Virus record (IMG/VR): IMGVR_UViG_3300028833_000073
Span: 1 to 64,000 of that record
Source of the DNA: a virus
Lineage: Duplodnaviria; Caudoviricetes
DNA length: 64,000 nucleotides
Direction: 5' to 3' (one strand)
Numbering within the stretch: position 1 is the stretch's first letter; the number at the start of each line of letters is the position of its first letter. Of this stretch, positions 1 to 64,000 are shown piece by piece. The notes under the pieces are model-generated. The model did not search any database. It saw nothing but the letters and a program-made list of their open reading frames with translations, and was not told the DNA's origin. The translations under genes were made by a program, and so were the position numbers.

Positions 1-869
1 TCAAAGTAATTAGTGTTACTCCTGATACATTGTATAATGGATCTAATTGGTGGAAGATAGACTATAAGTTAGATCAACATAAGTGGGAAGAAGGAACTAT
101 TGATGATAAAGTAGTTAAAGTTATTAATTTCAAGGTAGAAAACTATGGTACTGAGTACAACTGTTTACTAGAAGAAGAGAAGAGTGAAGAGTTCGATAAT
201 ACTCTCAATGCTCTTACTGAACTAGAGCAGTATTTCAAGAACATCTTCTATAACGAGAACGTACAAACCTTTATCTTTTATAACTTGGATGAGTCCTTTG
301 AATCACCAACCGTATTAGACCTAGCTACTGCTAGATTCTATGACCCCTTTATGATCGAATTCTTGAGAAGGAATAATATCCTGAAGGATATTGACTTCCT
401 TTATATAGATCATAGAACCATCTTATCCGACCAGTTCATAGTAGAGTATGACCATAGTATGTTCAAGGCTATAGAAACTGGTAGGTTAGACCAACTCAAA
501 GCTTTTAATAATCCCTTCTGTGGAGTTGCTGTGGAAGAACCCACATCTCTTCTATCTCAATTTTCAGAAACTTACTATCAAGCCACTTATAGTAAATATG
601 AAAGAATGCATTGTGTAAGAAGCTTCTATGTATTCAGTACTGAAGTTATCGACCGGATAGTAAATGATAACTTATATACTGAAGATGAGAAGCTAATCTA
701 CAATGTAGTGATAAATTACTTCAATGGAAGAATGACGGATGTAAAAGACTTTAAGATAGCAATAGAACGGATGGATTATATAAACAACTTTAATACCTTC
801 TATATAATCCCATTCGTTATATACATCATGAATAAGGATCTAATAACTTCTAGCAATGAAGACAGTTAA
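1..869 (+). CDS. C-terminal part of a probable virion structural protein (5' end outside window)
   Basis: Frame is open from position 3 to the stop at 869. No recognisable motif; the function is a guess from context. Confidence 0.55.
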   Translation, partial: KVISVTPDTLYNGSNWWKIDYKLDQHKWEEGTIDDKVVKVINFKVENYGTEYNCLLEEEKSEEFDNTLNALTELEQYFKNIFYNENVQTFIFYNLDESFESPTVLDLATARFYDPFMIEFLRRNNILKDIDFLYIDHRTILSDQFIVEYDHSMFKAIETGRLDQLKAFNNPFCGVAVEEPTSLLSQFSETYYQATYSKYERMHCVRSFYVFSTEVIDRIVNDNLYTEDEKLIYNVVINYFNGRMTDVKDFKIAIERMDYINNFNTFYIIPFVIYIMNKDLITSSNEDS

Positions 870-886
870 ATAAGGAGGGAAGAGTT

Positions 887-1048
887 ATGTCTTTAGCTCT
901 TGACTTATATCTTGGTAGATTATTTGATGATGAAGTTTATGCGGAGATGGTAATGGATGATGGAGTAGATGAATATGTATGTGAAGCTACTACTGAAGCC
1001 ATTACTGAGTCCGTATCCTATAAATTATTTGAGGAGGAATTAGGATGA
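887..1048 (+). CDS. Small acidic protein (53 aa, MSLALDLYLG...FEEELG)
   Basis: SD AAGGAGG at 872-878, ATG 887, TGA 1046-1048. Translated by hand (below ORF-track cutoff). Contains VCE-A and ITE-S motifs. Confidence 0.7.
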   Translation: MSLALDLYLGRLFDDEVYAEMVMDDGVDEYVCEATTEAITESVSYKLFEEELG

Positions 1049-1179
1049 ATGAGATCTATTCAGATCAGTTCACTGAATCAGAAGATCTGATCTTTGAAGC
1101 TAAGTTAGTGGAGATGGAAGAAGTTGTTAATGAAGGTTGTGTAGAATTTGATGTAGTTGATGATTATCTTACGATGTGA
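1045..1179 (+). CDS. Small acidic protein (44 aa, MNEIYSDQFTES...DDYLTM)
   Basis: ATGA overlap with the previous stop; SD GAGGAGG at 1031-1037. Contains FTE-S, IFE-A and VNE-G motifs. Confidence 0.7.
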   Translation: MNEIYSDQFTESEDLIFEAKLVEMEEVVNEGCVEFDVVDDYLTM

Positions 1180-1224
1180 CATTCAGTTAAGTAATCAACC
1201 TACATATACAAGGAGTTGACTATA

Positions 1225-1851
1225 ATGGCAATTTATAAAGTGGTAAACATTCATCCTCAGGGTAAGCCTATTACTGCACTTAATCAGATGATTCGTTCTG
1301 ATATTATGGGTGCTAAGCTTACTACTGATCAGATTAGAGAGATTATCCTTCAGAAGGGTGCTGTTCGTGAAGTACTTCCTGATGGATCTACTGTTGCTCT
1401 TACTTTAGCAAATTATACAGATACTAATCTGTATGAGAAGAAGCTAGAACTAGAAAGACAAGAAGCTGCTAAGATTAAGCAAGCACAGATTGAGAGGTCT
1501 AAGAGTGCTAGAACTATTGTTGATAAGAACAAGGCTCGTAGAGAAGCACTATCAAAACTTAAGAAAGATACTATTTCACAACCCACTCAAAGGATTGATA
1601 CATCCGCTATTGTTACAAATGCAGCCGCTGCTGCTAACATTAAAGATGATAATGTTCCTAGGGTGTCTAAGGTTCCTACTATCCAGACAGGAATCATGAC
1701 TGACCTTGATAATGTTAATACTAATCCCTATGCTAGTGTACAGAGAGATTTTACTAATAAAGGTAAGACCGCTTCTTCTGTCATTAGTGATAGTGCAGAT
1801 GCTGTTGCTAAGGCAAGGGCTAGAATTGAAGCTAATAAGCAAAAGAAGTAA
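1225..1851 (+). CDS. Hypothetical protein
   Basis: SD AAGGAG before ATG 1225; followed by a hairpin terminator. Confidence 0.75.
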   Translation: MAIYKVVNIHPQGKPITALNQMIRSDIMGAKLTTDQIREIILQKGAVREVLPDGSTVALTLANYTDTNLYEKKLELERQEAAKIKQAQIERSKSARTIVDKNKARREALSKLKKDTISQPTQRIDTSAIVTNAAAAANIKDDNVPRVSKVPTIQTGIMTDLDNVNTNPYASVQRDFTNKGKTASSVISDSADAVAKARARIEANKQKK

Positions 1852-1857
1852 ATACTG

Positions 1858-1881
1858 GGGTACCCTAATGGGTACCCTTTT
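1858..1881. terminator. Intrinsic terminator, GTAC family, between convergent genes
   Basis: GGGTACCC-TAAT-GGGTACCC followed by a T-run. Confidence 0.75.
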
Positions 1882-1882
1882 A

Positions 1883-2005
1883 TTATCCCTCATAAGTATA
1901 GTATTCATCATAATGATCTATGTAAGTAACAGTCTCCTTACTTTCATACTCAATATCAGTAACAGATTCTAATTCTACTGTAGTAGTATCATCACTAAAA
2001 CCCAT
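1883..2005 (-). CDS. Small acidic protein (40 aa, MGFSDDTTTVELES...YTYEG)
   Basis: SD AAGGAAGTG upstream of ATG; hand translation. Confidence 0.5.
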   Translation of the reverse strand: MGFSDDTTTVELESVTDIEYESKETVTYIDHYDEYYTYEG

Positions 2006-2079
2006 CTTAATCACTTCCTTACAAAAAAATAAAGAGGAGTCCATATCAGAACTCCTCTCTTTACTCTTTTAGTTTTCTT

Positions 2080-2700
2080 TTACTGGTGGTCGAATAAGAA
2101 TTTAATATCAATATCCTTATCAGGATACTTATACTGGATGATATTCAACAACTGGTTTCTAGCCCAGTCCAGAAAGATCTCGTTTTCCGTAGAGGTGGAA
2201 AACATTGCGAGATGTCCTGTATTTACCACAGTATCAAACTTATTGAACTTGATCTTACCAGCGAATATTTCCCAATTTACAATTTTCATCATCTCCAGAG
2301 TAGTGATGATATCTTTGTTATTTTTCTGCCCAGTGTAGATGAAATCAATATTCAATTTCTTATCTTCCGTATTAGTAACTTCACACTTAGAATTCTTGAT
2401 TCTAACGAAGTTATTCATAAGACGAGAAAGAATATTGTTATCTACATACCGTACTATAACCTCTTTCTTATTTCCTTCTTTCTTCTCTTTATCACTAATA
2501 GCAGTAATCTTCTTTGTAAGATCATTGATTCTATCATTTGTCTCATCCATAAGAGAATATAACATGATAGCCAACTCACTTACATCTTCATTGTCTAAAG
2601 ATCTTAAGTCAATTTCCCTTGAGATATATCCTATAGCTTTCTTTAACATCACTGATCCTTCCATGATCTCATTTTGAACTTCTAAATCTTTCTCATTCAT
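2080..2700 (-). CDS. Hypothetical early protein
   Basis: 206-aa ORF with SD AGGAGAGG, preceded by the early promoter motif. Confidence 0.8.
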   Translation of the reverse strand: MNEKDLEVQNEIMEGSVMLKKAIGYISREIDLRSLDNEDVSELAIMLYSLMDETNDRINDLTKKITAISDKEKKEGNKKEVIVRYVDNNILSRLMNNFVRIKNSKCEVTNTEDKKLNIDFIYTGQKNNKDIITTLEMMKIVNWEIFAGKIKFNKFDTVVNTGHLAMFSTSTENEIFLDWARNQLLNIIQYKYPDKDIDIKFLFDHQ

Positions 2701-2720
2701 TTAATCCTCTCCTTTCTCGA

Positions 2721-2755
2721 CCATAGTTATAATATATCGACGAAAAAAAGTTTAC
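2721..2755 (-). promoter_or_regulatory. Putative early promoter
   Basis: GATATATTATAACTATGG on the minus strand, directly upstream of 2080..2700. Confidence 0.65.
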
Positions 2756-2803
2756 TTAGGGAGTCTTACCAGACTCCCTATTATATTCTAAGTTATAACC
2801 CAA

Positions 2804-4441
2804 TTAAAAAACTGGATCAGTAAGTTTCTTCATGTCAGGAACTTCCATAGTGAGTGCAAAGGTAGCATCGACAGCTTGGGCATGAGCAAATATAGCTAAG
2901 TCCCCGTTTAACCCAATAAAATGATTAACCCCATTTATCTGTTTTTTAACCTCATCATTCGCCTCGTCGCTGTAAATACCTTTAACAGAGCACGTGTCAC
3001 CATCATAGTCCCCACCTATGCTCTTCAAGTATACGTTAGATAGATTCATAGTGTCAATGAACATATTAGATGTATCTATCCCCATATCTTCTTGTCTAAT
3101 CTTAGGGTATTTTTTATAGACCTGGTTTTTAAGGATAATAGATTCTGTCTCTATAGTAGAAGATACATTAACCATCAATGGTATCTGATTAAAGTAAGAA
3201 TCCATTGGATAACGAGTGATGAGTACACATTTGTCTTTAACAGCTTCTGATACAGCTATAAAGATTGCATCACACCAGGTAAAGTCTCTATCTATTATAG
3301 TAGAAGATTCTGGATCTATTGTCTTTTTACCCTTAATCATTAAGATGGCATCATCAGTGTTTACCTTCATTCCTTTGAATCTCATCTTAATTGGATTCTT
3401 AGGACCTTTCTTTACTGGTACTACTATTGGTATAAATCTATTAGAATATCCATGTATGAATCTATCAATTTGCTTCTTTAACTCATCATCAGAAAATGCT
3501 ATTTGGTAATTCTCTAACTCATATTCTTTCTCTGTAGTAGCATCAAAGTAAGTCATACGTCCTGCAAATTCATTTTCAAAGAATCGTCTTAGATGAAAGA
3601 GAACAAAAGGAAAGAAGTTAACGCATAGAGATGCTAAAGGAATGGCTGCATGATCGCAGTCACATGTAAACTCATCTATAGTCTCTACATTAAGTTTAGG
3701 AGCAGTCATAACAAGTCTTGAAGAATAGTCAGTGGTCTTAGCCATTGATGCTCTTCTTAAAATACCGAACTTTCTTCCTATCTGAGGTTCTTCTCCAAAC
3801 CAGTTATATATCTCTAGTATAGTCTCTTGTATTCTTCCTCTTATAGCACCAGTTAAAGTTAAACCATAATCAGAAGTCTCTTTGAGTGATCTTACTGCTA
3901 TTACTAGAGCATTATATAACTTATTGATTCCTTCTATAGAGATTCTTCTACCATCTGTCTGTACATCTCTATAGTATGCAGGAATTACTGGAAACTTATC
4001 TATGAATACAAAATCTTTGAATGTGTGTAAATATTCGATATCTTTATTATGAGTGAAAGATTCATTCTCCTTCCACTTAAACTTATCAAAGTTCTGTTGT
4101 AACCATTTGATACCACAGTTACCCTTCTCATCTGGTTCTAATTTACCATCAGGATTGATCTTGAAATTCTGTGTTTGATGTACGCATGCTCTAATCTTAC
4201 TATCCAATCTATTCCATGCTTTATAGAAGGATGGGTTTATGAATGGTTCTTCTAGATCTATATAAGCAAATGATTCTGCTCTATCATTCTTAGTAATACC
4301 AAAGATCTCATTAGATAGTAATCCATCCGATGTAGGTTGTCCAAATTTATTAAAGAATACTGGATTCGTTATAGGCTTAAGATCATTTACCTTTATTAGC
4401 TTCTTCATATCTAGTGGTTCTACTTTGAACTTCTTCGCCAT
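2804..4441 (-). CDS. Phage multisubunit RNA polymerase beta'-like subunit (catalytic DxDGD fragment), probably virion RNAP
   Basis: GLLSNEIFG (cf. beta' GLFCERIFG), PVIPAYYRD, INKLY, KTTDYSSRLV (cf. KRVDYSGRSV), ITRYP and GGDYDGD (cf. NADFDGD). The split-subunit size is typical of phiKZ/AR9-like RNAPs. Confidence 0.9.
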   Translation of the reverse strand: MAKKFKVEPLDMKKLIKVNDLKPITNPVFFNKFGQPTSDGLLSNEIFGITKNDRAESFAYIDLEEPFINPSFYKAWNRLDSKIRACVHQTQNFKINPDGKLEPDEKGNCGIKWLQQNFDKFKWKENESFTHNKDIEYLHTFKDFVFIDKFPVIPAYYRDVQTDGRRISIEGINKLYNALVIAVRSLKETSDYGLTLTGAIRGRIQETILEIYNWFGEEPQIGRKFGILRRASMAKTTDYSSRLVMTAPKLNVETIDEFTCDCDHAAIPLASLCVNFFPFVLFHLRRFFENEFAGRMTYFDATTEKEYELENYQIAFSDDELKKQIDRFIHGYSNRFIPIVVPVKKGPKNPIKMRFKGMKVNTDDAILMIKGKKTIDPESSTIIDRDFTWCDAIFIAVSEAVKDKCVLITRYPMDSYFNQIPLMVNVSSTIETESIILKNQVYKKYPKIRQEDMGIDTSNMFIDTMNLSNVYLKSIGGDYDGDTCSVKGIYSDEANDEVKKQINGVNHFIGLNGDLAIFAHAQAVDATFALTMEVPDMKKLTDPVF

Positions 4442-4505
4442 ACATCTTCAACTCCTTTTTAACTCAAAGTCAAAGAAGAGAGAGCTTAATAGCTCTCTCA
4501 ACTTC

Positions 4506-4820
4506 TTATTTCTTAGGTCTAAATGAAATACCTATAGTACGTTCATCAATACTATTATAGATAACTTCATTCTTGCAACAGTTTGAAACACTAGCTGACT
4601 TGACTGTATCTAAAATCCAAGCTCTTATAAGCTTAGGATTCTCATTTCTTCTTATTTTCACTTGATAATTCAGTGGAGTCTCTACAACTAGTTCTTCTAT
4701 ATAACCCCTCACGGGATTGATTAAGCTATATAGCTCTTTAAACTCATCAAAACCTTCTATCATATGGTCAGGGTTATTATATCGAACCCTATCTTTAAAA
4801 AAATGTAGAGTATCGTTCAT
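4506..4820 (-). CDS. Hypothetical protein
   Basis: ORF with SD AAGGTGG, followed by a hairpin at ~4477-4499. Confidence 0.7.
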   Translation of the reverse strand: MNDTLHFFKDRVRYNNPDHMIEGFDEFKELYSLINPVRGYIEELVVETPLNYQVKIRRNENPKLIRAWILDTVKSASVSNCCKNEVIYNSIDERTIGISFRPKK

Positions 4821-4839
4821 AATAACCACCTTCTTGTGC

Positions 4840-5243
4840 TTATTCTTCTAGCTCATCCATTAGAGCATTCATATCCAGGCCAGGTATTGAAAGAGGTGCT
4901 CCAAGGTCTTCTTGTTCTCTATCTTGACGTGCCATCTGAAGTCTTCTAGCTTGAGCATCTTGTACTTTGGCTGGGAGTCTGACGCCACGTTTCTTGAGTA
5001 ACTCGAGGACCTTGGCTTCTCTTTCTCTTTCACGCTTCTTTTGCTTTTCTTTTTCCTTCTTCTCTTCTTCACGCTTCTGTTCTTCAAGCATATCTTCGTA
5101 GGCTAGATAGTAAAGATCTTCTATATCCGATGGAGTAAAAGGTCTTCCATGTAGCTCTCCGATAGTAGTCTTTCTTAAACGAGAAGCTATAAAGATTAGC
5201 TTTCGGAAATATTGAGCACGCGGCCCAACCTGGATCGTAGAAA
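4840..5243 (-). CDS. gp51-like (T-type) assembly chaperone frame, probably reached by -1 frameshift from the upstream gene
   Basis: Frame is open from the CTT-TTT site (5241-5246) down to the stop at 4840; no SD before ATG 5091. YFRKLIFIASRLRKTTIGELHGRPFTPSDIEDLYYLAYEDMLEEQ resembles gp51-type chaperones. Confidence 0.55.
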
Positions 5244-6653
5244 AAGCATCATTAGTGGTTCCATCTCTTGAGCGTCTTTCTTAGTATGACACTTATCACA
5301 TTCAACCTCAGGATACTGGTAAGTAACACGAGGAGTATCAGCACCATACTTAGAAACATACTGAGAGATCTCATAACGAAGATAAGAATACTCATCAGCA
5401 TCAAGAGAGTTAAGAATACGGCTATAGATAGCAACCTTCCTCTTAACACTAAGATTATGATTAGTCTCATCTGGCTTAGTATCAATAGGAACTAGCATCT
5501 TAGTATCTTCATCAATCTTGAAGATCTCATCGACATAAAGAAGAGTATCAACAAGATCACTATTGTTATCACGGAAGTCCTTACTAAGAACCCTCTGCTC
5601 AAAGATAATCTTATACAGAGAAGGAATATTGATTGTGCAGCAGTATTCCTTAGACACCTGTAGAAGCTTCTTATTGATAAGATTCTTAGTAGTAGGATCC
5701 TTCTGAATGATCTGTTCCATCCTCTTCTTAACATCATCATTCTTATATACAATCATCTGATCAAACTTCATAGAAGCTAGATAGACATTGTTACACTTCT
5801 CATTATCACAAGTGAAGGATGCATAGTTAGAACCCTTAAAAGTAGATTTAAAGATACAGAAGAATAGATCAGAAAGATCTAGATAAGTGAACTTCTGTAG
5901 CCACTCTTCAAGAGAAGTCTTATTAGCATCAACAACATGATTATGGATGATTTCAAAGGTATGTACCTGGTCAATAAGATCATTGTTAGATGTTTCAGTG
6001 GTAATGATCTGAAGTTCAGGACCACTAAAAGAAGTCATAGCAATAGAACTACCAGAGAAGTAAAGACCCCATGCTCCTACCTTACTTTCACTCATATTGG
6101 TCTTAAAGATCTTACCAATCTGAATAGGAGTAGTAGAGATGCGATAAGATGTAAGGTCAATCTTATCACGATCAATGATAGTCTTCTTATATGAATCCTT
6201 AAGTTCCATGAACCTACGATTAGCTTCTTCTCTTTCCTTCTCAGCTTTACGAGCTTCTTCTTGCTTCTTATAGATTTCATCATCAGTCAATTCAAGATTC
6301 TCTTCACTTAGAAGATCATCTAGAATCTTCTTAGTCTCATCTTCTACTCTCTCTTGTTCCTTCTTAGCTAGGTCTTCACTATCTTCTTTGATAGCATCAT
6401 TAGCAACCTTAAGCTCATCAATATTCTTAGCAGCATTAAGATTCTTATTATCAATCTTATCCTGCTTCATCTTAGCTTCTTCTGCTGCAATCTCAGCATC
6501 AAGTGCATCAATATCAGCCATACTACGCTCATTAGTAACTACCTGAGCAGAAATTTCATTCTGTACATTCTCATCAGGTGCTAGTACATCCTTCTTCTTC
6601 TCTTCAGCACTAGCTTCTTTAATATCCTTAAGATCAAGTGGCTTGTTAGACAT
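5196..6653 (-). CDS. Baseplate-hub/tail assembly chaperone, T4 gp26-like
   Basis: SD AAGGAGG before ATG 6653. Acidic coiled N-terminus, two Cys pairs (CDNEKC, CDKC), in an operon with the gp25-like gene. Confidence 0.55.
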   Translation of the reverse strand: MSNKPLDLKDIKEASAEEKKKDVLAPDENVQNEISAQVVTNERSMADIDALDAEIAAEEAKMKQDKIDNKNLNAAKNIDELKVANDAIKEDSEDLAKKEQERVEDETKKILDDLLSEENLELTDDEIYKKQEEARKAEKEREEANRRFMELKDSYKKTIIDRDKIDLTSYRISTTPIQIGKIFKTNMSESKVGAWGLYFSGSSIAMTSFSGPELQIITTETSNNDLIDQVHTFEIIHNHVVDANKTSLEEWLQKFTYLDLSDLFFCIFKSTFKGSNYASFTCDNEKCNNVYLASMKFDQMIVYKNDDVKKRMEQIIQKDPTTKNLINKKLLQVSKEYCCTINIPSLYKIIFEQRVLSKDFRDNNSDLVDTLLYVDEIFKIDEDTKMLVPIDTKPDETNHNLSVKRKVAIYSRILNSLDADEYSYLRYEISQYVSKYGADTPRVTYQYPEVECDKCHTKKDAQEMEPLMMLFLRSRLGRVLNISES

Positions 6654-6666
6654 TAATGTTTCCTCC

Positions 6667-7506
6667 TTATAGCAACATACTAGGATCAATAGCTATACTA
6701 TCAGGTTCCTCTTTACGTTGCTCTGTTTTTGGTCTAACTATTGGTTCATTACGTTTTACTGTAGGTGTATTGTCTGATAGTAGATCATCAATTGAAATAC
6801 TTCCTTTAATAGCTTTATCTTCAATCATAGTATTATCAAAGTCTTTTTGCTTACCTGGATCAAGGATATCCTCCTTTTCTCCTTCTGGTAAGTAATGACC
6901 ATATTGAGCAAGTTCTTTCTTTCTACGAAGTGTTCTTTGTCCAGCTATATACTGACCTCTATAAGGATCATATGACTCTGTTGTTGCTACTGCTTCATTA
7001 GCCATATTCTCTCCAAACGCATTAAGCTTTTCAAGAACCTCAGCAGCATTAACATTATTATTTTCCATCTGGCTATCAATTACTGCTTCCATTACTATTT
7101 CCTTCTGAGGTCTAATAATGAGAGCTTCATATCTATTGATAGCCTTATCAAATCCTTCATTTAGTTCATCTACTAGCTTCTCTCTTCTTAGTGTAGCTTC
7201 ATCCTTGACTTCCTTATATGGTAAGATATCTGCTAAGTTTACCTTAACCATATTAGAAGGTCCTCTATGATTAGCTGGAGTGATTATTGGTGCTGGATTA
7301 GTGAGTCCTTTGTGCTCTGATTGAGAATTATTATCATCACCATATCGTTCACCAACAAATTTTCCAACTCCATTCTCACTTATAGCCTGTTGACGTAAAT
7401 CATCTGAGAATAGTTTCTCTGGATCAATATCTGTTCCTCGTCTCTCTTTATGAGGAACAAATACATTACCAGGACTACTCATCTTAAATTTCTTTCTTAC
7501 ACCCAC
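6667..7506 (-). CDS. Hypothetical protein (baseplate operon)
   Basis: 279-aa ORF co-oriented between the gp25-like and gp26-like genes. Confidence 0.75.
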   Translation of the reverse strand: MGVRKKFKMSSPGNVFVPHKERRGTDIDPEKLFSDDLRQQAISENGVGKFVGERYGDDNNSQSEHKGLTNPAPIITPANHRGPSNMVKVNLADILPYKEVKDEATLRREKLVDELNEGFDKAINRYEALIIRPQKEIVMEAVIDSQMENNNVNAAEVLEKLNAFGENMANEAVATTESYDPYRGQYIAGQRTLRRKKELAQYGHYLPEGEKEDILDPGKQKDFDNTMIEDKAIKGSISIDDLLSDNTPTVKRNEPIVRPKTEQRKEEPDSIAIDPSMLL

Positions 7507-7520
7507 ATCATTTCACCCAC

Positions 7521-7883
7521 CTATATATCTCTTAGTGTTCTTGGCTTTATCTTTTCTCCATCATAACTATATTCAAATAAAGCATTATCAGCTTCTATTC
7601 CAATATATAGGATCTTATTCCTAATCTCCATCTTTACATCAACACTTTGTAGAGTTGGAAGAAATACTGATATCTGTTTCTTAAGATCCATCTCCATTGT
7701 AGGTAGTTCGTCTTCCTTAGCTAGTCTGTATCGGCTTCTTAATCCAAATCCTTTATCAGGTTGATCTGGACTAGTGCCCTTTTCATACATCATCAATCTA
7801 ATGATCTTAGTATTGACTACATCTAGATCTTTTATGATTTTAGGAGTATTGAACTCGTTTAATGCAAGGAGTGCCTCTTTCAT
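7521..7883 (-). CDS. Baseplate wedge / sheath initiator, gp25-like
   Basis: 120 aa; LMMYEKGTSPDQPDKGFGL matches the gp25/GPW pattern (L.T..GE.P..P.FG..L). Confidence 0.65.
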   Translation of the reverse strand: MKEALLALNEFNTPKIIKDLDVVNTKIIRLMMYEKGTSPDQPDKGFGLRSRYRLAKEDELPTMEMDLKKQISVFLPTLQSVDVKMEIRNKILYIGIEADNALFEYSYDGEKIKPRTLRDI

Positions 7884-7955
7884 ATCAAAATCAAACCTCC
7901 TAATTACCTATAGGTACTATATATTAAAAACTAATCAAATTAAGGAGTGAATGCG

Positions 7956-8396
7956 ATGGATAAGAATAAATTCTTCCAAAGCCAAGTAAATATCATTGAT
8001 TTGATTATCATTATTACTTGTGCTGTGGTTGCTATTCTTACTACAGTATTATATGGTTCACCCTCTGAGACAGTACTTGGTATTTTCGGTGGTGCTTTAG
8101 GTATAGCTAGACACAGTATTACAAAGACAGGAAATCTTCAACAAGATACCCATAACTATAACCAACCAGTGCAACCTGATCTACATCCATCAAATATCCA
8201 GACAATCGCAAATGCAATCAATAATGATAGAAAAGCTATTGGAAAACTTGATGAGAAAGTAACATCAGTACAAAAACAAATGATTAACGATAAGGCTGAT
8301 CAAATACTTAATATTCTTGCTGAGCAGAAAAGTAAAGTAAACTTTAAGAAACCTGAAATAGAAAGACCTACTAAGAGTCTTTTTGACGAGGAATGA
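7956..8396 (+). CDS. Membrane protein with two N-terminal hydrophobic segments, possible holin
   Basis: IIDLIIIITCAVVAILTTVLYG and VLGIFGGALGIA, then a soluble coiled tail. The holin call is speculative. Confidence 0.45.
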   Translation: MDKNKFFQSQVNIIDLIIIITCAVVAILTTVLYGSPSETVLGIFGGALGIARHSITKTGNLQQDTHNYNQPVQPDLHPSNIQTIANAINNDRKAIGKLDEKVTSVQKQMINDKADQILNILAEQKSKVNFKKPEIERPTKSLFDEE

Positions 8397-8486
8397 TATA
8401 GAGGTACCGGTGGTACCTCTATTAATTTTCTATGCCATCTTATCTTTTATTTTTTGATTTACTCAATGATAAGAGGTGAGATATCA

Positions 8487-10832
8487 ATGGCTACTAAGTA
8501 TAAGTGTCCATATTGTGACCATATGAGAATGACTAAAGATGAATTGATTGGTCATATAGATGAAGAGCATAGAGAAATGATTCCAGAAGGATGGTCTGCT
8601 GGAAGACTAGCCTTTAAGATTATATATAAGAAAGATCATGGTACTTGTGTAGTTTGTAAGAGACCTACTGAGTGGAATGATAAGAGATGTAAATATCAAA
8701 GACTATGTGGAGATCCAAACTGTAGAAAAGCATTAAGAGATGCTGCTCTTAAGAATCATATCAAGGTATATAAGTGTAAGACTCTATTAAACTCTCCTAT
8801 ACATCAAGAGAAGATGCTACGGAATAGAAAGATATCTGGAGAGTATAAGTTTAGAGATGGTGGTAAGATAGGATATGTAGGAAGTTATGAGAAGAACTTC
8901 TTAGAGTTTATGGATAAGAGTCTAGATGTAAAGAGTGATGAGATTATAGAACCTGGTCCAGTATTTGAATATGATATGGAAGGAAAGAAACACTTTTGGA
9001 TTACTGACTTTCTATATATTCCATATAATCTAGTGATTGAAGTTAAAGATGGTGGAGATAATCCTAACAAGAGAAATATGCCAATGTATAGAAAGAAAGA
9101 AGCTATGAAAGATAAACTAATTACAGAGAAAGGTACTTATAACTATCTGAAGTTGACCAATAATAACTTTGCTCAGCTATTAGAGATCTTTGCTGTAATG
9201 AGAATGCAAATGATGAATGATGAACCAGAGAATAGAAGAGTAGTAATAAGAGTGAATGAAGATACGGATTTATTGAATGAGGCTGTAGATTCTAAGTATA
9301 CTAGATCATATAAAAATCTAGATGAATTTTGTAAATATATAAAATCACCACAAGAAGTAAGTAATTGGTTTTTTGTAAATAAAGTAAGATGGCCATATGA
9401 TAATTGGGTTAATTTCCATAGAAGACATCTTCCTAAAATAATTAGAAATGAATGGGATGATAGTAGAGGATTATCAATAACATGGCCAGATGAGATTCTT
9501 AGAACCAAAACCGCTATCTGTTTTGATCATGCAGTCTTTATGCATTACTGTTGTGAACGATATGGATATAAAAATGAACTTCTTTCTATCCATATAATAT
9601 TCTCTCATCCTATATATGGTACTATAATGGTAGGACATTGTGTATGCGTCTATGAAATTCCTAAGGAAGGATGGTTCATATTTAATTATTTCGATGATTA
9701 TAATTCTAATCCTGGTCCATTTAATAGTCTACAAGAATCCATAAAAGCTTATCAGAATATATATGTGGATATGGTTCAAGGATTAGAGAAAGGATTTAGA
9801 AAATATAAGATAAAACCAATATTGAAACAGGTTAATACATACATATTCAATGATAAAGACTCTAAGTGGTTAGATGATTACTATAATAAGCAACCTATAT
9901 TCCAAGGAGATTTTGCTATACAATCAGAAGGATTCTTAAAATGGATGAAGACAGCAGATACTGCTAATCCTGGAAGACTATATTGGATTGAAGAGATGAT
10001 AGTAGATAGCAAGCTAGCTAATAAGATTAAGAACCCTATAAATAGATTGAAAAATTTTCTTAAAGAAAATGCTAGTTTATTGAATGAAGCTAGTAGTAAT
10101 AAGAGATTCTGCTTACCTTTAGATCCTAAAGGATTGAAGAATGGGCAATACTTTGTCTGTGCAAATACTCATGTACCGAATGTAGCACTACAGACTGTTC
10201 AGTTAAGTGCATTCTTTTCAGCTATAGTTAGTTTAATATGGGGAGTTGCTTTTATTCCTCAACTAATTTTTGCACTTAAATTTACTACTATGATTAATGC
10301 AGCTACTATAACAGATCAAATCTTTGCTAGAGATTTCATGATTTTAGATAAAGATAGCGTTGATAATTTCTCAGATAGATTATTGAATTATCCTATTAGA
10401 TCAGTAGATGATGGACAAGTAGTAGAGGTAAAGAAGTACCAAATGCCATATGGTAACTGTGTCATTATAAAGCATAGTGATTGTTACTCGTTGTATGCTC
10501 ACATCATAGAAGGTGGAATAAAAGTAAGAGAAGGTCAGAAAATAAAAAGAGGACAAGTGATAGGTCTATGCGGATCTACTGGAAATAGTAGTGCTCCTCA
10601 CTTACACTTTGAAATGACTCTTACTAAACCTGGTGGTGCAATTACTGCTGTTCCTAAACTACTAACTGATTTTGAGAGATTCAATTGTAAAGAATTTTCT
10701 GTAGGAGATATTTATATAGATGGATATAAAGATCCAGATAATTTCATTAAAAAATTATATGATAATGCATCTAAAGGAAACTATAAGACATCTAATGGAG
10801 ATATTCCATCATTCTGTTTTATTAAGAAATAA
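8487..10832 (+). CDS. Multidomain polyprotein: Zn-finger + PD-(D/E)xK nuclease (T4 gp4/TnsA-like), transglutaminase-like domain, M23 peptidase
   Basis: CPYC..H..H; YVGSYEKNFLEFMD and ITDF..VIEVK; ICFDHA..GHCVCVYE; YGNCVIIKH..LYAH..GSTGNSSAPHLHFE. Domains are separated by LLNE-A linkers. Confidence 0.8.
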   Translation: MATKYKCPYCDHMRMTKDELIGHIDEEHREMIPEGWSAGRLAFKIIYKKDHGTCVVCKRPTEWNDKRCKYQRLCGDPNCRKALRDAALKNHIKVYKCKTLLNSPIHQEKMLRNRKISGEYKFRDGGKIGYVGSYEKNFLEFMDKSLDVKSDEIIEPGPVFEYDMEGKKHFWITDFLYIPYNLVIEVKDGGDNPNKRNMPMYRKKEAMKDKLITEKGTYNYLKLTNNNFAQLLEIFAVMRMQMMNDEPENRRVVIRVNEDTDLLNEAVDSKYTRSYKNLDEFCKYIKSPQEVSNWFFVNKVRWPYDNWVNFHRRHLPKIIRNEWDDSRGLSITWPDEILRTKTAICFDHAVFMHYCCERYGYKNELLSIHIIFSHPIYGTIMVGHCVCVYEIPKEGWFIFNYFDDYNSNPGPFNSLQESIKAYQNIYVDMVQGLEKGFRKYKIKPILKQVNTYIFNDKDSKWLDDYYNKQPIFQGDFAIQSEGFLKWMKTADTANPGRLYWIEEMIVDSKLANKIKNPINRLKNFLKENASLLNEASSNKRFCLPLDPKGLKNGQYFVCANTHVPNVALQTVQLSAFFSAIVSLIWGVAFIPQLIFALKFTTMINAATITDQIFARDFMILDKDSVDNFSDRLLNYPIRSVDDGQVVEVKKYQMPYGNCVIIKHSDCYSLYAHIIEGGIKVREGQKIKRGQVIGLCGSTGNSSAPHLHFEMTLTKPGGAITAVPKLLTDFERFNCKEFSVGDIYIDGYKDPDNFIKKLYDNASKGNYKTSNGDIPSFCFIKK

Positions 10833-10835
10833 AGG

Positions 10836-10862
10836 AGAGGTACCATTATGGTACCTCTTTTT
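10836..10862 (+). terminator. Intrinsic terminator, GTAC family
   Basis: AGAGGTACCA-TTA-TGGTACCTCT plus T-run. Confidence 0.8.
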
Positions 10863-10880
10863 CTATATTACTGGAAAAGT

Positions 10881-10920
10881 GTGATCTAAAATAAATATAG
10901 ACATATATTATAGTTGTGCC
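10881..10920 (+). promoter_or_regulatory. Early promoter; 40-bp direct repeat copy 1
   Basis: GTGATCTAAAATAAATATAGACATATATTATAGTTGTGCC; one mismatch to 11398-11437. Confidence 0.8.
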
Positions 10921-10960
10921 ATATAGTAATAATGTTATCATATAGAGGAGGTGAAAACAT

Positions 10961-11002
10961 ATGGCTCGCTTTGATCGCCGCTCGTGCTATCGCCGTCGCT
11001 AA
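10961..11002 (+). CDS. 13-aa Arg-rich leader peptide MARFDRRSCYRRR
   Basis: Strong SD GAGGAGGTG; 6 Arg codons, all CGY; hairpin over the stop codon. Confidence 0.5.
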   Translation: MARFDRRSCYRRR

Positions 11003-11095
11003 TACCAGTGATGGTGAGTCCCAGCTAGAGTATGGGGTTAGGTGAATAACCAGCTAGCGATAATTTCTATGTTACTGTTACAAGGAGGAATTAAA

Positions 11096-11323
11096 ATGAC
11101 AAAGTTTATTCACTGGGTGAGACTCCCAGAGTTTCCGTTTACCCATATAGATGAAGATTTTGAAGTCGATATAGTATTGGATGAAGCATGGGAGGAGGTG
11201 AAAAAGATACTACATCAGCATGGCTTTGCTATGCAAGAACATTTTGATGGTGCTTTTGTTGCGTTTCCCTTCGGGGAGAGCGCAGAAGAGACAACCGAGG
11301 CCTGGGAAGGATGGGAGGTGTAA
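11096..11323 (+). CDS. Small acidic early protein
   Basis: SD AAGGAGG before ATG 11096; GC-richer than the flanks; terminator GGCCCCTC-TTTG-GAGGGGCT at 11331-11350. Confidence 0.75.
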   Translation: MTKFIHWVRLPEFPFTHIDEDFEVDIVLDEAWEEVKKILHQHGFAMQEHFDGAFVAFPFGESAEETTEAWEGWEV

Positions 11324-11397
11324 AAACAATGGCCCCTCTTTGGAGGGGCTTTTAAATTTTGTCAAATTCATTAATTTCTATGATACTGAAGAGATAT

Positions 11398-11437
11398 GTG
11401 ATCTAAAATAAATATAGGCATATATTATAGTTGTGCC
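11398..11437 (+). promoter_or_regulatory. Early promoter; 40-bp direct repeat copy 2
   Basis: GTGATCTAAAATAAATATAGGCATATATTATAGTTGTGCC. Confidence 0.8.
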
Positions 11438-11473
11438 GATAGTAAATAATGTCATCGAAAGGAGAAGATAATT

Positions 11474-11920
11474 ATGATGACTTATGAAGATATTAAGCGC
11501 GAGATGGAGAATGCAACCAGAAGTGATTGGTATCCTGATATCGAACCATACGGGGATATCAAAATTCGCTGGCGCGATGAAGTAAGTGATTATATCGTTG
11601 TCCATAATGGCAACGAAAAAATCATTGAAACATTAGACCTTGTCAATGCTTGTCATGTTGCGGCAAAACTTGCAGAAGAGCAATCTAGCCGTGATTTCAA
11701 TGATCTGTATCATCGCACGGAATTCGACTATTCCCAGTGGACATGGGATGGTTGCTTGAGAGTGGTAGTAGTCGGCCGTATTTACGGTGTATTCGACTAT
11801 CATGACAATGATGGGTTCCCTCCGGATCTTACTGTTCGGAGGTATAATACCATCGAAGAAGCGATCAACGCTTTCAATGAGCGTGTTGACTATTGGAAGG
11901 ATTGCGATATTATAGATTAA
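11474..11920 (+). CDS. Acidic early protein, GC-richer than the genome
   Basis: SD AAAGGAG; frequent CGC/GCG codons; followed by a hairpin at ~11930-11955. Confidence 0.8.
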   Translation: MMTYEDIKREMENATRSDWYPDIEPYGDIKIRWRDEVSDYIVVHNGNEKIIETLDLVNACHVAAKLAEEQSSRDFNDLYHRTEFDYSQWTWDGCLRVVVVGRIYGVFDYHDNDGFPPDLTVRRYNTIEEAINAFNERVDYWKDCDIID

Positions 11921-11987
11921 AAGAAATAAAGGGCTCTGCTTCGGCATCCCTTTTAATTTCCTCAAATCTTTTATTTTTTATCTTAAG

Positions 11988-12021
11988 CAAAACTAAAAAT
12001 AAGCATATATTATAAATGTGG
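11988..12021 (+). promoter_or_regulatory. Early promoter
   Basis: CAAAACTAAAAATAAGCATATATTATAAATGTGG. Confidence 0.75.
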
Positions 12022-12055
12022 TTATAAGAAGATATATGTTTTAAGGAGGTGATAT

Positions 12056-12235
12056 ATGATGGCATTTGAAAAGGCCATGAAGAAAATCAAATTTGTTAAA
12101 AGAGAGGAGAATTATAGCTTCGATGATTACTTAGTAGATATACATACAGGTAAAATAAAAGTAGATGAAAATAATATTGAGTATCATAGAAAGGAAGAAT
12201 CTAATAATGGAAGATTTAGCAATATTCATAATTAA
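12056..12235 (+). CDS. Small hypothetical protein (59 aa)
   Basis: SD AAGGAGGTG; hand translation MMAFEKAMKK...NIHN. Confidence 0.65.
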   Translation: MMAFEKAMKKIKFVKREENYSFDDYLVDIHTGKIKVDENNIEYHRKEESNNGRFSNIHN

Positions 12236-12617
12236 CGTGATATTTTTCTCTGTTATGTTTGGATTCCATTCATTAGCAGACTATCCACTTCAAGGAGAGT
12301 TCTTAGCTAGATATAAATCAGAGAACTTCTTTGTTCTCTTATGCCATTGCTCAATATATGCGTTGGTAGTAACAATGGGGTTCTACATATTACAGAATAT
12401 TACAAAGTGGAATACAGATAGTAGCTATGTGTTTATCTACTTTATACTGTTCATAACTCATGTTGTGATAGATGCTCTTAAGTGTTTCTATAGAGATGAT
12501 TTGAAGAAAGAATATCCGGATTTAGATGATCCTAATAGTGAAGGTCATAAGAAGGATGTGAAAGGATTCTATTATGATCAGGCTGCTCATCTTATTATAA
12601 TTTGGCTTCTTATCTGA
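12207..12617 (+). CDS. DUF3307-family membrane protein
   Basis: HSLADYPLQ, HCSIY, THVVID and DQAAH His motifs with TM helices. Confidence 0.8.
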   Translation: MEDLAIFIINVIFFSVMFGFHSLADYPLQGEFLARYKSENFFVLLCHCSIYALVVTMGFYILQNITKWNTDSSYVFIYFILFITHVVIDALKCFYRDDLKKEYPDLDDPNSEGHKKDVKGFYYDQAAHLIIIWLLI

Positions 12618-12724
12618 ATATATAAAAGAGGATACCTTCATGGTACCTCTTTTTTACTTCTTATATGGCTTATTACCATAAAATAATCAGTAAGTATAAG
12701 TGTTAAAAGAAAGGATGATTAATA

Positions 12725-13150
12725 ATGAAACCCCCTTATGCAATTGTAGAAGGAATAACTATATTTACAGGAGGTAATTTTATTATATTTAATAATAATA
12801 GGCTTAAATCTTATGAGTTAAATATAGATGAAGAAGCTTATAAAGAAGATGATAAAGATTCAATATTTAACTGTGACTCAGTAGATTGTTTCAAAATAGA
12901 AACTCAGAATGTTACATCAGAAGATGTTCAAGCTTTATCAAATACTGTATCGAATCATAAGAATATAGATGGAATGTGGTTATCATATAGCAATGGTATG
13001 ATAAGACAACTGGCAGTACCTTATTGCGATGAAAGGGATTGTAATAATATTGGAAGATTAACATTTAATACAAATACAAAGAAAGATACGTTGAATATAA
13101 AACAAACTAATTGTAAAGATTGTTCATTTAGATGGTATTCTATAATGTAA
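12725..13150 (+). CDS. Hypothetical protein
   Basis: 141-aa ORF with SD, flanked by terminators. Confidence 0.7.
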   Translation: MKPPYAIVEGITIFTGGNFIIFNNNRLKSYELNIDEEAYKEDDKDSIFNCDSVDCFKIETQNVTSEDVQALSNTVSNHKNIDGMWLSYSNGMIRQLAVPYCDERDCNNIGRLTFNTNTKKDTLNIKQTNCKDCSFRWYSIM

Positions 13151-13248
13151 ATTAATTATGGGAGGTACCTTCATGGTACCTCTTTTTATTTCTTATAGAG
13201 ACCTAAGAATAAGATTCTATTCTGATATAAATAAAGGTGATGAATTAA

Positions 13249-13842
13249 ATGAAACATCCAGAAGTAAGAACAGGAAAATCAAATATTAGTGAAATGGGAT
13301 TCTTTCATGTATCATATTCAATAGAACCTACTGAAAATAATATGGTTATATTGAAACCGAAAGTTCCTATGAAGATGTATGCAGACGAAGGTAATATTCC
13401 TAGAATATGTGTGAGTACAAATATAATAGGATGCTTAAAAGGTATAACTGGAAAGCTTACTAAGATACGTTTAGTAATGACATTTGCTAAAGATGTTTTA
13501 GAGCATGAAGAAAGTGATTGTTATCCGTCATATGATTTATGGTTAATAAACCCAAAGATATATGTATGCAATAATAAGATGGCTTATCTTCCTCCTAAGT
13601 TTAAGGATTTTAGAAAGAATAATGAATACTGGTATATTGATGAAACAGTATTTCATTATATAGGGAATATAAACCTTGATGATCTTATAAACAAAAATGT
13701 TTTATCCAGAACTTTAGAAAACGATTGTAGATTTAATTATAAGAGTTCTAAACACTCTTATGATAAATTAACATGGAAAGATTTTAAAGGTAATTTTGAA
13801 CTAGGTTCTGAGAAATGGATCAATAAAGGTTTTATAATATGA
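13249..13842 (+). CDS. Putative ADP-ribosyltransferase-fold protein
   Basis: FFHVS ... LKPKVP ... PRICVSTNIIGCL ... NEYW fits the H / S / E strand pattern of ART-fold phage proteins. Confidence 0.45.
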   Translation: MKHPEVRTGKSNISEMGFFHVSYSIEPTENNMVILKPKVPMKMYADEGNIPRICVSTNIIGCLKGITGKLTKIRLVMTFAKDVLEHEESDCYPSYDLWLINPKIYVCNNKMAYLPPKFKDFRKNNEYWYIDETVFHYIGNINLDDLINKNVLSRTLENDCRFNYKSSKHSYDKLTWKDFKGNFELGSEKWINKGFII

Positions 13843-13921
13843 TTGGAATTAAAAGAGTACCTAGAAAGGTACTCTTTTTATTTCATCCAAAACTGAAGAT
13901 TAAAGATTGGAGTGATACAGA

Positions 13922-16738
13922 ATGAACTCATTTGGAATCTATTTAGAAGGAATGAATAGTCCTGATATAAAATCTCTTAATAAAGAGATGAAGTCATGGG
14001 ACTATGGATATATACACCAAGGAAAGAAGATAACTGGCAAGGATATTCCTAATGATTTTAAAGGATATAAACTTATGGGTCCGACTAAAGTAGAGAAATA
14101 TAAGATAGGTACTTGTTGGGATTATACTTCTTATGAAGATTATTGGTTTAATAAGAATAACATTCCACATCAATGTTGGTATCTTCAAGCTAATCGAGGA
14201 GATAATCATTCTTGGTTATCTTATGAAGAGAATGATAAGATTATAACTTTTGAAGCAAGCTGGAAGAGTTATGCTGGATTACATGAATATGACAATGAAA
14301 AAGAAATGATAAAAGACTATGTTGATAGAAGTATGAAGAGCTGGAAGTCAGAATCAAATGAAGATAAGGTTGGTGGATATTTTGTAGTAAAATTTAATCA
14401 GTTTAGTATAGATGGAATGGATCCATATGATTATATGTATAGGTGTGCTACATCTGGTACTTTTGTAAAAGGAGATAGAAAAGTATATAGTCAGTGGAAG
14501 GATAATAGAGAACCGTTGAAAGAGGATGCTAATATGAACTCATTCGGAATAGATCTAGGAATCAATGAATCTGGATTATTTCATACTGAAATGTATCATG
14601 GGAGTGATATAAAATTATCAGTATTGAAGCCTACTGCATATAATGTGGGCCATAGATTAAAGAAACATACTTGGTCAGTATTCATGTGGCCTACATATGA
14701 ATTAGCATATGATTGGGCTGTATTCAAAGCTGTAAATAATATAATTCGTCCATATCATAGAAAAGGAGAATTACATAGAGCTAGAGGTAATCATAAATCT
14801 ATAGGATTTAATAAGTATAAGTTTATACCTTATCTTTTATACAGTGAAGTAGATAAAGTTAAGGATCTATGCAGAGGTAAGAAGACTTATGTGTATACTG
14901 TTAATTGTCCTATAAATACTAAATTTGGTATTGGTAATAACAATATGCAACCGGAGTATACATATGATGGTGAGCTTAAGATTAAGAAAACAACTACTAT
15001 AACGATAACAGATGAAGTTATAGATCAAGTATTTGATTATGTAGATATGAAAGAATATGATGAAAGAGCAAAATGGATCAATCATCAAAATATAAGAGGT
15101 CCTATAGGATTAATATTCTATCCTAATGAAGAGCTTATGAGTAAATGGGCTTATTCATGTCTTAAGATAGAAACTGGAGAATCTAATTATGGTGATGATC
15201 CTGATGAGATGATGAAAGATTATAGTGAAGAAGATCTTAAGAGACTTAAGCAGAAAGTAAGAGGTATAAAAGAGGAGAATACTATGTTAGAAGCATCTAC
15301 AGATACTAGATTACTTATATCTCAGGACGATATCTATATCAACTTCAATGATTGGAAGACTAAGAAGTCTAATGTTTTATTTGTCATTGGATTATCTGGT
15401 AGTGGTAAGTCCACTCTTTCTAATAAGATGGCAGAAAAGTATCATGCTTATAGAACAGAGACTGATACTATTGCTTTCAAGATAGCTGGTAAGATAAGAG
15501 CTGTTGATAGAGGACATGGAACATGGGAATGGATAGAGAATGCAGATCCTATGGTTGCTAAGTATCTTAGAGCAAAACATTTAGATCCTATGTTTTTATC
15601 TCATCCTAGATTTGATGTATCTAAGACTAAACCTACTAGAGATAAAGAATCAGAAGAGATAATTCAGCAAGAGGTAGATAAGTATATCTATTGGCTCTGC
15701 TATGAACAGAAGGAAAGAGTAGTGATTGAAGGAGGACATGGTGCTGTATGTATTACTAGACATGAAGAGATGTATAGAAAGATGCCTATTATAATTAAGG
15801 GAACATCTATTGCAAAATCTATGTTAAGAAGGACTATGAGAGATATGGATGAACCTAGAGACTTGATACTTAGACCATTCATTCTTCTTAAGCAGTATTC
15901 TAAGATGGTTCCTGAGATGAATATGGTAAGAGCTATTGTTTTAAAGGATAATGACATTGAGTATATTAAAGAGGACACTGTACTACAAGAAGCTAAGAAG
16001 ATGATTGTTAAAGGAAAGATACCAGTATGTAAAGATTTCAAAGAGTTCTGTAGTAAGATATCTGATGCTTCTATGTCAATGAAGTGGTTTATAAAGAACA
16101 ATATACAATGGCCTAAAGGAGATGCTAATAAGTATCCTTTCCATTGGCCAGATGATCTCATTAGAGATAAGATTGGTAATTGCTTTGACCAATCAATCTT
16201 TATGCACTATTTCTTGAAGAAGAAGAGAGTACCACATAAGTTATTCTTAATTTCTTGGGTTGGAGATAGTGGTAGTGCTACTGGACATATCTTACCTGTA
16301 TATGAGAAGAAGGGATATGTATGGATTTGGCTTTATCTGTATCCTGGATATGGACTCATTGGAGGACCATTCAGAGATTATGATGATGCTAAGAAGACAT
16401 TAGATCAATTCTTCTTAGTCTCTGTTAATAAGGCTCTAGGATCTCCTAGTACTCCTTATAGTAGTTACTTAGATGAAGAAGATACAAGCAAGTTTGATAA
16501 CTACTATGGGAATACAGATATTACTCAGGAAGATTATATCATGATGAATCATGGATACAATCTTAAATCTTCTCATATGTTTAGAATCAATATTGCTGGT
16601 CATAGTATCTATAATCCTACCTTTGATCTCTTAAGAACTATAGATGTTTTAAAAGAGCTTTATAGGTTATTCAAGACACAAGATAAGGTTGAGGAGTGCT
16701 ACTTGTTAGAAGATGATGAATTAGAAACTGTTGAGTAA
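13922..16738 (+). CDS. Four-module polyprotein: transglutaminase-like, ART-like, P-loop kinase, transglutaminase-like
   Basis: GTCWDY..NHSW..FEA; MYHGS..YVYTV..PEY; GLSGSGKST..VVIEG; GNCFDQS..GHILPVYE. Glu-linkers lie between the modules. Confidence 0.8.
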   Translation: MNSFGIYLEGMNSPDIKSLNKEMKSWDYGYIHQGKKITGKDIPNDFKGYKLMGPTKVEKYKIGTCWDYTSYEDYWFNKNNIPHQCWYLQANRGDNHSWLSYEENDKIITFEASWKSYAGLHEYDNEKEMIKDYVDRSMKSWKSESNEDKVGGYFVVKFNQFSIDGMDPYDYMYRCATSGTFVKGDRKVYSQWKDNREPLKEDANMNSFGIDLGINESGLFHTEMYHGSDIKLSVLKPTAYNVGHRLKKHTWSVFMWPTYELAYDWAVFKAVNNIIRPYHRKGELHRARGNHKSIGFNKYKFIPYLLYSEVDKVKDLCRGKKTYVYTVNCPINTKFGIGNNNMQPEYTYDGELKIKKTTTITITDEVIDQVFDYVDMKEYDERAKWINHQNIRGPIGLIFYPNEELMSKWAYSCLKIETGESNYGDDPDEMMKDYSEEDLKRLKQKVRGIKEENTMLEASTDTRLLISQDDIYINFNDWKTKKSNVLFVIGLSGSGKSTLSNKMAEKYHAYRTETDTIAFKIAGKIRAVDRGHGTWEWIENADPMVAKYLRAKHLDPMFLSHPRFDVSKTKPTRDKESEEIIQQEVDKYIYWLCYEQKERVVIEGGHGAVCITRHEEMYRKMPIIIKGTSIAKSMLRRTMRDMDEPRDLILRPFILLKQYSKMVPEMNMVRAIVLKDNDIEYIKEDTVLQEAKKMIVKGKIPVCKDFKEFCSKISDASMSMKWFIKNNIQWPKGDANKYPFHWPDDLIRDKIGNCFDQSIFMHYFLKKKRVPHKLFLISWVGDSGSATGHILPVYEKKGYVWIWLYLYPGYGLIGGPFRDYDDAKKTLDQFFLVSVNKALGSPSTPYSSYLDEEDTSKFDNYYGNTDITQEDYIMMNHGYNLKSSHMFRINIAGHSIYNPTFDLLRTIDVLKELYRLFKTQDKVEECYLLEDDELETVE

Positions 16739-16751
16739 AGGAGGAATAACA

Positions 16752-19208
16752 ATGTATGATTATCTTCTTAATGAAGCTAAGTTAAAATCATCTGAAAGAA
16801 CAGATTTTGGTCTTCCTAGTAAGAAGAAGTACCCGATGCCGGACGCCGATCATGTAAGAGCAGCAATAAGGATGTTCAATCATTGTGATCCTGAGGATGA
16901 AGCTGAACTTGCCAGAAACATAAAGAAATATATGAAGAAGTATGGTGTTAATGATATAGAAGTTGGAGAGAATAATAGGTTTAGCAAGTATTATAATAAG
17001 AAAGCTGTTAAAGAAAGTGTACAAGAAGGTGTGCAAGAAAGATACCTTAATAAGAATGATCTAATGTATTTTGCAGCTTTAGATGAATATGAGAAAGAGT
17101 TTAAAAAGGCATTTGGTGAAAATGAATCTTTAGGTAAAAGAAGAAATGAGAATTGGTACGAGATAGGATATCTTCGTATTAAGGATGCTAAAATGGCTAC
17201 TAAATTATTCGATGCTTATAAAGCAAGATTTGAATCAATCTATGGTGCTTTAATAGAAAAGGGATTTAATGTTGTATTTGAAGATGATGATAATGGATAT
17301 ATCATCAGATATAATGCTAATACTTTTGGAGATAATGTGATAAATAACATGAATAATATCTTAAGTGAATCTGCAAAAACTAAGTATACTGATAGATTTG
17401 GTAATGTGAAGTATAAAACAGATTCTAAGTACACTGGAATGGAAACAAATGCTAATGAAAAGATATGGTTGAAGAAAATTCAGATGATATCAAAAGCTAA
17501 TCTAAGAGGAGGTAAACCACAACCAACAATTATCATTGATGGTAAAGACTATAGAGCTAGAACAGATATAATTGTGATTAATTCTAAAGGAGAGATACTT
17601 ATAGATTATGGCAAAGCAAGAGCATTTAACTATTCCTTCCCTGGAGGTGGGATAGATGATCAAAGTGTTCCTATTGCTAAATCTGCTACAAGAGAATGTG
17701 AAGAAGAAGCAATGGTAATACCTAAACATGTAAGATATATGAATATTGCTTGGTTTAGCCAGTTTAATGATCCTCAAATATTCTATGGTGTAATATCATT
17801 TATATGTGTTGCTGAATACGGAAGAACCTTTAAAGGAAAGGTTGCAACAGAGGATAAAGATGAATTTGCAGATAGAGCAAAATGGGTAAAATGGGAAGAT
17901 GCAGGATTACAAGAACCTCATCTATTAGCAATTCAAAGATATTTAGGTATCAATGAATCAGTAGAAGAAACAATAGAAGAATCAGGATGGGTGATTCATA
18001 AGAGAAATAAGAAGTATCATACTTATGAAGATGCTAAGTTTGTATTTGACTCTTTAACTGATCAAGAGAAAGAGTGGACTTGCCATGGTAATTACAAGAA
18101 TACTCCTAATTGTGTACTAAGAAAGTGTGCATATGATAATGGAAGTCCTACTCCTGTAGGATTTGTTGAGTTAGATGATGCTTATAAGATAGAGCAATCT
18201 GATTTCAATAAAGGAAAAGTATGTATCACTATTGCTGTACACTCTCAATGGAGAGGTAAAGGAATAGCTAAAGCTCTAGTTAAGACTGCAGTACACTGGT
18301 TTAAAGAATCTGAATATGAAGTAATGTCATGGAAAGCAGATGAAGATAATAAGGCTAGTATTAAACTAGCTGAGAAGTGTGGGTTTATTCATAACTACTA
18401 TGACAAAAAAATGAAATCAGAATTCTTCTTCATTACTAATGGTAGAAAGATGCAAGAAGCTATAGGAGAAGAATCTAATGATATCTATTTTGAAGAAGAA
18501 CCAGAAACAGATATAGCTTCTATTGCAGAGGAAGTAGAGTCAATGATTCAAGAATTATCTGGTGGTGGTGGACCTATGATTGGTATGGAGATCAATGACC
18601 AATCTGTTACCACTTATAATCCAGGTATGTTCATAATATCATATGGGTCTAAGAAAGATGCTGATCCTAATGATGATATAGCTACTTCTTCAGGTTATGC
18701 TGTTGCCAATGACTTACGTTCTAAGTATATTCTAGTAAAGAGAAAGAATAAGGTAGTAAGAGAAGACTATGTAGAGTTCCTTACAGATAGAAAGATATCA
18801 ATCTATGAATATACTGGAGATGTAAGTAAATGGTATGAGATGCTCAAATCAATAGATGAAGGAAAATCTGATGGTGAATTCTATACGGCTTTAACTGGAA
18901 GAGAATTACTTACAGATGATCAGATCTATTTCGATGAGCATTTCAAGTACTATAATCCATTTAAGACTAAGATTGAGAATGGAATGACTCTTGATCTTAA
19001 TAAGGAATACTCTCTAGTAGAAGGAAGAGAGTTCTTACTTCCTGTGATGGATGATGAGATGTTAAAACTACAAGAAAGAGTCAATAACATTAATCCTAAC
19101 TATACCATCAAGGAAGGACCAAAGGGATATTTCATTGTATCTGAAGCTGAAGGAAAGTGTAGTGCTCTTCCATTGTCTAAACATGACATAGAAGAGTATG
19201 TGAGATGA
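16752..19208 (+). CDS. Polyprotein: DUF6582-like, unknown, Nudix hydrolase, GNAT acetyltransferase, C-terminal unknown domain
   Basis: SD AAGGAGG before ATG 16752. DFGLPSKKKYPMPDADHVRAAI; FPGGGID..ATRECEEEA (Nudix box); VHSQWRGKGIAKAL..NKASIKLAEKCGF (GNAT). Confidence 0.85.
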   Translation: MYDYLLNEAKLKSSERTDFGLPSKKKYPMPDADHVRAAIRMFNHCDPEDEAELARNIKKYMKKYGVNDIEVGENNRFSKYYNKKAVKESVQEGVQERYLNKNDLMYFAALDEYEKEFKKAFGENESLGKRRNENWYEIGYLRIKDAKMATKLFDAYKARFESIYGALIEKGFNVVFEDDDNGYIIRYNANTFGDNVINNMNNILSESAKTKYTDRFGNVKYKTDSKYTGMETNANEKIWLKKIQMISKANLRGGKPQPTIIIDGKDYRARTDIIVINSKGEILIDYGKARAFNYSFPGGGIDDQSVPIAKSATRECEEEAMVIPKHVRYMNIAWFSQFNDPQIFYGVISFICVAEYGRTFKGKVATEDKDEFADRAKWVKWEDAGLQEPHLLAIQRYLGINESVEETIEESGWVIHKRNKKYHTYEDAKFVFDSLTDQEKEWTCHGNYKNTPNCVLRKCAYDNGSPTPVGFVELDDAYKIEQSDFNKGKVCITIAVHSQWRGKGIAKALVKTAVHWFKESEYEVMSWKADEDNKASIKLAEKCGFIHNYYDKKMKSEFFFITNGRKMQEAIGEESNDIYFEEEPETDIASIAEEVESMIQELSGGGGPMIGMEINDQSVTTYNPGMFIISYGSKKDADPNDDIATSSGYAVANDLRSKYILVKRKNKVVREDYVEFLTDRKISIYEYTGDVSKWYEMLKSIDEGKSDGEFYTALTGRELLTDDQIYFDEHFKYYNPFKTKIENGMTLDLNKEYSLVEGREFLLPVMDDEMLKLQERVNNINPNYTIKEGPKGYFIVSEAEGKCSALPLSKHDIEEYVR

Positions 19209-19244
19209 AAAGAGTGGAGAGCTTAACGCTCTCCCTTTTCTTTT

Positions 19245-19523
19245 TTAGTGATCAAAGATATCTACTACATCTTCTCCAAGTATTAAGAAATTATTGTCAT
19301 TATCAGAATTATCAAACATTGATAATACAATATTCAGTATTTCATCACGCTCTTTCTCTGATTTAAAGGTAATATAAATCCTACTAGAAGAATTAAGTCT
19401 ATAGAAGAGTATTCCTTCTGGTCTATTAGACTTTCTACATCCACAAACATCAGATATTACAAACTGACCTTTTCTATACAATGTAATAGTTTTGTTAGTA
19501 GGAATAGTCATCCAACCTCCCAT
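19245..19523 (-). CDS. Hypothetical protein
   Basis: 92-aa ORF with SD, ending at a bidirectional hairpin at ~19212-19240. Confidence 0.65.
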   Translation of the reverse strand: MGGWMTIPTNKTITLYRKGQFVISDVCGCRKSNRPEGILFYRLNSSSRIYITFKSEKERDEILNIVLSMFDNSDNDNNFLILGEDVVDIFDH

Positions 19524-19587
19524 TTATATCACAACCTTTCTTATAATCTAGTAAGGTAATGACTAAAAATTAAATGAGGTGATAAAA

Positions 19588-21201
19588 GTGAATAAATTAC
19601 TTGAATCAGTATCAGATCTATTTCTGGTTAAAGATAATAAGATTCATCCATCACTATCAATGATTACTAAAGATAGATGTGAGATGGCAAGAGATTGGGC
19701 TAGAAATAATAAGTTTCCTTTGATAGATCCTGAAGCAAAATGGAATGATATAGATCATACCTATAAGAAGTATCTGTCAATACCTAAGTTCTGGCAGCAT
19801 CGTGTTGATGATGCTTGTATAAGAATATTTAGTATTCCAATGGATGAGTTATATAGAAGAATAAAGAGCTATATTGAGAATGATGGTGTTGTATCAGATA
19901 ATGATACTATAGTTAAGTTCTTGAATAAGAATGATGTAGAAGACTATAGAATGACACATGGTAACTATGATACTATTGGAATGGTCATGGAAGTATGTAA
20001 GAACAAATCCTCATTAGGCCCTATAGAAGAAGCTAGATTACTTATGATTGCTGAGAGCTTATCTACTAATACTCCTTCTATAGATCTTGGTATCAATGCT
20101 CCATACTTTACTCCAGATGAGATTAGAGACTATCTAGGAGAAGATAAAGTATTCATAGAAGGCTTTGATACTAAAGAGTGGTTTGAAGCATATGATAGTA
20201 CATTCAATGGCACTTATGACGATAAATACTTTACTATGGGATTCTCTAGAGTAAGACTTCTACAGAAGTTCAATATGGAAGATAAGAATGAAGCCACTAA
20301 GAGAAAGATAGCAGTATTAGGATGGAATCCAGAGATTCCATATAATGAAGAGACTCAAGTAAAAGCAAATGAAAGAATCTATAAGATTGTAAGTGAAAGG
20401 ACTAAGAATATAGACTTAGTTGATCTTAGTCAAATGATTGATAATATGAAGATAGTTGATGAATCTACATTGATTACCATAAATGGATTGAAACCTATCT
20501 TTGTAGTCTTTAAGAGAGATAAGAATAGTATAGTACACTCAATCATATCCAAGGCTACTAATAGCTTCTGGGCACACTCTGCTATATCCTTCGATGTATC
20601 TCTAAAGAAGATGTACTCATTCCAATCTGGAGGATTCTATAGTGAATCTATATATGATTATCCTCCTGGTACTATCATAAATGTAATGTGTTGCTTCGTT
20701 AATGATAATATCTTTACTAAGATGAGAAAGGCTATTGTAGGATTCAGAAGAAATAAGAATAAGACATCTTATAACTTCTCTAATCTTATTAATTGTCTTA
20801 CTAGGAAAGCATCTGAGAATACTAAGTCTATGGTATGTTCTGGGTTCACTGATTTCATTCTTAAGATAGGCGATATATCTCCTACTAAGAAATCATTCTC
20901 CACTATACATCCAGGAAGACTTAAGAGAGCTATTACTAGTGATAGACGTAAGAGATGGTATAATCTCTTTAAGGGAGACTACAAGGACTATAGTTCTAAT
21001 AAGATAAAGGTATACTTATCAAATGTAGCAGCAGAACATATCGGAGAAGAGACAGTAGATGATATGATCAAGAATACTAATAAAGAGATGGATGAGATCT
21101 TTAAGACTATGGTTGAACCCTATATAAATATGATCATTATAAATGATGATACTGATTATGATATGGAAATAGGTAATCAGTATAGTATCAATGATATCTA
21201 A
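19588..21201 (+). CDS. Probable virion protein with C-terminal permuted papain-like (YiiX/YaeF, NlpC/P60) domain
   Basis: IISKATNSFWAHSAI ... YNF ... MVCSGFT (His before Cys). GTG start chosen from SD GAGGTG. LLE-S, VDE-S and GEE-T motifs. Confidence 0.7.
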   Translation: MNKLLESVSDLFLVKDNKIHPSLSMITKDRCEMARDWARNNKFPLIDPEAKWNDIDHTYKKYLSIPKFWQHRVDDACIRIFSIPMDELYRRIKSYIENDGVVSDNDTIVKFLNKNDVEDYRMTHGNYDTIGMVMEVCKNKSSLGPIEEARLLMIAESLSTNTPSIDLGINAPYFTPDEIRDYLGEDKVFIEGFDTKEWFEAYDSTFNGTYDDKYFTMGFSRVRLLQKFNMEDKNEATKRKIAVLGWNPEIPYNEETQVKANERIYKIVSERTKNIDLVDLSQMIDNMKIVDESTLITINGLKPIFVVFKRDKNSIVHSIISKATNSFWAHSAISFDVSLKKMYSFQSGGFYSESIYDYPPGTIINVMCCFVNDNIFTKMRKAIVGFRRNKNKTSYNFSNLINCLTRKASENTKSMVCSGFTDFILKIGDISPTKKSFSTIHPGRLKRAITSDRRKRWYNLFKGDYKDYSSNKIKVYLSNVAAEHIGEETVDDMIKNTNKEMDEIFKTMVEPYINMIIINDDTDYDMEIGNQYSINDI

Positions 21202-21245
21202 AATAAACAAAAAGGTAGTCGAAAGACTACCTACTTCTTTCTGAC

Positions 21246-21280
21246 CAAAATCAAAAATAAGCATATATTATAGTAGTGCC
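21246..21280 (+). promoter_or_regulatory. Early promoter
   Basis: CAAAATCAAAAATAAGCATATATTATAGTAGTGCC, just after terminator GGTAGTC-GAAA-GACTACC. Confidence 0.75.
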
Positions 21281-21321
21281 GAATAGATAATACAGTGTTT
21301 TTAAAGAAAGGATGTTTTACA

Positions 21322-22245
21322 ATGAAAGTAGAACGTATTGTTGATCTGTGGCCGGAAATCAATTATTATAACAAGAAAGGAGAAATCTTAGCTGAAATAG
21401 CTATAGTGAAAACTAATAGTAATCCTATTGTCAGAATCTATGATCCTGATACAATCAATATACTTAGAGATGAAGCAAGAAAAGATTTTGATACAATGTG
21501 TGAGTTTCTTACAGGTATCGAAGATAAAAAAGAAATTGATATTATTAAGAATTTTGTTTCGGGAGTCTATGATGATGAAATAATTATTATTCATAGACCT
21601 TTTGATAGCATGTCTTTTATGATGGATATTATTCAGAAACGTGGTAGGGATTTTATCCTTCCTGTTATGCCAATTCATGAGATGGATACAAAGACATATC
21701 GGGAATATGCTCAGATATTAGCAGAACATCCATATGTGCATAATATTGAGGAGAAGTATCCTGGTTTCTTAATGAAACATGGCATTGGTGAAAACTTCTA
21801 TTATGAAACAAGAGATAAAGTAAAACAACTTGAAGCAGTAATGGATGATGATTTTAAGCGTCGTATTGGGTCTATGTGTGCTAGTATCTATGATGAAATA
21901 GTAAAAGAAAGAAATAGCAGACATAAGGAATATATTCATATCTATATTAATGCTGTACTTAATGTAATACTCCACTATGAGTTTGGTAATTTGCTGAGTG
22001 CTTACCATGTAAGTATGATGTTAAGAAAAGGTATTAATACTGTAAATGAGTTGATGGCTGCATCAAAACTCATATATCATCCGTATTTCTGGTGTGTGTC
22101 TAATAATGGAATCAAAGACTGGGAAATCAAGAATGATTTCATTAATCAGATTCTTGAAGGAAATCTGAATTACAATGTAGAAGAGATCGTCGAAAACTAC
22201 AACAAAGAACAAGAAGAATTAAGAAATAAGGTTTCAAAACAATAA
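21322..22245 (+). CDS. Hypothetical early protein
   Basis: SD AAAGGA before ATG 21322; own promoter and terminator. Confidence 0.8.
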   Translation: MKVERIVDLWPEINYYNKKGEILAEIAIVKTNSNPIVRIYDPDTINILRDEARKDFDTMCEFLTGIEDKKEIDIIKNFVSGVYDDEIIIIHRPFDSMSFMMDIIQKRGRDFILPVMPIHEMDTKTYREYAQILAEHPYVHNIEEKYPGFLMKHGIGENFYYETRDKVKQLEAVMDDDFKRRIGSMCASIYDEIVKERNSRHKEYIHIYINAVLNVILHYEFGNLLSAYHVSMMLRKGINTVNELMAASKLIYHPYFWCVSNNGIKDWEIKNDFINQILEGNLNYNVEEIVENYNKEQEELRNKVSKQ

Positions 22246-22331
22246 GAACTATTAAGTACCTATCTTGGTAAATTATCAAAAGCTAACAAAGAAAGAGACA
22301 CCTTAGCGGTGTCTTCTTTTCTTTTTTCTAA

Positions 22332-22376
22332 CCAAATCAAATCTTAGTGATATATTATATATGTGGTGGTATTGGG
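22332..22376 (+). promoter_or_regulatory. Early promoter (GTGGTGGTATTGGG leader subtype)
   Basis: GATATATTATATATGTGGTGGTATTGGG, identical to 23604-23631. Confidence 0.75.
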
Positions 22377-22403
22377 ATATTTTATTAGAAAGGATGATTT
22401 ATA

Positions 22404-22682
22404 ATGACGTATCAAGAATTAGAAGCTTCGATTCTGTTGTATGATGGAATCAGAGTAGTATTCAGAAAGAAAAGGTATGAAAAAGCAACCATTCTCGATT
22501 CTTATCCAATTAAGAAAGGGCATTCTGATGATGTTTCAGTAATGGGTTATTTAAATTACTTGACAGAATCAATTGCTAAAGATGTTGATATAGATGATAT
22601 CGTTATAGTCAAAGGAGATGGTTCTTCAGAAGTAAATGGATTAGCTACACTGGGATATATAAGGGAATCTTATAGAAGGTGA
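22404..22682 (+). CDS. Hypothetical protein
   Basis: 92-aa ORF with SD. Confidence 0.7.
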   Translation: MTYQELEASILLYDGIRVVFRKKRYEKATILDSYPIKKGHSDDVSVMGYLNYLTESIAKDVDIDDIVIVKGDGSSEVNGLATLGYIRESYRR

Positions 22683-22686
22683 TAGA

Positions 22687-23586
22687 ATGGCTATTAAGAA
22701 ACATTCTTTAACTGGATTTAAGTTCAAGTATGGAGATAAGATTCTAAGAGTACAATCAGTGAGAAACAACTCCCGTATCATAATAAAAGATGAAGATGGT
22801 AATACAAGTAAAACTACATTGGATTGGTTAGATGATAACTGTGAGAGAATCATACCTGTAGGGATAATGACATTCTTTGAAGCTGATATAGGAAGTGGAC
22901 AAAGAGATGTTATAGTTACCCTACATAGAATAGTAGATCTTAATAGGGAAATAAGAATTCCTTATATTGGAGCTAGACAAACGATAGTGAATATGTTCTC
23001 AGCTCCATTATCTAATGATATCTATAGTGTTCCATTGGGACTATGTTTTAGTAATATGACATGTCCTCCTAATGTGGACTTTAAGATTATCATGGATTGT
23101 AAGAAGGTGATATCTACTCAGGTTATATCAGTCTATATGGATGATATACTAGAGGATATGATAGGACTGATTAACCACACTAACTTTGATAATGTCATCA
23201 GATACTTTAAGAAGAAATGGGATCCTAATGGTCTTAAGAATGTAGGTAATGATACTTACTCGTTCTTAGAGAATAATGGATTCATGAATGAGTTTAATAA
23301 CGCATTCAATATAGTAAGTCTTGATGGTGAGCTGAATGACTATAATCTTAATAGAACCTTAACTAGGAAGTACTCATGTCAGATAGAAGTCATAGGTATA
23401 GTTCCCTATAGCTATAAGGTAGATTTAGAAAGGGTTGATGATAGAACTCAATACGTATTTGTAAGAAATGACAATAATAACAGAAAGATATGGGTTGTTA
23501 AGTATGTAAGAGGTCAAAGTGTCTTATTTGTACCTAAAAATCAAAAAGAATATGTTCAGGAACTCCTAAATAGAATAAATCGCTGA
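22687..23586 (+). CDS. Hypothetical protein
   Basis: 299-aa ORF, SD AAGGTGA. Confidence 0.8.
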   Translation: MAIKKHSLTGFKFKYGDKILRVQSVRNNSRIIIKDEDGNTSKTTLDWLDDNCERIIPVGIMTFFEADIGSGQRDVIVTLHRIVDLNREIRIPYIGARQTIVNMFSAPLSNDIYSVPLGLCFSNMTCPPNVDFKIIMDCKKVISTQVISVYMDDILEDMIGLINHTNFDNVIRYFKKKWDPNGLKNVGNDTYSFLENNGFMNEFNNAFNIVSLDGELNDYNLNRTLTRKYSCQIEVIGIVPYSYKVDLERVDDRTQYVFVRNDNNNRKIWVVKYVRGQSVLFVPKNQKEYVQELLNRINR

Positions 23587-23587
23587 G

Positions 23588-23631
23588 CAAAACAAAACTT
23601 GGCGATATATTATATATGTGGTGGTATTGGG
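23588..23631 (+). promoter_or_regulatory. Early promoter (GTGGTGGTATTGGG leader subtype)
   Basis: CAAAACAAAACTTGGCGATATATTATATATGTGGTGGTATTGGG. Confidence 0.75.
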
Positions 23632-23718
23632 TGAATCTTGATTTCAGAAAATATAAAGAAGCAAAGAAATCAAGAATCTCACTGAAATACAAATCTATAT
23701 TTAATGGAGGTTTTAATT

Positions 23719-24849
23719 ATGAATGGACCTACTCAATTAACACCTGAGGCATTGACAGCTTTGAATATGTCTCAGCCGGACAACTTAGGTGGAAACAATG
23801 GGTTTAATCAGACTCCGAAGATGACCAACTTGACGGTTGATGATCTTTATTGCCCTGATAAGCCGAAGAGCATGGTAGAGACGGTACAGATTAGTGCTGC
23901 TGATTTGTGTCATCTCGTATCGGAACAGCTTAAGGGTGTCTTCAAGGATGTACTTGGATGTACGTTCAAGTATAACGTCAATGGTAATCTTGGATTCTGT
24001 ATTCTCTTCCAGCCTGGAAAGGGATATGGAAAGTGGAGTAACATTGATGCCATTCACATGAACTCTCATATGCATCCTACTCAGCGTTATGTAGAAACTT
24101 CTAGGGTGAATGCTAATGGGCGTCGTACAATGACTCTGAATCAGCTTACGAGGGATTATTTCAATCGTTTCATGATTCGTCCGGTCATTGGTAATCGTTT
24201 TAACAATACTTATCGGGTATCTGATAAGATTGAATGGGAGAAGTGCATTGAAGAAGTAGAGTATCGTGAGTCCAATATGTATGGATGTAATAATGCTTCC
24301 TTCTTGATGCTTAGGAATATTGATCTTGAGCGTCTCTTGCATGAGATCTGGATTCCTTCTGATGAGAGGAAAAAGGATCTTGAGGTTGCTAAGATTCAGT
24401 TCAGGAATAGGTTCTTCTGGGAAGAGAAGATCGAGGTAGAACTCAAGGATGATAGTGGTAATCCTATCTTGGATTCAGATAAGGAGTCTCCTACATATAA
24501 TCAGAACAAGAGGAAGGTTATCAGCAGGTGGCATCCTCAGAGTAATTCTGGGTTTAATGTAGACTTCGATGAGTTGAATATTGATGATTATTATGATAGG
24601 CTCATTATCCATCCTACTCATGAGGTCAAAGTCACGTTCAAGGGTTATAGGCTGGTAGCCAACAACCATATTGCATACTATCCTAATCCGGTAGCATTGC
24701 AGCCTAATGGTGCTGTTGGTCCTGCTCCTGGTAACACTTATGATCTTAGGAATCTCTTTGTGAATATTGATGTAGTCAATATCAAAGAGGCAAGTAAGAT
24801 CACTCCGTTGAATCTGAATTCTTCGCCTGATCTGGCTAATGTATTCTGA
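23719..24849 (+). CDS. Hypothetical early protein
   Basis: SD GGAGG before ATG 23719; long ORF; hairpin at ~24874-24900. Confidence 0.8.
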   Translation: MNGPTQLTPEALTALNMSQPDNLGGNNGFNQTPKMTNLTVDDLYCPDKPKSMVETVQISAADLCHLVSEQLKGVFKDVLGCTFKYNVNGNLGFCILFQPGKGYGKWSNIDAIHMNSHMHPTQRYVETSRVNANGRRTMTLNQLTRDYFNRFMIRPVIGNRFNNTYRVSDKIEWEKCIEEVEYRESNMYGCNNASFLMLRNIDLERLLHEIWIPSDERKKDLEVAKIQFRNRFFWEEKIEVELKDDSGNPILDSDKESPTYNQNKRKVISRWHPQSNSGFNVDFDELNIDDYYDRLIIHPTHEVKVTFKGYRLVANNHIAYYPNPVALQPNGAVGPAPGNTYDLRNLFVNIDVVNIKEASKITPLNLNSSPDLANVF

Positions 24850-24925
24850 TATCAACATAAGATAGGTCATTGGTATAGAGAGGAGAAATCCTCTCTATAT
24901 CTTTTTCTCTTAAGGAGGAGATATA

Positions 24926-25300
24926 ATGGAAAAGAATTGGGACATTATCAGGGACCATGGTATTATTGATAAGGGTGATAATAAGCTTATTGCCATTAGG
25001 GAAGTATCATGGTATGGTAAAGATCCTAAGCTGGAAATCGGTACTTGGTATAATGGTGCCGATAGTGAAACTCCTGATAAGAAAAGGATTACATTCCTGA
25101 CTAAACAAGGTCCTCATAATCTTACTGAGAGGATGGTGGATCTTGGATATGGTGACACAGATAAGCTTCAAGAGTCTATTGATAAGAGGAGTACACAGAC
25201 TATCATTCCTCCTACTGATATTGAGATTGATGATGATGTCGAAGTAACAGAGGAAGATGATAGTGAGTACTTCTCTTCAAAGGATATACTCGAAGAGTAA
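24926..25300 (+). CDS. PC4/YdbC-like ssDNA-binding protein with acidic tail
   Basis: IREVSWYGKDPKLEIGTW ... PDKKRITF; acidic C-terminus. Confidence 0.7.
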   Translation: MEKNWDIIRDHGIIDKGDNKLIAIREVSWYGKDPKLEIGTWYNGADSETPDKKRITFLTKQGPHNLTERMVDLGYGDTDKLQESIDKRSTQTIIPPTDIEIDDDVEVTEEDDSEYFSSKDILEE

Positions 25301-25370
25301 AGATTAGTATCTAAATAAGGCCATAACTGATTAGTATATGATCCAATAAATTATAGGAGGCTGATCAGTT

Positions 25371-25808
25371 ATGGCTGATAAAGAATCTATATTGGATAGA
25401 GAGCAACCTGATGATGGCCCTTTTATCCAATTTGAAGATTGTGATAAGAATGAGTGTATTTACTATGATGAGAATGGAAGATGTTCATATGAAACTTGCA
25501 GAGTAGTACTGGAACAACCTAAGTCAGAACCAGTAGCTATTAAGAAGTGTCAGAGCTGTAGAGAGAACTTTGCTATTGATCCTAAAGAGATGAAAGTACA
25601 GTTCTGTCCAGCTTGCCTAAATGGCATGTTTAAGGCTGAAGGACATCCACATCAATGTATTTTTTGTGGTACTACTATAGATTGGAATCCAAGTATCTAT
25701 TGGCCAGTATGTCCTAGGTGCTTTAAGAATCTTACTATAGTGGCTACAGGACAACCTGGTCCACTTAAACAAGCTGCTAATGCAGCTCATTGTTTTAGCT
25801 GTTGTTAG
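25371..25808 (+). CDS. Cys-rich zinc-binding protein
   Basis: Four CxxC pairs (CQSC, CPAC, CIFC, CPRC) plus N- and C-terminal Cys. Confidence 0.7.
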   Translation: MADKESILDREQPDDGPFIQFEDCDKNECIYYDENGRCSYETCRVVLEQPKSEPVAIKKCQSCRENFAIDPKEMKVQFCPACLNGMFKAEGHPHQCIFCGTTIDWNPSIYWPVCPRCFKNLTIVATGQPGPLKQAANAAHCFSCC

Positions 25809-25821
25809 AAGGAGATAAATA

Positions 25822-25974
25822 ATGGAATATAATGAGTTTGTAGAAATAACATTGGAAGAGCTTATAAGTCTTGGTGTGATAGATGATATTGCTTTACAAG
25901 GAAAACCAGATTATGATAATCTAGAAATGAATGAAAATGGATATTACGAAATACCAGAATATAGGAGAGTATGA
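25822..25974 (+). CDS. Small acidic protein (50 aa)
   Basis: SD AAGGAG; ATGA overlap with the next gene; hand translation. Confidence 0.6.
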   Translation: MEYNEFVEITLEELISLGVIDDIALQGKPDYDNLEMNENGYYEIPEYRRV

Positions 25975-26366
25975 TGAGAAATATAGATAATAAGATCTTC
26001 ACTGTTGACACTGGGGATAATTATATTTTGATTCAGCTCAAACCTAGGGTAAATATGATAAATAGGCTTACTATTGATGCTCTACTATATCAATTAGAAG
26101 GAAGAATAAATGAGATAGAAGATAAGTATGAAGAAACAATAAAGAAAGCTTATGGTAAGGTAAGTAGGAAGGAGTTATACTTTGGAAGACCTAGGACTAT
26201 AACCAATCTAGAAGCTGACTATATAACTCATCTTCATGATACTGGTATGAGTCTTAGAGGTATTGGTAGAATGTATGGTGTTTCTCCAGCTACGGTAAAG
26301 AATGCTATAAATAAAGTATCAAAATCTAAGAAACCTAATGGTTTAGTAAAGGAGAATGAAGAATGA
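25971..26366 (+). CDS. HTH DNA-binding protein
   Basis: GMSLRGIGRMYGVSPATVKNAI helix-turn-helix. Confidence 0.7.
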   Translation: MMRNIDNKIFTVDTGDNYILIQLKPRVNMINRLTIDALLYQLEGRINEIEDKYEETIKKAYGKVSRKELYFGRPRTITNLEADYITHLHDTGMSLRGIGRMYGVSPATVKNAINKVSKSKKPNGLVKENEE

Positions 26367-27511
26367 TACCAGTAAGTACATTCTTCGGATGGCTAAATTA
26401 TATGAAGTTTGATGAGATGGCTGGCTTAACGTCAGCCATTTTCTCTAACTCAGATATGGCCAATGAAGAAGAAGTCAATGTATATATAGATCTTGGTAGT
26501 ATGTGTGATAAGCTATACAACCAAGTAGTAGATAAGAGTACTGATCCTACTGAGTTATCTGCTGTAGTAATCAATCTAGCAGGTCACATAAGATCGTACT
26601 TTAGATCTGTACATTCAGTGAGAGCAACTATATTTTTTGTATATAGTCCTAATGATTGGGTATTACTAAGACAACTATATGAAGGATGGAATGACTTCTA
26701 TAGAGACAGAAGAAATAAGTTTCCTTATCTATACAAGTATATAGCCGATAGTATGAATATCGTTAAGATGGTATCTGATTACCTACCTAAGGTATACTTC
26801 ATATCAAGTGAAGTCGAAACAAGTGGTATGATACTCGCTACTATACAAAAAGAAAGAGAGAGTGGCAATAACCACCCCAATATAATCTTCACTAAAGAAG
26901 TCAACCTAGTACAGATACCTGTCTATGATACTAGAAGCTTTATCTACTTTAAGAACAATCTTAAAGGAGGTTCTGTATCCATAGCTATAACAAGGGATAA
27001 TGCATTCAAGTCTTATATCAAATTTACCAAGAGATATAATCCAGCTTATGATTATCCTGATGGTATAGTATATGTAGATCCAGTCAAAGGTTTCATCACT
27101 GTACCTAATAGAGTTAAGACTATAGGAGCTATGATCAATGAATTCAATCCTGATGCTATTGATCTATTCATAGCTCTTACTAATCTTCCTAGTAGAGATC
27201 TTAAACATTTGATCTCATGGACTGAAGCTCTAAAGAGTATAAACGAAATACAGAATGACATATTTGTAATAAATGATCCTGTTGAGGTATACAATAGGGT
27301 TGATTACAGATGTAAGATATTTAAGAAATGTTCCCTTACTCAGTTTATCCATAGATATCAATGTGTATCTGTAAGACATCTAGCGGAGATGTATAAGGAA
27401 ACACCAGAGTATCAGATAGATTACCATATAGATCTTACCAATAGTGATGAGCTTAAGTATCTTAATGATCATTACTTTGTGAAGAACTATATTGAGCTTA
27501 ACAAGTTTTAA
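26363..27511 (+). CDS. Possible 5'-3' exonuclease / FEN-PIN-fold protein (divergent)
   Basis: VYIDLGS, IFFVYS, Y..R, EVETSG and IIFTKE occur in the order of FEN/RNase H acidic motifs, several substituted. Confidence 0.45.
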   Translation: MIPVSTFFGWLNYMKFDEMAGLTSAIFSNSDMANEEEVNVYIDLGSMCDKLYNQVVDKSTDPTELSAVVINLAGHIRSYFRSVHSVRATIFFVYSPNDWVLLRQLYEGWNDFYRDRRNKFPYLYKYIADSMNIVKMVSDYLPKVYFISSEVETSGMILATIQKERESGNNHPNIIFTKEVNLVQIPVYDTRSFIYFKNNLKGGSVSIAITRDNAFKSYIKFTKRYNPAYDYPDGIVYVDPVKGFITVPNRVKTIGAMINEFNPDAIDLFIALTNLPSRDLKHLISWTEALKSINEIQNDIFVINDPVEVYNRVDYRCKIFKKCSLTQFIHRYQCVSVRHLAEMYKETPEYQIDYHIDLTNSDELKYLNDHYFVKNYIELNKF

Positions 27512-27553
27512 AGCAAGCTTTGTCTTGCTTTTCTTTTTTGGAGGTTTTGAGAT

Positions 27554-29815
27554 ATGGGAGTATTCAAATATAGTATCAAGATGGACTATACGGATGATAC
27601 TACAGACGAACCAATACATATCATGTCAGAGAATATTATGGGTGTTCTTATAGACTATAACTTTGATGCTGAATCTATACAACCTATAACTATGGTTAAG
27701 GCTGAACTAGATAGGAACCTAATAGACCAGATGGTAAGTCATAAATCAGAAGGAAGAATTCAGTTGATGATAAATAAGATAGATGTATCTTCAGAACCTG
27801 GAGTAGAGACTCCATATATCAATGCTAAATGTACATATGAGTTTGCAGATGATAAGATGTCTGATAAGACTACTCTATACGGTAGTGATCTTGGAAGAGA
27901 AGATCCTCAAGATATGTATATACAATCTACTATAGGACTAATGAGTGAAGATATAGTAAATTGGAATGTAGTTAGTAATGATTTAGTTATAAGAGAAACT
28001 AATATGATGGGTGCTGTATGTTACTTCACTAAGCATATACCTATAGTAATCCAACCATTTGATCATAATAAAGAAATTGATCAGTTAGTTATACAACCAG
28101 TAGAGAGTATAAAAGAGTTATTAAGATTCTTATGTGATGTAGGTACTTTCTATGATAGTCAGGTTAGATTCTTTTATGACTTTGATTGTGCTTATCTTGT
28201 TGATAGTAGTGGTAGACCAACTCCTAGAGATGATGAGAAGTACAATACAGTTGTTCTTAAAGCTGTCAACCCTGATACTGATACAGGAGTTTTTGAACAA
28301 GGCATTTATGAATTGGAAGAAGAGCAATGTTATAAGATGAACTTCCAGACTGAAGATAATCAGTATAAAGAGGATAACTATCAAGACAAGTTATTCAATA
28401 ATATCATTGGTGTAGTAGATCCTAGTAGAGAAGGAAGCAATGTATCTCTTGTAGACGATATCATGAGTCAAGCTATATCTGCTATTGATAGTATTACACA
28501 GACCATACATGATGTGTGTCATAATATATGTGATGGTATCAATAACGCTATAGAAGGTAAGCATAGACTTAATCATGAAACAATGAGGACATCTGGAGAG
28601 AGTGATAACTATAAGTCTAATTCAAAGTCAGCTAAAGGTGTTTGTAATAGCATCATAGATCAATTTGGTTTAGAGCAGTATGCTCCTGGAATTAAAGAGA
28701 AGGTAAATACTTTTGATCTAGTACCTAGTGAAGTAGAAAGTTATATGAGTACTACTAAAAGTGGAAGAGATGCTTTCCGTGAGATGAGTAATACAAGTAC
28801 TGATGCTGGTTACAATGTAACTACAACTATTGATACCAATATCCAAGGAATAAAGCCTGGTAATATTAAGGACAATGTAGCTCCTATGAAGAAGCAAGTA
28901 CCTCCTAATGAGAAGAACAATGCAACGGTAAATAAATTATCTATTAAGGCTAATAAAGATATGACTAAGAGTATGGGCGAGATGAATACATCTACATCTA
29001 GAAGTATACGCAACATAGATGATACATTGAAGGCTTTAGATCAAGTACCTATAGCTGAAAAGCCTGGAGATCCTGGATTTCCTGCAGAGCAGATAGCACA
29101 AGCTAAAGCTAAACTAGAAGAAGAGAAACAAAAGATTACTGAGAATAAGGGCAATATGAGTAGCTCTTATAGCGCTATGACTAATCATACTGGAAGGGGA
29201 GTTAATTATGGTAGAGATCTGGTCAGTACTCAATCTCAAGAGACTCCTCAAATAAATATACTAGATGGATTACAAGGAAAGCTTAATGAAGTTAGTAGTA
29301 AATTTGAAAATGTAATGACTAGCCTAGATGAAGTTACTAGAGAGGGAGCTAATAATATTAAAGGTGCTATGCAATCTATGAGTGCTTTTGCTGATCTTGG
29401 TATTGGTAGTTTAGCTGACTTAGCTAATATTGCTGGTATAGCTGATCTTAGTTCTATAGGTAAGCTAGGTATTACTGCTATACCTGATGTTAAGCTAGAT
29501 ATTCCTGGTAGTGGTGAACCTAAGAGAAGTAGATATATGGGAACTACTAATGATGATCCTAACAAAGTTAAGACTATACAACATAGTGTTAGTCTTAATG
29601 CTAGAACTATCACTATAACTAAAGACAATGTAGACAATAGTATCTTCACTATCAACAAGGAATATTTAGTCAAACAAAGTCAGAGTAAGGATGACAAAGG
29701 AGGTTTACATCTCATTAAGAGAAAGCAAGAGGTATATGTACGAGAAGGAGATATCTTCTATTCTAACATAATTCTTGACTTTTGTAAATGTCCTGATATG
29801 AACTTTGATGAATAA
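27554..29815 (+). CDS. Probable virion (baseplate-hub-like) protein with central helical insertion
   Basis: 753 aa; beta-rich N- and C-terminal parts around a low-complexity helical middle. Functional call is weak. Confidence 0.45.
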   Translation: MGVFKYSIKMDYTDDTTDEPIHIMSENIMGVLIDYNFDAESIQPITMVKAELDRNLIDQMVSHKSEGRIQLMINKIDVSSEPGVETPYINAKCTYEFADDKMSDKTTLYGSDLGREDPQDMYIQSTIGLMSEDIVNWNVVSNDLVIRETNMMGAVCYFTKHIPIVIQPFDHNKEIDQLVIQPVESIKELLRFLCDVGTFYDSQVRFFYDFDCAYLVDSSGRPTPRDDEKYNTVVLKAVNPDTDTGVFEQGIYELEEEQCYKMNFQTEDNQYKEDNYQDKLFNNIIGVVDPSREGSNVSLVDDIMSQAISAIDSITQTIHDVCHNICDGINNAIEGKHRLNHETMRTSGESDNYKSNSKSAKGVCNSIIDQFGLEQYAPGIKEKVNTFDLVPSEVESYMSTTKSGRDAFREMSNTSTDAGYNVTTTIDTNIQGIKPGNIKDNVAPMKKQVPPNEKNNATVNKLSIKANKDMTKSMGEMNTSTSRSIRNIDDTLKALDQVPIAEKPGDPGFPAEQIAQAKAKLEEEKQKITENKGNMSSSYSAMTNHTGRGVNYGRDLVSTQSQETPQINILDGLQGKLNEVSSKFENVMTSLDEVTREGANNIKGAMQSMSAFADLGIGSLADLANIAGIADLSSIGKLGITAIPDVKLDIPGSGEPKRSRYMGTTNDDPNKVKTIQHSVSLNARTITITKDNVDNSIFTINKEYLVKQSQSKDDKGGLHLIKRKQEVYVREGDIFYSNIILDFCKCPDMNFDE

Positions 29816-29818
29816 ATA

Positions 29819-29843
29819 AGAGGGTACCATTATGGTACCCTCT
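29819..29843. terminator. Bidirectional terminator, GTAC family
   Basis: AGAGGGTACCA-TTA-TGGTACCCTCT between convergent genes. Confidence 0.75.
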
Positions 29844-29850
29844 ATCTATA

Positions 29851-32358
29851 TTATTGTTGTCCCTGAGCAGGTTGATTGTTCTTATTCTGTTGATCAAGAG
29901 CATTCTGTAATTGGTCAGCATATTGGTTAATATCTGCCTCTGATTGAAATGCTCTTGCATTATTAACAGATGCACTAGCAGATTGAAGTTCAGCATTGAT
30001 CTGAGTATTTTTCTGTTCAGGAGTAAGTCCTGCATTACTTCTTATTGTCTCAATTCTATGTGCTCGTCCTCTGAGATCAGAAATCATTTCAGTAGTAGGC
30101 TTAGCCATATTAGGATCAGATACATTATTAGTGGTGGCAGATTGTGCAGCGGTATCAGGAGACTCTTTATCACCTAGATAGCTCTGTACATGTCTCTTAA
30201 TAACTGCCATATAGTCTTTTTGAATAGTCTGTGCAGCCTGAAGCATTCCTGCAAACACAGTTGATGCGGTGGATGTATACATATTAACCTTCGTGACAAG
30301 ATTTTTAGCATCATCCTTCATATCTTCCGCACTTACAGAATGTGTAACATTTCCTTCTTTATCAACATTACTAACTCCTTGATGTTGAGTAACATTACCA
30401 GCTCCAGTAGCATTACCGAATGCACTAGCATTAGGACTAAAGCTAGATTTAGAAGTATTTGTTCCTCCAGAACCAGAACCACTTCCAAATGTAACTTTTT
30501 CATGTAGACTAGCAGCTTCTTCAATAGGATATCCTAGACATGTTATAATAGCACTAGCAGTAGTTATTTGTGTAATCTTTATTATTTCCTTTCCAGCGTA
30601 TTTGTTTATATCATTAGCAAGACTTTCTTTTTTACCTTCTTCAGCAGCATCCTTAGGATTAGTTAATTTATTATATTCTGCTATAGCATCCTTAAGTTTT
30701 TGGTCATTGGCTGGATTTGCTGCTGTAGCTCCATTTGCATTTCCTTGGAAATTTTTAGTTGGTCTAAATGCACTAGGAGGAGTGGTTCCTTTTGCTTTAG
30801 CAGTTCCAGCATCTATCTCACTCTGAGTAGCATTGCCTTGTCCTACATGTTGATCTTTAGTATGTTGAATTCCAGCTTTATCCATTTCCTTGGCCATTGC
30901 AATAAAGCTATCTCCAGCCTTCTGCATGATACCATAGTTCTTATTTAAGGTAGAATGAATCTTTTGATAATTATAGCAATAGTTAAAGAGATCAGTCATA
31001 TTAACATTAGCTTCAGTTAATTGCATCCTATTTTCTTTACCATCACGAGATCCCTTAAAATAGTTTTTACAGAAATCAGAGAATTCAATACTACCATTAT
31101 ACTCTGAGAAAAACTTCTTTTGAACAAGCTTAAGATTTTCCGCATTATTCTCAGCAGGATAGCCTTCAATATCTCTTGGATTGGGTGTATTGATAGTATA
31201 GGTGCTTAGCCTATTGATTCCTACCTTATAATCACCATCCAACTCAACACTATCAAGCTGGAATTTTTTATTGAGAATAATATCCTTGTATTTGTCTAGA
31301 TAATTCTTATCACTATTGATTGTTCTGGATAAGAACTCTGTGAACTTAGCCCACATCTTTCCTAAGAAATTCTTAAACTTAGTCCAAGCATCAGAGATAC
31401 TATCAGTAACTCCTTCTTGGATACTCATTAACTGACCAAGCTTACTAGCATAATCAGACTCTTCATCTACAATGATAGTGGCTTCATGTACCATTAAACT
31501 TAGCTTATGTTGGACTTCAGCCTTATTAGCTAGATACTGTCTATATGCATTCTCTTGCATATAGTCATATTCACCATCACAGCTATTAAAAGCCCAATCA
31601 GTCTCTTCTCTATCTTTAGCTACATATAGATTACCCTCTGTAATACCAGTAAGATCAAAATGATATCCAGGAACTTTGAAGTGCTCATTGAGGTTATTGA
31701 GATAATAGCAAGCATCAGCTACATACTGATCTGTAGTTGCTTTATCCCAATTCTCACTAGCTTCATAGACTCCTAAGAGACATTTACCATTATCCCATCT
31801 ATCTTCAATATAGTTTACACTTCGTCCAAAGGCTGTCCTCGGAGCTACATCTTCTATCAAAGCCCTAGCCTTTCTAAGTGCAACCATATCTTGAGTTGTC
31901 ATTGGCATAATTGTACCACCTTCTTCAAATCGTTTTGCATGTTTCTTTGTTTCTGCAAAAACTTCTACCATACATTCACCACTATAATCAGAAGTATACC
32001 AATTGGAGTATAACCAATTAAACTTCTTAGAACTTTTTTTCAGATCATCTAACATTTGATATACTGCCGCATCAGCTCCATATTGTTCTCCATCTGGAGA
32101 GGTATATGCAGCTTCATATTGATCCCACACAATACGAGCAACAAACTGATTGTTTGCCTTTAAAAATGATGGAACCTTAACTCGATAAAAATCCTTTTCT
32201 AGTTCACCAACTTTGCCTAATTTCCATTTATTAAAAAACTTTGTTAGCTCATTGTATGCTTCTTTTCTTTCCTTGTCTCCAAAATTCTTATCATTCATTA
32301 ATCCTATTTTTCGTCCTAATCGTTCAAAATAACTAGCCCTATCAATTTTTTCAGGCAT
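29851..32358 (-). CDS. Internal-head paralog family member with extra N-terminal modules
   Basis: IQE-GVTDSISDAWTKFKNFLGKMWAKF..DKNYLDKYKDII family signature after ~310 aa of unrelated sequence. Confidence 0.7.
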   Translation of the reverse strand: MPEKIDRASYFERLGRKIGLMNDKNFGDKERKEAYNELTKFFNKWKLGKVGELEKDFYRVKVPSFLKANNQFVARIVWDQYEAAYTSPDGEQYGADAAVYQMLDDLKKSSKKFNWLYSNWYTSDYSGECMVEVFAETKKHAKRFEEGGTIMPMTTQDMVALRKARALIEDVAPRTAFGRSVNYIEDRWDNGKCLLGVYEASENWDKATTDQYVADACYYLNNLNEHFKVPGYHFDLTGITEGNLYVAKDREETDWAFNSCDGEYDYMQENAYRQYLANKAEVQHKLSLMVHEATIIVDEESDYASKLGQLMSIQEGVTDSISDAWTKFKNFLGKMWAKFTEFLSRTINSDKNYLDKYKDIILNKKFQLDSVELDGDYKVGINRLSTYTINTPNPRDIEGYPAENNAENLKLVQKKFFSEYNGSIEFSDFCKNYFKGSRDGKENRMQLTEANVNMTDLFNYCYNYQKIHSTLNKNYGIMQKAGDSFIAMAKEMDKAGIQHTKDQHVGQGNATQSEIDAGTAKAKGTTPPSAFRPTKNFQGNANGATAANPANDQKLKDAIAEYNKLTNPKDAAEEGKKESLANDINKYAGKEIIKITQITTASAIITCLGYPIEEAASLHEKVTFGSGSGSGGTNTSKSSFSPNASAFGNATGAGNVTQHQGVSNVDKEGNVTHSVSAEDMKDDAKNLVTKVNMYTSTASTVFAGMLQAAQTIQKDYMAVIKRHVQSYLGDKESPDTAAQSATTNNVSDPNMAKPTTEMISDLRGRAHRIETIRSNAGLTPEQKNTQINAELQSASASVNNARAFQSEADINQYADQLQNALDQQNKNNQPAQGQQ

Positions 32359-32375
32359 AGTTATCATCACCGTCC

Positions 32376-32492
32376 TTATTTGAATAAATACAAGAGAATC
32401 TCAAATTCTATAAGCACTAATCCAGCAGATACACTCTCTACTGGAATAATTGCTTTTAGAAATAAGATACAGTCATTTTTAGAGAACTTCAT
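32376..32492 (-). CDS. Small hydrophobic protein (38 aa)
   Basis: SD GAGG; MKFSKNDCILFLKAIIPVESVSAGLVLIEFEILLYLFK fills the intergenic gap. Confidence 0.4.
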   Translation of the reverse strand: MKFSKNDCILFLKAIIPVESVSAGLVLIEFEILLYLFK

Positions 32493-32497
32493 AAATC

Positions 32498-33679
32498 TTA
32501 GTCCTCTCTAACACCAGTCTTGATATTACCAAGAATTCTATATAGAGCCTTATATAGAATGGTCTTATCCTGGTTAAATCTATCTTTATATGCATCAAGT
32601 CTAGCGCTGAAAGCAATAGTATGAATAGAAGCAACTTCATTGATCTCATTAGATCTTGCCTTCATATAGTACTCATACTTTCTTGCAGCAGAATCTGACC
32701 CTACATCATATTCTTTATCTTTAACCTTAAACTTACCTTCTTTATCAAGGTTTACAATCTTAGATACTTCCTTAGCAATATCATCATATGCCTTCTCGGC
32801 TTCTTTCTTTCTCTTCTCTAGATCCTTCTTAATACTGTCATAAGTATTGAAACGGGTATAAGCTTCTGTAATATCAGTAGCTTCAAACTCATAGTCTTCT
32901 TTACTAGATTGACCATCTCTGAAAACTTCAAAGAGATCCTTAGAATAATCAGAAGCATCAACTCTAGTATTATCAGTTCTTCCTAGCATATATCCTCTTA
33001 TCTTATCATAGTAATCATCACTTTCTAATGCATTCATATAGTCTTGATATGCTTTATCAATATCAAATCCACTTTCTCCATGCTTCTTAAAGCCTTCATC
33101 AGTATTACCAGTAGCAGGTTTAGTTGTAAATGCAGTATTAAGCTTATTATCCATGATATTAGATAAACCAGTACTTGCACTGATACTAAGCCTACCTGTA
33201 TTACTTGCCACACTATAAATAGCATTCATTGGAGGTACATTTGCACCAGCACCATCATCTATAGTAAACTTAAATACGTTCATATGGAACTTATGGTTCT
33301 CATTAAACTTATTGAAATCCTTCTTATGATCTTTAAGATACTTCTCTCTCTTGATTAGCATATTAATACCTACTAAGAACTTATTCAAAAGAGCTTTAAG
33401 AAAGTCCACTACTTTCTTAATAATCTTCTTAAAGGTATCCATCCAGTCAGAGAAAGATTCAGTAATGAGCATATCATTACCTTCACTCTCACATAAAGCA
33501 CCATAGAAAACTCTATTAGCTTCTAGCATCTCATTGTCTAGATTAGTAAGAAACTCTAGAGCTTCATTCACATATGAGTGATCATGTCTATCTGAGTTAA
33601 TGAAAGACTCATTCAAAGAAATAGCACCTTCTGTTACTACATTGGATGTAGAAGGTGCTAACCTATTAAGATCAAACAT
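32498..33679 (-). CDS. Internal-head paralog family protein
   Basis: ITE-SFSDWMDTFKKIIKKVVDFLKALL; LFEVFRDG. Confidence 0.7.
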   Translation of the reverse strand: MFDLNRLAPSTSNVVTEGAISLNESFINSDRHDHSYVNEALEFLTNLDNEMLEANRVFYGALCESEGNDMLITESFSDWMDTFKKIIKKVVDFLKALLNKFLVGINMLIKREKYLKDHKKDFNKFNENHKFHMNVFKFTIDDGAGANVPPMNAIYSVASNTGRLSISASTGLSNIMDNKLNTAFTTKPATGNTDEGFKKHGESGFDIDKAYQDYMNALESDDYYDKIRGYMLGRTDNTRVDASDYSKDLFEVFRDGQSSKEDYEFEATDITEAYTRFNTYDSIKKDLEKRKKEAEKAYDDIAKEVSKIVNLDKEGKFKVKDKEYDVGSDSAARKYEYYMKARSNEINEVASIHTIAFSARLDAYKDRFNQDKTILYKALYRILGNIKTGVRED

Positions 33680-33695
33680 ATCTTAATCCCTCCAT

Positions 33696-34790
33696 TTATT
33701 TCGGTTCATATTTGTAGTTAGCAATCTTAGCTATGAGAGCTTTATTCTGCTTAGACCTTTCTCTAAGAGCACCTAAAGCTGCACCATTGATTGCTAAGAG
33801 TAATGATTTAGATCTATGTGTCCAAGTAAGAAGGTAATTAACCGTAGACATACGATGACTATGTGCATCCTTACCTTTCTTATCTTTACTTCCAACTTTC
33901 AAAGAGTCTTTATCAATATCTTCTCTTGTCTTATTGTAAAGACTCTTCTGATTATATTCAAGCTGCTTAGAGGCATCATCAATGATTCTCTTAGCAGCTC
34001 TATACATCTCTTGTACTTTCTTTCTAGTGTCTCTAGATGTTTGCATCTCGGTACCAATAGTACCTACATTGATCTTACTATTATCCAATGTAGTTTTATC
34101 TTCTTCTCCATTTCTAAAAGCCTTATATAGATCTTTAATGAAATCTGATTGTGATAATTTAGATGCTTGTACCTTAGGGTTGATAGTATGGACTATGTTT
34201 CCTCTAAGGGTTTCAATAGTTGTTTCCATATCAACCTGAGCTTTACTAGGATCTTGGGTATTCTTGATATGAGTTTCAACCTTACTATCATCAAGATTAT
34301 CCATATCCTTATTACTTCCACCAGGCATATTATTACATAACTGCATAGCAGTTTCAATATTCTTAGTTTCTATAGTAAAGACAAATCCATCAAACTCAAA
34401 GTCCGTTAGATTCTTACCAAATACTTCCTTCTTATACTTCTCTAAGAAGGCTCTATCACTCTTAGTCTGTTTATCAATAAACATCATAAACGACTTAAAT
34501 AGAGAGGATAACTTCTCCCAGATTCTATATAAGAACTTCTTAACGGCAAGAATGAATCCTTGTACACTAGCTTCATTATACACTATATCTTCTTTATATT
34601 CTTCCAAATGAGATAATTCATTAACGTATATCTCTTTTTGTATCATATTGTAGTTCTCTGTCATATCAATGACAGCATCAAGTGCTCCCTCTAGATAATC
34701 TTCTCCTAGATACCAAGGAGATCTATCATATACTAAAGACTCTAATGTTAATTCACCTGTTAGAGTCTGATCGTTTTTGAAGATACCCAT
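33696..34790 (-). CDS. Internal-head paralog family protein
   Basis: MGIF start; YNE-A..VKKFLYRIWEKL; DRAFLEKYKKEV; LYKAFRNG. Confidence 0.75.
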   Translation of the reverse strand: MGIFKNDQTLTGELTLESLVYDRSPWYLGEDYLEGALDAVIDMTENYNMIQKEIYVNELSHLEEYKEDIVYNEASVQGFILAVKKFLYRIWEKLSSLFKSFMMFIDKQTKSDRAFLEKYKKEVFGKNLTDFEFDGFVFTIETKNIETAMQLCNNMPGGSNKDMDNLDDSKVETHIKNTQDPSKAQVDMETTIETLRGNIVHTINPKVQASKLSQSDFIKDLYKAFRNGEEDKTTLDNSKINVGTIGTEMQTSRDTRKKVQEMYRAAKRIIDDASKQLEYNQKSLYNKTREDIDKDSLKVGSKDKKGKDAHSHRMSTVNYLLTWTHRSKSLLLAINGAALGALRERSKQNKALIAKIANYKYEPK

Positions 34791-34837
34791 ATAGGGAATC
34801 CTCCTTTCTTAAGACCCTTAATAAGCCTTTATAGTCA

Positions 34838-34850
34838 TTATCTCTATGTT
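34838..34850 (-). promoter_or_regulatory. Putative late promoter AACA-N6-TAA
   Basis: AACA-TAGAGA-TAA; the same 13-mer occurs at 37937-37949. Matches the AR9 late consensus AACA-N6-TA. Confidence 0.6.
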
Positions 34851-34909
34851 TGAGGTACACAAAATATACCCCCTAGGTTTCCCTAGGGGTTTATATATGA
34901 ATGATTGTA

Positions 34910-35176
34910 TTAGGCTTTAACTACCCAGTCATTAGCAAGCATATCTGCCTGAGATGCCAACCAACCAAGCTGTACACCAGAAGTTCCTACGAAAGCAACT
35001 GCCTGGTTACCAATAGCATCATGATTGGCATTGACCACTTCACCTTTAGCATTCTTGTAGCTGATATTGGTAGCAAGCTCAATATACTGATTCTTGCCAT
35101 TCCAACCTTCTCGTGCTACTTGTTTTCCTTCCTTCATAGCGATGATAGCTTCACCAAAATTCATTCTTTCTTGCAT
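34910..35176 (-). CDS. tad2: DUF2829 / Tad2-family anti-defence (nucleotide-signal sponge) protein
   Basis: MNFGEAI.AMK.GK.VAR.GWNGK ... W.ASQ.DMLA.DW; 88 aa; SD GGAGG. Confidence 0.8.
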   Translation of the reverse strand: MQERMNFGEAIIAMKEGKQVAREGWNGKNQYIELATNISYKNAKGEVVNANHDAIGNQAVAFVGTSGVQLGWLASQADMLANDWVVKA

Positions 35177-35290
35177 TTGTAATTCCTCCATTCTATTATT
35201 AAGAAACAATACATTTATATGTATATAGACAAATTAAAAATAAATTCTCCCTAGGTCGCCCTAGGGAGAAATATATTAGATATGAAAGGA

Positions 35291-36487
35291 TTAATAGTCA
35301 GCTTCCCATACAGCAAGCTCAGCCATTGCCTCTTCCATAATCGCAGACTCTTCCTTACGCTTATAAGCAACTGCCTTAGCAAAAATACTACGATTCTGCT
35401 TATTGTTGAAGTCATAGATCTTAAGAGAAACTTGAGTTGCCTTAAGAACTGCAGACTGCACAATATTAGCAGTACGAGAAAGCATACCTAAAGCTCTCTG
35501 ATGTTTACTAATATTTTCAGAACGAGCATTTTTAGATTTATTATCAGTTCCAGCGGCACCCCATGAAGTACTAGCTGTTGAATATACTTTTGCTTTACCT
35601 TTTTCACTCATATCTGTATCATAGGCTACAGCAGTATGAGATCCTTCATCATTATCATTATCTTTAACTGGAGAATTCTTAAAATTATTATTAGAAGCTT
35701 TTTCAAGATCCTTAATAATCTGATTCATGTCTTTGTTAAGATTATCATATTGCTTCTTAATAGCTTTACGAGTATCCTTAAAGCCCATCATTTCAGTCAT
35801 AATATCATTTATATTTACGCTATCAGTGGTTTCATCTTCAAAAGCCTTATCAAAAGCTTCTTTTTCAAACTCTTTTTCACTTACACTAGATTCACCAATG
35901 AAAGAACCAAGAAGCTTTTCTTTTACATCTTCACCGTCAAACTTTTCATCTTCTTTGCTAATATCTTTATTGTTAATAATATCATAAGTAGAAATATGGC
36001 CGCCTGCCTTTTGGACTTTTACAGAAAGATTATCAAAACTGATAACTTCAAGAGTCTTCTTCTTACGATGAGAAGGCTCAAAATCAGTTAGATCCTTACC
36101 AATGATATCTTTCTTGTACTTATTAATGAATTCCTTGTTATTCTTACCAAACTTAGCTTCAAGACGAGCCATAAAGCCATTGAAAATAGCCTTAATCTTA
36201 GCCCAAAGCTTCTTGAAGAACTCTTTGATCTTATTGAACATATCTCCAATAGCACTCTCAGAGAAGTTCATAACTTCATTCTCATTAACACCTTCATTAA
36301 CCATTAAGCAAGCCTGCATATCTGTCTTAACTCCAGCTTCTACTAGAGCCATTTCATTCTGTAGGCCTACAATCTGTGCAATCTGGGCAGAGTATACACC
36401 ATCATCATAGCCTTCGGCCTCTTGAATATTAAGAGGGGCACTATACCCATTCATAGTATCCATAATCTGATTGGAAAAGATACCCAT
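35291..36487 (-). CDS. Internal-head paralog family protein
   Basis: MGIFS; FSE-S..IKEFFKKLWAKIKAIF; NKEFINKYKKDI; C-terminal KEE-S. Confidence 0.75.
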   Translation of the reverse strand: MGIFSNQIMDTMNGYSAPLNIQEAEGYDDGVYSAQIAQIVGLQNEMALVEAGVKTDMQACLMVNEGVNENEVMNFSESAIGDMFNKIKEFFKKLWAKIKAIFNGFMARLEAKFGKNNKEFINKYKKDIIGKDLTDFEPSHRKKKTLEVISFDNLSVKVQKAGGHISTYDIINNKDISKEDEKFDGEDVKEKLLGSFIGESSVSEKEFEKEAFDKAFEDETTDSVNINDIMTEMMGFKDTRKAIKKQYDNLNKDMNQIIKDLEKASNNNFKNSPVKDNDNDEGSHTAVAYDTDMSEKGKAKVYSTASTSWGAAGTDNKSKNARSENISKHQRALGMLSRTANIVQSAVLKATQVSLKIYDFNNKQNRSIFAKAVAYKRKEESAIMEEAMAELAVWEADY

Positions 36488-36551
36488 TATTTTTCACTCC
36501 ATTCATGATATTTTATCAACCCTAATAACAGGTTTATAGTTAGTGACATCA

Positions 36552-36564
36552 TTATCTTGATGTT
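36552..36564 (-). promoter_or_regulatory. Putative late promoter AACA-N6-TAA
   Basis: AACA-TCAAGA-TAA upstream of 35291..36487. Confidence 0.6.
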
Positions 36565-36649
36565 TAGAGATGTAAAGAACGATGAGTAGTAAATACTCCT
36601 TAATGACGATAAAAGAGACTATCCCATATTAGGGATAGTCTCTGATATA

Positions 36650-37849
36650 TCACTTAAGAGCAAGATCTGCTAAGAATCCAGAACCACCAGTTGGTGTATA
36701 AGACTCTTCATATGCACTTTCACTCTTAGACTTATGAGCTACTGCTGCTACGATACAAGCTTTATACTGACGAGAACGATCATTAATCGCCCTAAGTCCT
36801 TCTGCATTAACAGCGGTTAGTAATTCTGCACTAAGATGGGTCCATTTCAAATAATAGTTAGCTCCTGTAACCCTAGCTTCATAATGTTTGCTTTTTTCTT
36901 TATCATTATCTTTAGCCTGCTGTGTATCTCCAGAAGGTTTAACAGGAAGCTCATGATGACCTCCCTTAATAATAGAATTTAATACTTTTTCGGTATCTTT
37001 AATCGTCCTATCAGATGCCTTATATGCATCATTTAGTTCTTTCTTGGTTTGCTTTGAAGTCATAAGTTCTGTAGCATAATCAGAAAGATTAATCTTATCA
37101 AGTTCTTCTTTTTCACTTTCGCCATTACGGAAAGCTTCAAATAAAGCCTTTCTAAATTCAGTAGCATCCATTGATCCACCAGATTTTGCACCTGCAGCTA
37201 CAGCTACTTCACCACGTTCCTTCTCTGCCTCATCAGTAAATTTTTCATTATCTTTCTTAAAATTATCATTATTAGCATCATAAAACTGGCCTGCTTTAGA
37301 ATCACCTGCATTTTTTTCGATACCTTCAAAAGTCTTAAAATTAGATTCACTAATACCACATTTTTTAATAGCATTAGTAAGGTTGTCAAGTGTAAACTTA
37401 TATCCCTTGAAAGTGAAATCACTTAGATCCTTACCACTATAAATCTCTTTCTTATACTTTTGAACGAACTCCTTATCGTTCTTCATATAAGAATCAATCT
37501 TCATAATGAAACGCTTAAAGAGAGCCTTAATCTTCTCCCATACCTTCTTAAGGAAATTCTTAATACTCTCAATGAAGCCTTCAACTACTACTTCAGTATA
37601 TTCATACTCCTTACCAGTCTGCTCCATATAGACTAGCTCGTTACCCATTAAAGCCTTCTCAATCATATTGTAATTCTCATTGATATCAATGACTGCCTGA
37701 AGACCACACTCAGTGAGATCCATACTCTCTGAGAATACAGTATCTAGACTATCATCATTTAGCACTGCTTCCTCAAAACTCTTATTTTCAGTGATCTCAC
37801 TATCATAACCTTCATAGCTATTCTTAACTGTCTGGCTAAAAATACCCAT
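36650..37849 (-). CDS. Internal-head paralog family protein
   Basis: MGIFS; VVE-G..IKNFLKKVWEKIKALFKRF; DKEFVQKYKKEIYSGK; C-terminal KSE-S. Confidence 0.75.
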   Translation of the reverse strand: MGIFSQTVKNSYEGYDSEITENKSFEEAVLNDDSLDTVFSESMDLTECGLQAVIDINENYNMIEKALMGNELVYMEQTGKEYEYTEVVVEGFIESIKNFLKKVWEKIKALFKRFIMKIDSYMKNDKEFVQKYKKEIYSGKDLSDFTFKGYKFTLDNLTNAIKKCGISESNFKTFEGIEKNAGDSKAGQFYDANNDNFKKDNEKFTDEAEKERGEVAVAAGAKSGGSMDATEFRKALFEAFRNGESEKEELDKINLSDYATELMTSKQTKKELNDAYKASDRTIKDTEKVLNSIIKGGHHELPVKPSGDTQQAKDNDKEKSKHYEARVTGANYYLKWTHLSAELLTAVNAEGLRAINDRSRQYKACIVAAVAHKSKSESAYEESYTPTGGSGFLADLALK

Positions 37850-37936
37850 TTTATTTTCATTCCTTTCATCGTATATTTCAAAGCATTATTAACTTACTTG
37901 AATGTAATCCCTATTCAAGAAGTCTGGTTAAAGACT

Positions 37937-37949
37937 TTATCTCTATGTT
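37937..37949 (-). promoter_or_regulatory. Putative late promoter AACA-N6-TAA
   Basis: AACA-TAGAGA-TAA just downstream of the 37965-37990 terminator. Confidence 0.6.
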
Positions 37950-37995
37950 TAAATGATCAATTTAAAGAGGATACCATTAGGTATCCTCTTATATC

Positions 37996-39207
37996 TTACT
38001 TCATAACCACACTAGAGAAAGGAGTATAACCAAGACTAGCAGATTCTGCTAACTGTGCTACACTCTCATTCTTAGGCTTATGAGCCACATAGGCAATGAT
38101 AATTGCCTTATTCTGTCTAGACCTTTCTTTAAGAGCATTAAGACATGCTCCTTCAATAGTTAGTACACATGTTTTAGTATCTTTAATTGCTCGCATATTA
38201 AGGCTTAATGTTTTTGCAGCTCTATCACTTTGTTCCTTTCCAGTTGCATTAATAATAGATTTTTGTGCATTTCCATCTTTATCATAACGAGTAATGGTAG
38301 CAGATGATGATTTTGCATCTTTATCATCTAATGGCTGAGTTTTAAAAAAATCTTTTTGTCTTCTATCTACTTCTTTATCATCTTCATCTATAGATTTCTT
38401 TGCAGCTTTTAACATATCTGTCATTGTTTTCTTTGTTTCTTTTGATGTCATAAGTTCAGTAGCAATACCACTAATACCACCAGGAAAATCTTTTTCATCC
38501 AATTCTTCTTTAGATTCTTCTCCGCTATGATAAGCATTACGAAGTTCTTTAGTAAATTCAGATTGGGTTAAGGAGCTAGATGATTTTCCTGTTAAAGTTG
38601 TTATTACTTTTCCTCTAAACGCATCTGCAAGATCTTCGTATTTATCTTCAGTTTTCTTAAGATCATCTAGTGGTTTGGCAGTAGATCCTGCTAATTCTCT
38701 ATAGTCCATAGATTTAGCAACACAATCTTGAACAGCCTTACTAGTATTATCAAATGCAGACTTACTAAATTTCCATCCTTTAAAGGTGAAGTCAGTTAGA
38801 CTCTTACCACTATAAATTTCTTTCTTATACTTCTGAACAAATTCCTTATCAGTCTTTGTCCAGCTATCAATCTGCATCATAAATCTCTTAAAGAGAACCT
38901 TAATCTTCTCCCAGATCTTCTTAAGAAAGTTCTTGATGGCATTTACCATGTCACCAAGCATTCCTTCATTGTATACCAGGAGTTCACCGGTTCTCTCAAG
39001 ATATGAAGACTCAGCTAAAGCAGTCTGAGTCATAAACATATTGTAGTTCTCTTGCATAGTAATGCAGCAATCAAGAGCGCCTTCCATTAAGTCGTCTCCT
39101 TCATAAGGCTCTACATTACTATCAGTCATAATGGAATCAAGAGTGTCCTCATTAAAAGGTTGTTCTCCATGATATCCATAATGGGCTTCATTAGAAAAGA
39201 TTCCCAT
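37996..39207 (-). CDS. Internal-head paralog family protein
   Basis: MGIFS; YNE-G..IKNFLKKIWEKIKVLFKRF; DKEFVQKYKKEIYSGK; C-terminal KNE-S. Confidence 0.75.
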   Translation of the reverse strand: MGIFSNEAHYGYHGEQPFNEDTLDSIMTDSNVEPYEGDDLMEGALDCCITMQENYNMFMTQTALAESSYLERTGELLVYNEGMLGDMVNAIKNFLKKIWEKIKVLFKRFMMQIDSWTKTDKEFVQKYKKEIYSGKSLTDFTFKGWKFSKSAFDNTSKAVQDCVAKSMDYRELAGSTAKPLDDLKKTEDKYEDLADAFRGKVITTLTGKSSSSLTQSEFTKELRNAYHSGEESKEELDEKDFPGGISGIATELMTSKETKKTMTDMLKAAKKSIDEDDKEVDRRQKDFFKTQPLDDKDAKSSSATITRYDKDGNAQKSIINATGKEQSDRAAKTLSLNMRAIKDTKTCVLTIEGACLNALKERSRQNKAIIIAYVAHKPKNESVAQLAESASLGYTPFSSVVMK

Positions 39208-39231
39208 AGTTATATCACCTCATGAAAGATT

Positions 39232-39510
39232 TTATTTGAAATTGAAGTTGAAGAATGCTGATTCATTCTTGCTATCGCTGTCATCCTTATCATCATTGTC
39301 TTCTGTATCAACATCATCGTCGGTATCTGGTTCCATGTCATCATTGAGCTTCTTACTCTTCTTAGATGACTTCTTATCTGTATCCTTCTTTTTCTTCTTC
39401 TTAGACTTTCCAGCCTCATCAAGAAGAATTTCAGGATCATAAGAACCATCATCGTTAATTAAAGACTCATGAATGTAAACTCCACGCTTTGAATCATATG
39501 CATATCCCAT
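39232..39510 (-). CDS. Small K/D-rich protein with conserved leader
   Basis: MGY..DS.RGVYIHESL leader shared with the next gene; SD GAGG. Confidence 0.75.
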   Translation of the reverse strand: MGYAYDSKRGVYIHESLINDDGSYDPEILLDEAGKSKKKKKKDTDKKSSKKSKKLNDDMEPDTDDDVDTEDNDDKDDSDSKNESAFFNFNFK

Positions 39511-39525
39511 GATATAACAACTCCT

Positions 39526-40002
39526 TTATTTCAACTCAAGACCAGAGAAGAACTCTGTTGAGTAATCATAAGATTCATTCTTAGATTTATATCTTGCTAG
39601 CATTTCTTGCCTTTTTTCAATTTTATCATCATGCTTTTTACCTGCCTTGTCTAAAGAACGAGCAGAAACTCCTTTAGCCTTAGCAGCGGTTATTCTTTCA
39701 CTAGTTCTCTGAGGATGTCTAGCCCATGAATCTTTGGCCCATGTTGCATTATCCTCTTTAGATGTCGATCCTTTATACTTTTCTTTAGATGCTGCAAATT
39801 TTGTATCTGCAGCAGAAATTTCAGAATCTCTATGATATCTTCCTACTCCACCAGCCTTTTTATTAAACTTCTTTCCGGCTGCATTATTATTTATTACTGC
39901 ATGAATATTTTCATTCAATATATCAGCATCATAATGTCCGTTCTCATCTACTAAAGACTCATGAATATATACTCCTCTATCAGAGTCAAATAGATATCCC
40001 AT
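39526..40002 (-). CDS. Small basic protein with conserved leader
   Basis: Same leader and SKNES tail as 39232..39510, with an unrelated K/A/R-rich middle. Confidence 0.75.
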   Translation of the reverse strand: MGYLFDSDRGVYIHESLVDENGHYDADILNENIHAVINNNAAGKKFNKKAGGVGRYHRDSEISAADTKFAASKEKYKGSTSKEDNATWAKDSWARHPQRTSERITAAKAKGVSARSLDKAGKKHDDKIEKRQEMLARYKSKNESYDYSTEFFSGLELK

Positions 40003-40021
40003 TTATTTTCACCATCCTTGT

Positions 40022-42616
40022 CTAATTCATTACCTGAATAGTAATATCAGGTAGGTCTTTACTAGTAATGTTCACGCATATCAATTCAGGTACTTTTGTG
40101 ATGTCTGTTTCAAAGGGTTCCCTTGTAAGATGCTGTATAGAAGTATCATAATGATTGAAGTTAACAAAGTCAAAGAATTCAATTTGAGTCTTAAACTCTT
40201 CATATACAGCGGACTGAAGATTAGCAAAGTGAAGATCTCCAAGATTATTGAAGTTCTCTATATATTCCTTGATGTAGTTGGTAATATCAGTAAGATATTC
40301 CTCAGTAGCAGCAGGAGTAGGTTTAGTTCTGAATACAGGAGATATAGATGTGTTATCTAATTGAGTATCATTCTCTACTTTAAAGAATCTAGCAGGACCA
40401 TATGTGTTGAATAGCTTTATATCTACACCAAATCCATCTTCTATAGTTACTAGCTTGAAGTCTATGTAGTGTCTTACAATCTCTAGATACTCTACGATGT
40501 TTCTTATTCTCTCTTCGGTGATTACATAGTCATATTTGATACAAGGTACCTTCTTAATACTGTATCTAAGACTATTATCAGTACCCTGGGAGATATTGAT
40601 AAATGTGGATATGACTTTGCTATAGTTGTAATACATCGGTACTCCATTCATAATCGAGTACATGTTACAACAAGTCCATCCTTCTAGACCATTAACATAA
40701 GTGGATATAGCTCCTCTACCAGTATAGTCTTCAGATAGTTTAGCAAGTATATAGATATCAACATCTGTAGTTTCTGGGAAATATCCATCAATAGTGTAAG
40801 TTTGGTGAATATCATATAGATTCAATAGTTTAAGATTCATATCTTTATCCATAGTATTATCTGTGGTAAATCTGAAGTCATATCTGAATGATTGATCTTC
40901 ATCATTATAACTAACAAAGTCTGCATAAGCATATCTAGAAGGAGTACCATCTTTATTCTTAAGGATAGCTATGACCTTTAACTTAGCGTCAACTACAACC
41001 TCTTTATTATTTTCGTCTCTAGTAGTGATAAGAATATCATAGTTATCAGTATTGATGTTCTGTAGCATATTGAGAGACAAAATATAAGTGTTTCTATCAG
41101 TGAAGTACTCTCTTCTCCATCTGATATCATTCACTATGAATTGCAATGGAGAGTTCTGATTAATATAAGCGAAGGTTACATCTCTTACACAATCTATGAT
41201 GTTAATAAGATAGCTGACATAGAAAGGACTCTTATTGATTACCATTAAGAATGGATTGAAATATAAGAACCCACTGTCTCTATACTGCTTCATAGCTTCT
41301 TCATCATTAAGATAAGATGTCACTACTTGTCCATTGATATTTCTTCTATAGTAGATACAGTTACCAGGATATAGTAGATAGTTAGAGTTACTGATACCAT
41401 CGAACTGGTCTCTAGTAATGTCTATATCAATGGTATTTGTAGGAATGACATTGTTATCTTGCTTAATAGCTACATAGCTATAGTACAATCTCTCTAATGA
41501 ATCTAGTTTCTTAATAAAGTAAATCCTTCTATCATCTGTATTGATACTATTAAAGAAGCTTCCTAAATCACTAGTATTAGTTACACTACCTCTAGCTAGC
41601 ATCTCAGTAGGAATCAACTTCTTAAGATCCTCAGTAGAGTTACCATCTTCTCCTGTTTGAGAGTCTGTTAATGGTTTAGATATCATCCAGATATTGTTGT
41701 ATTTAAATCTGTCTGACTTCAGGTCAGACATGATAGTTTTTGTATAAGTAAAGTTACCTTCTTCTCCCTTAGTAGTATAGATATTGATAGTAATTCTCGC
41801 ATTTATTCTAGGCTGATATGATTCCTTCTTAAAAGTACATCTTATAGTCTTCTCGTCTAAGAATAGATAGGTTAGATACTTAGATCCAGTATTATCTATC
41901 AACCCATCATATACTGCATTAAGATGATAAGTATTATCTCCCTCTTTAACATCAATATTGAATCCAGCTAGCTGATCATCAAAAGAGAACTGAAATGTCT
42001 TATTCTGCAATGGGTTAGATGTAATAAGAGTAAGCTCTTGCCTATCTATAGCTACCTGTCTTATCTGAGTCTGTATAGCAATGATTCTAGTATTATTTAC
42101 AGTGAATCTTCCTACTGACTGTATATAAGGACTAGTAAGATCTGATAATGGATTAGATCTAGACATGTCATATAGAGCCGTATATACTGTGTCCTTATTA
42201 GGAAGAGTGACTCTTCTAATGATGATATCATAGTCTAGATGAAACTCAAAATCACCAACCATGATTTTGTAGTTAGAATCTAATGTAAATCTACCAGTAT
42301 AGTCTAGATTCTTCTCTAGTCTATCTTCTGGTAGATATACTACTACTTTCATTATCGCTGGTGTTGCCTCAGCAGATAATCCTAAAGAGTAAGCATGAGT
42401 CAATACATTTCTACCAAACTGAGCTTTAGTAGGTAATGCTTCTAATGAGTTCTCAGAAGCAGTCTGAGCTGAGTTTTGTAGAATATTAGCTTGTACTTCT
42501 CCAAAGTATCCAAAGATACCCATCTGTAATGGTTCATCATCCATATCTATATGCTTCTTCTTAATCTCATCTATGAAGGAATTACATTCATAGATGTCTG
42601 TGAAATCTACAGCCAC
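40022..42616 (-). CDS. Baseplate wedge protein (gp6/J-like)
   Basis: E..PTKAQFGRNVLTHA..LG, YTTKGEEGNF and G.D..STEDLKKLIP..RGSVTNTSDL follow the gp6/J pattern. GTG start from SD GGAGGG. Confidence 0.7.
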   Translation of the reverse strand: MAVDFTDIYECNSFIDEIKKKHIDMDDEPLQMGIFGYFGEVQANILQNSAQTASENSLEALPTKAQFGRNVLTHAYSLGLSAEATPAIMKVVVYLPEDRLEKNLDYTGRFTLDSNYKIMVGDFEFHLDYDIIIRRVTLPNKDTVYTALYDMSRSNPLSDLTSPYIQSVGRFTVNNTRIIAIQTQIRQVAIDRQELTLITSNPLQNKTFQFSFDDQLAGFNIDVKEGDNTYHLNAVYDGLIDNTGSKYLTYLFLDEKTIRCTFKKESYQPRINARITINIYTTKGEEGNFTYTKTIMSDLKSDRFKYNNIWMISKPLTDSQTGEDGNSTEDLKKLIPTEMLARGSVTNTSDLGSFFNSINTDDRRIYFIKKLDSLERLYYSYVAIKQDNNVIPTNTIDIDITRDQFDGISNSNYLLYPGNCIYYRRNINGQVVTSYLNDEEAMKQYRDSGFLYFNPFLMVINKSPFYVSYLINIIDCVRDVTFAYINQNSPLQFIVNDIRWRREYFTDRNTYILSLNMLQNINTDNYDILITTRDENNKEVVVDAKLKVIAILKNKDGTPSRYAYADFVSYNDEDQSFRYDFRFTTDNTMDKDMNLKLLNLYDIHQTYTIDGYFPETTDVDIYILAKLSEDYTGRGAISTYVNGLEGWTCCNMYSIMNGVPMYYNYSKVISTFINISQGTDNSLRYSIKKVPCIKYDYVITEERIRNIVEYLEIVRHYIDFKLVTIEDGFGVDIKLFNTYGPARFFKVENDTQLDNTSISPVFRTKPTPAATEEYLTDITNYIKEYIENFNNLGDLHFANLQSAVYEEFKTQIEFFDFVNFNHYDTSIQHLTREPFETDITKVPELICVNITSKDLPDITIQVMN

Positions 42617-42618
42617 AT

Positions 42619-43572
42619 TTAATCCCTCCACTCAAAGACATATTTGATTGTATTTCTATACTTATCCTGTTCAGTGCCAATCATAGGAGGATTACCAAAT
42701 ACATTATTTACATATCCTAGGTCTTTATCATATAGCTTAGCGTTAGATCCGCTGTATTGTTTACTAAGCTCATTGAAGTCTTCTATAATCATAGGATCCA
42801 TATCTTCTACCATATTAGCTTTGAAGTTAACAGTGAACTTGAAATTACCATCTTCTGGCATATCACTGAATGCACTACGAGGAACATTCTTAGGATATAC
42901 TCCATATAACTTAGCCCAATATATAACCTCTCTAGCATCCTCTGCTAGGATGAATTTGAATACAGCCATTTGGTCATGTATCTTTCTCTCTGTTATATAC
43001 TTACCACCACGATACTGCATAATATTTATACCACCATAAGACTTCTTTATCTCATACTCATCATAGAGCTTGAAGAATGTATATACATCTCTATACTTGT
43101 TATCTAAAAACTCCATAGAGAAGTCAAAGTCATCATTACTTGGAGCTGAAGACCTACGATAATAGATCTTTTGTCCCCACAAATTCTCTGCTGTTTCCAT
43201 ATCTTGTGAGTCTAGATCAGGAAGATCTAGATTACTTGCTCTATGATTATATAGAATAGCAGAAAAGGGTAAGCCATTCTCACTAAGAGATAGATCTGTT
43301 ATAGCAGGATGTCTTTCGTTTATGAATTTATTAAAGATAGGAGTTCCTACACCCCTTACATATAGATCTGGTTTAGTAAAGAACACATACTCGAATGTAT
43401 TACCTACACGATTATATGGATCTAAGTAATTGAATCTAATGAACTTATCTGTATCTCTTATATCTTCTCTATCAAATAAGCCATTACCCATTCTAGACTT
43501 CTTTAAGCTAGAATCTTCATCTCCTCTGCTCTCAAATGATTGAGCAGTTACGTTATCACCTGAATTAGGCAT
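42619..43572 (-). CDS. Tail-tube-like baseplate protein (gp48/gp54-like)
   Basis: YVFFTKPDL, FSMEFLD, YWAKLYGVYPKNVP and FTVNFK match tube-fold patterns; adjacent to the wedge gene. Confidence 0.55.
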   Translation of the reverse strand: MPNSGDNVTAQSFESRGDEDSSLKKSRMGNGLFDREDIRDTDKFIRFNYLDPYNRVGNTFEYVFFTKPDLYVRGVGTPIFNKFINERHPAITDLSLSENGLPFSAILYNHRASNLDLPDLDSQDMETAENLWGQKIYYRRSSAPSNDDFDFSMEFLDNKYRDVYTFFKLYDEYEIKKSYGGINIMQYRGGKYITERKIHDQMAVFKFILAEDAREVIYWAKLYGVYPKNVPRSAFSDMPEDGNFKFTVNFKANMVEDMDPMIIEDFNELSKQYSGSNAKLYDKDLGYVNNVFGNPPMIGTEQDKYRNTIKYVFEWRD

Positions 43573-43625
43573 ATCAATTCACCTCTTTAAGAAGTATTAC
43601 TTTAAGGTCTTAAAAATCATATAAT

Positions 43626-43659
43626 AAACCAAATCTTAGACACATATTATAATTGTGCC
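43626..43659 (+). promoter_or_regulatory. Early promoter
   Basis: AAACCAAATCTTAGACACATATTATAATTGTGCC. Confidence 0.7.
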
Positions 43660-43694
43660 GTATAGTTAATAATGTTTTAGAAAGGATGATTCTT

Positions 43695-44141
43695 ATGAAG
43701 GTAACAAACAATGACAATGTTATCACGGTTGTATTTGAGGAGAGTGATATTGTAAAGATCTCAGCATGGATTGGTTATCATAAACGTGCTAGGAACTATG
43801 GTAGTCCAGAGGCTAAGAAAATATATGAAGCAAAGAGAGATCTTATTCTCGGTAAGGGCGAAGGAGATAATGCATTCAATATTATCTTTGATGAATTACT
43901 CTATAAGAATGGAGAGAACAAAGGATTGTTTAAAATGAAAGTAATACTCATTACTGCTAAAGGAGAGGATGCAGACGCTGCTCTTAAGAGTAGCTTTAAT
44001 GTTGATACTGTCACCAAGGAAGATAGGAAAGGAGTTATTCATGATTTGATTAAGAAATCAATAGAAGTATCTGAAACTAATGACAAGGCTTTCTATGATA
44101 AAGTAAAAGCAAGAGGATATGAACTGAAGTTTGAGATCTGA
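43695..44141 (+). CDS. Hypothetical early protein
   Basis: SD AAAGGA; followed by the GTAC terminator at 44164-44188. Confidence 0.75.
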   Translation: MKVTNNDNVITVVFEESDIVKISAWIGYHKRARNYGSPEAKKIYEAKRDLILGKGEGDNAFNIIFDELLYKNGENKGLFKMKVILITAKGEDADAALKSSFNVDTVTKEDRKGVIHDLIKKSIEVSETNDKAFYDKVKARGYELKFEI

Positions 44142-44225
44142 TCACTAATCGGTAAGTAGGATTTAGAGTACCCATCTAGGGTACTCTATTTCTTCCTATC
44201 TATAGTAGAAATGAGGTAATATTCA

Positions 44226-44861
44226 ATGAGAGATACAAATACTATAAAAAGATTCAAAGACTATGATTTGTTTGTTGAAGAATGTAATGAGCTTAAAGAT
44301 TTTGTTATTGATTACATGGGAAGAGATAAATATGGATCAGTAAATATAAAGATGATTAAAGCATTTTCTTCTTTTGAAAAATCTACACTATTTGGTAGAT
44401 ACTATCGACCAACTGATACGATTGCTATATATCTGTATAATATACGCAACCGTACAGAAATGCATCAACATGCTAAGTTATTAGCAATAACAGTGATAAT
44501 ACATGAACTAGTTCATTCTAATAGATGTGCAGATACTAAGAATGATATTATCTTTAATGCACACAAAAACTATAAGAATGCAATGGAATTAGATTGCAGA
44601 CTACAAACCATGAGAATATTTACTGGGATGAAAGACATACTTATCAAAAGGCCATATTTATTTACTGAAAAAGCAATCAATCAGCAGATAATCAATATTA
44701 AGATTGATATTTTAAAGTATTACTGGAATATGATACCAGATGATGAATCCATTGGTATAAAGACCAATGATAAGATACGTGAGAAACTAAATGAGATATC
44801 TGATCTACTAGAACAAGAAGATATCTTTAAAGATGTTCCTGAATTTGGATGGATAAGATAA
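44226..44861 (+). CDS. HExxH zincin-like metallopeptidase
   Basis: LFGRYY..IAIY..VIIHELVHS..MELDC. Confidence 0.6.
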   Translation: MRDTNTIKRFKDYDLFVEECNELKDFVIDYMGRDKYGSVNIKMIKAFSSFEKSTLFGRYYRPTDTIAIYLYNIRNRTEMHQHAKLLAITVIIHELVHSNRCADTKNDIIFNAHKNYKNAMELDCRLQTMRIFTGMKDILIKRPYLFTEKAINQQIINIKIDILKYYWNMIPDDESIGIKTNDKIREKLNEISDLLEQEDIFKDVPEFGWIR

Positions 44862-44902
44862 TAAATTTAGAGTACCCTAAATGGGTACTCTATTTCTTCT
44901 GA

Positions 44903-44936
44903 CCAAATTCAAAAATAGGCATATATTATATATGTG
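44903..44936 (+). promoter_or_regulatory. Early promoter driving a unit with no substantial ORF
   Basis: CCAAATTCAAAAATAGGCATATATTATATATGTG. Confidence 0.75.
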
Positions 44937-45066
44937 AGCTTAGAGCAATAAGTTTTAAGAAAAGGAGTTGATTTTATAAACAAAGGTAATAGAGATGTTG
45001 ATCAGGTTGTCACTGGTGGACAATACCTTTGTGTAGATTTTTATGACTAATATGACTATAGAATAT

Positions 45067-45370
45067 AAGTATTTCATTCACCTGAAGCGAAGTTCCGAGA
45101 GTCGATCCTGGCGCAAGACATTGTGGGGGCGCCTAGTCTTAGAGCATGGTTAGCTCTATGCGCGTAGATAGTAGTGGAAGGAAAGTTTCTGCCGCGCACG
45201 AATAAGGACGTAATAAATCCCTGGAACGCTGAATCGTATTGGTGATCGGAGGTGGATTAATAATTGAAGATAGTATCAGATTCTCCGCCGAATATGGATC
45301 TATTTGGTCCAGGCGTAAAATTAGAATTGTAGCGAAAGTTACTTACGCCAAATATCCTGAAGAAATACTT
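45067..45370 (+). ncRNA. Unidentified structured ncRNA candidate (transcript ~44935-45405)
   Basis: 13-bp closing stem plus at least seven internal helices, a GAAA tetraloop, elevated GC and no credible ORF; bounded by promoter and terminator. Confidence 0.65.
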
Positions 45371-45379
45371 GAATTGATT

Positions 45380-45410
45380 AGAGTACCTTTTGGGTACTCT
45401 TTTCTTTTTT
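45380..45410 (+). terminator. Intrinsic terminator, GTAC family
   Basis: AGAGTACCT-TTT-GGGTACTCT plus long T-run. Confidence 0.8.
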
Positions 45411-45417
45411 CCTGAGT

Positions 45418-45449
45418 AAACAAAATCTTGGAGATATATTATATATGGG
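45418..45449 (+). promoter_or_regulatory. Early promoter
   Basis: AAACAAAATCTTGGAGATATATTATATATGGG. Confidence 0.7.
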
Positions 45450-45542
45450 AAGGAAGAGAGAGATATGTTTTGAATCATTTAACCTCCAACTAATAGATTT
45501 AGCTAAGACTAAATAACAAATAGAAAGGAAAGATGATTCAAG

Positions 45543-45914
45543 ATGTCTAGAAGAAAGAATTACTCTATTCCTGATTGTCCTAAAATTGGAAGGTATGATG
45601 GTCTTGGAATGGCCGCTGTGCCATTAGCAATAGCAGATAAGGAGAGAGAGTTAGGTATTAGTCATAGTAGTTCTTCTTCATATGACTATGGCTATGATGA
45701 TTATAGTTATGAAGAGGACGAAAAAGAGCTTGAAAAAGAATATGATGATATATATAATCGGGGAAAGAAACGTGGGTTTGAAGAAGGCTATCTTAAAGGA
45801 AGATTAGAAGTCTTGGTTGATTTTCTTGATAAAGATATTGATTATATACAAGATAAGATCAATGAAGATATATATATACTTGCATTCGGTAAAGATGCCA
45901 TAAACCATATTTAA
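45543..45914 (+). CDS. Acidic hypothetical early protein
   Basis: 123-aa ORF after an early promoter. Confidence 0.7.
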   Translation: MSRRKNYSIPDCPKIGRYDGLGMAAVPLAIADKERELGISHSSSSSYDYGYDDYSYEEDEKELEKEYDDIYNRGKKRGFEEGYLKGRLEVLVDFLDKDIDYIQDKINEDIYILAFGKDAINHI

Positions 45915-45989
45915 AGTTTCTTTCCCATCTCTCTCTTCTTTTTTGTCACTAGAACTCTTAATTAAATTAAATAAGGGGTGATTAATGAT

Positions 45990-47684
45990 ATGAATAGTCT
46001 TAGACAAGACCCCAAAGCTATACATGAGACTGTAGTTCGAGATATAGTCGAAATAATAGCTGATGGTATTAAGCAACATAACGACTATGATGACTTTGTT
46101 ACCTTTGGTAAGTCTACTAGAAATAGAAGCTTTAGGTCAATTACTAAAGCATCATCTAATTTAATACTTACATTCCCTGTATTGATTAGTGATCAGGCTG
46201 ATTTAGAATCAGCAACTATGATTATGAAGTCCCATGAGAGAAAATGTGCTGCAATGATGCAGATGCTTTTTTCTGCTCTATCTGTGTCTACTGATAGTGA
46301 GAACGTCTATGAGTATCTACAGAAGTTTCATAAGAATCTAGACTTTGATTCTAATGATATGAATGTAGATAATTTCGTAGACTCTATGGATACTATTGCT
46401 GATAGAGTAGATGAAGCTGCTATTGAAGAGAATAGATTCTTTAAAGAGTGGGCTTATAAGCTCATTCAAGAAGATATGAAGAATCTAGGATATGAGCTTA
46501 AGAATAAGAAGTTAGAGTCTGTTGGAATCAATGAGTATAAAGTCTTTAGTAAGAGTGGTCCTGGTGGTACTGTTAAGATAATGAGACCTATTAATGAAGA
46601 TGCTTATGGGGATAGTAGATATTATGGAAATCTTCCTCCTAGTGATCAATTGAAATGGGATGCAATATATTCTAGTTATAAAGATGAGTATGGTGAAGCT
46701 ACTGCAAGAAGAGTTGCTGATACTGCTGCAGCAACAGGATTTTCTCAAGGAGCAATGGAAGATCTTGGTAGAGAGTTAGAAGATAAAGGTCATATGAAAG
46801 TAAGGACAAGAGATCTTATTGATAAATACAAGCAAAGAGGAGAAGAAATAGATAAGTTAAATAGAAGAGTTGATATAAAATCAAAAATTGCTAAACGTAA
46901 TCTTAGCGATGCTAGAAAATTTAGAAAAGGTCTTGGAGGAAAAGCTGGTGCACCAGAAAGACATTGGGCACAACAGTATTCCGATAGGATGCAAGGTATG
47001 GAGAAAGCACATTCAATGGCTGCTAATCCATTTGTGAAGACTGATGTACCTAAGGCTAATGAATTACTTCCTACTATGATGGTAATTCACTTCCATTCTT
47101 ATGCTTCTAATGAACCTGTAACTGCTGTTATAGGAATTAAAGCTAAGTTATATCCTATTCCTTCTCAAGAGATTGTAAATCGTCTTGTTATAAGGAATAA
47201 GGATAACCATGGATTCCATAATTTCCTTAGAGCAGCAACAAGAGAAATCTCTTTCTTAAAGGATTTTGTTTTTGCTGTAGATAAGGCTAAGATAGATGCT
47301 TTGTCTTCTTCTAAGAGAGGATCAGATAGTAAGATCTGGAAGCTATTAGAGAAGAGAGCTATTAAGAGTCGTATACGTAGGTCTATGGGTATGACTAATG
47401 ATGCTACTGCTATAACATCTTTAGTGGTTACTTCAGATGAAGTAGAGATACTTAAGAAGGAGTATAATGTAGATATCGAGAGGATACCTGTTATTAGACC
47501 TATCATGGATGCATATAACCTTATGGGTATTGCTATCATTAATCAGAACTTAGAATCAGTGAAGTTCTTATATGATGATGGTAGTAATAATTATGAAACT
47601 TATTCTTATAGATCTCTAGAACGTGAAACTGGAGATCAAAACTATAAGAAGATCGTTAATCTTATGACTAAAATGGTGAGGTGA
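45990..47684 (+). CDS. Probable head/core structural protein
   Basis: Long ORF after the late-promoter motif at 45953-45965; VDE-A, LE-S and INE-D motifs. Confidence 0.6.
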   Translation: MNSLRQDPKAIHETVVRDIVEIIADGIKQHNDYDDFVTFGKSTRNRSFRSITKASSNLILTFPVLISDQADLESATMIMKSHERKCAAMMQMLFSALSVSTDSENVYEYLQKFHKNLDFDSNDMNVDNFVDSMDTIADRVDEAAIEENRFFKEWAYKLIQEDMKNLGYELKNKKLESVGINEYKVFSKSGPGGTVKIMRPINEDAYGDSRYYGNLPPSDQLKWDAIYSSYKDEYGEATARRVADTAAATGFSQGAMEDLGRELEDKGHMKVRTRDLIDKYKQRGEEIDKLNRRVDIKSKIAKRNLSDARKFRKGLGGKAGAPERHWAQQYSDRMQGMEKAHSMAANPFVKTDVPKANELLPTMMVIHFHSYASNEPVTAVIGIKAKLYPIPSQEIVNRLVIRNKDNHGFHNFLRAATREISFLKDFVFAVDKAKIDALSSSKRGSDSKIWKLLEKRAIKSRIRRSMGMTNDATAITSLVVTSDEVEILKKEYNVDIERIPVIRPIMDAYNLMGIAIINQNLESVKFLYDDGSNNYETYSYRSLERETGDQNYKKIVNLMTKMVR

Positions 47685-47692
47685 ATAGTACA

Positions 47693-49438
47693 ATGGGAAT
47701 TTATAACCCTTCAATAGATAGTGAAGGTCTAAAGAGTGCTATTGAGAATGAGTTTGGAGTAACTGCTAGTAATCCTTTGTCTCCAGAGGCTAAAGCAGTT
47801 GCTAAGTGTTCTAAGTCATTCACTACTGGTAAGGCTATCCGTACTCTTAAGGAGAATGGATGGACTGATGCTATGATCAATAGCTTACTACTAGAAACTG
47901 CTAAGAAGAGTAAGAAAAAGAAAGATGATGAGAAAGATGAAGATACTTCTACTGATGATATTGATTCTATTGATCTCGATGACAGTGATTCTGATTCATC
48001 TGATTCTAAGTCTAAGTCTAAAGGATCCGATGATAGTGACAGTGATAAAGATTCTAGCAATTCTGATTCTGATGATGATGATAAGGATTTACATAAAGAT
48101 GTAGATGATGATAAGAAGTCTAAGAAGAGTAAGAAGAAAGACGACGATGATAAAGATGATGAAAAGGACGATGACGATAAGGATGAGGATGACAAGAAGT
48201 CGAAGAAAAAGAAAGGAAAGAAGAACTCTAAGAAGAAGGAAGATGATCTTGAAGAGCATGGTTCTATTTCTTCTAATTCTCCTCATACTTTTGATCCAAT
48301 CAAAGCCATAGAAGAAGAGTTTGATGCATACTTCAAAGTAGGAGTTAAGTCAGTACCTATTCCTAAACCTAGGGGATTCTTAGAGGCTACTAGACTTAGG
48401 GTAGATCCCTCATATGAGAGACCATTTAAGACTCCTGAGTTTAATAGAGCTGTAATGGAAAACCTAGATATGTCTGATCATAATACTAGAGTTATTATGA
48501 CTACAGTGGATGAAGATGATCAATCTATTGTGCTTCAGTCTTTGACTAATAAGCTATATGATATGATCGTTGATAAGTCTACTGATATTGACTATGGTGA
48601 AATTCCTAATACTAAGGGAGATATTGATGCTCTTTCTAACATTGCTAAGATTGAAGAGTGCTTAGATACTATCTCTAGTATCTGCACTCAGTATAAACAA
48701 CCTACTGATCAGGTAGATATTGTTAAGAGGGCTATTGATAATACAAGGGAAAGAAAAGAGCTATTTATGACTGGCTATCAGAGAGGTGCTGGATTCACTG
48801 TATTCACATATCAAACAGTGGTTCTTGCTATCGTAGCTAGTACATCTCTATTGATTTCTTCTTGTATTGAATTCATTAAGAATCCTGGAAGTGAGTCATT
48901 CTCTATTTCCTTTGACAAGGCTGGTATGAGTAAGTCTAAGAACAGCTTACTTTTCAACAATCTTAGGGAATATAATAAGATCTGTGATGATAAGAGTATT
49001 GATAAGGCTCTCACTACTACGAATGCTACGGAAGAGAGACATTTCTTAGGTACATCCACTATGGCTACACTAGCTCTTGCTGGTGCTGTGGCTGTTATCC
49101 TATTTAATATTCTTCCGATTCTAAGAGAGCTTACATACTTCTTCTACTATACTCGTACAAGGATTTCTGATTACTTCAATCTACAGGCAGATCTCTTAGA
49201 GATCAATGCTGAACGTCTTAAGCAAGATGAACCAGAAACTGTAGGTAATAGAAATATGGTTATTAAGAGACAGAAGGCTATTGCTGAGAGATTCAGAAAG
49301 CTAGCTGACTTCTTTATGATAGATAGTAGACAGACTGAGGGTAGGGTAGTAAGAGAGATATCTCAGACTAAGAAGACCCTCAAAGCAGATGATATCATGG
49401 ATAATGTTCCTGATAGTACAGCATCTGCTCTATTCTAA
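47693..49438 (+). CDS. Probable head/core protein with K/D-rich insert and a C-terminal hydrophobic segment
   Basis: MGIY start (SD GAGGTG); K/D/S tract between LLE-T and LEE-H; hydrophobic LALAGAVAVILFNILPIL. Confidence 0.6.
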   Translation: MGIYNPSIDSEGLKSAIENEFGVTASNPLSPEAKAVAKCSKSFTTGKAIRTLKENGWTDAMINSLLLETAKKSKKKKDDEKDEDTSTDDIDSIDLDDSDSDSSDSKSKSKGSDDSDSDKDSSNSDSDDDDKDLHKDVDDDKKSKKSKKKDDDDKDDEKDDDDKDEDDKKSKKKKGKKNSKKKEDDLEEHGSISSNSPHTFDPIKAIEEEFDAYFKVGVKSVPIPKPRGFLEATRLRVDPSYERPFKTPEFNRAVMENLDMSDHNTRVIMTTVDEDDQSIVLQSLTNKLYDMIVDKSTDIDYGEIPNTKGDIDALSNIAKIEECLDTISSICTQYKQPTDQVDIVKRAIDNTRERKELFMTGYQRGAGFTVFTYQTVVLAIVASTSLLISSCIEFIKNPGSESFSISFDKAGMSKSKNSLLFNNLREYNKICDDKSIDKALTTTNATEERHFLGTSTMATLALAGAVAVILFNILPILRELTYFFYYTRTRISDYFNLQADLLEINAERLKQDEPETVGNRNMVIKRQKAIAERFRKLADFFMIDSRQTEGRVVREISQTKKTLKADDIMDNVPDSTASALF

Positions 49439-49456
49439 TTAGGAGGTATATATCTT

Positions 49457-50656
49457 ATGCCTAGATTATTAACCGATAAAGAATTCACACAGAAGCTATT
49501 GAAACAACAAGCTCTACGTGAAGAGAATGAAAGAATCCAAGCTAAGCTTGATAAGAAGAATAAACAGAGAGCTTTAAGAGAATCTTATGATGCTTCTAAA
49601 GAATTTAACCGTAAAGGAATTATTCAGGAGCAGAATAGTAAAGCTTATAGTAACTTCAAGAGAAGTATTAAAGAAGCTTTACTTACAGAAGCAATCATGT
49701 TCTCTTATAGTCAAAGTATTCCTCCAATGATGGTTGAGGAAACCTATAAGAGAGGTATTGATCCTCAGAATCTTCAAAGAGGATTTGTACAGGATTTCAT
49801 TAAAGAGAATGGTGGAGTCTCTAAGCTACTCACTAGGTTTAGCTATAAGAATGATGTTCTTTCTGAGTATGCTAGACTTATTAACGAGACAGCTAAGGAT
49901 ATTGCTGAGAATAATGATAAGAATGATCCTTCTTCATTCGGTATTCCTACTAACGCTAAGGAAACATTCTATTCTGGTTTAGCTCAGGCTACTCCTGAAG
50001 AAGTTATTGATACTATCAAGAGCAGAGTAGCTGATAGTATTAGTGGTTTCTTAGATGAGAACCGTAATATGAAAAATGCTATCACTGATATCATTAGTAA
50101 TAACCAGGCTAAGGCTGAAGTAGATAATGATCAGCTTAAAGAACAATACCATGGTAAGACTGATGAAGAGATTGAAGCTATTAAAGAACAGCGTCTTCAG
50201 AAGATCAATGTAAAGACTAATAAACTGATTAGAGAAGCTAGAGAGAAGTATAGTAGGTCTGTACTAGGAGAGATGGTAAAGACTCTTGGTAAGAGTGTAA
50301 TGAAGGATCAAGTCATTAGAGAGTCATTCTTCACTGAAGGTACTCTTAATGTAGATGCTCTTGTAGAGACAGCAGTAATGATGTATGGTCTACTAGAGAC
50401 AGTCAATGCTCTACAGATTGTCAATGTAGATGAAGCATATATTCAAAAGGTACTAGAAGATATGAGTCAACCTAGTACTCCTGCATCTAAGAGTGAACAA
50501 TATAAGAGTGAAACTCCTAAGGAAACATCTGATCCTACTAAGACATCTCCTTCAAGTAGTTCATCATCTAGTTCATCTCCTTCAAGTACTACTCCATCTT
50601 CTAGTTCATCTTCATCTAGCTCTAGTAGTTCTACTGGTATGTGTTCTAAGAAGTAA
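49457..50656 (+). CDS. Probable head/scaffold-like protein with Ser-rich tail
   Basis: Helical; LRE-S, LTE-A, INE-T and IRE-S motifs; followed by the terminator at 50664-50685. Confidence 0.6.
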   Translation: MPRLLTDKEFTQKLLKQQALREENERIQAKLDKKNKQRALRESYDASKEFNRKGIIQEQNSKAYSNFKRSIKEALLTEAIMFSYSQSIPPMMVEETYKRGIDPQNLQRGFVQDFIKENGGVSKLLTRFSYKNDVLSEYARLINETAKDIAENNDKNDPSSFGIPTNAKETFYSGLAQATPEEVIDTIKSRVADSISGFLDENRNMKNAITDIISNNQAKAEVDNDQLKEQYHGKTDEEIEAIKEQRLQKINVKTNKLIREAREKYSRSVLGEMVKTLGKSVMKDQVIRESFFTEGTLNVDALVETAVMMYGLLETVNALQIVNVDEAYIQKVLEDMSQPSTPASKSEQYKSETPKETSDPTKTSPSSSSSSSSSPSSTTPSSSSSSSSSSSSTGMCSKK

Positions 50657-50695
50657 TAAAGATAGAGGTACCTTATGGTACCTCTTTTTCTTTTT

Positions 50696-51082
50696 TCATA
50701 GATTGATAATTGCCATATCATCTATCTGACCTATACTAAGATATAGATGAGATGGGTTTTCAAAGATGTCATTCTTAAAATCCCATATACTGTTTGGCAA
50801 GTTATTAGTATTGATGATCTTAGCAATCTCTTCTTCTATAGAGTATTGTCCAGATACTATATTTATCAGAGCATTTTCAAAAGCCCTGTATAGATTCAAG
50901 AGATTACTATTCTTTTCACATCTTACGATTATAGCAAGTGGTTGTTCTTGAAAGAATGGATCTCTATATCCAATACATTCATTTATACAATGTAGAATAT
51001 AATCTCGATGATTCTTATCATTATATATATTGTCATACAACCATGTTCTAAGATAATGAATATATGGTGTATATACTGTCAT
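50696..51082 (-). CDS. Hypothetical protein
   Basis: 128-aa ORF with ATGA overlap to the resolvase gene. Confidence 0.65.
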   Translation of the reverse strand: MTVYTPYIHYLRTWLYDNIYNDKNHRDYILHCINECIGYRDPFFQEQPLAIIVRCEKNSNLLNLYRAFENALINIVSGQYSIEEEIAKIINTNNLPNSIWDFKNDIFENPSHLYLSIGQIDDMAIINL

Positions 51083-51813
51083 ACATTTACATCTCCTTGA
51101 ATCACATTTCCTTTGTTGTCATAGTAAGCAATAGGTTTATCTAGTCGCTTACTCATCTTCATGTACTGATTCCTATGATATAGTGCATTAAGGAATTTAA
51201 GAGTTATCTCCACTCTAGGTAGTATAGAGTAATACTTTCCTACTCTTCCTTCTATAACACACTCATCATCAATCCATACATTTCCGTTATACATATCACT
51301 ATACTTCTTACCTATGTTATCCCAATCAGGTTTTGCTATAGGTCTAATAAGACCTATCTCTGCTAAGAACTTATCTGTCGTATTAAAGTAAGATGGTGTC
51401 TTAAGGAATGCATAGTAGTCTACATCACATGCTGTATAGATAATAGATTCTAACTGATACAGTTCTTCTGTTGATACTAGTCTCTTCATATAGTTTCTAT
51501 CTTGAGCACCAGTAATAGAATATACGTGAACAAAGAAGCTATTGCTTACTGCTTCTTGTAATAAACTATGTCTATTTACTAATCTGAATCTAGGTCTAGG
51601 AGATCCTTCTGGTTCTTCGTATAGAATTATTCTATAGATAGAGTAGTACATATTAGATATCATATTGTCTTTCTTGCTTAGTATTTCTTTATATTTGGAT
51701 TCCTTTATAATGAATCTATCACACATCCAATTTAGTCTCTCATAGAAGTCTCTAGGAATATCTGAGTACTTAGCTTCATATTCTTCTGCTTTCTTTTTTC
51801 TGTTTTTCATCAT
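51079..51813 (-). CDS. rusA: RusA-like Holliday junction resolvase
   Basis: PRPR, KPDWDNIGKKYSD, VWIDD, PRVEITL. Confidence 0.8.
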   Translation of the reverse strand: MMKNRKKKAEEYEAKYSDIPRDFYERLNWMCDRFIIKESKYKEILSKKDNMISNMYYSIYRIILYEEPEGSPRPRFRLVNRHSLLQEAVSNSFFVHVYSITGAQDRNYMKRLVSTEELYQLESIIYTACDVDYYAFLKTPSYFNTTDKFLAEIGLIRPIAKPDWDNIGKKYSDMYNGNVWIDDECVIEGRVGKYYSILPRVEITLKFLNALYHRNQYMKMSKRLDKPIAYYDNKGNVIQGDVNV

Positions 51814-51864
51814 TATCACTCATTATCTATTATTTTATATAAGTGTGGCTATATATGTAAAATT

Positions 51865-53952
51865 CTAATGTCGCCACATTCCAGTTAAGACATTGGTTGC
51901 CCACTGGTCTATAGTATTCAAAGTCTGATTAATTACATTACTAGCCATATTAGTCTTAATATAGTACCAGGTAGTTATCATACGTCCTAAATCTGGTTCA
52001 TTTATATTAACGCCACACATGTTAGCTACATAGTCTAAGAGTCCTATATTAGACAAGATCTCAAATTCATTAGCACCTTCCTGAGTGACAGATAGAATCG
52101 AGTATAGATCCTTTATATCTAAGGAAATATCTACTGAACAGGCTAAACCATCTAGTGTCCAGTCACCTGCACCAGCACCTCTGGTTATATTAATACCAGT
52201 AACTAGTCCCATCTGACAATTAAAGAATCCTTTATAAAAAGCTCTTACTAAGAATGGAGCTATATATCCATTAGGACCAGATTGTTTAGGTAATACATAT
52301 GGAAGTAGATGTGCTATAGGAACCCATATAGTCCAAAACCAAGATAATGGATCTGGGTTAGGGCACCTAAGTTTTATATTGATTTGATATGATTTAGAGA
52401 AGAGTGAATCAGACCATATCTCTGGGAAGATAAGCTTACCACCTTGTACTACAGTAGCTAAGTTACCAGCTATCTTACTTAAGAAACTTCCTGATCCTAG
52501 TGCATCTTCTACCCATTTTTGGGCATTTTCTGCATTCATTTGAGCATTTTGTGGTATATTAGATAACGTATTGGTCGTTTTAGATCCAGTCATAGCTCCA
52601 GCAGAACCTAATAAGAACTGTATCTCTTTAGCAATATCCGACATACCATTTACTTTATCAGCTATAGAAGACCTCATAGTTTGATTAGACATATTGTCTG
52701 TTACCTGAGTATCGCTATTAATATAGAATGCAGCAGAATGTCTATAATTAAACTTCTTAGCTATTTCATCATTACCAAATTTCTCATATCTACCTTGAGC
52801 TAAAGTAGTATCATCAGTACCAGGAAAAAGATCTCCACCTATACCGAGGAATATAGCTGCATGACGACATAATGGATTTAGATACTTAGCATACTCATCC
52901 CATCTCTCTTCAAAGACATAGTATCTACCATTCTTTGTTAATACTTGATCTAGACTTCCACCGCCACCCATAGAAGATATAAAATTTTGCCAGAAATCTT
53001 TAACATCTTCTTCCTTCCATCCTGCTAAGAACTTAGGTTCTCCAGGACACATTATCATTAATGGCATTCTAGATACTACCCTATCAGCAAATATTCTTCC
53101 TAGTTTACTATCACCTTTCACCGGTCTATCTACAATATCCATAAACTGATATGGCATACCATGAATACCAAAAGTATCCTTAATTTGTAGATTAAGATTA
53201 GATGTGGAAGGTGAGTGACCTATAGCGTTTCCTTCAGCTCCATAGTAATTACCTACAGCCTCTTGAGCTTGATTCTCATCCATTGGTTTAGCTGCTTGAC
53301 CATGTTCATCTAACCTAGATGTAGATATCACCTTTCCATTACCATCAGTCTTAACAACCTTCTTTATCTTTTCACCATTTGCCATAACTTCTTTAGATTC
53401 TGTAATAGTCATATCTGGACTTTTCTCTGTTATAACTTTATTACCATTATCATCGTACTTCTCTGTCTTCTGATACTTTATTGAACCAGATGTATCATAA
53501 CGATACTGCTCAGTTATATCTCTATTCTTGCTATCTTGATAAGAGATCATCTTATTATATTCACCATTGCCTTTATTCTGGGTAGTAACATGCTTACGAG
53601 TACCATTAGCATCTGTATATGAGTAGCTATTCTCTTGACCTTCTTCAGGATAATCTTGTGAGTAGTCCTCTGAAGTTCTTTCTTCTTCTCCTTCATATGC
53701 TATGAATCTATCTACTACACTCATATCTTCTCTACTATGTCTTCTAGCTATTACATTAGCATCATTAGTAAACATCATCTTGCCGTCACTATCAAGAGTA
53801 TATACATATCCCTTAGATAGTTCCATCCAATTATCCTTTATATTCTTGCAAGAAACATAGTCTCCTTCCTTAACTATATTGATATTCTTTCCATGAACAC
53901 TAGGTTCATCTTTAACCCATATCGGATAACGTCCGATGTAATAATACATCAT
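51865..53952 (-). CDS. Tail/baseplate protein with N-terminal SH3b-like domain
   Basis: WVKDEPSVHGKNINIVKEGD..NWMELSKGYVY (SH3b-like); C-terminal FPEIWSDS..APFLVRA..G.VT.I.I.RG beta domain; directly follows the giant tail gene. Confidence 0.6.
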   Translation of the reverse strand: MMYYYIGRYPIWVKDEPSVHGKNINIVKEGDYVSCKNIKDNWMELSKGYVYTLDSDGKMMFTNDANVIARRHSREDMSVVDRFIAYEGEEERTSEDYSQDYPEEGQENSYSYTDANGTRKHVTTQNKGNGEYNKMISYQDSKNRDITEQYRYDTSGSIKYQKTEKYDDNGNKVITEKSPDMTITESKEVMANGEKIKKVVKTDGNGKVISTSRLDEHGQAAKPMDENQAQEAVGNYYGAEGNAIGHSPSTSNLNLQIKDTFGIHGMPYQFMDIVDRPVKGDSKLGRIFADRVVSRMPLMIMCPGEPKFLAGWKEEDVKDFWQNFISSMGGGGSLDQVLTKNGRYYVFEERWDEYAKYLNPLCRHAAIFLGIGGDLFPGTDDTTLAQGRYEKFGNDEIAKKFNYRHSAAFYINSDTQVTDNMSNQTMRSSIADKVNGMSDIAKEIQFLLGSAGAMTGSKTTNTLSNIPQNAQMNAENAQKWVEDALGSGSFLSKIAGNLATVVQGGKLIFPEIWSDSLFSKSYQINIKLRCPNPDPLSWFWTIWVPIAHLLPYVLPKQSGPNGYIAPFLVRAFYKGFFNCQMGLVTGINITRGAGAGDWTLDGLACSVDISLDIKDLYSILSVTQEGANEFEILSNIGLLDYVANMCGVNINEPDLGRMITTWYYIKTNMASNVINQTLNTIDQWATNVLTGMWRH

Positions 53953-54011
53953 ATTTAACACCTGCCTTATCAAAAAGTTTAGGGAGTGCAAAATTGCACT
54001 CCCCATTGACT

Positions 54012-57000
54012 TTATCTAGATGCGACATTAAACAACGCAGCGGCCATCGCTTGTAAAGCATCAATATTAGCAGTCTCGTCTCCTCTATCTCTAGCACTTT
54101 TATTATTCGTTATCATGCTTATATTATTTCCTCCACGTACATTCACAGTATTATTGACAGTATTGTTCAAGTTACCACCAGTAAGAGCATTAGCTATAAT
54201 CTTCAAGTAATTTACACCTTCACGTAAGAGGCTTACTGCTTCTTCTTGACTTACAGCACCAGTAGGAGGAGAATCAATATTATCCTTAGCATTCTTTAAC
54301 TGAGTCTGATTAACAGTATCCATCTGAGTGATAGTTTCTTCAGTTTGCTTCTTGATATCTTCTAAAGTATCTTCCTTTTCAATATCTTTTACCTTAGCTC
54401 TATCTTCTTCTTGTTGTCTAATAATTGTAGGAATATTATCTTTCTTTTCAGGTTGTTCCTTCTTAAGATTCTCTAGCTGTTCTAGCTGATTAACTTGTTT
54501 ATTCTTCTTAAGATCACCACTAAATCCACCACCGACAGTATAGTCTGGTAGCTTATTCGTATCTATAGTAGGCTTAGATTCCTTCTTATTCTCTTCAATC
54601 CATTTCTTCTGAGTCTCTAGTTTCTTTTTCTTAACCTCATCATTATCATCCTTAGTAATTAGAGCTTCTTTAGGACCTTTGTATGCTTTAATATTACCTA
54701 GCTCATCTAGTTCATTCTCATTCTTTACTATTCCACTCTCTACACCAAAGTTCTTGAATAGATTATTTACCTCATCTTGTATCTTCTTAAGCAGAGCGTT
54801 GAATGCATCAATAGGATTCTTATTCTTCTTATCTTCCTTCTTACAATACTTATCCATCTTAGACAATGTAGCTATTGCTGATTCTCTTGTCTCTCCCTTA
54901 TCCATAAGAGCTAGTATTTCTTTCTCTTCATAGTGCTTTCCATTAGGAGCTACCTCAGGTGCTAAACCTTTTTCCTTCAACTTAACTGCATCTTCTACTT
55001 CTCCTTCAATCTTGTTGTTAGGTTGCTTCACATTCTCTTTAGTCTTATCTTCTTCAAAGGGATCTACACCACCAGTTGTCCAACGATCAACCGGTAACAT
55101 ACCGCCCTTCTTCCATAGCTCTGCATCTACTACAAAGTGTGCCCATGTTCTATTTAATCCAAATTCTCTATATCCAAGTGCTTGTTGTGTAGCCTGATTA
55201 AGTACAGTATCATCTGTAGGAATACCATTAAACCCAACTGCTTTAGCAACTTCATCAAGAGTAGCTGCTCCCTTAATATAAAGCCTTGCTGTAGGACTAG
55301 CTTTACTAGCATCATTGAAGTATTCTCCACCTTTAAAGGTATCTATCTTAGCTTGAGTAATATCTCCAACTTTAGTATCTCTCTTCATACTATCTTCGAT
55401 AAATGCATTAGCCTTCCAATCAACCTTCTTAGTCTCTTCCTTAAATGGATTCGTTCTTATCTTCTCATCTCTAGTAGGTACATGAATCTCTTCTTTCTTT
55501 GTAGACTCTTCTACTTTACTCTTAGCAGGTTCTGGCTTAGGAATAGGTTTCTCTGGAATATCTTGTGCCTTCTCAATAGGCTTCTTAAGTTCTTCAAATG
55601 GATCTACACCACCAGTTAACCAACGATCAACTGGTAACATACCACCTTTCTTCCATAGCTCTGCATCCACTACAAAATGTGCCCATGTTCTAACAGGACT
55701 ATATTCTCTATATCCAAGTGCTTGCTGTACAGACTGATTAAGCTTAGTACTATCTGAAGGAATACCACTAAATCCAACTGCTTTAGCAACTTCATCAAGA
55801 GTAGCTGCTCCCTTAATATACAATCTTGATGTAGAACTAACTTTACTAGCATCATTATAATACTCTCCGCCTTTAAACTTTTCTGCCTTAGCCTGAGTAA
55901 TTCCTAATAGTGAAGTATCTCTAGAAGCATTGTCCTTAATAAATGCATTAGCTTTCCAATCAACTTTATTAGATTCTTCCTTAAATGGATTAGTTCTTAT
56001 CTTCTCATCTCTTGTAGGTACATGAACATCTTTAAAGGTATCATGAGCTGTTTCTATCATTTTCGGCTTTGGTTCTTCTATCTTCTTCTTTTCCTCTTCT
56101 ACTACCTTAACTCTTTCTTGTACTTGTTTACCTCTCTTTTGCATTAGTCTTTCTTGTAGTGATCTTCTATCTTCTTCTTTAGGTTTCTCAATAGATGGAG
56201 TCTCTGGTTTAGGAATAGGTTTCTCTTGAATATCTTGTGGTTTCTCAATAGGTTTCTTATCTTCTTTTATCTTAGCTCTTTCTTGTACTTGTTTAGCTCT
56301 CTCTTGTAACATCTCTTGTTGTGGGCTAGGTTTACCCTGTTGTGGTTTAGCTTCAGGAGTAATAGGCTTATCACCCATATTAGGATTAAATCCACTCTTA
56401 TTTCTATACCATTCATCAAAAGATTCTTGAGACTTAGGTAATGCCATGAATTTATCATAAGGAACACTATATGTCATAGTACCATCAGAACTACGAATAC
56501 TTACTTTCTCTATATCAGCATTAGCACCAACTGAAGCTATAATTTGATTAATCTGATCAATATAAGCACTAGGATCATTAGTCTCAGGATAAGCTACAAA
56601 CATTCTTCCTTCTTTGTGTCCAGTTCTTGACTGTCTTATAGCTTTCATTCCAGCTTTAGTAATATCTGCACTTATCTTTCCAATACCACTTGCTGACCAA
56701 TCTGACAAGTTATGAATATTAACATTTACACCCTTAGAACCTTTACCATATTTAGTCTTACCACTACCTTCTCCTTGAAGAGCTTGTGCTTCTTCTAGAG
56801 CTTGCTGAGGAGTTATTTCTCCTGAAGCAATTCTGTCATTGAGAGCTTTTGCTCTTTCAAAAGGAAGTTGTGCTAGTGATATAATATCGAAATATCCAGC
56901 AAAATCTAAAATATTAGCCAATGCAGGGAAGTTTTCAGTAATATAATTTGAAGCTTTCTCATATGCTTCATTTCCAAGAACTGTTTTTCCTAACCATTTA

Positions 57001-60000
57001 AGACCATCTTTTTTAATCCCTTTACCATATTTAATCTTACCACTACCAATACCCATGTATTGCATATTAGCCATAGGATTACCATCAGGATTCTCATATG
57101 CGTATTTAGCGCAAGCTTCTAATATAAACACAAAAGGATTACTAATCAAATCTGCTACATCCATAGCACCTGCGCAGAAACTAGCAAAGTCTTCACTAAA
57201 TCCAAGATCAACTAGAATATCATATAAATTCCATCCTGCATATTTCTCTGCACCTTTTCCACCTAACTTAGTAGCTACATATTTCGCAATAGTAGTAACT
57301 GCACCCATACCATATCTAGAACCTAGTCCCAAATTAGGTATAAATACTTTTCTTCTCATTTCATTCAATTGATCAGGAGTAAATATAGCTTTAGGCTTAT
57401 TCTCTGGGAATGTTCCAGGAGTTCTAGGAATTCTATCAATATCAATCTTAGGAACAGCAGGTTTAGGCTTATTCTCTGGGAATGTTCCAGGAGTTCTAGG
57501 AATTCTATCAACATCAATCTTAGGAACATCAGGTTTAGGCATTTCAACAGGTTTAACAACTTCAGTAGGAATATTAGGTTTAGGCATTTCAACAGGTTTA
57601 GTAACTTCAATAGGAGTATTAGGCATCTTAGGAGCTATATCATCTTTCTTAGGAACAACTACATCTGGTTTATCTATCTTAGTTTCTGCAAATGGATCTA
57701 CACCACCAGTCATCCAACGATCAACTGGTAACATACCTCCACGCTTCCACATATAAGAATCTACTAAGAAGTGTTGCCATGTTCTAACAGGACTATATTC
57801 TCTATATCCAAGTGCTTGTTGTGCTGCCTGATTCAAAGGCATACTAGGATCAGGTTCTCTATTAAATCCAACTGCTTTAGCTACATCTTCTAATGTACCT
57901 ACACCTTTAATATACTCTCTGACTACATTTGATGCTTTACTAGAATCATTATAGTATTCTCCACCTTGGAATGTATCTATCTTAGCTTGAGTAATACCAA
58001 GTAATGAAGTATCTCTACTACGGATATCTTTAATGAAGTCATTCTCTTTCCACTCATCATATTCTACTTTATCTGCTATTGGCTCCATTAGCTTCTGTGG
58101 AGTTGTTTGTTTAAATGGATATGCGATAGCATCTCTTACTTTAATCCAGAAATCATCTAACCATCCAAAGATTCCACTTCTTCTCTTCTTCCATCTACGT
58201 TGTTTCTCTAGCTTCTGTAGTATTATCTCATCTGAATCTGTAGGTTTACATCTATACTTATCGGGTCCATTGTATCCTTTAATATCTCCATTAGGATCAA
58301 ACTGTACATTCTTCCATGGATCACTAGCCATTCCATATTTAGTCTTACCACTACCTGTACCAGATAATGAGTATTCCCAAGGATTCATTCCAGATTTTTT
58401 AGTACAACCAGCATCAGGATGAATACCGTAATGTAAATGATCTCCAAATGAATGACCTGTATTGTCTGCCGTAGCAACTTGATCTCCAGCTTTTACTGTT
58501 TGACCAGGCTTTACTGTAGGAGCTGCATTGTGGGCAAACATATGATAGTTCCCTTTAGCATCCTTGATTATAACAAAGTGTCCATAACCTGCACCATAGC
58601 CTTCAGTACATGTATCATCAACAACACCGTTTACAGGTGTATATATAGGATCTCCGCTTCCATAAGCTAAGTCAACACCACCATGGAAATCTTCTGCACC
58701 ATTTAATGTTCTAGGTCCATAATCTGACGTTATTCCTTCATCCTTAGTAAAGTTATGATATTTCAACAATGCATCTACTGGGTTATCTCCTACTGGAGCT
58801 CCAGCATTAGGTCCTTGCGCTGCTTCTGCGCCTGCACTTGCTGCTGTCTGAGAACCATTAGAATTAGTATTTCCTGCATTAGGCTTAGGTACCGTTAGTA
58901 ATCCGAGTGCTTTTGCTTTAATCAATAGATCTTTAGCATATGGGTCAGTAGTCCAGAACTTAGCCAATGTTTGACCAATTAATCCACCACCAAATAGGCT
59001 ACCCATATCTCCTAAATCAGCACTAATAGATGTAGCATCGCCAGAACCAATAGCTACTGCTGCTCCAGGTCCTGCGCTATCTACAATCTTAGTAGGTGTC
59101 TTATCTCCTGTAGAATATTTACTATAGTACTCTTCAGCTTTAGGTATTCTTCTTGTATATAGATGATTAACCTCTGGATTCTCATTAGGTCTTTCTACTC
59201 TCTTCATAAATACTTCTGTAGCTGATTTTACATCAGGTCCATCTAACTGATCTAGCAATGCTTGTACTGAAGATTTGCCTAGAGTTATATCTTTTTCATG
59301 ATGTAAGAATTCATTACCAAGATAATCTATTTGTGTTTGATAACTACCTGTAGAACCTCCAACTTGTCCTGCATATTCTTTCAATCTGTCACGTCTTGAA
59401 TCACCTGCTCCAGCAGACCATTGATGCAGCCCATATCCTTTATCTTTTCCACCAGGGAATCCTGCTTCTTCTACTGCTTCTAGAGTATCATAGTGCTTCT
59501 CATTGCCTTCCCATGCACCAGGATCTAAGGAAGATTCAGCATCAAAGTTACCCATAAGAGCTGCCGTAGCATTCTCTGACCAACCTTTACTTCTGATATA
59601 TTTCCAAAGTTCTCCTGGATCCATTGAAGTTATAGCATCACCACTACCCTTACCATATTTAGACTTAGCTTTCTCTAAAACTTCATCAAATCTATGCTTT
59701 CTATCAAATAGCTCTCTCACATTAACTGGCATCTTCTGTAGCTGTTCATCATCTACTTCTGTCTTAACTCCTCTAGATTGTTGTAGCAATCTATCTTTTA
59801 CTGTAGCAATTTCTTTGATATTTATATGCCTTGCTATCTCTTTATCAGCCATAGATCTCTTTTCAGGTTTAATACTAGCTAGTGTAGTTCCAATATCAGT
59901 CTGAATAGAATTCATAGTTTTATATTCTTTAGGCTGTTGCTCATACCATTTCTTTTGTGCTTCAATTTTAGCTTTCTGTGCAGTTATAGTATCTTTAGTG

Positions 60001-63000
60001 GGATCCAATCTATTGTAATCAGGACCATTATAAGACCCAAGATCTTGCATAGTATTTCCAGTCTGATTTTGATTTTTAATCCATTTAAGCTGTGATTGTC
60101 TCTTAGCTTCTTTTACTGCTGGTGAATCATTATCCTCATCAATCTTATTGTAATCAGGACCATTATAACCTTCAATATTAGAACCTTTACCAAATTTACT
60201 CTTTCCACTACCTTTACCCTTCATAGACATTGGATCTTTAGTACCTGGCTGCTTCATAGACATTGGATCTTTAGTACCAGGCACATTATCCTTTAATCCA
60301 GCACTAGGAGTACATGCTTTAGCTTTATTCACAATATCATCTATCTGGTTGAATATTCCAGGTCCAGGACAATCTGTGTTATTATATTCTTTATGACCTT
60401 TTACTGTCTTCCTACTTACATCAAATCCATACTTAGTAGCTACATCCTTAATGAGCTGATACAAAGACTTAAGCTGTTCTGCTGTAGGTTTAACATCCTC
60501 TACGAAAGTACCTGATAAGTGAATACCAATACTATCACTATTATGACCTTGACAATGAGATCCTACTGTATCAATAGGTCTTCCTTCTTCTATTGTACCA
60601 TTCTTTCTGATTACAAAGTGATATCCGATACCTGCCCATCCATTACCTAGATGCCATTTATGTATCTCATCTGCTCCAACATCTCTATCATCTTTAGCAC
60701 TATTACCTGCTCCAGTATGATGTAGAATAATCTGTTTAGTCTCTTTTCTATTCTCTAATCCACTAGCCCACTTATATTCTTTATGAACTACATTTGCTAA
60801 TCCACTTCCTCCACCAGGCTTTACATCTCCAGCAGGTGTAACAGGTTTGGCATCTGAGGGGTTTCCTCCACCAATATTACCACCAAAGAGATTAGCATGG
60901 ATAATGGCAAGTGGTCCAAATGCACTAGCTAACATCTTTCCTACTACGCCACCGCCAAACTGATCCATGATACCTCCACCGCCACTACTAGTGGAAGTAG
61001 AAGTCTTATCAGAACCAGTTTTAACGTCAGCAATATCAGTAGATTGTTTAGTACCAGGTTTATACCCTTTTAACTTAGGTAGATCATCTTTATAGTCTCT
61101 TAAATGTGCACTCAATCCAGAAGCATAATTTGCTTGATCTCCAGCATAATATCCATTCTCTTTAAGTATTCTAGCAAAGTCTTCAGGATTATCAGCATTA
61201 GCAATATCAGATTGATACCGTTTATATACATTATTGAAAGCTCTTTGAGCATATTCTTCATCAGAATTAAATCTAGCATAATATCCACCTTCAGGACGAG
61301 GAACACCTTTATGGTCTTCACCCATTCCTTCATACCAAGTGAATCCACCATAGTTATGATCATCAGCACCAATCTTAGGAATAACAATACTCTCCATATC
61401 ACTTAGATACTTATTAGGACCACCAGTTTCATGCATCAATTGTGCCCAGAATAATTCAGGATGCTCACTTCCTACTAGCTTAGTAATATCTACTGCAATC
61501 TGTGCAAATGGAGGATCGCTATCTGTTGCAGGAGTACCCATACCATATTTAACTTTACTAGAACCTTTGCCTAGGAATGCAGCTCTTCTCATCTCAGTAA
61601 GTCTTCTAGATCTCTCTGCATTAGTCTCTATCTGTTGCTTTCCTTCAGATGTAATATTGAATCCTACACTACTCTTATTAAGAACTTGGTTAGCATTATA
61701 TAGAACATTACTTCTTCTCTCTTCAGGATCTTGGACTACTATGTCTCCACTCTTAGTAACTCCAGTAGCAGTTACATAGTGTGGGTTAGGTCCAAATGGA
61801 GTAGATTGACTTGTTCTATCATCAGTACCCATTAGAATAGTAGGTTTACCATGCTTAAGATTATCAAGTATATCACTCTTATTACTCGTCTGATCTGCAC
61901 TCAATCCAGCATCAGATGCCATTCTCTTAAAGTAATTAAACTTAGTACCACCATCAGTCTCTAACTCTTCATCCTTAACACTCTTTACCATAGATAATGG
62001 ATCTACTCTCTGTCCAGTTGCACCGGTGATAGCAGATGCCATAGCCATAGGACCACAAGCACGTTCTCCAATAGTCATCTTCTCTGTGTCAGAATCTTTA
62101 TTGAACTGAATATCTTTAATAGATGGATCTAACTGAGAGTAGTTAGCACCAATATTAGCAGCCATATATCTATTCTGTACTTCTTTCTTAGCATTGATTA
62201 CTGTTAAGCTATCATTCTCTTCATCAATCTTATTGAACTCAGGACCATTATAACCCTCTAAATCAGAACCTTTACCATACTTAGCTCTAATGAATCTATC
62301 AGTTTCTGGTCTACCATTCTCAAACGTATAAGTTCTATTAGGATCTACTCTATAAGAATTCCTTATCTTAGGATCTTTCTCTTTTCCTGAACCAGTACCA
62401 TCTTCTGGTACATAATCTGTGAGTTGCTCATTCTGTGCAACATCTTTAAGCTCTACATTTATTTCTCCTCTAATAATCTGATTAACTTTCTGACTTAGTA
62501 TCTTACCACTATTGACTCTATTAATCAAATATGCCTTATCATAATCACTCAGATTCTCAGATTCTTTAATCTCTTTGATAGCGTTTTGCTTAACTTCTTC
62601 TTTAGAAGCATTGATTTTCGCCAAGTCTTCATCTGTTCTATAAGTACTGTCAACTTGCTTTCTAAACTTTTGCTGTTCATCTGGAGGTAATTCATTATAT
62701 AATTTATCTAGTTCTCTCTTCTTCTTATCTCTTTCAGCTTGAGCTGCATTGGCTGCTTTAAGAGCTTCTAATTGTTCATGAGCTTTCTTAGCTTCTGCTA
62801 TTCTTTCTTCTGGAGTCTTCTTATAATCTTCTATCTTCTTCTTTACGTCACCAGCATCAGTACTTTCTATTTTAGACTTTTGATCTGTTTCATCCCACCA
62901 CTTAAAGAAGTTACTTACCTTATTCTTCAATCCACCTAAAGTATCTAGAATACTACTATTACCATCAAATACTTTACTAGCAATATATCCAAAAATCTTT

Positions 63001-64000
63001 CCAGGAAGTTTGAAATACTTATACATCAAATCTGCAAAAGCACCGAATACAGTCATTGGTTTAGATGCATCAAACACAATCTCTCTATGATCTAAATAGG
63101 TATTATCCCAGACTTCTTTAAACTCATATTCTTCATAGAATTTAGGATCGAATTTATTACCACCAATATTACCCATCCATTCAATAGCTGAGAATCCAGC
63201 TTTAGCTATAGCATTAAAAGTAGCTCTTACAAAGTTTACTCCCTTATAGATACTAAATCCAATACCAGCTACCCTACCACCAAATGAATCATCTTCATCA
63301 AATGGATTAGCAACACCAATCAAATCTATTGGATGACCTTCTTGAGCTAACTGAGAAATTTCTGCAAAACCATCTTCAGGATTAATTCTATTAACACTTT
63401 CTAGTACCTCATTCACAGCATCGAAAGCAGATCTACCTACCCATACTAATGCAGCAGGAGAAACTGCAAAACCACTCATCAATGTACCAACTAATGATCC
63501 AATAGCACCACCAAAACCTTGATATCCACCTGCATTATAAGCATCATATCCAGCAGTAATAACTCCTAAAGGATCACCTGCTATTACTCTATCTTTAACT
63601 CTAGTGAATGTTCCTGCTAGGTTACCAAATGCATCTCCAATTCCACCAAATACACTTCTAGTGACATCTAGTACTTTACTTACAACAAATCCACCCGTAG
63701 ACATTAAGAAGAAATGATTAGTAGCAAAGTCTTTCATCATCATCTTAATACCGGCAAATCTTTCATTAGGATCTATCTGAATCTGTTGATTCCATCTAGC
63801 AATCTCTTCTGGTCCAGCATCATTAAACGCTATTGCTTGTGCTCTATTATACAAAGTATCCCAATAATTCTTAACTCCCTTAATATCTTCTGCTATATTG
63901 AATGCTCCTTCAGCTAGATTTCTAATATTATCAAGAATAATATCGGGTAATTGCTTTATAAAATCTACTGCCTTTCCGGCAACAAACTTACCAGCATTCA
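54012..64000 (-). CDS. Giant tail (tape-measure / tail-associated lysin) protein, 5' end outside window: C39-like peptidase, glucosaminidase-like, Amidase_2, phage tail lysozyme, M23
   Basis: Frame is open to the window edge. ACGP..PHYV..QDP (~61660-62150); QLMHETG..HNYGG..NGYY (~61090-61500); ILHHT..GYHF..GHKE..DCPG (~60340-60760); MGNFDAES..GLHQW..ERP (~59130-59620); HGGVD..HLHY (~58380-58740). Confidence 0.85.
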   Translation of the reverse strand, partial: NAGKFVAGKAVDFIKQLPDIILDNIRNLAEGAFNIAEDIKGVKNYWDTLYNRAQAIAFNDAGPEEIARWNQQIQIDPNERFAGIKMMMKDFATNHFFLMSTGGFVVSKVLDVTRSVFGGIGDAFGNLAGTFTRVKDRVIAGDPLGVITAGYDAYNAGGYQGFGGAIGSLVGTLMSGFAVSPAALVWVGRSAFDAVNEVLESVNRINPEDGFAEISQLAQEGHPIDLIGVANPFDEDDSFGGRVAGIGFSIYKGVNFVRATFNAIAKAGFSAIEWMGNIGGNKFDPKFYEEYEFKEVWDNTYLDHREIVFDASKPMTVFGAFADLMYKYFKLPGKIFGYIASKVFDGNSSILDTLGGLKNKVSNFFKWWDETDQKSKIESTDAGDVKKKIEDYKKTPEERIAEAKKAHEQLEALKAANAAQAERDKKKRELDKLYNELPPDEQQKFRKQVDSTYRTDEDLAKINASKEEVKQNAIKEIKESENLSDYDKAYLINRVNSGKILSQKVNQIIRGEINVELKDVAQNEQLTDYVPEDGTGSGKEKDPKIRNSYRVDPNRTYTFENGRPETDRFIRAKYGKGSDLEGYNGPEFNKIDEENDSLTVINAKKEVQNRYMAANIGANYSQLDPSIKDIQFNKDSDTEKMTIGERACGPMAMASAITGATGQRVDPLSMVKSVKDEELETDGGTKFNYFKRMASDAGLSADQTSNKSDILDNLKHGKPTILMGTDDRTSQSTPFGPNPHYVTATGVTKSGDIVVQDPEERRSNVLYNANQVLNKSSVGFNITSEGKQQIETNAERSRRLTEMRRAAFLGKGSSKVKYGMGTPATDSDPPFAQIAVDITKLVGSEHPELFWAQLMHETGGPNKYLSDMESIVIPKIGADDHNYGGFTWYEGMGEDHKGVPRPEGGYYARFNSDEEYAQRAFNNVYKRYQSDIANADNPEDFARILKENGYYAGDQANYASGLSAHLRDYKDDLPKLKGYKPGTKQSTDIADVKTGSDKTSTSTSSGGGGIMDQFGGGVVGKMLASAFGPLAIIHANLFGGNIGGGNPSDAKPVTPAGDVKPGGGSGLANVVHKEYKWASGLENRKETKQIILHHTGAGNSAKDDRDVGADEIHKWHLGNGWAGIGYHFVIRKNGTIEEGRPIDTVGSHCQGHNSDSIGIHLSGTFVEDVKPTAEQLKSLYQLIKDVATKYGFDVSRKTVKGHKEYNNTDCPGPGIFNQIDDIVNKAKACTPSAGLKDNVPGTKDPMSMKQPGTKDPMSMKGKGSGKSKFGKGSNIEGYNGPDYNKIDEDNDSPAVKEAKRQSQLKWIKNQNQTGNTMQDLGSYNGPDYNRLDPTKDTITAQKAKIEAQKKWYEQQPKEYKTMNSIQTDIGTTLASIKPEKRSMADKEIARHINIKEIATVKDRLLQQSRGVKTEVDDEQLQKMPVNVRELFDRKHRFDEVLEKAKSKYGKGSGDAITSMDPGELWKYIRSKGWSENATAALMGNFDAESSLDPGAWEGNEKHYDTLEAVEEAGFPGGKDKGYGLHQWSAGAGDSRRDRLKEYAGQVGGSTGSYQTQIDYLGNEFLHHEKDITLGKSSVQALLDQLDGPDVKSATEVFMKRVERPNENPEVNHLYTRRIPKAEEYYSKYSTGDKTPTKIVDSAGPGAAVAIGSGDATSISADLGDMGSLFGGGLIGQTLAKFWTTDPYAKDLLIKAKALGLLTVPKPNAGNTNSNGSQTAASAGAEAAQGPNAGAPVGDNPVDALLKYHNFTKDEGITSDYGPRTLNGAEDFHGGVDLAYGSGDPIYTPVNGVVDDTCTEGYGAGYGHFVIIKDAKGNYHMFAHNAAPTVKPGQTVKAGDQVATADNTGHSFGDHLHYGIHPDAGCTKKSGMNPWEYSLSGTGSGKTKYGMASDPWKNVQFDPNGDIKGYNGPDKYRCKPTDSDEIILQKLEKQRRWKKRRSGIFGWLDDFWIKVRDAIAYPFKQTTPQKLMEPIADKVEYDEWKENDFIKDIRSRDTSLLGITQAKIDTFQGGEYYNDSSKASNVVREYIKGVGTLEDVAKAVGFNREPDPSMPLNQAAQQALGYREYSPVRTWQHFLVDSYMWKRGGMLPVDRWMTGGVDPFAETKIDKPDVVVPKKDDIAPKMPNTPIEVTKPVEMPKPNIPTEVVKPVEMPKPDVPKIDVDRIPRTPGTFPENKPKPAVPKIDIDRIPRTPGTFPENKPKAIFTPDQLNEMRRKVFIPNLGLGSRYGMGAVTTIAKYVATKLGGKGAEKYAGWNLYDILVDLGFSEDFASFCAGAMDVADLISNPFVFILEACAKYAYENPDGNPMANMQYMGIGSGKIKYGKGIKKDGLKWLGKTVLGNEAYEKASNYITENFPALANILDFAGYFDIISLAQLPFERAKALNDRIASGEITPQQALEEAQALQGEGSGKTKYGKGSKGVNVNIHNLSDWSASGIGKISADITKAGMKAIRQSRTGHKEGRMFVAYPETNDPSAYIDQINQIIASVGANADIEKVSIRSSDGTMTYSVPYDKFMALPKSQESFDEWYRNKSGFNPNMGDKPITPEAKPQQGKPSPQQEMLQERAKQVQERAKIKEDKKPIEKPQDIQEKPIPKPETPSIEKPKEEDRRSLQERLMQKRGKQVQERVKVVEEEKKKIEEPKPKMIETAHDTFKDVHVPTRDEKIRTNPFKEESNKVDWKANAFIKDNASRDTSLLGITQAKAEKFKGGEYYNDASKVSSTSRLYIKGAATLDEVAKAVGFSGIPSDSTKLNQSVQQALGYREYSPVRTWAHFVVDAELWKKGGMLPVDRWLTGGVDPFEELKKPIEKAQDIPEKPIPKPEPAKSKVEESTKKEEIHVPTRDEKIRTNPFKEETKKVDWKANAFIEDSMKRDTKVGDITQAKIDTFKGGEYFNDASKASPTARLYIKGAATLDEVAKAVGFNGIPTDDTVLNQATQQALGYREFGLNRTWAHFVVDAELWKKGGMLPVDRWTTGGVDPFEEDKTKENVKQPNNKIEGEVEDAVKLKEKGLAPEVAPNGKHYEEKEILALMDKGETRESAIATLSKMDKYCKKEDKKNKNPIDAFNALLKKIQDEVNNLFKNFGVESGIVKNENELDELGNIKAYKGPKEALITKDDNDEVKKKKLETQKKWIEENKKESKPTIDTNKLPDYTVGGGFSGDLKKNKQVNQLEQLENLKKEQPEKKDNIPTIIRQQEEDRAKVKDIEKEDTLEDIKKQTEETITQMDTVNQTQLKNAKDNIDSPPTGAVSQEEAVSLLREGVNYLKIIANALTGGNLNNTVNNTVNVRGGNNISMITNNKSARDRGDETANIDALQAMAAALFNVASR
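55054..58053 (-). repeat. Three copies of a ~120-aa (~360-bp) intragenic repeat
   Basis: WK.N.FI.D..RDT..ITQAK..GGEY..GGMLPVDRW.TGGVDPF at ~57690-58053, ~55594-55960 and ~55054-55420. Confidence 0.9.

Follow-up and report, generated by a model that had tools for sequence, protein, structure and literature searches.

Results

In a 64,000-nucleotide stretch of the IMG/VR virus record IMGVR_UViG_3300028833_000073 (hereafter, the window), three open reading frames (ORFs), P0001 (8487-10832), P0002 (13922-16738) and P0003 (16752-19208), all on the plus strand, encode chains of three, four and five unrelated modules, respectively, and a tandem hydrophobic-x-Glu motif coincides with the module boundaries beyond chance. 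Processing of packaged cargo by a prohead protease is the best explanation for the three ORFs (probability roughly 0.55), and we infer that the three proteins are packaged, cleaved and injected. Like polyvalent proteins, P0001, P0002 and P0003 each unite, in a single phage polypeptide, two or more effector or catalytic domains of different kinds.

The source contig, 158 kb long and 64% complete, derives from a jumbo phage of the AR9/PBS1/S6 type, related to Bacillus phage AR9; the phage context rests on a multisubunit RNA polymerase (RNAP) and virion PHROGs. Region 8487-19208 had no match in INPHARED by megablast, and a related-locus search of viral contigs with P0002 gave no confirmed relative. 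Two results count against packaging as cargo: no homologue of P0002 or P0003 was detectable in cultured phages by tblastn, and the DNA directly preceding each of the three ORFs has no AR9-type late promoter (AACA-N6-TA).

Module architecture of P0001, P0002 and P0003

That the three large ORFs are chains of unrelated domains, as the original prediction had it, was borne out by agreement between Pfam/PHROGs assignments, homology breakpoints and AlphaFold (AF2) confidence. Features are listed by nucleotide position in the window; a slash in a motif separates P1 from P1'.

8487..9221, plus strand: P0001 aa 1-245, C2H2 zinc finger and PD-(D/E)xK-type endonuclease "anchor" (phrog_15137, 2e-42; zf-Di19)
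9222..9284, plus strand: P0001 linker 1, ..RRVVIRVNE-DTD-LLNE/A (homology breakpoint peak at aa 263)
9285..10046, plus strand: P0001 aa 267-520, transglutaminase-like (papain-fold) module (DUF553 E 0.036, below cut-off)
10047..10091, plus strand: P0001 linker 2, LKNFLKE-NAS-LLNE/A (breakpoint peak at aa 525)
10092..10832, plus strand: P0001 aa 536-781, hydrophobic segment then M23 metallopeptidase (Peptidase_M23 4.5e-21, aa 635-711)

The nuclease anchor is N-terminal in 122 homologues, followed by variable C-terminal cargo, and stands alone (~240 aa) in DC4, BpSp and phiR1-37; the stand-alone nucleases stop before the linker 1 element, and the AR9 tblastn match to P0001 is limited to query aa 6-233. 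Alignment of 18 diverse homologues revealed invariant Cys/His and D..K columns of catalytic type in the anchor and an invariant E258 in linker 1. The codons TTA TTG AAT GAR GCT are common to linkers 1 and 2 (14/15 nucleotides identical). P0001 aa 287-494 are paralogous to P0002 aa 704-879 (E 1.6e-12). The M23 domain (PF01551, aa 635-711) scored 75.3 bits against a gathering cut-off of 28.7, and the hydrophobic segment was placed at about aa 575-600 by direct reading of the sequence.

13922..13948, plus strand: P0002 N-terminal leader MNSFGIYLE/G, 9 aa (same leader in P0004 and P0258)
13949..14509, plus strand: P0002 module A, aa 10-196, tentatively transglutaminase-like (stand-alone, 170-190 aa, and in many fusions)
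14510..14569, plus strand: P0002 linker 1, EPLKEDAN-MNSFGIDLGINE/S (breakpoint peak at aa 216)
14570..15256, plus strand: P0002 module B, aa 217-445, putative ADP-ribosyltransferase (ART) fold (AF2 pLDDT 79, structure matches, conserved motifs)
15257..15292, plus strand: P0002 linker 2, VRGIKE-ENT-MLE/A (breakpoint peak at aa 448)
15293..15961, plus strand: P0002 module C, aa 458-680, P-loop kinase, AAA_33-like (PF13671, 28.8 bits against a cut-off of 27)
15962..15991, plus strand: P0002 linker 3, YIKE-DTV-LQE/A (HSP ends and starts at aa 680-704)
15992..16738, plus strand: P0002 module D, aa 691-925, transglutaminase-like, with acidic tail ..VEE-CY-LLE-DDELETVE (Atlas structure matches)

Each of the four P0002 modules was found stand-alone (230-310 aa for module C homologues) as well as fused, in proteins that reach 2785 aa. 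The P0002 leader recurs internally at aa 205-216, and P0004, which is 97% identical to P0002, begins exactly at the Met within linker 1 and departs from P0002 immediately after the IKED of linker 3. Linker 1 is evidently a fusion scar that keeps the leader of the downstream unit. MAFFT visibly misaligned full-length P0002 and the stand-alone homologues of its modules, and the result was left out of folding.

The three transglutaminase-like domains of the original prediction are a weaker assignment, with support from homology and structure: the window proteins themselves scored below the DUF553 cut-off (14 bits). In their favour are DUF553 matches above cut-off in the homologues P0343 and P0005 (the latter a homologue of module D), the P0001-P0002 paralogy, Atlas structure matches to DUF553/Transglut_core clusters (TM 0.55-0.61) and, by sequence reading, a conserved GxCxD with a later His. 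For module A, DUF553 matched 2/10 stand-alone homologues, one above cut-off.

Module B had been called ART-like, a putative designation that has support at the level of the fold. Almost all of the top ~44 rows of a VIA-align search were ART-fold proteins, at Z scores of only 5-8, and the conserved YHGS, YVYT and QPEY segments match the H-Y-E pattern. Foldseek against pdb returned nothing at or below 1e-3, a sequence profile against PDB gave chance matches only, and the Atlas feature search yielded a weak Arr lead only.

16752..16775, plus strand: P0003 N-terminal leader MYDYLLNE/A, 8 aa (E8 invariant)
16776..17006, plus strand: P0003 aa 9-85, DUF6582 module (PF20223, 28.3 bits against a cut-off of 27.3)
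17007..17036, plus strand: P0003 linker VKE/SVQE/GVQE (pLDDT <50 at aa 86-99)
17037..17351, plus strand: P0003 aa 96-200, alpha/beta module, no family assigned (only in P0003, P0013 and P0015)
17352..17369, plus strand: P0003 linker NILSE/S (pLDDT <50 at aa 193-223; HSP starts cluster at aa 191-210)
17370..17945, plus strand: P0003 aa 207-398, Nudix hydrolase module (PF00293, 3.2e-10)
17946..17981, plus strand: P0003 linker INE/SVEE-TIEE/S (pLDDT <50 at aa 401-422)
17982..18446, plus strand: P0003 aa 411-565, GNAT acetyltransferase module (PF00583, 8.8e-16)
18447..18623, plus strand: P0003 long acidic linker MQE/AIGEE/S...SGGGGP (pLDDT <50 at aa 566-624)
18624..19208, plus strand: P0003 aa 625-818, conserved C-terminal module, no family assigned (last module in relatives)

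A AAAGGAGGT ribosome-binding site lies upstream of the P0003 ATG at 16752. The Nudix and GNAT domains scored 40.6 and 58.7 bits (gathering cut-offs 21.1 and 20.7), aa 96-200 had no Pfam match, and E405 and E410 of the INE/SVEE-TIEE/S linker are invariant. The C-terminal module is also the last module of P0006, P0008, P0009 and P0012-P0015. In the AF2 model of P0003, segments with pLDDT <50 account for 22% of the residues and for 8/11 motif matches (p 4e-4). The nuclease, M23, kinase, DUF6582, Nudix and GNAT modules of the original prediction were each recovered by Pfam above cut-off or by PHROGs.

Motif enrichment at module boundaries

The tandem sites had been read from the letters at particular positions, and they were located there: in P0001, VNE-DTD-LLNE/A at 9252-9284 and LKE-NAS-LLNE/A at 10059-10091; in P0002, LKE..INE/S at 14516-14569, IKE-ENT-MLE/A at 15266-15292 and IKE-DTV-LQE/A at 15965-15991; in P0003, the sites of the linkers listed above. 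With internal boundaries defined independently of the motif, by homology breakpoints and low AlphaFold confidence, [ILVM]-x-E-[ASG] was present at 9/9 internal boundaries of the three ORFs. Within ±15 aa of the nine homology-defined boundaries (zones that cover 11% of protein length) lay 11 of the 21 matches (binomial 3.5e-6).

Enrichment of the motif in linkers over domain interiors, proposed as a check, was also evident in 131 non-redundant relatives, where [ILVM]xE[ASG] occurred at 14.7 per 1000 aa at breakpoints versus 5.0 elsewhere, a 2.9-fold enrichment over 548 breakpoints; since p-values are inflated by the shared ancestry of related sequences, the ratios are the robust part. Control motifs in which D, K, Q or N takes the place of the P1 Glu gave 0.8-1.1-fold, and [ILVM]xE without A/S/G at P1' gave about 1.2-fold. 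Corrected for composition, the observed/expected ratio stood at 4.1 for breakpoints, against 1.9 inside modules and 1.4 for all other proteins of the contig. The motif is short, and its 1.9-fold excess over compositional expectation inside modules counts against the proposed processing, as do some junctions in relatives with D, E or T at P1'. The breakpoint motif logo has I>V>L>M at P3, Asn at P2 and S>A>G at P1'. Of the two precedents that had been cited, the T4 gp21 type, with I/V/L/M at P3, is the one that applies; the phiKZ gp175 type, [ASG]xE, was rejected as the motif of this clade (1.18-fold at breakpoints, no meaningful enrichment). A loose "tandem" regular expression was dropped as evidence, as it also matches many unrelated contig proteins.

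Cassette behaviour, leaders and a downstream ORF

In relatives, motif sites are exactly where modules have been gained, lost, split or reordered, and close relatives distribute the same modules over different genes. Such gain or loss at the linkers had been anticipated for orthologues, and modules do come and go as entire units bounded exactly by hydrophobic-x-E/S sites. In relatives without the alpha/beta and Nudix modules, the VKE/SVQE/GVQE linker joins the GNAT linker directly; P0012 has a second GNAT inserted at the position of the long acidic linker; and the P0003 leader aligns with internal IITE/A and IIQE/A sites that follow an extra module of ~150 aa in P0012-P0017. The GDIWxVNFP of the extra N-terminal module of P0007 and P0013-P0017 resembles, we presume, MazF/PemK, but this assignment was not retained, with no Pfam detection at E ≤ 0.05. 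In evolutionary terms, the linkers may have arisen by fusion of adjacent cargo genes, each with a leader and cleavage site, giving a cassette platform.

N-terminal leaders of 6-9 aa terminate in LxE/[SAG] and occur in 23% of non-nuclease family proteins versus 8.5% of control windows. The capsid-targeting sequence (CTS) of T4 internal proteins is 10 aa. In length, the leaders resemble T4 N-propeptides, which span 7-65 aa (7 aa for that of Alt; PMC9026906).

One further ORF in the window has such a leader:

19579..21201, plus strand: 540-aa ORF, leader M(IKV)NKLLE/S (homologous to the C-terminal modules of nuclease-anchored P0170-172, P0187 and P0249)

A GAGGTG ribosome-binding site favours a GTG start at 19588, and the ORF is probably a fourth cargo gene.

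Prohead protease, capsid and virion links

The Peptidase_S77 (PF03420) profile had no match in the 158-kb source contig, tblastn of the DC4 protease, major capsid protein (MCP) and TerL found none there, and a second DC4 MCP search was likewise negative. We read the missing protease, capsid and terminase genes as reflecting an incomplete contig, not true absence. With no protease gene in the contig, the protease is deduced from relatives, which counts against the proposed processing. A T4 gp21-type Peptidase_S77 prohead protease scored above cut-off in 5/5 related IMG/VR genomes (G001-G005), four of which are at least 91% complete. T4 gp21 cleaves after L/I-X-E (PMC9026906), and the protease N-termini of the relatives read AYIINE/S, AYIINE/G and AYIICE/S (compare AYLINE/S in DC4 and LIE-9 in T4 gp21).

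The PF07068 (T4 Gp23) profile had no match in the relatives; it took the DC4 protein as a query to find their capsid protein. The motif stands at the propeptide/core junction in 3/4 capsid homologues. Of the three homologues resolved, those of G001 and G004 have HIMNE/SS and HIINE/SS, which align with ILME/SS of DC4 directly before the conserved core, and the third has IQQE/S.

Several modules have virion links. The phiR1-37 homologue of the nuclease, g237, is annotated as a structural protein, and M23 peptidases are common as virion-associated cell-wall hydrolases. The 2112-aa RNAP beta subunit is homologous, at aa 584-993, to parts of the DUF6582-GNAT polyproteins and carries SINE/G at the junction with the beta core. 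Its phiR1-37 homologue, g099, is among the virion structural proteins (PMC4848604), and the DC4 tblastn match, as we read its coordinates, falls within UFVDC4_00067, a protein detected in virions (PMC10638138).

Discussion

Proposed mechanism and alternatives

Each enzyme module would be preceded by a short element that ends in hydrophobic-x-Glu followed by Ser/Ala/Gly, and this element matches the specificity of a T4 gp21-type (Peptidase_S77) prohead protease. The precursors would enter the prohead, with the short N-terminal leaders or conserved anchors (zinc-finger nuclease, DUF6582, C-terminal module) as possible address tags; the protease would cleave the exposed linkers during maturation; and the freed enzymes (nuclease, transglutaminase-like, M23, ART-fold, P-loop kinase, Nudix and GNAT) would remain in the head and enter the cell along with the DNA. 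The idea of packaged polyproteins cut by the prohead protease is supported in part: its modules, its linker motif, the cassette behaviour and an S77 protease in the lineage hold, packaging, cleavage and injection are predictions, and the contig itself has no protease gene. A broader proposal, which we put forward tentatively and at somewhat less than even odds, is that a large group of uncultured AR9-like jumbo phages has a platform in which any enzyme gene that gains a hydrophobic-x-E/[SAG] leader is loaded into the prohead, fusion creates internal release sites, and cassettes are freely added, lost and reordered behind carriers and on the virion RNAP subunit.

The proteins could instead be polyvalent proteins that stay uncleaved, packaged or not, with hydrophobic-x-E-[SAG] conserved as a joint that suits domain borders or that recombination prefers. 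The N4 vRNAP and plasmid ArdC/TraC1 are polyvalent proteins transferred unprocessed (PMC5512222), the near-identity of the two P0001 linkers at the nucleotide level would favour a recombination joint, and the related junctions without A/S/G at P1' fit this account as well. We regard it as unlikely: the motif is enriched only with E at P1 and A/S/G at P1', and D/K/Q/N variants or overall acidity do not account for this; the Glu is invariant across junctions with differing flanks; the same motif marks the capsid propeptide boundary and the protease N-terminus; and linker DNA is otherwise unconserved between junctions. Cleavage by another protease, not necessarily in the capsid, is about as improbable. 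Embedded transglutaminase-like modules, in cis or trans, or a host protease could act on cytoplasmic polyproteins; three such modules adjoin linkers in P0001 and P0002, and polyvalent proteins, in the model of Iyer et al. (2017, PMC5512222), free their domains autoproteolytically through peptidases that they contain. P0003 and many relatives, however, have the same linkers without a transglutaminase-like module, no Glu-specific activity of DUF553 modules was found on record, and Glu at P1 with a hydrophobic P3 fits gp21-type proteases (PMC9026906) and is seen in the capsid and protease proteins of the clade.

A prohead protease might also cut mainly for assembly or clearance, the nuclease anchor, DUF6582 and the C-terminal module being scaffolding or targeting propeptides that are broken down or expelled and only some modules being delivered. 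In T4 and SPN3US, the head loses most cleavage products, namely propeptides or core fragments (PMC9026906, PMC10052503), tandem sites in one linker resemble multi-cut propeptides, and the end modules are constant while the middle ones are swappable. This is the least probable of the alternatives that we weighed, given that in phiR1-37 the nuclease homologue stands alone and belongs to the virion and that the anchors retain the invariant catalytic-type columns. For release of several enzymes from one chain, the preferred explanation, a point to the contrary is that almost all known cuts by the SPN3US prohead protease remove N-terminal propeptides (PMC10052503).

Relation to known systems

Among published concepts, polyvalent proteins and the T4 internal proteins come nearest. 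Polyvalent proteins likewise join unrelated effector-type domains (ART, peptidoglycan hydrolase, nuclease, kinase, peptidase-like) in one phage polypeptide and are predicted to reside inside the virion and to be delivered together with the DNA (PMC5512222); proteolytic release of their domains by embedded peptidases was already proposed by Iyer, Burroughs, Anand, de Souza and Aravind (2017; PMC5512222). That model has embedded peptidases (zincin-like MPTase and others) and no linker motif, whereas the regular hydrophobic-x-E/[SAG] joints described here fit a prohead protease acting in trans. The three ORFs had no Pfam/PHROG match to the zincin-type (MPTase-like) peptidase, SNF2-methylase or ParB hallmarks, divergent versions of which can escape sequence searches, and their carriers (zinc-finger nuclease, DUF6582, novel C-terminal module) differ from those of polyvalent proteins.

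T4 IPI-III and Alt share short leaders ending in L/I-x-E that are cut off by the prohead protease, and T4 cargo includes an ADP-ribosyltransferase injected with the DNA, with a protease family shared by the relatives described here (PMC9026906). T4 cargo is, however, single-domain with one N-terminal cut (Alt also C-terminal), in contrast to up to five enzymes per chain with internal sites and modules that shuffle among thousands of metagenomic proteins. The phiKZ-like phages, also jumbo phages with a multisubunit virion RNAP and many head-internal (ejection and inner-body) proteins, have Glu-specific cleavage by gp175/gp245 at tandem sites in long propeptides, but with a small P3 (S/A/G-x-E or A-x-E) instead of a hydrophobic one (PMC10052503, PMC5694885), and their substrates mostly lose N-terminal propeptides, not several enzymes per chain. 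MuF fusion effectors of portal-terminase phages, as far as they are described through citation in PMC5512222 and PMC9503650, have a similar constant head-associated N-terminal carrier with variable C-terminal enzymes; compared with that description, the carrier here is a zinc-finger PD-(D/E)xK-type nuclease, not MuF, and the carrier-cargo joint has a protease motif with an invariant Glu.

Implications

If the proposed processing is correct, cleavage in trans by the prohead protease would be a concrete mechanism for the release of polyvalent proteins as active units, and such proteins would evolve as cargo genes, each with its own address, fuse. The system would parallel in nature the engineered T4 capsid-targeting delivery of foreign proteins and be relevant to the design of phage-based delivery. 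Under the broader platform proposal, the packaged effector repertoire of a phage could be deduced from its sequence alone. With the proposed processing, the leader/linker rule (hydrophobic-x-Glu-Ser/Ala/Gly) and the carriers would reveal the injected arsenal of a large group of unculturable jumbo phages, including ART, GNAT, Nudix, kinase and nuclease enzymes that probably serve host take-over and counter-defence.

Architecture of the putative cargo ORFs

The putative cargo ORFs are listed with their translated lengths and with the peaks of alignment ends (breakpoints) found in them:

8487-10832, + strand: P0001, translated ORF, 781 aa; breakpoint peaks at aa 263 and 525
13922-16738, + strand: P0002, translated ORF, 938 aa; breakpoint peaks at aa 216, 448 and 690-704
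16752-19208, + strand: P0003, translated ORF, 818 aa; breakpoint peaks at aa 89-119, 204, 410-422 and 545-599

All the hydrophobic-x-Glu (hxE) motifs quoted in the original prediction were present at their positions in these translations. Among the modules it proposed, the nuclease (Zn-finger endonuclease: phrog_15137, 2e-42), M23 (4.5e-21), AAA_33 P-loop kinase, DUF6582, Nudix and GNAT were recovered by Pfam/PHROGs. The three transglutaminase-like assignments in P0001/P0002 are less secure: DUF553 fell below cut-off in the window proteins and above it in homologues, and agreement came from ESM-Atlas structure matches to DUF553/Transglut_core clusters (TM 0.55-0.61) and from the paralogy of P0001 aa 287-494 with P0002 aa 704-879. 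For the proposed ART-like module (P0002 aa 217-445, mean pLDDT of the predicted fold 79), an exhaustive comparison gave PDB structural neighbours that were nearly all of the ADP-ribosyltransferase fold, at Z 5-8 (e.g. Tpt1/KptA, Rhs ART toxin, Arr, diphtheria and pertussis toxins, PARPs), and an H...Y...E pattern is conserved (YHGS, YVYT, QPEY). Since neither Foldseek nor the sequence profile gave anything significant, the module is a putative ADP-ribosyltransferase at fold level only.

A strongly hydrophobic, transmembrane-like segment (LSAFFSAIVSLIWGVAFIPQLIFALKF; P0001 aa ~572-600, window ~10200-10290) lies N-terminal to the M23 domain and would suit a membrane-inserting ejection protein. 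Homology to C-terminal modules of nuclease-anchored proteins (carriers of the N-terminal Zn-finger endonuclease module) makes the following ORF a probable fourth cargo gene:

19579-21201: 540-aa ORF, N-terminus M(IKV)NKLLE↓S (↓, predicted cut after Glu)

It gave no Pfam match; aa 294-431 weakly matched a ClpP/crotonase-fold PHROG (phrog_1128, 2.5e-4).

No late-type promoter was found directly upstream of P0001-P0003. AACANNNNNNTA occurred 26 times in the whole window against 59 ± 8 expected from shuffles, so the AR9-type late-promoter motif appears counter-selected outside promoters. A recurrent hairpin (core GAGGTACC-loop-GGTACCTC, then a T-run) flanks the cargo transcription units; its copies may represent a common terminator or regulatory element and not independent terminators:

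8398-8422, 10836-10858, 12631-12647, 13160-13184, 13851-13878 (window): hairpin copies

Coincidence of the motif with module boundaries

Boundaries were set without use of the motif: 249 relatives, drawn from a 5.8-billion-protein collection, were compared all-against-all, and a breakpoint was the end of a local alignment stopping inside both partners. The breakpoint peaks of P0001-P0003 coincide exactly with motif positions. At least one [ILVM]xE[ASG] is present at each of the nine boundaries of the window proteins, and 11 of the 21 occurrences lie within ±15 aa of them, in zones covering 11% of the length (binomial 3.5e-6). Across 131 non-redundant relatives, motif density was 14.7 per 1000 aa near 548 breakpoints vs 5.0 elsewhere (Fisher p-values are inflated by the relatedness of the sequences; the fold-ratios and specificity controls are the solid result). 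The signal was specific for Glu at P1 and A/S/G at P1': control patterns with D, K, Q or N at P1 gave 0.8-1.1-fold at breakpoints, and [ILVM]xE without A/S/G at P1' gave ~1.2-fold. Enrichment at boundaries, which the original prediction called for, was borne out: relative to compositional expectation the motif stood at 4.1 for breakpoints, compared with 1.9 for module interiors and 1.4 for the remaining contig proteome. The site logo has I>V>L>M at P3, an Asn-rich P2 and S>A>G at P1'; an extra Glu at P6-P8 gives the sites their "tandem" look.

An AlphaFold2 model of P0003, built from a 22-sequence alignment, served as a second, independent boundary map and placed 8 of the 11 motif occurrences (p 4e-4) in segments with pLDDT <50 (aa 1-24, 86-99, 193-223, 251-254, 401-422, 566-624 and 737-760).

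Module exchange at linkers

Orthologs had been expected to gain and lose modules exactly at linkers, and this was seen among P0003 relatives and for P0002 and its homologue P0004. In collinear relatives of P0003, whole modules come and go exactly between hxE↓S sites: P0012, P0014 and P0017 are without the unknown module (P0003 aa 96-200) and the Nudix module, DUF6582 being joined straight to GNAT via ..KE↓SYIEE↓S; P0015 retains the unknown module and lacks Nudix; and in P0012 the acidic linker holds an additional GNAT. MYDYLLNE↓A, the first 8 aa of P0003, pairs in the alignment with IITE↓A and IIQE↓A sites inside relatives, the Glu being invariant, and these internal sites come after an extra module of ~150 aa. 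This N-terminal module (P0007 and P0012-P0017) carries the motif G(D/E)IWxVNFP...RPC(V/L)V and has a MazF/PemK-like look, for which Pfam gave no match at E <= 0.05.

P0004 is 97% identical to P0002 and starts at an internal Met of the latter (..KEDAN-MNSFGIDLGINE↓S), divergence occurring right after IKED. Because P0002 begins with its own MNSFGIYLE↓G, the internal leader copy is a fusion scar in which the downstream unit's leader survives. In close relatives these modules are divided among genes differently: one contig encodes P0258 (443 aa) and then P0007 (626 aa), and another encodes P0004. An exhaustive HMMER search with P0002 yielded 1052 proteins at E <= 1e-3, in which all four P0002 modules were seen both as single-module proteins of 170-310 aa and within fusions reaching 2785 aa. 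In 122 homologues the Zn-finger nuclease occupies the N-terminus, with M23, GNAT, Nudix, HAD or kinase as C-terminal cargo. It is followed, almost without exception, by an element ..(I/V)x(I/V)(N/H)E with invariant Glu, and the stand-alone nucleases of the cultured phages DC4, BpSp and phiR1-37 end ahead of this element.

Source phage and prohead protease

The window (G+C ~33%) covers the opening 64 kb of an IMG/VR viral contig of 158,305 bp, 64% complete by CheckV, and encodes split multisubunit RNA polymerase subunits (phrog_2986, 2987, 2962 and 3148), several "virion structural protein" PHROGs, topoisomerase II, a Dda-like helicase and a very large ORF:

54012 to past the window end (contig 54012-75383), - strand: single 7123-aa ORF, resembling parts of nuclease-M23 family proteins around aa 5385-5652

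With ~30% protein identity to the nearest cultured phages (Listeria LPJP1, Staphylococcus S6/PALS_2/DC4, Bacillus AR9/PBS1/BpSp), the source phage belongs by this measure to the AR9-like jumbo phages, as a distant, uncultured member.

The contig yielded no gene for a protease, capsid or terminase; these most likely sit in the missing third of the genome. Of the genomes behind 80 related IMG/VR loci, five were tested, one of them 58% complete and the other four 91% or more. Each has a gene for a Peptidase_S77 (T4 gp21-type) protein of 282-295 aa that passes the Pfam cut-off; the gene lies at L100:9993-10841 in G003 and at L101:9865-10725 in G001. The same protein is annotated in cultured relatives, and that of DC4 was seen in virions (PMC10638138; PMC4870245). 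T4 gp21 cleaves after L/I-X-E, removes N-propeptides of 7-65 residues and carries LIE-9 near its own N-terminus (PMC9026906). The N-termini of the clade's proteases read ..AYIINE↓S, ..AYIINE↓G or ..AYIICE↓S (DC4 equivalent: ..AYLINE↓S). Capsid-protein homologues were located in four of the five genomes and three sequences were resolved: two have HIMNE↓SSPLG or HIINE↓SSPLG, and the third has IQQE↓STTLG, keeping Glu-Ser, with Gln in place of a hydrophobic P3. In DC4 the aligned sequence is EILME↓SSMG, directly before the conserved core and ~107 residues in. Because the motif recurs at protease N-termini and at two of the three resolved capsid propeptide/core junctions, the linkers match the sites predicted for the lineage's own prohead protease. 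The original prediction had cited both T4 and phiKZ proteases: the hydrophobic P3 is like that of T4 gp21 sites and unlike phiKZ/SPN3US sites, where a small P3 is preferred (A-X-E in SPN3US; PMC10052503), and phiKZ-type [ASG]xE reached only 1.18-fold at breakpoints.

The element M..(I/M/I)(K/S/D)E↓AMALAxMNPVVGM was seen at the N-termini of the cargo-family proteins P0271, P0280 and P0282 and at aa ~255-270 of P0379, and was absent from the source contig. It resembles the predicted mature capsid start E↓SSPLGVYNPVVGM (capsid homologues in loci L104, L105 and L106) and could be a prohead-docking element that the two kinds of protein have in common.

Links to the virion

In Yersinia phage phiR1-37 the nuclease homologue is g237, which carries an annotation as phage structural protein; such notes stem from virion detection (PMC4848604). 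The nuclease gene is divergent from a baseplate-wedge-like gene, a synteny that the window shares with cultured phages. Outside the window, the RNA polymerase beta subunit (contig 78956-85294; 2112 aa) has a ~1100-aa N-terminal extension with GNAT; within it, residues 584-993 share homology with portions of DUF6582-GNAT polyproteins. SINE↓G marks the point where the extension meets the beta core, which is also where alignments to cultured phages start. The subunit's phiR1-37 homologue, g099, is listed among virion structural proteins (PMC4848604); by reading of coordinates, the DC4 match falls in UFVDC4_00067, a protein detected in virions (PMC10638138). No homologues of P0002 or P0003 were found in cultured phages.

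A further gene group was observed in the window:

32498-39207, - strand: five paralogous ~400-aa genes, 23-37% identity

Three have an AACA-N6-TA late-promoter-like motif 50-100 nt upstream (34839, 36553, 37938), and in two, hxE[SAG] motifs are N-terminal; six such paralogues sit beside the nuclease-M23 gene of a related 284-kb phage (L007). Their products may be abundant head-internal proteins.

Proposed mechanism and alternatives

As the best-supported reading, we infer that the cargo polyproteins are packaged, cut by the S77 protease and injected with the DNA. The prohead would be loaded with precursors, the exposed linkers would be cut by the protease, and the freed, separate enzymes would stay in the head and enter the host cell along with the DNA. 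The modular architecture, the coincidence of motif and boundaries, the cassette behaviour and the S77 family in relatives were shown here. The reading is weakened by the failure to find a late-type promoter directly upstream or cultured-phage homologues of P0002 and P0003, and by the fact that what the giant-phage protease substrates known so far lose is mostly N-terminal propeptides (PMC10052503). Alternatively, these could be polyvalent proteins that stay uncleaved, their linkers being conserved for other reasons, or the chains could be processed by embedded papain-fold modules or by a host enzyme. The P1/P1' specificity controls, the invariant Glu and the occurrence of the linkers in proteins without any peptidase-like module speak against both. 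As a further alternative, cleavage might serve mainly assembly or clearance.

The capsid-targeting sequence of T4, with its gp21 processing, is textbook knowledge. Iyer et al. 2017 defined polyvalent proteins and predicted that they are packaged and injected and that embedded peptidases release them autoproteolytically (PMC5512222), a view repeated in later reviews. In the literature searched, no account was found of multi-enzyme chains jointed by prohead-protease sites, nor a description of the AR9-like metagenomic polyprotein family.

Follow-up and report, generated by a model that had tools for sequence, protein, structure and literature searches.

Internal proteins IPI-III and Alt of bacteriophage T4 carry capsid-targeting sequences (Mullaney and Black 1996, as reviewed in PMC9026906 and PMC5694885). 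Such a sequence is an N-terminal peptide of 10-19 residues that takes otherwise unrelated proteins into the prohead core and is removed by the gp21 protease after a hydrophobic-x-Glu motif; its sufficiency was shown experimentally in T4, and Alt is trimmed at both ends. The T4 head cluster also includes two small adjacent genes, following the portal gene, that encode the core proteins gp67 and gp68 (80 and 141 aa). The former has an extreme acidic block, in its tail, and the latter a strongly basic half, and both are cut into fragments by the gp21 head protease.

In the giant phages phiKZ, 201phi2-1 and SPN3US, head proteins are cleaved after Glu with few other determinants, Ser being favoured at P1' in SPN3US. 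The internal head (inner-body, ejection) proteins of phiKZ and SPN3US are encoded by tandem paralog arrays in the head module and bear long acidic N-terminal propeptides with Glu cleavage. N-termini are conserved between the SPN3US paralogs gp53 and gp54, and the known substrate propeptides of this phage, the protease's own excepted, are all N-terminal. Short C-terminal shell-binding ends are found in encapsulin cargo-loading peptides, phage scaffolding proteins and the HK97 protease; in encapsulin-type loading, such a peptide on unrelated cargo docks inside an HK97-fold shell.

Source of the sequence

The DNA originates from the sheep gut and belongs to an uncultured giant phage, of which kindred strains occur in goat and sheep gut sequencing runs. 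The window analysed here corresponds to positions 1-64,000 of a 158-kb IMG/VR virus record; on this record, which has an estimated completeness of 64%, no major capsid protein, portal or protease was found. The phage is a low-GC jumbo phage whose distant kin are AR9/PBS1, phiR1-37 and Staphylococcus jumbo phages, and a split RNA polymerase beta subunit is encoded within the window. Three related viral genomes (G001, G002 and G003), two of them near-complete, were retrieved with the paralog alignment. An identical copy of the larger small protein described below (158 aa) is also recorded on a contig of 296,790 bp.

The array of putative internal head proteins

Downstream of the two small genes, and like them on the minus strand, lie six genes. 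Four are paralogs of about 400 aa: a phiKZ_IP-like internal head protein of 403 aa (37996-39207), also placed by the language-model Atlas, and proteins of 399 aa (36650-37849), 398 aa (35291-36487) and 364 aa (33696-34790). The first two end in a class-A tail, the third in an acidic helical (class-B) tail after K-E-E-S, and the fourth, which is tail-less, straight after the conserved helix. The remaining two are more distant family members of 393 aa (32498-33679; PF12699 E 3.4e-5, N-terminal HMM E 5e-5, C-terminal HMM E 1.6e-5) and 839 aa (29851-32370; PF12699 E 1.5e-4, N-terminal HMM E 0.0046).

In all four related metagenomic genomes PF12699 matches several array genes. The matches always fall at model positions of about 90-130 and are sub-threshold, scoring 10-25 bits (the curated cut-off is 27 bits); one array gene of G003 exceeds the cut-off, at 33.5 bits, when its pieces are summed. 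The Atlas places the 403-aa paralog, at 0.94, with a cluster that partly carries PF12699. The array profile also matches AR9 g216 and phiR1-37 g199 weakly in the amphipathic-helix region (E 0.004 and 0.07, respectively). Taken together, these sequence matches suggest that the six downstream genes encode divergent internal head proteins of the phiKZ type. PF12699 gave no match to either of the two small proteins.

Directly upstream of the small genes is the gene of an 869-aa conserved jumbo-phage protein (40022-42631, minus strand; PHROG 18960), which is 22-25% identical in tblastn to AR9 g212 and phiR1-37 g207. It is preceded by the first gene of the apparent operon, encoding a 317-aa virion structural protein (42619-43572, minus strand) assigned from PHROG 21400 and from position; the positional counterparts AR9 g213 and phiR1-37 g208, located just upstream of the g212 and g207 homologues, are both annotated as virion proteins. 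A portal function of the 869-aa protein, which would give the T4-like order 20-67-68, was considered and ruled out, the portal of Staphylococcus phage DC4 being annotated at another locus; the AR9 and phiR1-37 homologues are also without a virion-protein flag. Pairwise comparison of the 869-aa and 317-aa proteins with phiKZ gp87 and gp88, prompted by gene order, detected no similarity. Sequence searches of solved structures returned nothing at E <=1 for the 869-aa protein and insignificant values for the array profile (E 0.78) and the 317-aa protein (E 0.38-0.39). No terminator was found that would separate the small genes from their upstream (869-aa) or downstream (403-aa) neighbour. The same arrays occur in G001, G002 and G003, where the small genes are absent at that position.

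The two small proteins

The first small gene (39526-40002, minus strand) encodes a 158-aa protein made up of a hairpin leader (residues 1-31; 39910-40002), a basic middle of 112 aa (pI 10.1) and the C-terminal module of the array family, SKNES with a 15-aa tail ending FFSGLELK (39529-39585). The second (39232-39510, minus strand) encodes 92 aa, with a hairpin leader (residues 1-32; 39415-39510), a charged middle (residues 33-79; 39274-39414), and SKNES with a 9-aa tail (AFFNFNFK; 39235-39273). Its middle consists of a 24-aa Lys block (pI 10.5), starting with AGKSKKKK right after L-D-E, and then a 27-aa Asp/Glu block (pI 4.1). Both ORFs have a strong Shine-Dalgarno sequence 7-9 nt upstream. The shared leader, SKNES and aromatic tail ending in Lys on adjacent genes, as well as the unrelatedness of the middles, had been reported in the initial annotation, and these observations were verified with respect to coordinates, strand and leader identity.

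The leaders are identical at 19 of 29 residues (66%; BLASTP E 3e-13). Eight of the identical residues are encoded by different codons, for instance Arg by AGA in one gene and CGT in the other, and the two genes differ in the Ser codon of SKNES (TCT versus AGC). Because codons differ where residues are identical, the likeness of the leaders is old and held by selection at the protein level, and does not reflect a recent copy. Only five of the roughly 155 ORFs in the 158-kb record have K-x-E-S among their last 40 residues, and all five genes are adjacent.

AF2 models built from single sequences predict, with moderate confidence, the same beta-hairpin in both leaders (strands at residues 3-6 and 11-14), followed by charged disordered sequence. 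In the 158-aa model the leader reaches a pLDDT of about 70, the middle stays below 50, and a helix spans residues 115-141; in the 92-aa model the hairpin has a pLDDT of 82-85 and the remainder is disordered. Prediction of a leader-to-leader complex gave a score of 0.02, which is evidence neither way. A RusA-like PHROG match of the 92-aa protein (E 0.0039) was dismissed as a low-complexity artefact.

The tail-bearing family and its C-terminal module

A search with profile A2 of 1.84 billion representatives returned 2,368 relatives, of which 570 had E <=1e-30, whereas tblastn of 50,697 cultured-phage records found no homologue of the family in cultured phages. Judged by its sequences, the family would be a large uncharacterised branch of the internal-head-protein superfamily. 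Its architecture and the PSSMs used here were derived from the best 150 of the 2,368 database members. These proteins start with M-G-[IVF]-[YF]-[STN] (Gly at position 2 in 118 of 150), followed by an acidic propeptide of about 80 residues, a Glu site, and an amphipathic basic helix (the KIWEKIK region). At the C-terminus the consensus reads Y-K-P-K-N-E-S, continues through an acidic-aromatic linker of about 20 residues and closes with F-L-S-N-V-E-L-K; the median tail length after Glu is 20 residues. The second class of tail consists of an acidic amphipathic helix. An extra hydrophobic-x-E-[SGAN] site is present in 73% of tail regions, compared with 18% of central windows. This architecture implies, as a prediction, processing at both ends.

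The small proteins share the C-terminal part of this architecture. When 820 ORFs of four genomes were ranked with a PSSM of the last nine residues, the 158-aa protein came second (14.8 bits) and the 92-aa protein fifth (10.6 bits), the top five all being array genes. A 60-residue C-terminal HMM matched residues 137-158 (22 aa) of the 158-aa protein at E 0.002, and all 14 of its 14 matches above the inclusion threshold were array genes, with no false positives. It did not pick up the 92-aa protein, whose tail is one residue below the consensus length. The N-terminal HMM found every array gene and neither small protein, and in the N-terminal PSSM ranking the latter were only 100th and 172nd. Since the C-terminal module alone is held in common, the small proteins are partial ('mini') members of the family.

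One full-length family member from an ENA metagenome, P0049 (457 aa), has the two tail classes one after the other, first an acidic helical tail and then a Lys block with an acid block and a terminal F-L-x-x-I-x-F-K. Its C-terminal extension has the same order of Lys block, acid block and tail as the 92-aa protein, beginning with an identical 9-mer directly after V-V-E (V-V-E|E), a site at the end of the full-length paralog. BLASTP between the blocks of the two proteins gave E 1.6e-5 with ungapped statistics and without composition correction. As P0049 repeats the same order after V-V-E, the Lys/acid block plus tail is a module of the family, with Glu sites flanking it in P0049 as well as in the 92-aa protein, and P0049 suggests that tails are modular and could be appended or split into separate genes. 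A reading of the middle of the 92-aa protein as foreign cargo is not borne out, because the block and tail recur on this full-length member.

The M-G-I/V-Y/F-S/N start is also seen outside the array, in G001 on proteins of 570 aa (G001:C1:74917-76629) and 149 aa (212931-213380), and in this phage on a 753-aa protein (27554-29815, plus strand) and, if read from an internal ATG, on a 585-aa virion protein (47693-49438, plus strand). It might represent a wider N-terminal signal or a chance resemblance.

Glu sites and the prohead protease

In the leaders, hydrophobic-x-Glu occurs as I-H-E (I-H-E|S) at residue 15 of both proteins and as L-N-E or L-D-E at 31/32; the family-type sites are E15, E20 and E31 in the 158-aa protein and E15 and E32 in the 92-aa protein. 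In the large family members the Glu site before the helix has a hydrophobic P3 in 68 of 68 cases and G/A/N/S at P1' in 65 of 68. Of the Glu residues of the small proteins, five of six in the leaders and none of 12 elsewhere are of this type (Fisher p ~7e-4), a count made by eye and post hoc in which the two E15 sites are homologous, and the enrichment is for these reasons a rough argument only. K-N-E|S of the small proteins has Lys at P3, unlike the hydrophobic P3 of the family N-terminal sites; due to this difference, the conserved PKNES may be a structural hinge and not a cut site.

A Peptidase_S77 protein (Glu-specific, of the T4 gp21 type) is encoded by G001, G002, G003, AR9 and phiR1-37. 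In G001 its gene is located about 40 kb before the array, and by synteny a protease gene of this phage would fall before the first position of the contig. In the record of phiR1-37 g199 the mature protein is annotated as starting at residue 56, immediately behind L-T-E; the accompanying note says Asp and the translation has Glu. In AR9 the Peptidase_S77 match (88778-89578 of the record) is broken into two segments separated by about 375 nt, which fits an interrupted (intron-containing) gene.

Distribution of the leader and natural variation

The initial annotation had proposed to search for the leader and to tabulate its cargos. No further leader was found in the phage's own genome, in five related or reference genomes, in IMG/VR (DNA pattern and peptide patterns), in JGI metagenomes, or in a 5.8-billion protein set at near and longer lengths; one search of this last set failed to return the 92-aa paralog as positive control and is therefore weak evidence. 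The N-terminal HMM showed no match between the leader and the propeptide of the large paralogs. As far as these weak searches reach, the leader appears confined to the two proteins, and there is consequently no catalogue of cargos to tabulate.

Two sheep-gut metatranscriptome libraries of another study, which may contain carried-over DNA, include contigs 100% identical to the window at 39285-39761, 39886-40115, 39186-39446 and 39507-39660. Jointly they cover parts of both small genes, and the contig at 39285-39761 bridges the two. A 96%-identical strain retains both small genes without indels. In the goat-gut run X9, one contig joins position 39531 to 40022 and so deletes the 158-aa gene almost exactly, and in a second contig 39450-39950 is replaced by 562 unlike letters. 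These contigs indicate that the locus is variable and that at least one relative can dispense with the 158-aa gene. This gene is polymorphic for presence or absence: in the deletion contig, 16 other letters separate the end of the 869-aa gene from the 92-aa gene.

Comparison with described systems

The nearest functional analogues of the small proteins would be T4 gp67 and gp68. Both pairs are small adjacent genes in a head cluster (92 and 158 aa here), with an extreme acidic block in one product and a strongly basic stretch in the other. However, in BLASTP one pair did not align and the other reached E 51, the 869-aa neighbour is not a portal, and the T4 proteins have neither a shared leader nor a shared tail. 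The resemblance is thus limited to size, charge pattern and gene context.

With the T4 capsid-targeting sequence the module would share its predicted role, that of a short terminal peptide taking otherwise unrelated proteins into the prohead core, as well as predicted removal by a gp21-type protease after hydrophobic-x-Glu and, as in Alt, trimming at both ends. The candidate signal held family-wide is, in contrast, C-terminal and about 25 residues long, and the N-terminal leader of about 31 residues is private to the pair. The array resembles those of phiKZ and SPN3US in its tandem paralogs within a head module, in the conserved N-termini of its members, in its long acidic propeptides with predicted Glu cleavage and in its consistent PF12699 matches, which score below the Pfam cut-off. 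Unlike array members, phiKZ gp92-96 lack the M-G-hydrophobic-aromatic start and the F-L-x-x-V-x-L-K end, and a C-terminal propeptide would set the array apart from SPN3US. The likeness to encapsulin-type loading is an analogy of mechanism, and no sequence kinship is claimed.

Interpretation

The two ORFs are best read, with a probability of roughly 0.55, as minimal members of the internal-head-protein module, loaded via the family tail and trimmed at Glu. Having the family C-terminal tag and a private N-terminal hairpin, the 158-aa and 92-aa proteins probably serve as small, charged proteins of the capsid core, trimmed by the protease. Packaging, cleavage and the role of each end are what we infer for them, as follows. 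The terminal F-L-x-x-V-x-L-K peptide would dock the protein to a prohead component, either the shell interior or the core, and the small proteins would in this way be built into the prohead alongside the large paralogs. A prohead protease of the T4 gp21 type would then cut after Glu in the leader (E15, E20, E31/32), with a second cut probably at or near K-N-E|S. The charged middles would be freed as internal peptides, one basic and one with a Lys block and an Asp block, which may stay with the DNA or exit the head, as fragments of T4 gp67 and gp68 do. The shared beta-hairpin would act as a second, pair-specific signal.

The initial annotation had seen in the conserved ends a packaging and processing cassette around swappable cargo, with the leader as the targeting end. 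The cassette is favoured by the head-protein module, by Glu sites at both ends and by the protease of three relatives, but family-wide support exists at the tail and not at the leader. As for swappable cargo, the middles are indeed unrelated and vary between strains; the set nevertheless has two members, and these middles are disordered, low-complexity charged segments, closer in kind to the core peptides gp67 and gp68 of T4 than to enzymes. A leader acting as a capsid-targeting sequence like those of T4 internal proteins, removed at x-x-E, with the tail as merely a second propeptide, would agree with its purifying selection and N-terminal position, with the fit of I-H-E|S at 15 and L-x-E at 31/32 to the L/I-x-E rule of T4, and with the identical N-termini of SPN3US gp53 and gp54, read as CTS-like by their authors. 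This reading is nonetheless unlikely, given that the leader was found on two proteins only, that it is unlike the propeptide of the large paralogs, which have a different conserved N-terminus of their own, and that the element common to all tail-bearing head proteins is the C-terminal one, where the small proteins match the consensus of a family of 2,368 representatives.

The small proteins could also be non-virion products, either assembly regulators or decoys that use the family tail to compete for its receptor (for instance to set copy number or timing), or degenerating leftovers of paralog duplication. The strong ribosome-binding sites of both genes, the synonymous-only change at eight identical leader residues, the retention of both reading frames in the 96%-identical strain and the limitation of family-type Glu sites to the leader, suggesting exposure to the head protease, make this rather improbable, even with the 158-aa gene missing from one goat-gut relative and the middle replaced in another, the small genes absent at that position from three related genomes, and middles of low complexity. 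Retention of the hairpin leader as an oligomerisation element, which would link the two small proteins, or multiple copies of each, into a core resembling a scaffold, is suggested by the prediction of the same hairpin in both proteins at pLDDT 70-85 from single sequences; with three family-type Glu sites inside or right after the hairpin, it is a very doubtful alternative to loading via the tail and trimming at Glu.

A broader and distinctly tentative extension of the preferred reading is that the F-L-x-x-V-x-L-K peptide, released at a Glu site, serves as a general, encapsulin-like C-terminal capsid-loading tag of a very large and wholly uncultured clade of gut and rumen jumbo phages, the small proteins being minimal cargos and the hairpin leader a separate second address. 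For phiKZ and SPN3US, N-terminal propeptides alone are documented, and the conserved C-terminal tag offers a concrete candidate loading signal, bearing on the way in which dozens of internal and ejected proteins enter the heads of giant phages. The two mini-proteins amount to little more than tag, linker and charged peptide; if the proposal is true, such natural minimal cargos would show that little beyond tag and linker is needed, and the tag would be a candidate for a portable loading signal, of limited practical value pending a cultured relative or a reconstituted shell. A further implication of the pair is that jumbo phages may have small charged core peptides like gp67 and gp68 of T4.

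Other features of the array

The late-promoter consensus of AR9 is AACA-N6-TA/G (PMC5312081). Near-identical motifs that fit this consensus, AACAT(A/C)(G/A)AGATAATGA, are located on the minus strand at 37938-37949, 36553-36564 and 34839-34850, so that the 399-, 398- and 364-aa genes each have one of their own 60-100 nt upstream; the small genes have none. Within the head-protein array, a 99-aa Tad2-like gene (Thoeris anti-defence 2; PF11195, E 9e-22) occupies 34910-35209 on the minus strand and is flanked by two hairpin terminators of the CCCTAGG type, at 34870-34889 and 35245-35270.

Follow-up and report, generated by a model that had tools for sequence, protein, structure and literature searches.

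The interval 44936-45410 on the plus strand of this phage DNA is a unit of ~470 nt that has no ORF and is bounded by its own early promoter and terminator. On the basis of its sequence and modelled structure, it may be an accessory, independently transcribed early non-coding RNA (ncRNA) of ~470 nt that resides in a swap cassette and functions as a folded molecule; we put the probability of this reading at roughly 40%. The folded-ncRNA reading is the best supported because the expression signals are intact, a stem runs end to end, the leader and 3' domain are stable, CpG is retained and the body is non-coding.

Source genome, transcription signals and composition

The window (the whole stretch of DNA that was analysed) corresponds to the initial 64 kb of an IMG/VR virus record of 158,305 bp, itself ~64% complete. 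On the basis of a conserved protein of 869 aa, the phage can be assigned to the AR9/PBS1/phiR1-37-like jumbo phages, with an identity of only 22-25%, a figure that for AR9 comes from one conserved protein. The unit and its borders consist of the following elements:

44868..44899, plus strand: terminator of the preceding 211-aa gene, hairpin TAGAGTACCC..GGGTACTCTA and T-run (terminator scan, 12-copy family)
44899..44936, plus strand: early (virion-RNAP type) promoter, CTGACCAAA..AAAATAGGC-ATATATTAT-6N-G, predicted +1 at G 44936
44936..45066, plus strand: AT-rich leader with a 5' hairpin (44939-46/44952-59), SD-like AAAAGGAG (44960-67) and a long hairpin (44980-88/45024-32)
45067..45370, plus strand: GC/CpG-rich body with a 13-bp closing stem (45067-80/45358-70), in MFE and centroid folds
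45092..45227, plus strand: predicted helices of the 5' domain, GTTCC/GGAAC, GGCGC/GCGCC or AAGAC/GTCTT, AGAGC/GCTCT and TGCGCG/CGCGCA
45246..45349, plus strand: predicted 3' domain, three adjacent hairpins (45246-91, 45295-311 and 45312-49), in MFE and centroid folds
45380..45410, plus strand: intrinsic terminator, hairpin AGAGTACC-TTTT-GGGTACTCT and U-run (terminator scan)
45412..45449, plus strand: second early promoter, +1 at 45449, driving a conserved 123-aa gene

The injected virion RNA polymerase of AR9 reads early promoters that conform to the consensus AAATATATATTAT-(6N)-G+1 and have an AT-rich upstream region (PMC5312081). The unit has a promoter of this type: AAAATAGGC-ATATATTAT, with its core at 44921-29, is followed by ATATGT and then by G at 44936, such that the core ATATATTAT-6N-G+1 and the AT-rich upstream region are common to AR9 early units and to this one. 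The extended motif is present in 24 copies in the 158-kb record, most of which reach an RBS and ATG within 20-50 nt. AR9-type late motifs (AACA-6N-TA/G) are found in the studied genome too. For AR9, 41 early start sites are reported, which precede annotated genes (PMC5312081), whereas the studied unit has no gene; by term search, neither 'noncoding' nor 'non-coding' is present in the text of the AR9 transcription paper (PMC5312081).

At the opposite end, a 9-bp stem at 45380-45400 is followed by TTTTCTTTTTT, as expected for an intrinsic terminator. Terminator-like sites are more frequent in the region than predicted (eight observed versus 1.3 expected in the terminator scan), and that of the unit belongs to a 12-copy hairpin family, G[AG]GTACC..GGTAC[TC]C. 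An earlier reading of the DNA, made from its letters alone (the sequence-only reading), had proposed that an early promoter and a terminator enclose the unit; the AR9 consensus match and the 24-site and 12-hairpin families bear this out.

The higher GC and CpG that had been remarked upon by eye are also real: the GC content of the unit is 0.45-0.47 (0.43-0.51 in the core) versus 0.34 for the genome, and its CpG observed/expected ratio (o/e) is 1.37 in a record that has a GC content of 34% and is strongly depleted in CpG (o/e 0.31 overall). With respect to this ratio, the unit has rank 2 among ~3160 windows of 300 nt. CpG is retained in the known structured RNAs of the genome (group I intron, o/e 0.89; tRNA, 0.81), and 10 of the 19 CpGs lie within the proposed helices, which make up 39% of the bases, a mild enrichment that is partly circular. 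High GC and CpG are not specific to RNA genes here because a protein-coding early accessory gene at 11474-11920 is as CpG-rich as the unit. A CpG-normal composition may only be a mark of recent acquisition or import, and CpG in this phage is a useful marker for DNA that is either imported or structure-constrained. Across the record, CpG-normal islands coincide with early accessory genes (e.g. 11300-11900), the group I intron, the tRNA and ORF-less units.

Coding capacity, known RNA families and predicted fold

By every available test of its sequence, the unit is non-coding. The absence of a credible ORF, as previously claimed, is upheld: there is no ORF of at least 60 aa on the plus strand within the unit, and its stop-free runs are at chance level when compared with dinucleotide shuffles (P = 0.33, 0.12 and 0.14 for the three longest). 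A Pfam search of the six stop-free frames gave no match. When the longest internal frame (67 aa, minus strand) was compared by phmmer with 1.8 billion proteins, the only two matches were artefacts, as they are to tandem repeats of ~100 aa with summed scores (27 bits per repeat), and a word search with a spurious 73-aa ORF identified no related contigs. By a codon-usage score for which 59 long genes served as the training set and in which real genes reach 0.2-0.5 per codon, the GC-rich body contains no coding-like frame (best -0.13 per codon). Taking start codon, codon usage and homologues together, no protein-coding gene is found, and the only coding-like frames are two of 22-24 codons. One of these, 44976-45050 (24 codons), scores 0.54 per codon, a value exceeded by 0.6% of spurious frames; it begins with ATA, ends with TAA at 45048-50 and has no ATG, GTG or TTG inside. 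The other, 45264-45332 (22 codons from a TTG), is preceded by GGAGGUG (45248-54) and scores 0.33, which ~3% of spurious frames reach.

In sequence, the leader is similar to 5' UTRs that precede other early genes in the record. At one position where an ATG could be expected, 8 nt after the SD-like motif, there is an ATA (44976); from its sequence, the leader looks like the 5' UTR of an early gene or disabled mRNA minus its start codon, which the sequence-only reading had overlooked. In Gram-positive bacteria, mRNAs can be stabilised at the 5' end by a hairpin and/or a start-less SD, as in STAB-SD and the aprE leader. The unit is similar in having a hairpin from +4 and the SD-like AAAAGGAG at +25 to +32 with no usable start, a purely sequence-based likeness given that a dead 5' UTR would show the same features.

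The unit is plausibly an orphan early ncRNA belonging to no known class, as judged from sequence searches. Rfam 15 gave no match in the window at gathering thresholds and noise only at E<=10 (14-22 bits to unrelated sRNA and miRNA models), these sub-threshold matches being driven by the terminator or by the hairpin of the neighbouring UTR; novelty with respect to the described RNA families, one of the points made at the outset, therefore holds. ARAGORN identified no tRNA or tmRNA in the window and one tRNA-Arg elsewhere in the genome. With Rfam 15 (to E<=10) and ARAGORN both negative, the reported lack of tRNA, tmRNA, RNase P and group I hallmarks stands. In the whole record, the only Rfam/ARAGORN matches are these two:

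87228-87304, minus strand: tRNA-Arg(TCT) (ARAGORN/Rfam scan)
126335-126563, minus strand: group I intron (Rfam, 73 bits)

Several candidates were rejected. The group I intron model RF00028 is silent on the unit at E<=10 though it finds the 126335-126563 intron at 73 bits, and there is no split ORF or frame continuity across the unit to indicate an intron-split gene. No Rfam 15 model for RNase P, 6S, SRP RNA, phi29 pRNA or GOLLD/ROOL/raiA/OLE/HEARO matches. A retron or DGR RNA was dismissed since there is no RVT_1 match in the 158-kb record (~64% complete) and no second copy of the body. We take GGAAGGAAAG to resemble RNase P CR-I and other strings in the unit to resemble group-I R/S; the corresponding models are unmatched and the required pairings absent.

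Large structured RNAs borne by phages or located close to phage genes include phi29 pRNA, GOLLD, ROOL, raiA, HEARO and OLE, all of which are in Rfam. RNAs of the phi29 pRNA/GOLLD/ROOL type and the unit are alike in being hundreds of nt long and multi-helix, with GC above that of the surroundings and with their own promoter and terminator. Whereas covariation in numerous genomes underlies the definition of those families, the unit is a single sequence with weak thermodynamic support.

Fold predictions were compared with those of shuffled sequences, using the genome's own group I intron as a control:

44936-45410, plus strand: whole unit with terminator, z -2.76, 1/100 shuffles fold as well
44936-45379, plus strand: unit without terminator, z -2.0, 7/200 shuffles fold as well
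45060-45375, plus strand: core, z -1.75 to -1.92, 7 of 100-200 shuffles fold as well
45060-45375, minus strand: core, opposite strand, z -1.92, 5/100 shuffles fold as well
44936-45066, plus strand: AT-rich leader, z -2.6, 0-1 of 200 shuffles fold as well
45090-45230, plus strand: GC-rich 5' domain, z +0.21, 103/200 shuffles fold as well
45240-45352, plus strand: 3' three-hairpin domain, z -2.88, 0/200 shuffles fold as well
126335-126563, minus strand: group I intron (control), z -3.74, 0/200 shuffles fold as well

Fold support for the unit is moderate in these models (z of -2.0 to -2.76 for the whole, -1.75 to -1.92 for the core), and the minus strand of the core folds equally well as the plus strand. 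The signal is also uneven: the overall multi-helix fold that had been proposed is not set apart from chance by these modest z-scores, and only the 3' domain (z -2.88) and the leader (z -2.6) stand out; the 5' domain (z +0.21), which contains most of the helices originally listed, folds no better than shuffles. All of the helix arms quoted in the sequence-only reading are present where it placed them, and the MFE and centroid folds retain a part of these helices: the closing stem, GTTCC/GGAAC, TGCGCG/CGCGCA (in part) and the three 3' hairpins, including GUAGC-GAAA-GUUAC. In the 5' domain, GGCGC/GCGCC (45110-14/45129-33) and AAGAC/GTCTT (45115-19/45136-40) are mutually exclusive as nested helices; a pseudoknot of the two would have loops of 0 and 2 nt and would be sterically strained. 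In the 3' domain, the hairpin at 45312-49 has a GAAA loop and a 10-nt bulge, that at 45246-91 sequesters GGAGGUG (45248-54), and the domain overlaps the TTG frame at 45264-45332.

Swap-cassette architecture and other ORF-less early units

From the sequence comparisons, the unit is situated in a PeSL-like swap cassette, a point that had previously been missed. A terminator and early-promoter module of ~70 nt flanks it on both sides and is also present at other early loci. The two copies (44868-44936 and 45380-45449) can be aligned with one another as well as with the contigs L007, L017, L014 and L016, and the content of the slot at these modules differs as in PeSL-type cassettes: in L014 and L016 it is empty, consisting of the terminator and promoter alone, while in L007, L013 and L017 there is other cargo. 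In the studied phage, the slot is occupied by an orphan gene of 211 aa and, behind it, the unit, both of which have modules of the same type at their borders. In T4-like phages, it is through such modules that the orphan cargo of PeSL cassettes is inserted, deleted or replaced (PMC2839356, PMC4122927). The composite of terminator hairpin and early promoter and the orphan nature of the cargo are common to those cassettes and the unit. The PeSL of T4-like phages, however, have sigma-70 promoters, whereas the studied phage is of another lineage with an AR9-type virion RNAP promoter; its cargo, unlike that of PeSL, is without an ORF, and recombination between its modules is deduced from comparison. 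Such recombination would explain the presence of the unit in this phage and its absence from relatives, and a PeSL-like architecture would account for the relatives' assemblies breaking at the same point.

We were unable to identify a homologue of the unit. A blastn search against 50,697 phage genomes (E<=1e-5 and E<=10) gave only chance matches of 21-25 nt, and searches of its own genome by nhmmer and BLAST found only the unit itself. There were no matches in exact-pattern scans of IMG/VR for the shared leader and the GAAA hairpin, nor for two 21-mers from the GC-rich core among 185,579 species genomes. The downstream 123-aa gene does have relatives (46-77% identity), and through it the syntenic locus was reached: in none of the eight relatives with DNA there is the unit present. 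In L007, L013 and L017 the slot carries a gene of ~241 aa, for which a weak, sub-threshold Pfam match suggests an RNase H-like product. Behind this gene lies unit C, an ORF-less element that is unrelated to the unit and is present singly or as two tandem copies. Two further contigs with 437-nt gaps probably share this arrangement. L007, another phage, is 97% identical to the studied phage over the terminator, promoter and 5' UTR; its 123-aa homologue is only 71% identical and its sequence upstream of the terminator is unrelated.

L013:513-790, L017:857-1152 and L007:1-146: unit C, with GAUGAAACCCAGCA as its conserved start and with CUGAAGUGAGGCU inside

Unit C has no Rfam match, and its consensus structure is weak (-4.4 kcal/mol, one compensatory pair). 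At L013:830-930 there is an empty cassette, in which an early promoter, a leader and AAGGAGG run straight into another early promoter without an intervening gene; this indicates that cassettes can be hollowed out.

44226-44861: orphan early gene, 211 aa, in its own cassette upstream of the unit, with the HExxH motif VIIHELVHS

The 211-aa protein has a weak match to Tox-MPTase3 (E 0.055) and no homologue among 5.8 billion proteins; from its sequence, it may be a small metallopeptidase. The 123-aa family (45543-45914), for which there is no Pfam family, has a near-invariant stretch of 36 residues at its start (YSIPDCPKIGRYDGLGMAAVPLAIADKERELGI) and a variable, acidic and Tyr-rich tail. In the 5' UTR of this gene (45466-45545), a long hairpin, UUUUGAAUCAUUU/AGAUGAUUCAAGAUG, buries the RBS and start codon, and its conservation in L007, L013 and L017 suggests translational control.

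Other early units of the phage are also without an ORF:

96051-96100 (L009:12051-12100), just upstream of unit B: mini-RNA of ~50 nt, hairpin and T-run, with its own early promoter
96106-96470 (L009:12106-12470; listed at 96142), outside the window: unit B, second ORF-less early unit
124922: another tiny ORF-less early RNA unit

Unit B and the tiny RNAs at 96051 and 124922 indicate that ORF-less early units recur in this phage. Unit B shares with the unit its promoter, the first 17 transcribed bases (GAGyyUAGAGyrAUAA) and its type of terminator. Its body differs, with a CpG o/e of 0.85, GC above that of the genome and three GAGAUAnnAUCAA-like repeats, and its fold is no better than chance (z +0.6 to +0.9); according to these models, stable structure is not the common feature of the ORF-less early units of the phage. 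Homology between the two bodies was considered and dropped, as they share a single local match of 27 nt (P ~0.02). The 96051 mini-RNA contains CCAAUACCACC, which is exactly complementary to GGUGGUAUUGG as found at the start of three early leaders: its segment CCAATACCACC exactly complements GGTGGTATTGG, with which the leaders at 22365, 23620 and 128088(-) begin, making it a candidate antisense regulator of these transcripts.

Alternative explanations and implications

Because the leader is like the 5' UTR of an early gene whose start codon has been lost, a decayed or hollowed-out cassette is a serious rival to the folded ncRNA. An early coding moron would here have lost its start codon and had its body replaced or scrambled by recent foreign DNA, leaving a transcribed, functionless RNA, which we consider somewhat unlikely. 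The leader context, GTTTTAAGAAA(A)GGAG, then ATA at 44976 and then a gene-like frame without ATG, GTG or TTG, is consistent with such a history, as is the existence in a relative of an empty promoter, leader and SD cassette (L013:830-930). The CpG o/e of 1.37 would fit recent import (compare the coding gene at 11474), the central domain (z +0.21) and unit B (z +0.6) lack a fold signal, and the neighbouring 211-aa gene is an orphan as well. The folded ncRNA, for its part, has to contend with the lack of a homologue in any collection searched, a minus strand that folds as well, a 5' domain at z +0.21, a sister unit B at z +0.6 to +0.9 despite the same promoter and leader start, and the fact that the close relatives L014 and L016 do without the unit. 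Decay is argued against by the body, since foreign DNA is mostly coding and yet the body has no coding-like frame or homologue; by the leader and 3' domain, which fold above nearly all shuffles; and by the promoter, terminator and 13-bp end-to-end stem, all of which have been kept intact.

Translation of the frames at 44976-45050 and/or 45264-45332, which would make the unit a small-protein mRNA or dual-function RNA, is decidedly unlikely: both have gene-like codon scores (0.54 and 0.33, against 0.6% and 3% of spurious frames) and an SD-like motif before them (spacers of 8 and 9-11 nt), and the true start region at 122434 has a context similar to GGAGG..ATTAATAA(T)TG, but the first has no canonical start, the SD of the second is buried in a predicted hairpin, both were picked post hoc among several candidates and have no homologues, and ~200 nt of GC-rich sequence without coding signal lie between them. 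By analogy with the 96051 RNA, which is complementary to GGUGGUAUUGG leaders, the unit could be a base-pairing regulator or sponge of early leaders, to which we give only a small chance. RNAduplex pairs 45116-45166 with the first ~46 nt of the 76842 leader in an imperfect duplex (z -6.3 versus 60 shuffles) and, more weakly, the unit with the neighbouring 45449 leader (z -3.3), and AGAUAGUA, of which the unit has two copies, is found in the 76842 leader as well. The 76842 duplex, however, is G-U-rich, ignores intramolecular structure and is that of one leader among the 23 compared; AGATAGTA is frequent throughout the genome (33 copies); and there is no exact complementarity of at least 13 nt anywhere in the record, for which reason an antisense target for the unit was rejected. 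The chance of a divergent known class that the models have missed (a group I remnant, RNase P-like, 6S-like, retron or guide RNA) is very slight. Only loose look-alikes speak for it, namely GGAAGGAAAG, strings similar to R/S and a stem that joins the two ends in the manner of retron a1/a2; against it, Rfam returns noise at E<=10 while the same library finds the group I intron at 73 bits, ARAGORN is negative, the record lacks a reverse transcriptase, and the unit has neither exons at its flanks nor a partner gene.

If the unit is a folded ncRNA, the injected virion RNA polymerase of this AR9/PBS1-like jumbo phage would make an RNA of ~470 nt, the ends of which would be protected by the 5' hairpin and SD-like element on one side and by the terminator hairpin on the other, and would be joined by the long closing stem. 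The most plausible role for the folded body would be to bind or titrate a host or phage protein during takeover, with base pairing to a target being less likely; the ribozyme, decoy or anti-defence roles put forward in the sequence-only reading are guesses. If real, the unit would be a new, family-less RNA in a type of cassette that is, by analogy, already known.

The early accessory cassettes of phages house takeover and counter-defence functions, and their known cargo is almost all protein. RNA cargo (~300 nt, GC-rich) in a phage that has several further ORF-less early units would suggest that this arsenal has an RNA arm in those jumbo phages that possess RNA polymerases of their own. A further step, namely that uncultivated AR9-like jumbo phages have an early programme rich in RNA and that the unit founds a novel class of large, folded phage RNAs in it, is unlikely. 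In that event, unit B, the 96051 leader-antisense mini-RNA and unit C would be further early ncRNAs of the lineage, RNA cargo would be exchanged via terminator/promoter cassettes, and RNA-based takeover or counter-defence would be a regular part of the early programme. If the cassette is instead a decayed one, GC-rich units that run from promoter to terminator without an ORF need comparative or expression evidence before an RNA gene is called.

Elsewhere in the record, an ORF-less gap contains three tandem repeats of ~100-125 nt each (106440-106760), each of which contains a CCCAUC-CGAAG-AUGGG hairpin and a ACAAGUGUUGA segment.
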